From NCBI GenBank assembly GCA_032718475.1, contig JAUCBJ010005846.1, positions 1 through 39,420 on the forward strand: 39,420 nucleotides of DNA, in the 5' to 3' direction. The notes beneath the pieces were generated by a model. The model was not told the origin of the DNA. It ran no database searches and saw nothing but the letters and a program-made list of their open reading frames with translations. This DNA comes from Nemertoderma westbladi (taxonomy: Eukaryota > Animalia > Xenacoelomorpha). Positions 1 through 39,420 of the stretch are shown one piece after another. A program made the translations under genes and the position numbers. The first letter of the stretch is position 1, and every line of letters begins with the position of its first letter.

Positions 1-401
1 CTAAAAACCTTAATTATTATTTTTTTTATACAATTTATTTTCATATGGAACTTAGATATATATATATATTGATTCTACTGAGATGTGCTTTCTAATATAG
101 ACAGACTATTTAGTTCTAATTCTAATTACGGTACTCATTACGACCGATTATTTGTAACAAATTACGATTTTATACAGATTATTTGTTTACAACAGATTAT
201 TAGTTATTTTCGATTTTAATGATTAATTATTGAATCTATTTGGAGGAAATGTATATATAGTATCGCCTTTGCATGCTGTACAGTACGTTAGCAATTAAAT
301 TATCCATCTAAATTAAATTAATAATCTCCCTCATTACAATGTATTACAATAATTATTATATTAGAATGTTAGTTGATCCTAGCTTACTATGGTTTAGCTT
401 T

Positions 402-480
402 GGGGCCCAGGTGGAATCGAAATGGTGACCTCCAAGTTGGAAGTCCATGCTATAAAACGTTCGACCCCAACTGGACGCCA
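402..480 (-). mobile_element. Degenerate tRNA-like sequence (Gly-like), probably a tRNA-derived SINE head or tRNA pseudogene
   Basis: Reverse complement has a CTTCCAA anticodon-loop-like heptamer and a TTCGATTCC T-loop/B-box at tRNA-like spacing; stems pair poorly. Confidence 0.35.
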
Positions 481-915
481 AAGTTTATTGGACTCTAAAC
501 TGTTCTAAATGAAAATTATAATGATTTATGAACCTTATAATATTATCAATTATAAATAATACATATTTTTGTATTATATTATATCACGATGAAATATTAT
601 GTTACAAATAGGCACTGGAACATCTGGAAATACCTGGCCTGCCACGGATCTTTCAGATATGGTGGGGGGGGGGGGGGGGGCATGGCTCGGGGGGCAGGGC
701 TCGGGAAGGGTGTTGGAATATATTATGAAGTTTAGCAAATAAATAACGAAACTGTAATGAAACTGGGCGAATGTAATTGAAATTAATTTAAAACTTTATG
801 TACCAAAATAAACAATCAAACACAAATTAAATTGCCTGAAAATAATAAATGCAATTTTCAAATAATATACTATGAATTTATGCGTGTTTTACATTGGTGA
901 GAGACGTTAAAATTT

Positions 916-1939
916 AAGGCCATTAAGGATTGTAACTTATGCTCTAATTACAGGTCGATACGGATTGTAACTTGTGCTATAATTTCAGCTCGATATGGAT
1001 TGTAACTTATGCTCTAATTTCAGGCCGTTACGGATTGCAACTTATGCTATAATTTTAGGAAGTTACGGGTTGTAACTTATGCTCTAATTTCAGGCCATTA
1101 CGGATTGTAACTTATGCTCTAATTTCATGCCATTATGGATTGTAACTTATGCTCTAATTTCAGGCCAATACGGATTATAACTTATGTTCTAATTTCAGGC
1201 CGCTACGGATTGTAATTTATGTACTAATTTCAGACCGTTACGGATTGTAACTTATGTTTTAATTTAAGGCCATTACGGATTGTAACTTATGCTCTAATTT
1301 CAGGTCGACACTGATTGTAACTTATGTTCTAATTTCAGGCCGTTACGGATTGTAACTTATGTTTTAATTTAAGGCCGTTACGGATTGTAACTTATCTTCT
1401 AATTTAAGGCCATTTCGGATTGTAACTTATTTTCTAATTTCAGGCTGTTACTAATTATAACTTATATTCTAATTTCAGGGCGTTACAGATTGCAACCTAT
1501 GTTCTATTTTCAGGCCGTTACAGATTGTAACTTATGTTCTAATTTAAGGCCATTACGGATTGTAGCTTATGTTCTAATTTCAGGCTGTTACGGATTGTAA
1601 ATTATATTCTATTTCCAGGCCGTTACGGATTGTAACTTATGTTCTAGTTTCAGGCCATTAATGATTATAACTTATGTTATAATTTAAGGCTATTACGGAT
1701 TATAACTTATGTTCTAATTTCAGGCCGTTACAGATTGTAACTTACATTCTAGTTTCAGGCCATTAATGATTATAACTAATGTTCTAATGCCATTGCGGAT
1801 TGTAACTTATGCTCTAATTTAAGGCAGTTACGGATTGTAACTTATGTTCTAATTTCAGGCCGTTACTGATTATAACTGATGTTCTAATTTCAGGCCGTTA
1901 CTGATTATAACTGATGTTCTAATTTAAGGCCGTTACGGG
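916..1939. repeat. 35-bp tandem minisatellite, about 29 copies (consensus ~AGGCCGTTACGGATTGTAACTTATGTTCTAATTTC)
   Basis: The TGTAACTT core recurs at 931, 966, 1001 and onward, a 35-bp period, with scattered substitutions. Confidence 0.97.
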
Positions 1940-3237
1940 TTGAAACCAAAATAAACAATCAAACACAAATTAAAATGGCCGAAAATAATAATTGCAATTT
2001 GCATATGGATATTTATTGAATAATATTTATATATAATTTTATAATATAATGAATTTATATGTGTTTCACATTGCTGAGAGACGTACAACAACTGGCTGTA
2101 CAGTAGCCCGGATACGTCTCGTGACAAATGGAAGATCGTTGTTGCCGATTTTTATGTCACAAACATGCATAGAAGGCACTGACGGTATGTCGTCGCCCTC
2201 CCTTTCTCCTGGTTTCACCCATCCGGTTATATAATACCCCGAGCCAAGCCTGTTGAGCAACGTCACCCGTTCTCTAACGAAGTCGATACAGCCTTCTATC
2301 TCGTCCTCATCCATGTCCGCCAGTTTAATATCCATAGAGTCCTTGTGGATGAAGTGGCTGAGGAACTGACGGGATGAAAACGGGACGACGGGATGACCCT
2401 TATTGTCGAACCTTCACAAAGTGAATTCGACGCCCCACTCAACTTTCGCTGGAACATTAAGACAGCACTTACACGGGCTGTCGCCAAACCGCCCATCGCA
2501 GACACGCCCAGGACACACTCCGTCTATAACACCCAGCTTGCGGATGTTGAGAGTTTCAACCGTTATGGCGAAGGCGGCCATCTTCGTATCCGTCTCCATC
2601 AACGGTGTTGGGAACTCCCGTAGGTCGCCAGCCGCTGGTTGCACCGGGAGGATTACGTCCTTGGTGGTTATTACCGGAAAACGGCCAACACCTTCGAAGA
2701 TGGGGTTTATAATAGAAATGTATCCGCCGATACGCATCTCTTTATAAAGCGGCAGCTCCAAGCGAATGTCGGCGGTCGTTCGGATTGATATGGCGAACAA
2801 TTCCCCTCCGACAATGCATCTAGATAAAATATAAATAACCAGTTATGGAATGGACTAAATGGACAATATCATTGAGAAGCATAGCCGGTTACATTTACTT
2901 ATTGAATGCGTTTTATTTATCATAATTAATTTCTTTAGTTTATTATAAGAAATACATAATAATAATAATTAATAATAATACAAATATAATCACATTAACA
3001 TGGTTCCAATATAAATGAAGCTAGTCCAAATTAAGAATTCTAGATTAATTAAAAAAACTATTTATTTCTTCCTAAATTTTGTAATTATTATAATATGTTA
3101 AATTACATTAATTGGACCCAATTACCGGTACCGTATTATTTGTGGGCTGATTTCCACTACATTTTAGGTGGATTTCATTTGATTCAAATTTAAAACAAAA
3201 TAGCAGTACCCTATGCTAATGTAATGAATCATTATTA

Positions 3238-3516
3238 GAGACACGGGGGTGGGGGGGGGGGGGGGGCGTACTTGACACAAATGCCATCTAGGCGAATTAA
3301 TATCCCGCATCAATGTTAAATTCTCAATTTATGGAAAGAAACACGTTACAGTGGTTCGTTATTCTAACTAAAACAAAAAACTAAAGAACAGGTTACATAG
3401 TTACATACATACATACATACAACAGGTCAATAGAACAGGTTACAGTATTCTTTTTGGAGTAATCAGCTGTAATTTGCGACGAATTTTCCCTTGAGAGGAA
3501 ATAATTTTCCTATCTG
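3238..3516 (-). mobile_element. MITE family A copy (8-bp TSD; hAT- or P-like non-autonomous element)
   Basis: Termini GAGACACGGGG...CCTATCTG; TSD CATTATTA at 3230-3237 and 3517-3524; body matches the other family A copies. Confidence 0.85.
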
Positions 3517-3536
3517 CATTATTAATATAACATAAA

Positions 3537-3982
3537 GAGACAGGGGGAAACTGGACGCAAAACCCGCCATGGCGAATTAATATTCCGCCTCAATGTTACA
3601 TTCTCAATTTAGGGAAACGAGCAGGTTACAGTGCCACGTTATTTTAACCAAAACAATAAACTAAACACGACATGGCGAATTAATATCCCGCCTCAATGTT
3701 ACATTCTCAATTTAGGGAAACGAGCAGGTTACAGTGCCACGTTATTTTAACCAAAACAATAAACTAAACACGACATGGCGAATTAATATCCCGCCTCAAT
3801 GTTACATTCTCAATTTAGGGAAAGGAGCTGGTTACAGTGCCACGTTATTTTAACCAAAACAATAAGCTAAACACAATAGAACAGGTTACAGTTTTATTTT
3901 TCAGAGTAATCATCTGTTATTTGCGCCCAATTTCCCCCGGAGAGGAATTAATTTTTATTGCGTCAGGTTTCCCCCCTATCCG
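3537..3982 (-). mobile_element. MITE family A copy with an internal 103-bp tandem triplication
   Basis: TIRs GAGACAGGGGGAAACTGGACGCAA / TTGCGTCAGGTTTCCCCCCTATCCG; TSD AACATAAA at 3529-3536 and 3983-3990; GGCGAATTAA recurs at 3571, 3674 and 3777. Confidence 0.9.
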
Positions 3983-4414
3983 AACATAAAACAAACCTTG
4001 CAAACAGTAGACGAGTGTAGCCAATATTGGTTTTACCAAACTTCGATTGCGATGGGTTGGTTGGCTTCCTAACACTAACCGCAGTTCTAGTCGCCGAGGG
4101 TTTGGTTATATGTACTATCTGGGCATTGAGACGTACTCGGTCACAAACGTCATCCCCATCCCGTACGACGGTTGAGAAGGATACATCGGTGAAACGATTG
4201 GACAGCAAGGCGTCGCGACTTCTCTCAATCGCCCGATTCTCCCTTATGGCAATGGAATAAGACGTAGCCATCTGCGAATAACAATGTATATATTATAGAC
4301 TTTGAATTAAAACTTGATACAATAATTTTAAAATATACGACCTGTCAACATTACTTAACGACGGCAGTGTATTCAATATATTACATGTGCGTTGTTATAT
4401 GGCACATTAAAACT

Positions 4415-4620
4415 GGGTGAGTACAAAACAAAGACGTAAAGTTGAGTTAGGTCCTGGAGAGCGTTAAGTCCCACTTAAATTGCCATTTAAAGGATCAGGT
4501 TAGTAAAGGAGCAGGTTGCAGAGGGGAGTTGGGGGAACCAAAACAATAAACGAAAGTTAACACATGTGTTTTGTACATGTGTTTTGTGTTGGGTCTTGGG
4601 CCTTTGTTTTTTACTCACCC
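4415..4620. mobile_element. MITE family B copy (GGGTGAGTA termini, 9-10-bp TSD; Mutator-like)
   Basis: Ends GGGTGAGTACAAAACAAAG / CTTTGTTTTTTACTCACCC; flanks CATTAAAACT (4405-4414) and CATTACAACT (4621-4630). Confidence 0.75.
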
Positions 4621-4745
4621 CATTACAACTCTAGATTATAACCCAACGGATACCGGTACACTGAACTTTAAAAACTAAAAAATTTGACTTACCTTTTTTG
4701 GAATTTGCTATTAATTAGATGCAAACCTTTGCTACCTTTTATGCG

Positions 4746-4965
4746 CAAATAGGGGGGGGGAAACTTGATGCAATAAAAATTAATCCCTCTCCAGGGGAAA
4801 TTCGACGCAAATAACGGTAACCTCTTCTATTGTGTTTAGTTTATTGTTTTAGTTAAAATAACGTGCCACTGTAACCTGCTCCTTTCTCTAAATTGAATTA
4901 TTTAACATTGAGGCGGGATATTAATACGCCAAGGCGGGTGTTGCGTCCATTCCCCCCCCTGTCTA
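4746..4965 (+). mobile_element. MITE family A copy
   Basis: Termini CAAATAGGGG...CCCCTGTCTA; TSD TTTATGCG at 4738-4745 and 4966-4973. Confidence 0.88.
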
Positions 4966-6163
4966 TTTATGCGATATCGTATAAATTAATATTATAATAT
5001 TTCATAAATTCAAACAGTTGTTAAAAAATTTCAAGTAAAACTATATATTATATTCGTATCAAAGTACTCTACAGTACTCAGTAGGCAAACTGTACTATGA
5101 ACGTACAAGATTAAATATCATGCCGTAAGCCGTATAGTATTCTGTGTATTGTTGATATGTTATAGACAACAATGTAGGCCTTATCGTACGGTAAGTATTA
5201 AAACACCACTGTGACTATAAATATATGGTGTCTATAATAGATTCACTGTCGGAGAATGACCGCAAACACAAAATAAATTGTAGTAGGTTTTAAAAATTAG
5301 TTGAATTAAATTCAAAACATTAAGGAAAAGGAGCAGCTTACAGTGGCGGCGTTTTCTAACCAAAACAATAAACTATACATTATTTCATTTCCGGTCAATT
5401 TGCGCGGAAGATCTCTATTTCAGTATTTTCACTTGCGGTTCAAGTGCGCCACTATCTGCTATAATATAAGGATAACAATAATAACTCACCTTACGAACTT
5501 TTAGAGTTCAGGAGTTGGATGTAAATGTTAAGCCTGACGTCTGAACGTATATACTTCGAATTGGAACTAGCAGCTAGTGATAAATGGAGAACAATAAAGT
5601 ACTGAAGTAACAACATTAATTAAACTGAATAACGAATGAGCGTATCTGTCTTTTCTTATTCTATATACTTCGAATGACACACAACATATCGGACCGACAA
5701 AGGAGTGGAGGAGACTAAAAGTCTCACTAAAGACAGTTCTGGGTTGGTGTCCAACTAAGAACGAAGTCAATCTCCTAGAGTAGCCTTTGATCTCTACCGC
5801 TTCCCACTATGTGGCTTTCCTTTAATCTGAGCCGCTGTTATTATAAGGTTTAGTCTACATCCACAACTGCCTTTGGTAGGCTAGGCTTGTCAACATATGG
5901 GAACAGAACACACCTGCATAGCTCCTAAAAATATATCCCCAGGTAAGAATCTAGAAACAGCATGGAATACTTATAATAACGTCGGCTTAGATTAAAGGAA
6001 AGCGGTTAGATCATCAATGTGGGAAGTAAAGACACTGTGAAGTAATAACACAGAAACTAAATATAAAGTATGTAAATATACGCGCGAAATATATGTTCGT
6101 TTTAATGAACAAATTTTTTTGAAACAGGACCATATAAAACTCAAATAGACAAACAAACTAACA

Positions 6164-6533
6164 GGGTGACTATAAAACAAAGACCAAAGACTAAAGACCT
6201 GTACAAAACTTAACTTTCGTTTATTGTTTTGGTTCCCCCAACACGTCTCTGTAACCTGCTCCTTTAAATGGTAAAGTGACCTAAAGCTTTTTGGTACCTA
6301 ACGCTCTTTGGAACCTAATGCTCTTTGGGACCTAACGCGACTTTACCTCTTTGTTTTGTACAGGTCCCAAAGGGCGTTAGGTGCCATTACCATATAAAGG
6401 AGCAGGTTAGTAAGGGAGCAGGTTAAAGAGGCGTGTTGGGGGAACCAAAACAATAAACGAATGTTAAAACATGTTACAAGATTATGCAGGTCTTTATTAT
6501 TTGGGTCTTGGGTCTTTATTTTGTAGTCAACCC
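6164..6533. mobile_element. MITE family B copy, largely palindromic (long TIRs)
   Basis: GGGTGACTATAAAA...TTTTGTAGTCAACCC; the left arm CGTTTATTGTTTTGGTTCCCCCAACACG is the reverse complement of the right arm CGTGTTGGGGGAACCAAAACAATAAACG; short GACCTAACGC repeats in the middle; no clean TSD. Confidence 0.75.
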
Positions 6534-7528
6534 AACAAACGCGCGGAATACTAAGAACGCAATCAAATAGGCGCTATTGGGGTTGTTGGAAATTACTTAA
6601 AAATATAGTTTTATTTTAACAATTTTTAGCAACTTTAAAATTAGCAACGTGAACTCAAACTCTACACAATAAACCCTTTCCAATAATCCTACGGAATATT
6701 AACAACTAACATTGACCTACCCACCTAAATTACTCTGAGTGGATAACTGTTAGAAATAGGTCTTTACAGGGCTGGTAAATCTTCAGTTTTCTGTTCAGGG
6801 TCCGAGATATTCTGTACACAACTGCTTGTATACCAGTATACTATTAACGTATGCAGCAATGCAGGATACAGAGTACCCCCTACCAATTCTGTATCATTTG
6901 TATAAATTTCCCCCTACTGCTTATCATTACGTCTATCGATTATGTCTATTAATTATTTGTCCAAATTCTAAAATCACCTTTCGTTAATCGTAAGTCATTA
7001 AGGCATACACCTGCATACCAAGTTAGCATTTGAAAAAGATAGAAGATCATTTTGAACACCGTGAGCAAACACTAAAATAAACCCAGACACAGTAACAAAT
7101 GTTGCCACTTATTCACTTTATTCAAGGTTAAATGTTGCCTAGTCCCAGATTATTTCAAGCCAGATAAGATGTTTCTATTGTCATGGCAACGTACAACATT
7201 TGTTAATTAATGTAATATTCGTAAGAATGATCCAACTGTTTTTGGTTACCATAATAATATAATATTGATATAGGGACAACATTTTCTGGACATAGCAGTG
7301 TGTACTGTAGTTCACCCTAAATGAATTTCTTTTTGAATTGATAGTAACGATGTGAAACATTAGATAAAACATTGATTGGTTGTAACCACGGTTACACAGC
7401 AACAGCCGATCCATATTGAATATTTGAAACATCCAATTCCACACACTGGAATACACTTTGAAAATGAAAGTAAACTGAAATTGATAATAAATGTCCTCTC
7501 TTGACATGATTATCTCTACAAAACCCAC

Positions 7529-7751
7529 GTGTGAGTACAAAACAAAGACCCGATTATAAAGACCTGCATAATCTTGTAACATGTGTTAACTTTAGTTTAT
7601 TGTTTTGGTTCCACAAACACTCATGTAACCTGCTCCATTAAATGGCAATGGGACATAACGCTCTTTAGGACATAACGCGACTTTACCTCTTTGTTTTATA
7701 CAAAACGGGCAGTGATGTCTTGGGCCTTTGGTCGTTGTTTTGTACTCACCC
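7529..7751. mobile_element. MITE family B copy
   Basis: GTGTGAGTACAAAACAA...TTGTTTTGTACTCACCC; flanks CAAAACCCAC / CTATACCCAC form a degenerate 10-bp TSD. Confidence 0.7.
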
Positions 7752-9935
7752 CTATACCCACCCTCCACCCATATACACTACTACATGCTGCATGTATCTA
7801 AACCCACCCTCCACCCATATACACTACTACATGCTGCATGTATCTAAACCCACCCTCCACCCATATACACTACTACATGCTGCATGTATCTAAACCCACC
7901 CTCCACCCATATACACTACTACATGCTGCATGTATCTAAACCCACCCTCCACCCATATACACTACTACATGCTGCATGTATCTAAACCCACCCTCCACCC
8001 ATATACACTACTGCATGTATCTAAACCCACCCTCCACCCCTATACACTACTGCATGAATCTAAACCCACCCTCCATCCATATACACTACAGCACGAATCT
8101 AAATTCTAAATCTAAATCTAAAATTCTAAATCTAAATCTAAATCGTCATGTGGACGATTTCTGTTACCTGGGATCATGGATCCGGAAGTCAGGTGAGGAC
8201 CTTCGAATACGTAAGGGAAAGGCATGGGCAGCCTTGAATAGGCTTTCCAGGATTTGGAAGTCACCGATAATTAATCGGAAACTTAAGGTCCGATTATTTA
8301 GAGCAGCAGTAGTTCCAGTACTCCTCTATGGGAGTCCATGCTGGGCTCTAACTGCTGAGGACACCAAATCTCTGGATGGCACATTCACAAGAATGCTACG
8401 CCGGGTTCATTGTGTCAAGTACAATTCACACATCTCCAACCAGACACTATATAACATTGGAGGTGTCTCATTGGTTCCCCCAAGCTTGACACTAGAACAA
8501 AATCGCCTCCGCTTTGCAGGACATTGCTTTCGCCGTGAGAACCAGCCAGTGCATAATCTTGTACTTTGGCAGCCTCATGGAGTGAATAAGCATGGTGGAC
8601 AGCCCCTGACTTTCTTGAGACGCATCTTAAAGGACACTGGCCTTGAAGATGCGGATAATCTAGCAAATGTCATGGGTGATAGGGAGTTGTGGCGGCGCAA
8701 TTTTGTCCACAAGCCGACACAGCATTCTTAAAAATGCAGCTGCAATGCAGCATGCCGATACTAGTAGTAGTAGTAGTATGAATCTAAACCCACCCTCCAC
8801 CCATATACATTACAGCATGAATCTAAACCCACCCTCCACCCATATACATTACAGCATGAATCTAAACCCACCCTCCATCCATATACTGTATGACTGCTTT
8901 ATCTAAACCCGCCCTCCACCCATATACATTACAGAATGAATCTAAACCCACCCTCCATCCATATACTGTATTACTGCTTCATCTAAACCCGCCCTCCACC
9001 CATATACACTACTACATGCTGCATGTATCTAAACCCAGCCTCCACCCATATACACTACTACATGCTACATGTATCTAAACCCACCCCCCACCCATATACA
9101 CTACTACATGCTGCATGTATCTAAACCCACCCTCCACCCATATACACTACTGCATGAATCTAAATCCACCCTACACCCATATACTGTATTACTGCTTTAT
9201 CTAAACACACCCTCCACCCATATACACTACTACATCTATCTAAACCCACCCTCCACCCATATACACTACTGCATGTATCTAAACCCACCCTCCACCCATA
9301 TACACTACTACATGCTGCATGAATCTAAACCCACCCTCCATCCATTAACTGTATTACTGCTTCATCTAAACCCGCCCTCCACCCATATACACTACTACAT
9401 GCTGCATGTATCTAAACCCACCCTCCACCCATATACACTACTACATGCTGCATGTAACTAAACCCACCCTCCACCCATATACACTACTACATGCTGCATG
9501 TATCTAAACCCACCCTCCACCCATATACACTACTGCATGAATCTAAATCCACCCTACACCCATATACTGTATTACTGCTTTATCTAAACCCACCCTCCAC
9601 CCATATACACTACTACATGCTGCATGTATCTAAACCCACCCTCCACCCATATCCATTACAGCATGAATCTAAACCCACCCTCCATCCATATACTGTATTA
9701 CTGCTTTATCTAAACCCGCCCTCCACCCATATACACTACTAAATGCCTCATGTATCTAAACCCACCCTCCACCCATATACTGTATATTACTGCATTATCT
9801 ATAAACCCACCCTCCACCCATATACATTACTGCATGTATCTAAACACTAAACCCAACCCCCACCCATATACGTTGGTAGTTTGAAATTGAGAGTAAACTG
9901 CATGTACAGTATATAAACCCACCATCCACCCAAAT
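7752..9935. repeat. 46-bp minisatellite with ~38-43-bp variants (TCTAAACCCACCCTCCACCCATATACACTACTACATGCTGCATGTA), interrupted by a LINE
   Basis: TCTAAACCC at 7797, 7843 and onward gives a 46-bp period; the array resumes after 8778. Confidence 0.96.
8144..8777 (+). mobile_element. 5'-truncated non-LTR retrotransposon (RTE/RTE-X-like); C-terminal RT/thumb region plus 3' UTR and (TAG)n tail
   Basis: Translation has DDFCYLGSWI, IRKGKAWAA, IWKS, KVRLFRAAVVPVLLYGS, LDGTFTRMLR, RLRFAGHC and MGDRELWR, typical of RTE-clade C-termini; stop at 8731; TAGTAGTAG tail at 8762-8777; GAATCTAAA on both sides. Confidence 0.92.
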
Positions 9936-10497
9936 AAATGGAATCTTTGAAATTGAAAATTATTTTTTTTATAAACGCGCGGGCCCGGACGTTTATTTAG
10001 CAGGGCGTTAAAGTTTCTAAATGTAGGGGCAGGGGAGGGGGTATATAGGCGTCCAGGTAATACTTGATATTTCTGGTGGAATGCACAAATTAGCAAGCAG
10101 TAATATAGTAAGTAAGCTAATGACTACTGAACTAACTTAAGCTATAGCCCTATCAATATACTGTACGTATGGACATTACAGCATTGAGACCACTTTCTGA
10201 CTTTAGGAACTTTTGTGTATGTTTCATATTACAATAGCCTACCATTTTATTATTGTTATATTATATATATTACAATTTGCTTTTATAAGTAAATTGTTGT
10301 TGGGTGGAGAGCTTTCGCTTTAGGACTTTACCTAATTTCGTCATTCACAACTGCACCTTCCTTACCAGCTTAACAGGTTTAATATAATATTAATATATAT
10401 TTATTATTATTTTTTTATTGTTTTAATATTTTTCTTCGTAATTTAATATCGGCTAATACTTATATATCGCCTATTAACGCTTTAGGCCTACTTTTCT

Positions 10498-10742
10498 CAG
10501 ATAGGGGGGAAACTGGACGCAATAAAAGTGCATCCCTCTCCAGGGGGAATTCGACGCAAATAACAGATGATTACTCTAAAAAAAAATAAAACTGTAACCT
10601 GTTCTATTGTGTTTAGTTTATTGTTTTGATTAAAATAACGTGCCACTGTAACCGGCTCCTTTCCCTAAATTGAGAATTTAACATTGAGACGGGATATTAA
10701 TTCACCAAGGCGGGTTTTGCTTCCAATTTCCCTCCTTGTCTC
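10498..10742 (+). mobile_element. MITE family A copy
   Basis: CAGATAGGGGGGAAACTGGACGCAA...CCTTGTCTC; TSD ACTTTTCT at 10490-10497 and 10743-10750. Confidence 0.9.
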
Positions 10743-10817
10743 ACTTTTCTAGTCTCTTGATATTTTACTGTAGTTTTTAAATTAAATATAAATTTGTGTG
10801 TAAATTAATCGCCAGGA

Positions 10818-11346
10818 TGTCGACGGAACTTTTCTAACTAAATTCAACAGTTTTCCCTAACAAATTATCTATACGGCCTACCCACCTTTTGGCTCCAAAC
10901 GTAACCTGCTGTCTTTACAGCTCTCTCTGTCTAACCTCCCTCTAGCGGGAGTATTAGCAGTCCCACATTTGGATCAAAACGTGACTAACTGGCCACTCAG
11001 CAGTCTCCTTAGCTACCCAATCAGATCGCTCCCTGATACGGTATTTAAGGGTCTGCTTGCCACTTTTTACTCACTCTCAAGTCGACAACCTGGTGCCTTG
11101 TGCAAACCCCTGCTGCAAAATCGACTGAATTAATTGTTTTCTTCCTATTTCCTTATCATTCAAAATATAAAATAAACTCAGTTATCGCTCACATTAAAAT
11201 AAACTTTTTCACACTCAACTTCTAATGAACTTTTTCACCTTCTACCTCTACTTTGGGAGCCGTCTCTCAGTTGCACTCCCTTTGGCAACTGGCGTTACTA
11301 CATCGAAGGACTCGGTCTAAATCTACAACGCCCAGTTTTCGCCACA
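10818..11346 (+). mobile_element. Possible solo LTR
   Basis: Starts TGTCGACGGAACT and ends AGTTTTCGCCACA (imperfect inverted TG...CA ends); internal TATTTAAG and AATAAA; CT-rich. No TSD found. Confidence 0.35.
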
Positions 11347-12212
11347 TTGTGTGTAATAAATATAGGCCTATTCGTAATCTAATATTTCGGTATAATTTAG
11401 TGTGTGATTAAATATTGTATGTAGGCCTACATTGTTTTACTCTTTAGGCGTATATTATTAAGTCTGTGAATTGTATTATTTTGCCAATATAATTAATTAA
11501 TTAATTATATATATAAGTATATATTAAAAGCACATTCAGTAGGCCTAATGCATTGATTAAGCCTATGCAGCTATGGCAAGAAAGAAGTACATCTGCTTAT
11601 ATTGTAATGGAGAAGAACTACCGAAAAGGCATAATGCGACGACATGTCCCCGGAAGAAACGTGACCTCGAAAAACTAAAACGTTAGTTGCTCATACTGTA
11701 GTTAAATGTCTTATACTATAAATAGAACTATACCGGTATATTACTGCAGTACTGTTTCATTCATTACCCTGATACCGGTACCTGCTTCTACCAATCGTGT
11801 TTCTGGCAGATCAATATTTTTATTCAATACTTTACTTTCCTTTCAATCGTTTGTGTTACTTATAAATAAGCCTATACAGCTATAGGCCTATAGGCTATGT
11901 TATGTAAAATAAATATCTCGTTTTACAATGCTTTGTAGGCCTACATATCTCTGTTAAATCAATTTTTATCGCCATTACAAATAAAACGACATGCGCCAAT
12001 GAGTCTTCTGCATTCTGCATAGCATGATGTATAACTAATAGTTTTGGGAATAAAAATAAATGCCTCACGTGAACTACGTATTACAGTTAGTTGCATTAAC
12101 ACCTCAACTCCAATTCATTTATTAATATCACCTGGGAACTACGTACCGGTACGTACGGAACAACATATGAACCACATGAGGGTACATATAAATTCAACAA
12201 CAACAAATCTTT

Positions 12213-12464
12213 GAGAGCTGGCTGGGGGGGGGGGGGGGGGGGGGGGTACTCGACCCATATCCCATGTTGGCGAATTAATATCCCGTCTCATTGTTAAATT
12301 CTCAAATTAGGGAAAGGGGCAGGTTACAGTGGCACGTTATTTTAACCAAAACAATAAACTAAACACAATAGAACAGGTTACAGTTTTATTTTTGAGAGTA
12401 ATCTGTTGTTATTTGCGTCCAATTTCCCCTGGCAGCCTGGAGAGGAATGCATTTTTATTGCGCC
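12213..12464 (-). mobile_element. MITE family A copy, truncated at one end
   Basis: Body GGCGAATTAATATCCCG...CAGGTTACAGTGGCACGTTATTTTAACCAAAACAATAAACTAAACACAATAGAACAGG matches family A; terminal G-run expanded. Confidence 0.8.
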
Positions 12465-12503
12465 CACAAAGATGATAACACTCTCCATAGCAAAAATTAT
12501 CCA

Positions 12504-12605
12504 CTGACCCTATTGGGGCTCGAACCCGGTACCTAGATTTCATTCAAAGTTCCGCTTATCATCACCAGGGTGTGCGGTCCTTTACCAACTGAGCTTCCAG
12601 ATCAG
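12504..12605 (-). mobile_element. tRNA-derived SINE head (Pol III A/B boxes)
   Basis: Reverse complement has AGCTCAGTTGGTA (A box) and GGTTCGAGCCC (B box) with acceptor-like CTGATCT/AGGGTCAG pairing; the middle is too long and irregular for a functional tRNA. Confidence 0.65.
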
Positions 12606-12715
12606 ATATAGAATTTGTTCGCTAAGGAGTGGGTCATCAAATCAAGTCCCTTTCTAAAAAGTAAAAAAAAGTAAACCCAAAGTAACGCATCTCATCACCC
12701 AAAGTATAGTTCCTA

Positions 12716-13550
12716 CAACGCTATTCTAGACATGTGGCATGGAGGGGGGGGGGGGGGGGGGGTGTGACTTAACCTGTGATAAAATATATCAGGAGGGGTG
12801 GGCTTGACGTAACCTGTGATAGTATATTCAACACTTTGTTATAAGTATAACACTACAAATCGTATATAAACTAAGGCGTTAGTGGACTGTATGTATATTG
12901 ATTTGTATGAGACAGCGCTGATTCTGCAAAAGCTAGAAATGTATTATATTCGCACGCGTCGGCCCGTAATTAATAAGCAGAAATGTGATTGGCGCAAGTT
13001 TGTGGTGCTGCTTCCCAGTTAATTACTGAACACTCCCTCCTCTTTCTTCGTGACCCACTAGTGCCAGTGATCGTCATAATAGTGCACCCCAATCTATGAA
13101 TATTCTTAGCCTGTTGTTTTTATAATATATTTATTAATATCTTTGTTTTCAGAAACAACTGAAACCCAACAGGAGTACTCCCCGATCGGGAGCAGGGAGA
13201 AGGCGGTGGTAGAGATGGAGCCATAAGGACAGTAAACAGTACCGGTGAGTTTTATCAATATTTTCTACGGTTTTGTCATTGTTTAACGCAATCACAAACA
13301 AAAATTTAATTAAACTAGTTTAATGTAGATTAAATTGAAATTATTTAAACATTATGTCACCAAAGACCGGTACTTTAGTTGAGTTTATATTTGAAACTTA
13401 CACCGGCCACAAAACATAGTTAATTAATATATTTGGTGAAAATTCCAGTGCAAAAACAGCATTGTAGACGGTTCGTATAGGAAACTAGAACATAGTTCCA
13501 ATGCCAAGTAATTGATTTCAGAGCGAGTAAGCCAGAACTTTATTTTATTT
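12716..13550. repeat. First copy of a local segmental duplication; second copy is spread over ~13895-16046, with a further partial copy at ~19585-20075
   Basis: Collinear matching blocks: 12716-12930 vs 13895-14090, 12937-13045 vs 14473-14580, 13055-13385 vs 14875-15203, 13386-13510 vs 15922-16040 and ~19962-20046. Confidence 0.85.
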
Positions 13551-13622
13551 AGACCAACACATTTTAAACCAGCACGTTTTTTATTTATTTTTACTGTAAT
13601 ATATAATACTAACTGCTGGATC

Positions 13623-13826
13623 GAGATGGGGGGGGGGGGGGGGGGGGATGGACACACAACACTCCTTGGCGTTTCAGCAATATTAATTATCAATTTAGAG
13701 AAAGGAGCTCGTTATAGAGGCAGGTTATTCTAACCAAAACAATAAACGAGAGTCTATGACACAGGTTATTGTTTGATTTTTGCTCGTAATCAACTGTTAT
13801 TTGCGTCCAATTTCCCCTGGAGATAG
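13623..13826 (-). mobile_element. Diverged MITE family A copy
   Basis: GAGATGGGG start, then CAATTTAGAGAAAGGAGC, TAACCAAAACAATAAAC and CTGTTATTTGCGTCCAATTTCCCCTGGAGA as in family A. Confidence 0.7.
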
Positions 13827-15206
13827 GCTGAATTTAGTATATTTATTTATGTTGGATGTTATTTATGGTTGTTTAGAAATAACTGAAAATCTACAACGTT
13901 ATTCTAGACCTGTTACATGACGGGGGGGGGGGGGGGGGGGGGGTTGGTGGTCGTGACGAAACCTGTGATAAAATATACCACACTTGGTTATAAGTATAAA
14001 ACTACAAATCAAACTACTAATCGGACCTAATGGAATGCGTTAGTCGGCCGCATATTGATTTGTATGAGCCAGCGCTGATTCTGTAAATGTACAAAATATT
14101 ATTTCATTATGTATTTTGTTATATTTTGAGATATATGTTGCGTTTGTTTTTGAATCTCGCTCTTCTTTAAGTTATTTTTAGTATGACGTAAGTAATTCTC
14201 CGATTACAGTTATTATGATATGAAGGTGGGTACCGGTGTTTATATTATTATTCTTTTTAACTTGCTTATGACTACGTTGATTTCTGCTGTGTATGTCTGC
14301 TATACCCTTAGTTGAATAAAGGAATCAGGAAGTATCTTTACTACTTAACCCCTTATTATAAATCGCTCTCACAAATGCTATCAAACACACACGCGGTAAC
14401 ATCAAACCATCGCGTTTATTTTAAGTCCGGAAATCCCAACTACCCTATATTCTTTCGGGACAGTAAAAGTTCGAAATGTATTATATTCGAACGCGTCGGC
14501 CCGTAATTAGCAAGCAGAAACGTGATTGGCGGAAGTTTGTGGTGCTGCTTCCCAGTTAATTACTGTACAATCCCCTTTCTTTGTCACATTGCCCTTCCCT
14601 TCTCCCTTTGAACTTCTTCTCTCTTATTGACATTTCCCGGCTTGGCCCCTTGAGAATGCCTTCCATTTTGAGGCGAAACCTACCGGTCAGCTGACTGCCG
14701 TCCACTGATCACTGTTTGCATGCAACGCTAGGTCTCGGTTACTTTTCACTTTGTGGTACTGCTGTACATACCTACCGGTAAGGTTTTCTACTTAACTTGC
14801 TTCACTAATAAAATTAAAACGATTAATATTTCATGATAACTCAAGTTGTTATGTTTTAAAGACAAACAATGTGTCCACTAGTGCCAGTGATCGTCCTAAT
14901 AGTGCACCCCAATCTATGAATATTGGCCTGTTGTTTTTATAGTATATTTATTAATATCTTTGTTTTCAGAAACAACTGAAACCCAATCAGTAGTACTCCC
15001 CGATCGGGAGCAGGGAGAAGGCGGTGGTAGAGATGGAGCCATAAGGACAGTAAACAGTACCGGTGAGTTTTATAAATATTTTCTACGGTATTGTCATTGT
15101 GGAACGCAATCACAAACAAAAATTTAATTAAACTAGTTTAATGTAGTTTAAATTGAAATTATTAAAACTTTATGTCACCAAAAACCGGTACTTTAGTTGA
15201 GTTATT

Positions 15207-15681
15207 GGACGGATCCAAGTTGGATGTCCTTATTTCTCATACGTTTGTTTGTTTGTTTGTGTGTTTGTTTGTTTTTTGTTTGTTTGTTTGTTTGAACACA
15301 CAACTGTTGATGGAATTTGATGAAACTTTGATGATGGGTTCATTATCGGACCTGCAGTAGTTGTGTATACAAGGTTGGTTGTGAGGAACCTGTTGGTTGC
15401 CTAGCAACAAAGAAATTAATTCTAGAATGACCGATCATAATAATTGTAGAATTCACTCAATAGAAATTATGTCTACACAGTTTAGAAAGAAAGAGAAACA
15501 GGAAAGTTTAGAAATATTAATTATTTTATTATTTATTTATTAATTTATATTATTAATTATTTTATTATTTATTTATTAATTTATATTATTAATTATTTTA
15601 TTATTTATTTATTAATTATGGTGGCGAATTCATTTTTTCCGCTCCATTTGCTATAGAGTTGGATCATCCTTAGTCCTGTTT
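15207..15681 (+). mobile_element. Possible HINE/DINE-1/pearl-like non-autonomous Helentron-associated element (partial second copy at ~19553-19720)
   Basis: 5' palindrome GGACGGATCCAAGTTGGATGTCC, then a (GTTT)n microsatellite and ATGAAACTT core; a 3' subterminal inverted match TTGGATCATCC at ~15659; absent at the equivalent site (13385) in the first duplicate. Confidence 0.5.
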
Positions 15682-16055
15682 AATTACTTATAATTTATTA
15701 ATTATATTATTAATTATTATTTGTGGAAGAAGATACATTTCCTACAAATCGTGTTTTTTTAACATACAATAATAATTGTATACTTGTACAGCCGGTACTT
15801 TGTCCAATGTTTCGTGTTTTATTATTAGGCTGCCCTTCATAGGCGCGTAATTTATTACAACAATATTGGTGGCAATGGATCCGTCCATTATTGCCAGTTC
15901 TCGTCTGGCCTGGTAAGCTTGTATATTTGAAACTTACACGTGTCACAATATATTGTTAATTAATATATTTTGGAGAAAATTCCAGTGCAAAATCAACATT
16001 GTAACTGTTCGGGTAGGAAAGTGGAACATCAATGCCAAGTGGGTGTAAACGTTAA

Positions 16056-18706
16056 GCAGACAGTGGTGCAGACATAGGTGCAGACAGTGGTGCAGACAGT
16101 GGTGCAGACACTGGTGCAAACAGTGGTGTAGACAGTAGTGCAGACAGTGGTGCCGACACTGGTGCTGTCAGTGGTGCAGACAGTGGTGGAGACCAGTGGT
16201 GCAGACACTGGTGCAGACAGTGGTGCACACACTGGTTCCCACATTGGTGCAGACAGTGGTGCAGACAGTGGTGCAGACAGTGGTGCAGACATAGGTGCAG
16301 ACAGTGGTGCAGACACTTCAGCAGACAGTGGTGCGGACTGTGGTGCAGACAGTGGTGCACGCACTGGTGTCGACACTGGTGCTGACAGTGGTGCTGTCAG
16401 TGGTGCTGACACTGGTGCAGACAGTGGTGCAGACCAGTGGTGCAGACACTGGTGCTGACAGTGGTGCACACACTGGTTCCCACATTGGTGCAGACAGTGG
16501 TGCAGACACTGGTGCAAACAGTGGTGCAGACAGTGGTGCAGACACTGGGCAGACAGTGGTGCAGACACTGGTTCAGACAGTGGTGCAGACACTGGTTCAG
16601 ACAGTGGTGCAGACAGTGGTGCAGACACTGGTTCAGACAATGGTACTGTCAGTGGTGAAGACAGTGGTGCAGACAGTGGTGCAGACAGTAGTGCCGACAC
16701 TGGTGCCGACAGTGGTGCAGACACTGGTGCAGACGCTGAGGCAGACAGTGGTGCAGACAGTGGTGCAGATAGTGGTGCAGACAGTGGTGCAGACACTGGT
16801 GCAGGCAGTGGTGCAGACACTGGTGTAGACAGTGGTGCAGACAGTGGTGCAGACAGTGGTGCAGACATTGGTGCAGACACTGGTACAGACAGTGTTGCAG
16901 ACACTGGTTCAGACAGTGGTGCAGACACTGGTTCAGACAGTGGTGCAGACAGTGGTGCAGACAGTGGTGCAGACAGTTGTGCAGACAGTGGTGCCGACAC
17001 TGGTGCCGACACTGGTGCCGACAGTGGTGCAGACACTGGTGCAGACAGTGGTGCTGACACTGGTGCAGACAGTGGTGCAGACCAGTGGTGCAGACACTGG
17101 TGCTGACAGTGGTGCACACACTGGTTCCCACATTGGTGCAGACAGTGGTCCAGACACTGGTGCATACAGTAGTGCAGACACTGGTGCATACAGTGGTGCT
17201 GACACTGGTTCAGACAGTGGTGCTGACACTGGTTCAGACAGTGGTGCAGACATTGGTGCATACACTGGTTCCGACAGTGGTGCACACACTGGTGCCGACA
17301 GTGGTGCAGACACTGGTGCAGACAGTGGTGCAGACAGTGGTGCAGATAGTGGTGCAGACAGTGGTGCAGACCCTGGTGCAGACACTGGTGCAGACAGTGG
17401 TGTAGACAGTGGTGCAGACAGTGCTGCAGACAGTGGTGCAGACATTGGTGCAGACACTGGTACAGACACTGGTGCAGACAGTGGTGCACAGGCAGTGGTG
17501 CAGACACTGGTTCAGACAGTGGTGCAGACACTGGTTCAGACAGTGGTGCAGACAGTGGTGCAGACAGTGGTGCAGACACTGGTGCAGACAAAGGTGCTGA
17601 CAGTGGCGAAGACAGTGGTGCAGACAGTGGTGCAGACAGTGGTGCCGACACTGGTGCCGACAGTGGTGCAGGCAGTGGTGCAGGCAGTGGTGCAGATAGT
17701 GGTGCAGACACTGGTGCAGGCAGTGGTGCAGACACTGGTGTAGACAGTGGTGCAGACAGTGGTGCAGACAGTGTTCCAGACACTGGTGCAGACAGTGGTG
17801 CACAGACAGTGGTGCAGACACTGGTTCAGACAGTGGTGCAGACAGTGGTGCACACACTGGTGCCGACAGTGGTGCCGACAGTAGTGCAGACAGTGGTGCA
17901 GACAGTGGTGCAGGCAGTGGTGCAGACACTGGTGCCGATAGTGGTGCCGACAGTAGTGCAGACAGTGGTGCAGACAGTGGTGCAGACAGTGGTGCAGACA
18001 ATGGTGCCGACACTGGTGCAGACAGTGGTGCAAGCACTGGTGCAGACAGTGGTGTAGACACTGGTGCCGACACTGGTGCAAACACTGGTGCAGACAGTGG
18101 TACAAACACTGGTACAGAAAGTGGTGCACACACTGTTGCAGACACTGATGCAGACACTGGTGCAGACAATGGTGCTGACAGTGGTGAAGACAGTGGTGCA
18201 GACAGTGGTGCAGACAGTGGTGCCGACAGTGGTGCAGACACTGGTGCCGACACTGGTGCATACAGTGGTGCAGACAGTGGTGCAGATAGTGGTGCAGACA
18301 CTGGTGCAGGCAGTGGTGCAGACACTGGTGTAGACAGTGGTGCAGACAGTGGTGCAGACATTGGTGCAGACACTGGTACAGACAGTGTTGCAGACACTGG
18401 TGCAGACAGTGGTGCAGACAGTGGTGCACGGACAGTGGTGAAGACACTGGTTCAGACAGTGGTGCAGACAGTGGTGCACACACTGGTGCCGACAGTGGTG
18501 ACGACAGTGGTGCAGACAGTGGTGCAGACAGTGGTGCAGGCAGTGGTGCGGACACTGGTGCAGACAGTGGTGCAGACACTGGTGCCGACACTGGTGCAGA
18601 CAGTGGTGCAAGCACTGGTGCAGACAGTGGTGTAGACACTGGTGCCGACACTGGTGCAAACACTGGTGCAGACAGTGGTTCAAACACTGGTGCAGACACT
18701 GGTTCA
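16056..18706. repeat. 12-bp minisatellite (GTGGTGCAGACA), ~2.65 kb, with higher-order blocks
   Basis: Continuous CAGACA(G/C)TGGTG repetition; the variant CACACTGGTTCCCACATTGG recurs at ~16230, 16470 and 17120. Confidence 0.98.
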
Positions 18707-18872
18707 TACTTAGAAAGTCCCTCTTCAGCAAGGTGCCGCTTCACATCTTCTTTAAGATGTAAGTAGCACGAGTGGATCAAGGAGGCTATAGAAGATGACC
18801 AGGAATTAATTAGGACCTTTTCACGGTCAGTTCCAATAGCTCGTATGTTTCGCAGCTGTGTTCGAAATAATA
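18707..18872 (-). pseudogene. Mutator/MULE-like DDE transposase remnant
   Basis: The minus frame upstream of ORF 17536-18780 reads LRNIRAIGTDREKVLINSWSSSIASLIHSCYLHLKEDVKRHL, resembling the MULE 'GTD-x-E-x-AL...CxxH-x3-N' signature (second catalytic Asp plus CxxH). Confidence 0.55.
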
Positions 18873-19292
18873 GTTAGTGAACTGTAGTTAGTTAATGTAT
18901 ATCCCCAGCATAAGAAAATAACTTGATTAATTCGTTTTATTAATAAGCAGTGACTCCAGTAAAAGTAAACAAATGAAACATTATCTGTATAAAGCAGCTC
19001 ATGTACTGTATAAACAATCAAACACTGTCGCTTAAGCCTCATTCCTTGGAGACATTGCTGCTCACAGTTTGTAGACATTATTGTTTATATGAAAACGGGA
19101 ATAACGATTAATTACTTTACTTTCGTACACACCACTTAGAATTATTTGTAATCAGGGCACATTCACCCCCACGCAACCCGACTTGCACTACATACTACCT
19201 CCCTACATCATGTAGAACCTTTCAGTATTATATTATACGCGCGTATTTGTAGATGATAAAGTCTATGATAAAATAAAATATAATAAATATTA

Positions 19293-19490
19293 CCAGTGTC
19301 TGGATCAGTGTCTGCACCAGTGTCTACACCAGTGTCTGACCACTGTCTGCACCAAGTGTATGCTCCAGTGTCTGCTCACTGTCTGCACCACTCTCTGCAC
19401 CACTGTCTACACCAGTGTTTGCACCACTGTCTGCACCAGATGTCTGCACCACTGTCTGCACCAGGTGTCTGTACCAGTGTCTGCACTACT
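19293..19490. repeat. Short block of the same 12-bp minisatellite in inverted orientation (CCAGTGTCTGCA)
   Basis: Reverse complement of the 16056-18706 unit. Confidence 0.93.
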
Positions 19491-19551
19491 GTTGAGGCGG
19501 GATATTAATTCGCCAAGATGGGATATGCGTCCAGTTTTCCCCCCCTGTCTC
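19491..19551 (+). mobile_element. Right-end fragment of MITE family A
   Basis: TTGAGGCGGGATATTAATTCGCC...TGCGTCCAGTTTTCCCCCCCTGTCTC. Confidence 0.8.
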
Positions 19552-20483
19552 TATTTCTCACACGTGTAGGTGTATGTGTTATGTGTTTGTTTGTTTGAAC
19601 ACACAATTTCTTGCACTTTATGTTCATGGAATTGGATGAAACTTTGCTGATAGGTTCATTATCGGACTTAGTTGTGTATGCAAGGTGTTGGTTGCAAGGG
19701 ACCTGTTGGTTGCCTACAAATATTTCCTATATTTCCTATATATTTCCTACAAACGGTGTTTTTTAAAATACAATATAATTGTATACATGTACAGCCGGTA
19801 TTCGGCCCAAATTTTCGTTTTTCATTATTAGGCTGCCCTGCATAGGAGCGTAATTTTTTTACAACAATATTATTGATGGCAATGGATCCGTCCATTATTG
19901 CCAGTTCTCGGCTGGCCTGGTCAGTAAATATATTTAGTAAGTAAATAAATTTGTAAAAGTAAATATATTTGGAGAAAATTACAGTGCAAAAACAGCATTG
20001 TAACGGTTCGTGTAGGAAACTGGAACATAGTTCCAATGCCAAGTAATTTATTTCACAGCGAGTAAGTCAGCCTTTATTTGACTACTGTGGGATCTATTCC
20101 TATAATCTTGTAATATAGTTTAATTTATTGAATATTGATTATAAATGCTTGATAACTATACAAATATCGAAAGAAGATATATTATAATTAATTTTAGATT
20201 GCCGTATTGAAGATAGGTATTAATGTTACAATATTTAGAAGAAAGGGTTTACTTTGAAATTGAAAAATTTGAGTGTGACTACGACTGGGATGGGAGGGGG
20301 GGGGGGGGGGGGGGGGACTCTTAGCGCAAATATCTGTACCTTTGTTTGTAGAGTTGCATTTTGTGCCCTTCTTTGACATTCGATTCTTGATATCTGTGTC
20401 CGTGTGTTCAGGTGAATATTACATAATAATTAATTGAACATTTATTTTTTCCAGACTCACATATTCAGATTCAAAGCAACGAA

Positions 20484-23400
20484 ATGGCGTTGGCGATTCC
20501 GTCTGGGAGAAGGAGGTTGGAGGACATGGCCGCAAGGAATGACATGTGTCCGGTGGACTGTGGTGGTGGAGGAGCAGGCCATTGTCAGTACTTGGCCGTT
20601 TCAATGGCCGTTCAACAACAAACTGGCTATCTGTACACGGTCAAAGAACTGAGAAAGTGTGTTGCCGAGATGCTACTACGTGAACAACACATATTTGAAC
20701 CGTTTGTACCAGTAAACTTTGATAACTATGTTAGTCGAGTACGGGATGGAAGGGAATGGGGGGATAACGTTTCATTACGAGTTTTAGCAAATCTTTTAGG
20801 GGTTAAATTCCAAATCTACGATACTGGAGTTAACAATGTGGCGGTGGTTGGGGAGGGGGTTACAAATATTTCCTTGGGGTATATCCACGATGAGGTACAT
20901 TATGTAGCCATTGTACAAAATAATCAAGTAATATCACAAGTAGCGGGGCACACATTGACACCTGGGACTGCAACACTGTCTTCCCGAGATGTGAACATTC
21001 TCATGGGTGGGGGGCCCAGTTCACAATGGGGGGTAGGGGAGGGGTCTCAAATACAACCAGGAACAAGCTCTATGGTTCATAATGTTAGAGAGGCGGAGGT
21101 TCCTATGGAAACTGAAAGCCATGGGTTACATAGCATGGGAGGTACAACAGAGTTTTATGGTGAGGACGATTTGGGTAGCGATTTTGAAATGGGTTCCGTT
21201 TCAGATGGTGAAGCTACCGGCATGGAAGTTGAGAGTGATAACAACTTAAACGATGAACGGTGTTCTAATTGTTTTAGAAAACATACGGAGGCCATGGTTG
21301 TAAATTTGGTGAGGTTTCAAGGAATTATTTTTCCGAAGGATTATGGAGATTTGAAAAGGGCGCCCGATAGGGGGGGTGAGTATATATTATGTACAGAGTG
21401 CAAGGAATACCTCACCCATAAGACACACCCTAGTTGGAGAGACGGTTGGCCATCGTATTATTGGACTATGGTAAGAACCACCAAAGACGGTAAACTATGG
21501 AGGATTGTTCCTCAGAGTTTGAGGAGTTCTTGGGATGGGGTGCAACAGATGTTTGCCGTTGGAATACAAAGGCATATAAATGTTGAACCTTTGTTTAATG
21601 ATATCACCGTAAACCGCCATTGGCATATGACCCTTATTAGCAGTCATCTTGATGTTAACATCATGAAGGCTGCTAATACCAACCCATATCCCGATGTGAA
21701 ATGTCCTTTGGGGTGCCACGAATTCCTCGATCGTATCAAGCCGTTGCCCCTTCACCATTTCCTCCACTTGTGGATTCCAAACTTTCATTCCTTCGAACCA
21801 AAGAAGGAATTAGTCCGTGGAATAGTAGGAGAATGGCCGTGCAATGGGTACGACTTGGGATATGTAATTCGTCCCTCATTGGTAATCATTCCCAACCGTG
21901 GCATTTGCGTTGCTATGTGCGAGGATCACGCAACTGCAGAGAAGTCCTACATCCACCCTCCTCGACATCCCGGCCACGGCGACGCCCTACAGTACCTCGA
22001 CCGACTCGCTCCAGCAACTGTGGCTCCAAATATTGTTCGTGATGGTCAGGTGGGGAAGTTCACCGCAAGTTTCCCTGTAGTCAAGGAAGTCGGAGGATAC
22101 CACGGCATATCGTCCACTACACTAACACCGGGACTTATTCTAACTATAGCAGACGACCGATTGGCTGAGGCTGAACGACTGACCCTGGACCACAGACCCG
22201 ACATCCTGTATACAACTTTGAACCGACAAGAAATGGGGGAGGAATTTGTGAGAGGGACTCTCCGTGCAGGTAAGTATGAGGAGTCTGGACTAATTGGATG
22301 TATTGGGAGTGGTTCATACGTTCCAATGGATGAAGCTTTATTTCAATGGGAGAATTACACATCAAAAGATAAAGGGAGTAAAACAAGTAAAACTAATTAC
22401 AGCCTCCCACTAGTACACCCTGGAAACGACCCTTACGGATGTGAACCACTCCACATTACCAACACATCGAGAACCTTAAATTCCAAACCAATTCTAGAAA
22501 ACGTACTACAAGTTATAGCCCATTCCCCTCCAACGCATAGACTGCTACAATCTACAGTAGAAAGTAATCAGTTATCCTACCAACTAATTACTGCGTTACA
22601 TACAGTGCTGAATTATGAACGTGGTAATGTAAACTGTGCAACAGAGAGACTACTAGAACGCAATGTATCTCAGTCAAGTAACACCACAGATTCTATTTTT
22701 CGCAAATCAGCTATTAATCTGTCACTAATAGAAGGAATATCCACTAGAAGCACTGCCGGAGGTTCAAATGGGACTAATATTGAATTATACATCCGGGATA
22801 ATAATACACGAAGTTTTATGGGACAAATACAGTTAGAAGAGCGCCTAATCATAGATACAGACAACATTATAGTGGATGGCAACGAGTATTATTTGCAGAG
22901 TGCCAGTAACGCAAAGGGAACACTATTTAGATGGGGGGAATTATTTCATTTTCGGGACACTCTAGGGACCAAATATGACAAGTCAATGGTGAACACATCT
23001 AGTATCTTAAGACATTTCAACATACTTGTCTTTGTAAAGAAAGCTCTACCTATGACCTACAAGGATAGACAGTTATCCCTTATAGCAGGGCAGAACAAAA
23101 TGAAATGCGAAATCCACAATCAATATTTAGTTAAACAACATGTCACCAACACATCGAATTGCTGTGAAATTGGTTGTACAACAAACGCTCGCTGGCGATG
23201 CCCGTGGGGTTTACCATTTCAATTTTGTGAAACGGGAGTTTGTTTCAAACACGGTAGACTGCTGGTCAAGAAACCTACAATCACTATGGTTGAAAGTTGC
23301 GTTGGTCGAGTGGCTGATGGTGTTAATCATAACATCAACACGTCATCAGGAGGCGTTGCCATGGACAACCAAGGAGATGTTGACCAACTTAGTCTTATTG

Positions 23401-26400
23401 AAGATCCCTTAGAACGCTTCATGGATGTGGTGTCCGATAACGAGGACGAAATAGAAGAAATAAACATTCAGATTGGTCTCCTAGGGAACCATGAAATGGT
23501 TACTAACGAACATGACATCATGCCGTTATATGCACGTAAAGACCGAGTTCCTTTAATAGACCTAAATACAATATCTCGGGTGCATGTCCTCCTTAACAAC
23601 GAGCTAGGTGTACTTAGGCGCAAAATTCCGCCCTACAATAGCTCCACTTTTAATAGAATATTAAATAACATAGTGTCACTCACCCCAGATGGAGCAGCTT
23701 CCCTAATTTATCCCGAAGGAATATTATTTCCGAGACTATTTTATCATTCAAACCCTGACAACTCCGTTTTAGGTGCCATCCCTTCCATTTTATATTCGGA
23801 TAAATCTACCTCCAGGCGTGGTATCGCTTCCTTAGATGACCATATGAAAGCAAGACTCAAAAATGGTGATTTACAAACTTCGAGATTTTTATCGTATATT
23901 GATTTTGCATTCGATACCAAAATTAATACTACACTAAATCATGCCTCAGCCTCAATAGCCCTAAATCGCGGTCTTGAATTTTTGCCGGATTTCAAAACAT
24001 ATTTCGCTGCAAAAGAGCAAAAATTAAATTTCAACGAATTAAATGACTGCAAGAGAAAGGTCAACGAACTTGCAGCATTGACAAAGGAAGGAAAGTGGGA
24101 CTATTTTGCGACACTGACCTGTAACGACAGCGAAACCCCCGGAGTTGCCCCAATATATACTAAAATTGTACAGAAATACGGGAATGATCCAATACGACAG
24201 CAAGACCAGGTCGACGCCCATGCTGTGTTACTAATTCGGTGCTGGTACCGGACAACTCACTATATAATGGACTGGATACAGAATAGTCCTCAACAACCCC
24301 TTGGACATGTCAAAAATATTTGGTGGAGGTACGAATTTCAAGACCAAAACGCCCTTGGGAACAAACCTCATATCCATATGGGCCTTTCTCTCCACCCAGA
24401 ACCCGTCTTGACAACTTTAGAGCGAATTTGCTGCCAGTCGAAGAGTCTTTTTCACGAAAGTTTTGGAACTGACCTAAATCAGCTAATAGATGAGGGACTG
24501 ATTGCAGACCACGATGATAAAAATAAATTCATGACTAACCTGCAATTCTTACAGACTCACAACTGTAAAAAAGCAGGAGAACGGTGCCACAAACGTACAG
24601 ATGCCCATGGCAACCCAATATGTCGATATACAAAGTACCCCCGCTCTAATGAACCTTATTTCAATGAGAAAACGGGAATATATAAAGATGAGACTCTGAG
24701 CAAACTTCTAGAATTAAACCTCGCCACACAGGATCCATTCACAAAGGTGATAACACCAATTAATTTATTAATGGGTGGGACTTATGGTTATGTGTCAGAT
24801 GGTGATGAGTTCTTTGTTCCTACCATTCCTAGACTGTTCTGTCTTATGCGTTCCTGTACCAATGTACAAGTTCCTTACTATCGCTTTATGAACTCATATA
24901 TGTTGAAGTATGCAGCCGGTAAAGAGGAACACTGCAAACATATACTGACAGAAACGAAAGAACCGGGTGTCTTCACAGGGGAAAGTAGGGAATTGGTGAA
25001 CGAAAAAATAACCAGTTGCAAATTTCTAGAAGAAAAACGGGCTAAAAAGGATAAGGGATATACAGCACGAAATATAGGTATTCCAGAACTGATTTGGTAC
25101 ACCTTAGGTCTGGAATATTTTAACACAAACGTTGAATTCCTTCACGTTTCTAGTTTGGCCCCAGCCTATCGAACTGGTTTCTGCCATCCACAGCCTGGAA
25201 AAAAGAAAGTATTGTTAGTTGCTGGAGAGGATGAAGAATTACTTCCAGTCTTGAAACGGGCCCATTTACCTGCCAGTAGACAGTTTACTCCATCCCAAGA
25301 ACTACTAATAACGGATTATATCGAAAGTTCATTCAGTGCTGATAGGATTACCAAGTTTAATCTGCGTCCACCAGAACTCCTTATCTTTGACACCATTGAA
25401 GTTTATACCAAGTGCTTCACCCATTCCTATATTGGTAATAATTACGAATTGGACCTACAAATCGGTGAATGCTTTTGGGTTGATGGACTAGGCCGGCGTG
25501 TTTTACTTCGTGCCTCTGGAATTACAAACGCTATGGCATTTCTGCAACACAAAGTCGATTCAAATGACCCTCTCGCCATAAACCTTTTACAGGAAATATT
25601 TGAGCCAATCTCTAATAATAATAAAGAGTTTATCACACGGTTTGTAAACACCCGGGACACAAAACCAGTTATAGTTGTGTTCACAAGCATAACCCCATTC
25701 CAAACCGAGAAATTCCTGATACACCTAATGTTATCCCTGGGACATTTTCAAACCGAACTTGATCTGTTCTCCACTTCATGTTTTCTGGAAAGTTTCAGTT
25801 TATCTAAATTGATACCGGACTGGAATAATGTTACGAATCAGGACTCCCTTAACCTTCGTAGGAAATACGTTCTGGAACAGTTGGGTCACTATCCAATTTC
25901 TACCAGACAGCTTGAGAAATCCCTCCACACAGCCGACTCTGTACTAACCGCATTTTTGAGTGGTGGTAACCTACAGTACACAACACTACCCATTGTACAG
26001 GAGTCGTTATTTAGAGAAGCTGCTTCGGCCGAAGTTATTAGAGAGGAGGCAGCAATGAAAAACAGCATAATTAAAGGTTTTGTAGAAAAACAGTTAAATA
26101 TTCCCGCTGCAGAGTTGGCAACTGCCACAAGTGAAAATCCATTGCAATGGGAGCCCGAAATCACCCGTCATCCTTCACAGCCATTAACATCGGTAGATGA
26201 ACAGAAGCAAACATTGACTCTATGCTGTAAATCTATCAAAGATTATATAACACCAACAACAACATTTGTTAAACCTATCATAATTGTAGGTCCGCCAGGA
26301 ACTGGTAAAACTAGAACTTTACAGCTGGCTGGTGCCTTTGCAGTATCAAAAGGACTTCGAGTTTGTCTGACAGCATTGACAAGTAATAAAGCGAGAGAAC

Positions 26401-28100
26401 TTGGAGGTGTACATTTGCACTCCTTATTGTCATTGTCTGGAAATTCTGGCTCCAAAGGTTTGGAAATATCTAAACTATCTGAGGAATCACTTTACAATTT
26501 GGCAAAATCATCTAAAAAATATGCCATTCTCCAGCGCCTGGATGTGATTCTCATAGAGGAGATAGGACTGCTATGTGGCGAGCTTTTGGCTGTTCTGGAT
26601 CATGTTTTGAAAAAGATTACAAAAACTCAGTTGCCATTTGGAGGCAAATTAATTCTTGCCAGCGGCGACCACGAACAACTGCCACCCATTCAAGGTACCC
26701 AGATATGGTTGTCTCCACAATTCCTTTCTGTCTTTCAGGTTGCAAAGTTGTCAGTCTATGTACGATCTGCTGGTGACCCTGCTCTACGGGAAGTTCTAGA
26801 ACTTTTTAGGAAGCACCCGTTATCCCAGGAAGATGAAGACCGTATAATTTTCCTCCTTTCCACCCATTGCCAGTTTGTAGATACTTGGAATGACGTTCCA
26901 AAGGAATGTGTGAGAGTTGTTGGTAAAAGGCCAGCTGAACGAGAAGCAACCCGGCTCTTCCTGGACTCCCTCCAACAAGACCCAAACATTGTGGCGATTG
27001 AATATACATCCAAGGATGAAATGGAAAACCATGTTGGTAACTGGGTTGATGCTTCACCGAGGGTATCAAAGATACTAGATAATGAGGTGAGAGAAGCCAA
27101 GGATATATTAATTCCAGTTGGAACCATAATGCGGATTACATACAATGGTACCACTGGTAGACATACATTCTCCCAAGGTCAACTAGTTGTCATCGAACGA
27201 CTGCCAACACCCGAGGACCAACATATAATCTGCCGCCTCATTCCCTTTGCCCATGGTATTGTGGATTTTGATAATTTAGAAATCTACCCTCTTATATCCC
27301 TTGGTTTACATGTAACTCCAGATGTTAGAGTTGGGACTGATCTCCAGAAAGCGAGAAGGGAGCAGTGGCCAGTACAGCATGTAGCCGCATGCACTGTCCA
27401 TAGAATTTTGGGTGAGACATGCCCATGTGTTGCAACAAAGATAGGTCGCCAGGATTCTATTTGGTGTATGTGGCTGAAACAGCAACTCCACGTGACCATT
27501 TCACGACCTCATTATTTGCGGTTCCTATATTTTGTTGGTCCCAAAGAGGAAACATTGCTGCAAATAAGAATATTGATAAAAAAGAACCAACCAATCGAGC
27601 ACCACATAAGCGACATGATAAATAAATTAAATGTTATTACACTACCCATTGAGGGTCAACAACCATCGGGACCAGCCCCTGTTCCTGTGTTAACTCACCC
27701 ACCACCATTAGTACAACCGCGCCATTGTTTTGCAATGGATATTCAAATACCAGATGATTCCTGTGGGTTTCTATATATTTTGGTCAGTGTCCCATTCCCT
27801 GAAGAAACATATATAGGAGAGGCAGCGAATCTAAGAAAGGCACTCCTTGAACATCGGTTGGGCCAATGGCCAAACCGGTCAGACAACCCAAATTTACAAC
27901 CATGGCAACCGTATGCTTTCGTTACTGGTTTCCCTGGAAACGGTTTCGAGGAAACAAATATAGACGTTAGAAAGTCTCTACAAATTGCTATTCTGTACCG
28001 CTTGAAACGAAATATGTCATTAACTGAAGTTCTAGAAATTACCATCCAGATGTCTAGACGAGAGAACTTGGGACTGCGGGTAGTAAAAGTATTTAAATAA
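20484..28100 (+). CDS. Helitron/Helentron-like RepHel transposase, 2538 aa: OTU-like domain, Cys/His clusters, HUH-Y2 Rep endonuclease, Pif1-like SF1B helicase, SLX1-like GIY-YIG domain
   Basis: OTU: GAGHC34QYLAVS, WGDNVSL, H139Y. Rep: YFATLTCN (~1207), WRYEFQ...PH1296IH, LQTHNC, Y1472MLKY1476, ARNIGIPELIW. Helicase: GPPGTGKT (1936), ILIEEIGLL, FGG...GDHEQLPPI, YVRS, REQWPV, ACTVHRILGET, QLHVTISR. GIY-YIG: GFLY2431IL...TY2443IGE..NL...EH...PW...VTGF. No stops over 7.6 kb. An acceptor (TTTTTTCCAG|20455) with an open frame to the ATG means the protein may extend through upstream exons. Confidence 0.92.
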   Translation: MALAIPSGRRRLEDMAARNDMCPVDCGGGGAGHCQYLAVSMAVQQQTGYLYTVKELRKCVAEMLLREQHIFEPFVPVNFDNYVSRVRDGREWGDNVSLRVLANLLGVKFQIYDTGVNNVAVVGEGVTNISLGYIHDEVHYVAIVQNNQVISQVAGHTLTPGTATLSSRDVNILMGGGPSSQWGVGEGSQIQPGTSSMVHNVREAEVPMETESHGLHSMGGTTEFYGEDDLGSDFEMGSVSDGEATGMEVESDNNLNDERCSNCFRKHTEAMVVNLVRFQGIIFPKDYGDLKRAPDRGGEYILCTECKEYLTHKTHPSWRDGWPSYYWTMVRTTKDGKLWRIVPQSLRSSWDGVQQMFAVGIQRHINVEPLFNDITVNRHWHMTLISSHLDVNIMKAANTNPYPDVKCPLGCHEFLDRIKPLPLHHFLHLWIPNFHSFEPKKELVRGIVGEWPCNGYDLGYVIRPSLVIIPNRGICVAMCEDHATAEKSYIHPPRHPGHGDALQYLDRLAPATVAPNIVRDGQVGKFTASFPVVKEVGGYHGISSTTLTPGLILTIADDRLAEAERLTLDHRPDILYTTLNRQEMGEEFVRGTLRAGKYEESGLIGCIGSGSYVPMDEALFQWENYTSKDKGSKTSKTNYSLPLVHPGNDPYGCEPLHITNTSRTLNSKPILENVLQVIAHSPPTHRLLQSTVESNQLSYQLITALHTVLNYERGNVNCATERLLERNVSQSSNTTDSIFRKSAINLSLIEGISTRSTAGGSNGTNIELYIRDNNTRSFMGQIQLEERLIIDTDNIIVDGNEYYLQSASNAKGTLFRWGELFHFRDTLGTKYDKSMVNTSSILRHFNILVFVKKALPMTYKDRQLSLIAGQNKMKCEIHNQYLVKQHVTNTSNCCEIGCTTNARWRCPWGLPFQFCETGVCFKHGRLLVKKPTITMVESCVGRVADGVNHNINTSSGGVAMDNQGDVDQLSLIEDPLERFMDVVSDNEDEIEEINIQIGLLGNHEMVTNEHDIMPLYARKDRVPLIDLNTISRVHVLLNNELGVLRRKIPPYNSSTFNRILNNIVSLTPDGAASLIYPEGILFPRLFYHSNPDNSVLGAIPSILYSDKSTSRRGIASLDDHMKARLKNGDLQTSRFLSYIDFAFDTKINTTLNHASASIALNRGLEFLPDFKTYFAAKEQKLNFNELNDCKRKVNELAALTKEGKWDYFATLTCNDSETPGVAPIYTKIVQKYGNDPIRQQDQVDAHAVLLIRCWYRTTHYIMDWIQNSPQQPLGHVKNIWWRYEFQDQNALGNKPHIHMGLSLHPEPVLTTLERICCQSKSLFHESFGTDLNQLIDEGLIADHDDKNKFMTNLQFLQTHNCKKAGERCHKRTDAHGNPICRYTKYPRSNEPYFNEKTGIYKDETLSKLLELNLATQDPFTKVITPINLLMGGTYGYVSDGDEFFVPTIPRLFCLMRSCTNVQVPYYRFMNSYMLKYAAGKEEHCKHILTETKEPGVFTGESRELVNEKITSCKFLEEKRAKKDKGYTARNIGIPELIWYTLGLEYFNTNVEFLHVSSLAPAYRTGFCHPQPGKKKVLLVAGEDEELLPVLKRAHLPASRQFTPSQELLITDYIESSFSADRITKFNLRPPELLIFDTIEVYTKCFTHSYIGNNYELDLQIGECFWVDGLGRRVLLRASGITNAMAFLQHKVDSNDPLAINLLQEIFEPISNNNKEFITRFVNTRDTKPVIVVFTSITPFQTEKFLIHLMLSLGHFQTELDLFSTSCFLESFSLSKLIPDWNNVTNQDSLNLRRKYVLEQLGHYPISTRQLEKSLHTADSVLTAFLSGGNLQYTTLPIVQESLFREAASAEVIREEAAMKNSIIKGFVEKQLNIPAAELATATSENPLQWEPEITRHPSQPLTSVDEQKQTLTLCCKSIKDYITPTTTFVKPIIIVGPPGTGKTRTLQLAGAFAVSKGLRVCLTALTSNKARELGGVHLHSLLSLSGNSGSKGLEISKLSEESLYNLAKSSKKYAILQRLDVILIEEIGLLCGELLAVLDHVLKKITKTQLPFGGKLILASGDHEQLPPIQGTQIWLSPQFLSVFQVAKLSVYVRSAGDPALREVLELFRKHPLSQEDEDRIIFLLSTHCQFVDTWNDVPKECVRVVGKRPAEREATRLFLDSLQQDPNIVAIEYTSKDEMENHVGNWVDASPRVSKILDNEVREAKDILIPVGTIMRITYNGTTGRHTFSQGQLVVIERLPTPEDQHIICRLIPFAHGIVDFDNLEIYPLISLGLHVTPDVRVGTDLQKARREQWPVQHVAACTVHRILGETCPCVATKIGRQDSIWCMWLKQQLHVTISRPHYLRFLYFVGPKEETLLQIRILIKKNQPIEHHISDMINKLNVITLPIEGQQPSGPAPVPVLTHPPPLVQPRHCFAMDIQIPDDSCGFLYILVSVPFPEETYIGEAANLRKALLEHRLGQWPNRSDNPNLQPWQPYAFVTGFPGNGFEETNIDVRKSLQIAILYRLKRNMSLTEVLEITIQMSRRENLGLRVVKVFK

Positions 28101-28229
28101 TTAATATTTTACAAATTTCATTGGGTGTGGGGGGGGGGGGGGGGGCTACTTACATTATTTGGTTAAATTAAAGGTTGTACATTCACACATTTGCATAATG
28201 AACATTCTGTTGTGGTACATGGCAAGGGT

Positions 28230-29877
28230 TGTGGGGCGAGTCACGCAGTCAGGGCGAGCCTTAGGGCACAATTATTATTAGTATGTATGTAGGGCAACAT
28301 TTCATGTTCGTCCTTTTGAAGATTTTAACCATTTTCAACCACATTTTGTATGGGCATACTATAGAAAAAGTTCCAATATTTTTATAAAGTTACGGGCAAA
28401 TATCTCTCGAACTTTAGACTCCAGATCAAATCGAACTTGTTTCGAACTTGCTCAAGTTCGCGTGCTGCGCGATGTCCCACGAACGTGTACCATTCCTAAG
28501 AGTCATGGGGAATGCTCTAGTTTTGAGTCGAGCATTGCCCGCTCTGACTAGAGACAGGAACCATGACTCATAACCCTATGCCTATATCACTTTTTCTACT
28601 CATATTCTTTTTATTTTTTTTTATTTTATGAGTCATGGCGACTGCTCTAGTTTTGAGTCGAGCATTGCCCGCTCTGACTAGAGACAGGAACCATGACTCA
28701 TAACCCTATGCCCATATCTCTTTTTCTACTCATTCTTTTTATTTTTTTTTATTTTATGAGTCATGGGGACTGCTCTAGTTTTGAGTCGAGCATTGCCCGC
28801 TCTGACTAGAGACAGGAACCATGACTCATAACACTATGCCTATATCTCTTTTTCTACTCATTCTTTTTATTTTTTTTTATTTTATGAGTCATGGCGACTG
28901 CTCTAGTTTTGAGTCGAGCATTGCGCGCTCTGACTAGAGACAGGAACCATGACTCATATACCCTATGCCTATATCTCTTTTTCTACTCATTCTTTTTATT
29001 TTTTTTTATTTTATGAGTCATGGGGACTGCTCTAGTTTTGAGTCGAGCATTGCCCGCTCTGACTAGAGACAGGAACCATGACTCATAACACTATGCCCAT
29101 ATCTCTTTTTCTACTCATTCTTTTTATTTTTTATTATTTTATGAGTCATGGTGACTGCTCTAGTTTTGAGTCGAGCATTGCCCGCTCAGACTAGAGTCAG
29201 GAACCTGACTCATAACCCTATGCCTATATCTCTTTTTCTACTCATATTCTTTATATTTTTTTTATTTTATGAGTCATGGGGACTGCTCTAGTTTTGAGTC
29301 GAGCATTGCCCGCTCTGACTAGAGACAGGAACCATGACTCATAACCCTATGCCCATATCTCTTTTTCTACTCATTCTTTTAATTTTTTTTTATTTTATGA
29401 GTCATGGGGACTGTTCTAGTTTTGAGTCGAGCATTGCCCGCTCTGACTAGAGACAGGAACCATGACTCATGTAACCAACCATGTCAAATAAACCCTCAAC
29501 TTATTTATTTTACTACCATTCCGTTCCAGTTTATTACCAGTTGTAGTGTATGCCGCGCTGGTAATAATCTGGAACCTGTAGTATTCTGGAACACGTTCGT
29601 TGGGTTTCGCGAAGCGCGCGCCCCTGAGTAAGTTCGAAACCGGTTCGATTTGATGTGGAGTCAAAGGTTCGAGAGGTATTTGCCCGTAACTTTCAAAAAT
29701 ATTTCAACTTTTTCTTCTTTAGTATGCCCATACAGAATTTGGTTGAAAATGGTTAAAATCTTCAAAAGTTATTTACGAATGAATTTTCCATTAAGACAGA
29801 CAGACATGAAATTTTGCGCTATTTACTAATTATAATTGTGCGCTAAGGCTCGCCCTGACTGCGTGGCTTGCCCCACA
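28230..29877. mobile_element. Non-coding foldback/TIR element with ~250-bp terminal inverted repeats
   Basis: 28230-28472 (TGTGGGGCGAGTCACGCAGTCAGGGCGAGCCTTAG...AAAGTTACGGGCAAATATCTCTCGAAC...) is the imperfect reverse complement of 29607-29877 (...GTTCGAGAGGTATTTGCCCGTAACTTT...CTAAGGCTCGCCCTGACTGCGTGGCTTGCCCCACA). No clear TSD. Confidence 0.88.
28500..29470. repeat. Eight tandem ~128-bp units, each a ~72-nt imperfect hairpin plus a T-rich linker
   Basis: GAGTCATGG starts at 28500, 28630, 28758, 28886, 29015, 29143, 29271 and 29399; arms ATGAGTCATGG/CCATGACTCAT and CTCTAGT/ACTAGAG pair. Confidence 0.96.
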
Positions 29878-30047
29878 TTAGTATATCCGTATTCTAACCG
29901 TATCAAATTCTCAAAAATTCTCAAGTAATTCATTTTGCTACCATCCCGTTCCAGTTTATTACCAGTATGCCGCGCTGGTAGTAATCTGGAACCTGTAGTA
30001 TTGTGGAACATTAGTTCTTGTCACTACGGCAAGTTCAAGAACTTTTT

Positions 30048-33000
30048 AGTACATTCACCCATTTGCATAAGGAACATTGTGGTACACGACAAATGTTGTA
30101 CATTCACCCATTTGCATAAGGGACATTGTGGTACACGACAAATGTTGTACATTCACCCATTGCATAAGTACATTGTGGTACACGGCAAAGGTTGTACATT
30201 CACCCATTTGCATAAGGGACATTGTGGTACATGACAAATGTTGTACATTCACCCATTGCATAAGTACATTGTGGTACACGGCAAAGGTTGTACATTCACC
30301 CATTTGCATAAGGGACATTGTGGTACACGACAAATGTTGTACATTCACCCATTTGCATAAGGGACATTGTGGTACACGACAAAGGTTGTACATTCACCCA
30401 TTTGCCTAAGGGACATTGTGGTACACGACAAATGTTGTACATTCACCCATTTGCCTAAGGGACATTGTGGTACACGACAAATGTTGTACATTCACCCATT
30501 GCATAAGTACATTGTGGTACACGGCAAAGGTTGTACATTCACCCATTTGCATAAGGGACATTGTGGTACACGACAAATGTTGTACATCCACCCATTTCAT
30601 AAGGAACATTGTGGTACACGACAAAGGTTGTACATTCACCCATTTGCCTAAGGGACATTGTGGTACACGACAAATGTTGTACATTCACCCATTGCATAAG
30701 TACATTGTGGTACACGGCAAAGGTTGTACATCCACCCATTGCATAAGGACATTGTGGTACACGACAGAGGTTGTACAAGGGACATTGTGGTACACGACAA
30801 ATGTTGTACATTCACCCATTAGCCTAAGGGACATTGTGGTACACGACAAAGGTTGTACATCCACCCGTTTGCATAAGGGACATTGTGGTACACGACAAAT
30901 GTTGTACATTCACCCATTTGCATAAGGGACATTGTGGTACACGACAAATGTTGTACATTCACCCATTTGCCTAAGGGACATTGTGGTACACGACAAAGGT
31001 TGTACATCCGCCCATTGCTTAAGGGACATTGTGGTACACGACAAAGGTTGTACATTCACCCATTTGCATAAGGGACATTGTGGTACACGACAAATGTTGT
31101 ACATTCACCCATTTGTATAAGGGACATTGTGGTACACGACAAATGTTGTACATTCACCCATTTGCCTAAGGGACATTGTGGTACACGACAAAGGTTGTAC
31201 ATCCACCCATTGCATAAGGACATTGTGGTACACGACAGAGGTTGTACAAGGGACATTGTGGTACACGACAAAGGTTGTACATTCACCCATTTGCATAAGG
31301 GACATTGTGGTACACGACAAATGTTGTACATTCACCCATTTGTACAAGGGACATTGTGGTACACGACAAATGTTGAACATTCACCCATTTGCATAAGGGA
31401 CATTGTGGTACACGACAAATGTTGTACATTCACCCATTTGCATAAGGGACATTGTGGTACACGACAAATGTTGTACATTCACCCATTTGCATAAGGGACA
31501 TTGTGGTACATGACAAATGTTGTACATTCACCCATTTGCATAAGGGACATTGTGGTACACGACAAATGTTGTACATTCACCCATTTGCCTAAGGGACATT
31601 GTGGTACACGAAATAGGTTGTACATCCACCCATTACATAAGGACATTGTGGTACACGACAGAGGTTGTACAAGGGACATTGTGGTACACGACAGAGGTTG
31701 TACATCCACCCATTGCATAAGGACATTGTGGTACACGACAGAGGTTGTACAAGGGACATTGTGGTACACGACAAATGTTGTACATTCACCCATTTGCCTA
31801 AGGGACATTGTGGTACACGACAAAGGTTGTACATCCACCCATTGCATAAGGACATTGTGGTACACGACAGAGGTTTTACAAGGGACATTGTGGTACACGA
31901 CAAATGTTGTACATTCACCCATTTGCCTAAGGGACATTGTGGTACACGACATAGGTTGTACATCCACCCATTACATAAGGGACATTGTGGTACACGGCAA
32001 AGGTTGTACATTCACCCATTTGCATAAGGGACATTGTGGTACACGGCAAAGGTTGTACATTCACCCATTTGCATAAGGGACATTGTGGTACACGGCAAAG
32101 GTTGTACATCCACCCATTATATAAGGACATTGTGGTACACGGCAAAGGTTGTACATCCACCCATTTGCCTAAGGGACATTGTGGTACACGACAAAGGTTG
32201 TACATCCGCCCATTTGCCTAAGGGACATTGTGGTACACGACAAATGTTGTACATTCACCCATTTGCCTAAGGGACATTGTGGTACACGACAAAGGTTGTA
32301 CATCCACCCATTTGCCTAAGGGACATTGTGGTACACGACAAATGTTGTACATTCACCCATTTGCCTAAGGGACATTGTGGTACACGACATAGGTTGTACA
32401 TCCACCCATTTGCCTAAGGGACATTGTGGTACACGACAAATGTTGTACATTCACCCATTTGCCTAAGGGACATTGTGGTACACGACATAGGTTGTACATC
32501 CACCCATTACATAAGGGACATTGTGGTACACGACAAATGTTGTACATTCACCCATTTGCCTAAGGGACATTGTGGTACACGACATAGGTTGTACATCCAC
32601 CCATTACATAAGGGACATTGTGGTACACGGCAAAGGTTGTACATTCACCCATTTGCATAAGGGACATTGTGGTACACGGCAAAGGTTGTACATTCACCCA
32701 TTTGCATAAGGGACATTGTGGTACACGGCAAAGGTTGTACATCCACCCATTATATAAGGACATTGTGGTACACGGCAAAGGTTGTACATCCACCCATTTG
32801 CATAAGGAACATTGTGGTACATGACAAAGGTTGTACATTCACCCATTTGCAATAAGGACATTGTGGTACACGACAAAGGTTGTACATTCACCCATTTGCC
32901 TAAGGGACATTGTGGTACACGACAAAGGTTGTACATTCACCCATTTGCATAAGGAACATTGTGGTACATGACAAAGGTTGTACATTCACCCATTTGCATA

Positions 33001-33385
33001 AGGAACATTGTGGTACACGACAAAGGTTGTACATTCACCCATTTGCAATAAGGACATTGTGGTACACGACAAAGGTTGTACATTCACCCATTTGCCTAAG
33101 GGACATTGTGGTACACGACAAAGGTTGTACATTCACCCATTTGCATAAGGAACATTGTGGTACATGACAAAGGTTGTACTGTACATTCACCCATTTGCAT
33201 AAGGAACATTGTGGTACACGACAAAGGTTGTACATTCACCCATTGCTTAAGGGACATTGTGGTACACGACAAAGGTTGTACATTCACCCATTGCTTAAGG
33301 GACATTGTGGTACACGACAAAGGTTGTACATTCACCCATTGCTTAAGGGACATTGTGGTACACGGCTCCACGGTTGTACATTCTC
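30048..33385. repeat. 49-bp minisatellite, ~3.3 kb (GTACATTCACCCATTTGCATAAGGGACATTGTGGTACACGACAAATGTT) with 48-bp and shorter variants; one degenerate unit at 28172-28232
   Basis: TGGTACACGAC at 30080, 30129 and onward gives a 49-bp period. Confidence 0.98.
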
Positions 33386-33705
33386 TCACTTAAGAACATG
33401 GTTGTCAATAACAATCTAGGTTGCACGACATGAAAGCTTAGGACTATTTTTAATTAATTAATAAATGTAAAAAAGTAAATTCAACTAAACAAATATATTA
33501 TTACATAGGATATGTGGTGTTATAGGGAGCGGCGGTGGAGGAGGCGGGGGGGGGGGGGGGGGGGGGGTTGGTTAACCACATTTAGGTGGGTCTAATAATG
33601 AATACCTTACATGTACACATCCCGTACTCGACAAACATGGTTACATTTTTTATTTTTCATATAGTCATTCTGTCTAATTTTTTAATACCAATATATTATA
33701 AAGAT

Positions 33706-34830
33706 ATGGTATATCATATTTTTTATTATTATTTTATAATGTTATAATGTCGTAATACATTGTAAGTTTTCATGTTATAGATAAACTATATTTTACTTCC
33801 AATAATATTACAGTGCGAGACGTTTCTATAGTGCGTCTGTATTGCAACTGCCTAAACCATATTCAAGGTAGTCCTACTACTGTACTACGTGTGCCTCAAT
33901 GGAAGTTAATAGATTCAAACTGGCCGTATAAATTGTGCATTACTAATTATGCAATTAATTATGTAATAATTATTATGCATTACTACAATGTTGTTATAAC
34001 CATGAAGTTAGGTAATATTTCCGCATTTTCAAGGAAAATGATTTTAACTGATACCTTAAAACTTATATGAAACCTTAAATATGTAAACCTTATATAATAT
34101 AATAATATATAATTATATAAAAACCTAAAATATTATTTACATTATATCCCGTGGTGTGATATTACTTTATTATCTACACATATATATTCACACTATATTA
34201 GGAGTATGTACCTATTGTATATGCATATTGCTAATTAACTAATACTGTTACTTATGTTTGCAATAAATATAATTTTGTTAATTAAAAAGTTTATAAATTA
34301 TAAATATACTTTATGGTATATCATATTTTTTATTATTATTTTATAATGTCGCTAATTTTCATCACTTATACTCAATGTTTTAGATAAACTATATTTTACT
34401 TCCAATAATATTACAGTGCGAGACGTTTTTGTAGTGCGTCTGTATTGCAACTACTTAAACCATATGCATTCAAGGTAGTCCTACTACGATGTGTGCCTAA
34501 ATGGAAGTTAATTGATTCAAACTGGCCGTATAAATTATGCATTACTACGTGATATGTTATGTAAACTTAGGTAATATTTCCGTACTTTCAAATGAAATGA
34601 TTTTAACTGATATCTTACAACTTATGTGAAACACCATATATATATATCGTATTATATCCGGTGGATCTTTATTATCTATAGGCATATATATATATATATA
34701 CACACATTTGGCAGTATGTACCTATTGTATATGCATATTAATTGCTAATTCATTAATACTGTTACTTAAGTTTGCAATAATTATAATATTGTTAATTAAA
34801 AAGTTTATAAATTATTATACATATACTTTT
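33706..34830. repeat. Diverged tandem duplication, ~600-bp unit, 2 copies; a partial third copy at ~36445-36560
   Basis: ATGGTATATCATATTTTTTATTATT at ~33706 and ~34313; TAGATAAACTATATTTTACTTCCAATAATATTACAGTGCGAGACG in both copies. Confidence 0.85.
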
Positions 34831-34869
34831 TATTATATATTATATATATGACAATATATTCCAGGACAT

Positions 34870-35100
34870 GTTGTAGCCTAGTTTCCCTCCCTGTGTTTGT
34901 TTGGCTAATGGGAGGTAAGGAGAGTTAGTTCGGCTGCGCTTACGCATAGTACCTATGTTTTAACTGTTTTGCAAATAGCTTAGTCTTGTGTTGGTTTATA
35001 TAGATTCAATGTGAATATCCGATCACACCACAATATAAATAATAACGGGAACCCTTATGGTCGCACAAATCACCAAGTAGTAAAGATTGCTTTATAAATA
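34870..35100. repeat. Dispersed direct repeat; second copy at ~37955-38208
   Basis: TAGCCTAGTTTCCCTCCCTGTGTTTGTT...CGGGAACCCTTATGGTCG...AAGTAGTAAAGATTGCTTTATAAATA in both. Confidence 0.85.
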
Positions 35101-35366
35101 ACTAGAAAGCCAGCAAGCTGGCTATAATAAGACGGTCTATAAAACAATAAAACCGAAAAACTAAATGATAATCCCCAATCAATCCAACATCAATCGCAAT
35201 CAATATGTAAGTAAACCTCGCCTACCATGCAATGCAGCCTTGGCGAAAGCAGAATTAATGTTATGATGACCAGTTCGGAGTTCCCAACAGACAACCCACT
35301 CCAACCATTGGATTTACTGAGACTCACTCAACACTACAACCAGCGTGTTACCTGTCTTCCCGAGAC

Positions 35367-35614
35367 CAGATAGGGGGGAAACTCGACGCAATAAAAATTC
35401 ATCCCTCTCCAGGGGAAATTCGACGCAAATAACAGTTGATTACTCTCAAAAATAAACTGTAACCTGTTCTATTGTGTTTAGTTTATTGATTTGGTTAAAA
35501 TAACGTGCCACTGTAACCTGCTCATTTCCCTAAATTGAGAATTTAACATTGAGACGTGATATTAATTCGCCAATTGGCCAATTTGCGTCCAGTTTCCCCC
35601 TCCCCCCCTGTCTC
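35367..35614 (+). mobile_element. MITE family A copy
   Basis: Full body with CAGATAGGGGGGAAACTCGACGCAA...TTGCGTCCAGTTTCCCCC..CTGTCTC; flanks do not form a TSD. Confidence 0.88.
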
Positions 35615-36443
35615 TGCACAAGAAAGACACAAAAATTTTTTTCGGGGATCATAAAACAGTAACAGTTAGGTCTATGTAAAATTACAGCAAGGAACGCTTT
35701 TTAAGTTTGTTAGTTAATTCTGACTGGGAACCCTGTTTTAAGGCCGCTGCCATTAACCTTGCGTACACTGTTTTTAAAGGTATGTTTCTAAAGGCACTTA
35801 ATACTGTAGCACCAATTAAAGAAATTAGTCTTAAACAACGCACTGAACCCTGGATGACCTCGGGTATTCTTAGTAATATCACTATCAGAGAAAGAGATAC
35901 TATTTGTATAATTATAGGAAATACCGTGTTTTAGCTGATTATAATAATTAGTGCAAATATAGAAACCTTGTCCAACGGGAAATAAAAAAAGCTAAATCTG
36001 AATATTTGTACAACAAAATAAGTGAGAATAAAGATAATCCTAAAAGTCTATGGTCTACCCGAAAATCTTTAGGTTATACAGTAAAAACCTTAAATCTAAA
36101 TCGAATATTGTTCTGCAAGAAAACGGTGTGCTGATTCATGATCATACTCTAGTTAGTAATTTATTTAATAATTATTTTACTAATGTTGCCTCTAATTTAG
36201 TTGAGAAGTTACCGTTATCAAGTAATAAATATAGTAGGGCCTATAGGGTCCGAAACTCTAAATAATTTTATTTAGACAAGTTACAAAATTCAGAAAAGTT
36301 ATTTTTAGAACCCGTTTCTGAGGATTTCGTTTCTCAAAATCTACTTAGCCTATCAGCCTCAAAAAGTACCGGTCTAGACTAATGTCTGCCCGTTTTCTTA
36401 AGGATGGTGCTGAAGTTCTTAAAGTACCTATTACTTTTATTAG
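35615..36443 (+). pseudogene. Degenerate CR1/L2-group LINE ORF2 fragment (endonuclease-RT linker into RT start)
   Basis: Across frameshifts and stops: CTRK, LNTVAPIK...EPWMT, YRNLVQREIKKAKSEY, ENKDNPKSLW, FNNYFTNVASNLVEKLP, KSTGLD, ARFLKDGAEVLKVPITFI. Confidence 0.85.
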
Positions 36444-38219
36444 TAGTATGTAACTATTGTATGATGCATGTTGCTAATTAACTAATAGTGTTACTTATGT
36501 TTGCAATAATTATAATTTTGTTAATTAAAAAGTTTAGAAATTATTATACATATACTTTTTCAGTTCATAGTTCAACGGCTTGTTAAAGGGTCCCCGGGTT
36601 GTTACAAATTTAAGTACCTGGGTCACATCTTTCTCTCCACCACTGATGACAATTACGAGTCTATACCGAGTTTATATCGATTTTATACCGCAAGTATTAA
36701 AAGTTTCCAAGACGTTAAATTTAATCTTTAACTCTCTTTCTGCACGCAAGTTTATTGTATTTTATTGAGGGCTCGAAGTAACAATTCTTTCGCAACGTAC
36801 AACAAATTTAATGTTGCCTATAACAATATAATTTAGAAAATTGTTCCGTTTTCGGTACGATCGCAGTGTATCATACATATGTGGTGCACTGAATCTTCCA
36901 AAACTTGTTCATGACCTTCACAGCATCACCTAACGCGTCTTCCGTTGGTGAGCCAGAATTTTTATTTTCGCTTTCAATTTTTTTAGCTTAAAAAGTGTTT
37001 GAAAAAGTATCTTGGCATTTTGCACCAGTCTACTGCAGTGATTCTTCAAGTTTAGTATAGTAGTTTGTTTATATAATATAAAACCAAATAGAAACCAGCC
37101 TCCCATCAAAAATGAGTAGGGTAGTTTGTATATATATATATATTTTTGGTTACAATGGAACGCTTCCCGTTCAAGAATTCCAAGTAAATGTAAAGATATT
37201 TGAATTTGGTTGGGAAATAGCTGAGTTTATGGTCATTCGAATGTTGCAGGTATCTGCTTCCGCTGCAGGCAAGGACTACTGAAGCAAGGATTGGCACACG
37301 CTAAATCCAGACTTCGCTAGCGAAGGCCATGTTGTTTTTGTTACCAGTAACCAGTTGAACTGATAAACATATACATTCTAGGGTAAAAAATTTTGGAGAA
37401 TCTATTTCTGGTATTAGTTATACCATATTAGTTATAAGTTATATTATTGCCAAGGCGACTCGGCAATGATGGTTCGCCATTCATCTACGGGAAGAACGTG
37501 GTCATTTGTATCTCCCACTGGCGAGGGTTTCCCGAGGATGTTCCACATATCAAGGTGGCCGGTGGGTCGTTGCGACCAACAGTGCCACCAAAAGAATTTC
37601 CCGGGGTACCGGCATCCTGTATACCGCGAGCACCTTCCACACCACGTCAAACTCCGTCTGTTGAAGAACGGCAGATGAGCTCATTGAACTCAAAGGACTT
37701 GGTAGCTGGGTTCCTTGAACTCGATGCTGGGATCAACTCCTGGGTCTGCTTCCCCTGCAGGCCATTTATTCTATTTAATAAATAAACCATGTTCTAGAAC
37801 AGTATGTTTATCTCATAAGTAGTTAGGCAACAAATGCCATGCCTATAATAATAATACTAGTACAGTAGTACATGGATATTCATTCATACATAAACATAAT
37901 GTTCTAGAGGGGGGGGGGGGGGGGGGGGGGGGTCACTGAATTATGAGTACATGGTATAGCCTAGTTTCCCTCCCTGTGTTTGTTGGGCTAATGGTAAGGA
38001 GGGTTAGTTCAGCTACGCTTGCACATAGTACCATGTTTTATCTGCTTTAAATAGCTTAGTCTTGTGTTAATTTATTTCCTTGATTACCCCTAATGACTGC
38101 AACATATATATTCAATGTAAATATCCAATTACACCACACTATAAATAATATCGGGAACCCTTATGGTCGTACAAATCACCTTAAGTAGTAAAGATTGCTT
38201 TATAAATAATTATGATTAG

Positions 38220-39420
38220 CCCTGAGAAAGAAATGATTGAAACACATTATGTGTAATTCTATTATAATAACTCAAGGTGCAAAAATTGAATTATATAGGT
38301 TTCTCGGCTATCTCGGATTTTTATTACTATAAAATAGCTAATTACTCTTATTAGATGCTTTAGGCCAAAGATCATATTGATCATGCTCAAAGATCATAAA
38401 AATGACCCATTTAGGCAAATTGACTAAAATTGTGTATATCACCCAATAGCGAATCCGTTTCGACCAAAAAGTTCCTAATTTTAAATCAATATCGCTCGCT
38501 TTGCCTTTTTGGTATATTATCGCCTACTTCCTGAAGGTCGCGATTCTCCTCTGATATTCGACTTGGCAGTCGGGGACCCGATTTTACAAAAATCAATTTA
38601 TCTCGGCTTCCGCTGGGTCTTTTTGAAAATTTAAAAAATTGACGAGCTCCTCTCATTGTTTCCCATCGATTGGCAGCATTAATTTCGATATTCCATCAAT
38701 AAATCATTCTTAATTAGCGCTAATTACTAATTACTGCATTTTTTAACGACTAATTGATTTTCCTCCACAACTCGAGAACATCTTAATTTACGATTCTGGG
38801 ACCGCTTCCGTTGGATAGATCTCGAGCCTCCCGACCATATCTCTTGTACATGTTTTTACTTTAAACGATTCCTTCCCGTAGTAATAGGCGAAAATATTAT
38901 CGGCCAATCGGCGACCTTCGTTGGCCCCGTAGACCCCCTAGAATTAATTTTTTTTAATTTTTTATTGGGTCCGTCAAGCATAATTCGGGGGTAAGGAACA
39001 TTTTGTAGTTTGTAACTTTTCCGAAATTCCCACTCCTTCTAGGTGTATTTCGCGAAAGATCAAAAAGATCGTGTTTGACCTTTGCCCGATCGAGACCCCT
39101 GCATCGGATCGTTTAGAAAAAAGTTATGGCTGGACTAACCCCTATACCCCTTACGCGATCCAAGCGTCGCCGTTTCCCCAGGTATTGCCAGTTTGGCTAA
39201 AAACGAAATGTCCATTTTGGCGGGAAATTCAAATTTTTTAATTTTAAATCGCTTATAACTCGAGAACCGCCGGTCAGATCGGGCCCAAATTTTTTTTTAG
39301 ACAACTAATTAGGGGGGTATTGTGGGGTACCTGTATCGGCGTTTTCCCCCAATATGCTCCCTTATACCCTATCTCGGCCACACCGTACACTTCTGGTATT
39401 TTGGATGAAATTATTATGTA
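38220..39420. mobile_element. Probable unclassified non-autonomous repeat running off the window end
   Basis: CpG-rich non-coding stretch with recurring motifs (ATCTCGG, AACTCGAGAAC, CGATC) unlike the flanks; no ORF and no paired ends visible. Confidence 0.3.

Follow-up and report, generated by a model that had tools for sequence, protein, structure and literature searches.

A RepHel-type transposase with a nuclease-like C-terminus

Does a nuclease-type domain fused behind the helicase of a Helitron-like transposase still cut DNA, and to which lineage of rolling-circle elements does such a protein belong? Both questions are raised by a contig of Nemertoderma westbladi, of which we analysed a stretch of 39,420 nt (the window). 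Amid satellites and repeat fragments, ORF analysis of this window identified a single open frame on the plus strand (20484-28100; all coding features below are on this strand), encoding a RepHel-type transposase of 2538 aa with no internal stop, as the first-pass annotation had described. The OTU, Rep, helicase and GIY-YIG motifs that it had read from the translation were likewise all in place: Cys34/His139 at the N-terminus; FATLTCN (1208), YEFQ (1283), PHIH (1295) and YMLKY (1472) in the Rep; GPPGTGKT (1936), IEEIG (2024), GDHEQLPP (2061), YVRS (2092), TVHRILGET (2304) and QLHVTISR (2334) in the helicase; and FLYIL (2429), YIGE (2443) and PWQPYAFVTGF (2473) in the GIY-YIG region.

Searched as a whole against Pfam, the protein matches OTU (1.8e-8, aa 30-115), PIF1 (1.4e-10, aa 1931-2070) and, just below the cut-off, Helitron_like_N (2.5e-6, aa 1195-1299), the last of which rises above the cut-off when a fragment is searched. 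Together with the family alignment, these matches delimit an HUH-Y2 Rep domain (aa 1195-1495; 24066-24968) with H1296, H1298, Y1472 and Y1476, and a Pif1-type SF1B helicase (aa 1925-2360; 26256-27563) with intact motifs. The Rep H-x-H is kept in 121/121 family members and the two tyrosines in 119/121 and 117/121, while the helicase Walker B reads EE in the ORF, as it does in 45 of 111 members. The protein therefore carries the hallmark of the superfamily, an HUH-Y2 Rep upstream of a Pif1-type helicase within one transposase. No AP endonuclease was matched by Pfam in the 2538-aa protein, in four relatives or in 18 scanned family members, and a GIY-YIG fold occupies its position, in agreement with the earlier reading of the C-terminus. 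DUF6570 was detected by Pfam in four reference proteins and was matched neither in the 2538-aa protein (E<=1) nor in the same four relatives and 18 family members.

The C-terminal domain has a predicted SLX1-type fold with a substituted active site

The C-terminal domain (aa 2425-2538; 27756-28097) was delimited by fold prediction, alignments to SLX1 and the family profile. Taken by itself, the ORF copy matches Pfam GIY-YIG at E=0.21 (C-terminal fragment), and it matches SLX1 chains at E 0.15-0.93, ranking behind two chance matches to designed proteins; a five-sequence profile of the ORF and its four relatives matches SLX1 structures at E 6e-6. With an AlphaFold model of aa 2405-2538 (37 sequences, pLDDT 89.5) as the Foldseek query, all top ten rows were SLX1 or HIGLE (E 1e-5 to 2e-4). 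In a VIA structure search of the same region, SLX1 and At-HIGLE scored Z 10.0-11.7 with an rmsd of 1.9-2.5 over about 100 residues, the next fold reached Z 6.3, and I-TevI and UvrC reached about 5. The GIY-YIG identity is thus confirmed by family and by fold, and the domain has a predicted fold of the SLX1 type, which bears out the fold proposed for it in the first-pass annotation. It has both the fold (Z 10-11.7) and the RPW..GF motif in common with SLX1/At-HIGLE (PDB 6seh, 4xlg, 7cq3, 7wme). Unlike SLX1, it has no RING domain and is fused to a transposase.

The active site of the ORF copy is incomplete. Y2431, Y2443, Gly2445 and H2457 are kept, and alignments to SLX1 chains place A2453 (27840-27842) at the position of the active-site Arg36. 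Further along, Q2500 (27981-27983) falls in a family column that holds Glu in 69/95 members; as the HMMER alignments end at SLX1 residue 71, it is from an F-E-x-x-W pattern and the spacing that we take this column to be the equivalent of Glu79. The positions of Cg-Slx1 Arg35, Arg38 and Asn41 are held by Lys, Leu and Arg, respectively. In Cg-Slx1, the substitution E79Q abolishes activity (PMC4407285). Since Ala and Gln stand in the ORF copy at the Arg36 and Glu79 equivalents, its domain is, as far as the residues indicate, likely not a nuclease. The earlier proposal of an SLX1-like GIY-YIG domain therefore stands for the fold; the full catalytic Tyr-Tyr-Arg-His-Glu set is absent from the ORF copy, for which the suggestion of a working structure-specific nuclease is not supported. 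The replaced Arg and Glu had been overlooked, as had the USP-fold domain at aa 653-855 described later.

The GIY-YIG domain is retained across a broad family, often without its catalytic residues

We compiled the family with an HMMER search using aa 1001-2172, from which the GIY-YIG was left out; it returned 345 clusters at E<=1e-30, the top 150 being listed. Sensitivity was low in the word-index searches (4, 1 and 3 hits); the one with aa 1000-2538 yielded the four relatives, which share 29-34% identity across the searched region. GIY-YIG exceeded the Pfam cut-off in 3/4 of these relatives and in 13/18 of the scanned family members. When profiles iterated from the ORF's own domains were run over 155 proteins, the domain was present in 95 of the 100 members that have a helicase match and a tail of at least 60 aa, always 34-65 aa downstream of the helicase, and four of the five members scored as lacking it still show the motif start. 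The three organism names found on the 30 clusters looked up were Myxine glutinosa (hagfish), Styela clava (tunicate) and Perkinsus chesapeaki. In the ESM Atlas, two clusters combining PIF1 and GIY-YIG ranked first (0.97 and 0.94), one of which includes a few diatom records. Among eleven metagenome loci retrieved, three have the GIY-YIG in the last exon after a short intron. Several clusters have multiple members, such as P0004 with 17 and P0039 with six, five of these being 2455 aa long and located on several long contigs.

Among the 95 members, the full Y-Y-R-H-E site is present in 66, both R and E are missing in 21, six are partial and two are truncated. The two residues are lost jointly: 67 members have both, 21 neither and five only one. 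On a FastTree phylogeny, in which kin share states, six changes of catalytic state are needed, and five of them are forced by well-supported branches. Members with the double loss keep the Rep H-x-H (15/15), the two tyrosines (15/15 and 14/15) and the Walker A Lys (21/21). For two loci that both lack R and E (L002 and L003), dN/dS was 0.10 in the GIY-YIG domain and 0.087 in the helicase; this is a single pair from another host, with almost no sequence difference over the last ~100 bases. The two pairs with L004 were saturated. Because dead members keep their Rep and helicase motifs, and because dN/dS is this low, cutting appears dispensable while the fold is kept. A fold kept in dead members would point to a binding or structural role. 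We therefore favour, with a probability of roughly 60%, a reading in which the ORF encodes a Helitron-like rolling-circle transposase whose C-terminal SLX1-fold domain, without its catalytic Arg and Glu, binds branched DNA rather than cutting it.

Alternatively, the domain of the ORF copy might be a functionless relic, and that of the intact members a target-nicking counterpart of the Helentron AP endonuclease that decays once lost. Its location speaks for this, as the GIY-YIG occupies the position that the AP endonuclease has in Helentrons (PMC6431247, PMC8788227), and so do the strongly decayed motifs of several dead members (YIG is lost in P0033, P0060 and P0072) and the poor Pfam score of the ORF copy given above. 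We nevertheless consider it unlikely, since 95 of 100 members keep the domain at a fixed distance, old dead clades included, since dN/dS in the dead pair is as low as 0.10, and since the model folds with high confidence.

Still less probable is a domain that continues to cut by way of substitute residues, with Lys2452 or Arg2451 in the role of the arginine and Glu2488/2489 or Asp2494 in that of the glutamate. In its favour, both tyrosines, Gly2445 and His2457 are kept, and the loop leading into the helix contains acidic residues. Against it, a Glu-x-x-Asn loop is also seen where the site is intact (in P0006, for example), the family loses R and E jointly, and cutting by Cg-Slx1 is abolished by E79Q (PMC4407285).

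Two of the metagenome loci have features of their own. The family member at L007 (3-6773) is AT-rich (30% GC) and rich in Asn repeats, which suggests a protist host, and two hairpins with a common 18-base loop lie past the stop codon of the relative at L002 (4613-4740). Rfam matched neither these hairpins nor any part of the window or of four loci.

Ubiquitin-related and Cys/His-rich domains precede the Rep

An OTU-like cysteine protease domain (aa 24-145; 20553-20918) opens the protein, with Cys34 and His139 kept in an alignment with five relatives. The N-terminal OTU of the first-pass annotation is thus present in the ORF; as a lineage trait it does not hold up, being found in 6/155 proteins and in 5/74 of those reaching the N-terminal Cys-rich domain, and it is an accessory. 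In three other members (P0091, P0180 and P0029), Pfam identified a protease behind the GIY-YIG, either Ulp1-type C48 (E 3e-10) or a weak OTU, so that modules of the ubiquitin/SUMO type recur at both ends of these proteins.

The OTU is followed by a family-specific Cys/His-rich domain (aa 256-520; 21249-22043), which occurs in 74/155 proteins, was modelled with a pLDDT of mostly 85-96, has no Pfam match and probably binds zinc. A second Cys/His cluster (aa 870-932; 23091-23279), a probable zinc finger, occurs in 97/155 proteins.

Between these two lies a predicted USP-fold (ubiquitin-specific protease-like) domain (aa 653-855; 22440-23048), identified by VIA in a model of aa 250-949 (34 sequences, pLDDT 77.3). 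In an exhaustive VIA search with aa 653-855, ranks 1-36 were all USP-fold chains, the best being the Pan2 pseudo-USP (Z 10.4, rmsd 4.0, 189 aligned). Foldseek with the aa 250-949 model gave no match at E<=0.001, USP domains being top-ranked with a best E of only 0.06, and the ESM Atlas contained no usable match for aa 250-949. The pattern N-x-G-N-x-C-[YFW], which we take to describe the USP Cys box, was found in none of 71 family members, in an alignment whose register was checked on three rows. The domain shares its predicted fold with the Pan2 pseudo-ubiquitin-hydrolase and USPs (PDB 4czw, 4q8g, 5txk; Z 8-10.4) and differs from them in sequence, with about 10% identity, an rmsd of about 4 and, in the 71 members, the absence of the Cys-box pattern. 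With moderate confidence, based on these models, we regard aa 653-855 as a putative non-catalytic pseudo-USP.

Read contigs suggest several copies of the element

Three sequencing runs from two studies cover half or more of the window. In read contigs, the ORF has a depth of 87-490, compared with 7-32 for the shallowest flank contigs, depth not being equivalent to copy number. Joints that skip parts of the ORF were found at 20828-24082, 24383-24607 and 24642-24816 in three runs and at 25999-27673 in two, none of them with intron ends. Because depth is no copy number and joints with a short side are unsafe, these data suggest, rather than prove, several copies of the element accompanied by deletion derivatives. 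Among 486 differences between reads and window, the 40 best supported include 32 in the ORF, of which 19 are silent, 13 change a residue and none introduces a stop. A joint at 19517-28085 was considered as an end of the element and rejected, because its short side coincides with the terminus of another, unrelated inverted-repeat element of high copy number.

One run, X5, lacks the ORF from about 21000 to 27800 and yet is deep at 20232-20987. A deep X5 contig leaves the ORF at 20729 and continues with letters like those of 33667-33695, and X5 depth climbs from 16 to 280 at about 33681. This jump hints that the element extends past a 49-nt satellite and beyond 33700, and from the X5 contig and depth we tentatively assign 33668-34672 (plus strand) as a probable 3' non-coding part. 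In the repeat analysis, the satellite (28170-33364) begins 70 bases past the stop, running over 28170-28229 and resuming at 30049-33364, and it would probably lie inside the 3' part of the element. It is interrupted by an unrelated high-copy TIR element (28230-29877), in which a 128-nt array lies between long inverted ends; its two ends, 28230 and 29877, are loose in three runs. This insertion, 130 bases past the stop, argues against the ORF copy being brand new, and the recent activity proposed in the first-pass annotation was not borne out. In two read-mapping analyses of the window, no termini, hairpin or insertion site of the element were located, which is why its transposition is something that we infer.

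Such an element could also have been domesticated as a host gene present in a single copy, the alternative named by the first-pass annotation as a syntenic gene. This would fit an intact 7.6-kb frame amid decayed repeats, the excess of silent variants and the lack of located termini. It is highly improbable, as the deep ORF contigs and deletion derivatives come from runs of two studies, as X5 is without the ORF and yet has deep fragments of it, and as the relatives are multi-copy.

The surroundings of the ORF contain several other repeats. A MITE-like element of about 240 nt with 16-base inverted ends is present at very high copy (summed depth >100,000 in three runs) and was found at 35369-35610, 10497-10735, 12233-12462, 4755-4964, 3255-3980 and 19492-19550, with tandem 103-nt pieces in one of these regions. 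At 16056-19486, a 590-base spacer lies between a 12-nt satellite (220 units) and a short copy of this satellite in inverted orientation, a foldback-like arrangement. Degenerate duplicated blocks with exon-like pieces (68-95% alike) lie upstream of the ORF at 12713-16040 and 19571-20079; a splice-acceptor-like site is located 29 bases before the ATG, and these blocks may be 5' parts of the element. Fragments resembling non-LTR retrotransposons occur at 7976-8731 (DUF6451 match) and at about 35615-36440 (recognised by eye, with high depth).

The family groups apart from HLE1, among non-HLE1 references in the helicase tree

For placement, we used 31 helicase and 28 Rep family rows, hand-picked from 155, with three dropped for want of a Walker A match and the others to limit computing time; since every family row is a top match of the query, this selection accounts for part of their clustering. 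The references are eukaryotic-looking Helitron sequences from prokaryote genome bins, labelled by Pfam or motif, a thin set in which DUF6570 was shown in only 4/7 of the non-HLE1 members. As a separate observation on these GTDB bins (L012-L053, L071-L079), many contain eukaryote-type Helitron sequence, probably through host contamination, and one bin labelled Dehalococcoidia accounts for 11/42 matches.

Two bacterial Pif1 served as the root of the helicase tree (47 rows), in which the family forms one clade (98/92) outside HLE1 (100/99) and falls among six non-HLE1 references with unstarred support of 94/86-89, not with bacterial Pif1. The unrooted Rep tree (45 rows) separates it from all 17 references (100/96). 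The HLE1-type references, eight in the helicase tree and 11 in the Rep tree, form a starred clade of their own in each (100/99 and 100/98, respectively). A placement outside HLE1 and HLE2 together was not rejected by the AU test (p 0.109). Judging by these trees and by domain content, we consider the family to be neither HLE1 nor Helentron; it may be a derived form of HLE2 or a lineage in its own right. Its own clade and the module fused behind the helicase family-wide support the earlier suggestion of a distinct rolling-circle lineage with an SLX1-type module.

The helicase profile prefers bacterial Pif1 structures over Helraiser (1.9e-19 vs 6.2e-14), and the Rep had no Helraiser match in the same profile search, which would fit a further alternative: no transposon, but a virus or a plasmid-like rolling-circle replicon that became endogenised. 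This is highly improbable given that none of 70 pattern matches in viral contigs is a relative, that the window has no capsid-sized second ORF, that an intron precedes the GIY-YIG exon in three relatives, and that the helicase tree groups the family with Helitron-type rows, not with the two bacterial Pif1. Viral contigs likewise contained no relative in searches with the family alignment or P0181 and no match to three motif patterns.

With the HLE1 elements, i.e., canonical Helitrons such as Helraiser (PDB 7lcc), the family shares the RepHel core and its catalytic motifs; it differs from them in its separate clade, in having no Pif1_2B_dom match and in the longer spacer between HUH and tyrosines (~175 aa). 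HLE1-type TC...CTRR ends were not found for the element of the ORF. The HLE2 elements (Helentron/Helitron2), the nearest rows in the helicase tree, likewise combine an HUH-Y2 Rep and a Pif1-type helicase in one frame with an optional OTU (PMC11417382, PMC8788227, PMC3627910). According to the same sources, HLE2 Helentrons resemble the family in having a nuclease-type domain behind the helicase, and HLE2 subgroups c and d have UCH domains. Unlike HLE2 so described, the family is without DUF6570 (the HLE2 marker of PMC11417382) and without an AP endonuclease, in place of which it has the SLX1-like GIY-YIG; in addition, it has a long N-terminus of its own, a USP fold without a Cys box and its own clade in both trees.

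A GIY-YIG in a Helitron is not wholly unreported, as a single capture was found in print: the moss HLE2 family HelenSM92 of Sphagnum magellanicum (PMC11417382). In the main text and the legend of Suppl. Fig. S8, on which our comparison is based, this GIY-YIG lies in a Helitron-like element, as here, and the family is classed as HLE2, with TT sites and copies of 16-19 kb, and described as one capture (PMC11417382). The same text mentions unclassified elements in 19 genomes (PMC11417382). A third clade in Paramecium, with RepHel proteins outside HLE1/HLE2 and satellites between ORF and ends, is similar to the present locus and is set apart, by description rather than by sequence comparison, through its 9-10 kb ORFs and telomere targeting (PMC13085455); 'GIY' has no occurrence in that text and seven text-readable supplements (PMC13085455). 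No paper describing the present lineage was found in the full-text literature, searched mostly at title level and outside Repbase, Dfam and most subscription journals. The lineage is apparently broad and little described, and what is new at this locus is the disarmed nuclease site, its recurrence across the family and the pseudo-USP domain.

A possible role in the rolling-circle cycle

In the Helitron cycle, the HUH-Y2 Rep nicks one end of the element and holds it on a tyrosine, and one strand is displaced by the helicase; a circle is then closed with the help of the second tyrosine, and the Rep joins it to the target. The Rep and helicase of this family likely work as in other Helitrons, and these steps would create single/double-strand junctions and flaps of the kind that are substrates of SLX1. 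In the intact members, which make up roughly two thirds of the family, the SLX1-like domain may trim such flaps or junctions or nick the target. For the ORF copy and roughly one member in five, cutting would be dispensable, being left to host nucleases or to the Rep, and the dead domain may have kept its fold in order to bind, or to pack against the helicase. Most speculatively, the USP-fold and OTU domains might engage ubiquitin carried by chromatin or by the transposase, or strip it off.

A bolder version, which we hold only tentatively, is that the family represents an ancient, eukaryote-wide Helitron class outside HLE1 and HLE2, defined by the pseudo-USP and the SLX1-type module, that would resolve its own branched intermediates and in which the module would repeatedly have turned into a junction-binding clamp while the elements remained mobile.

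Implications for Helitron biology

How the integration of Helitrons is completed, and what purpose an additional nuclease serves in some of them, are open questions, and the function of the captured AP endonuclease is given as undetermined (PMC8788227). The family amounts to a natural experiment, in that the chemistry of the fused nuclease is known, the transposases number in the hundreds, and live and dead versions have arisen several times; because both versions exist, a cutting role and a binding role can be directly tested against each other. New tools for rolling-circle gene transfer, and flap nucleases that act independently of SLX4, might be sought among the intact members. Overall, our results suggest that the HLE1/HLE2 scheme gives poor coverage of a large Helitron lineage whose hosts include animals, alveolates and probably diatoms, and the annotation of repeats would be affected accordingly.
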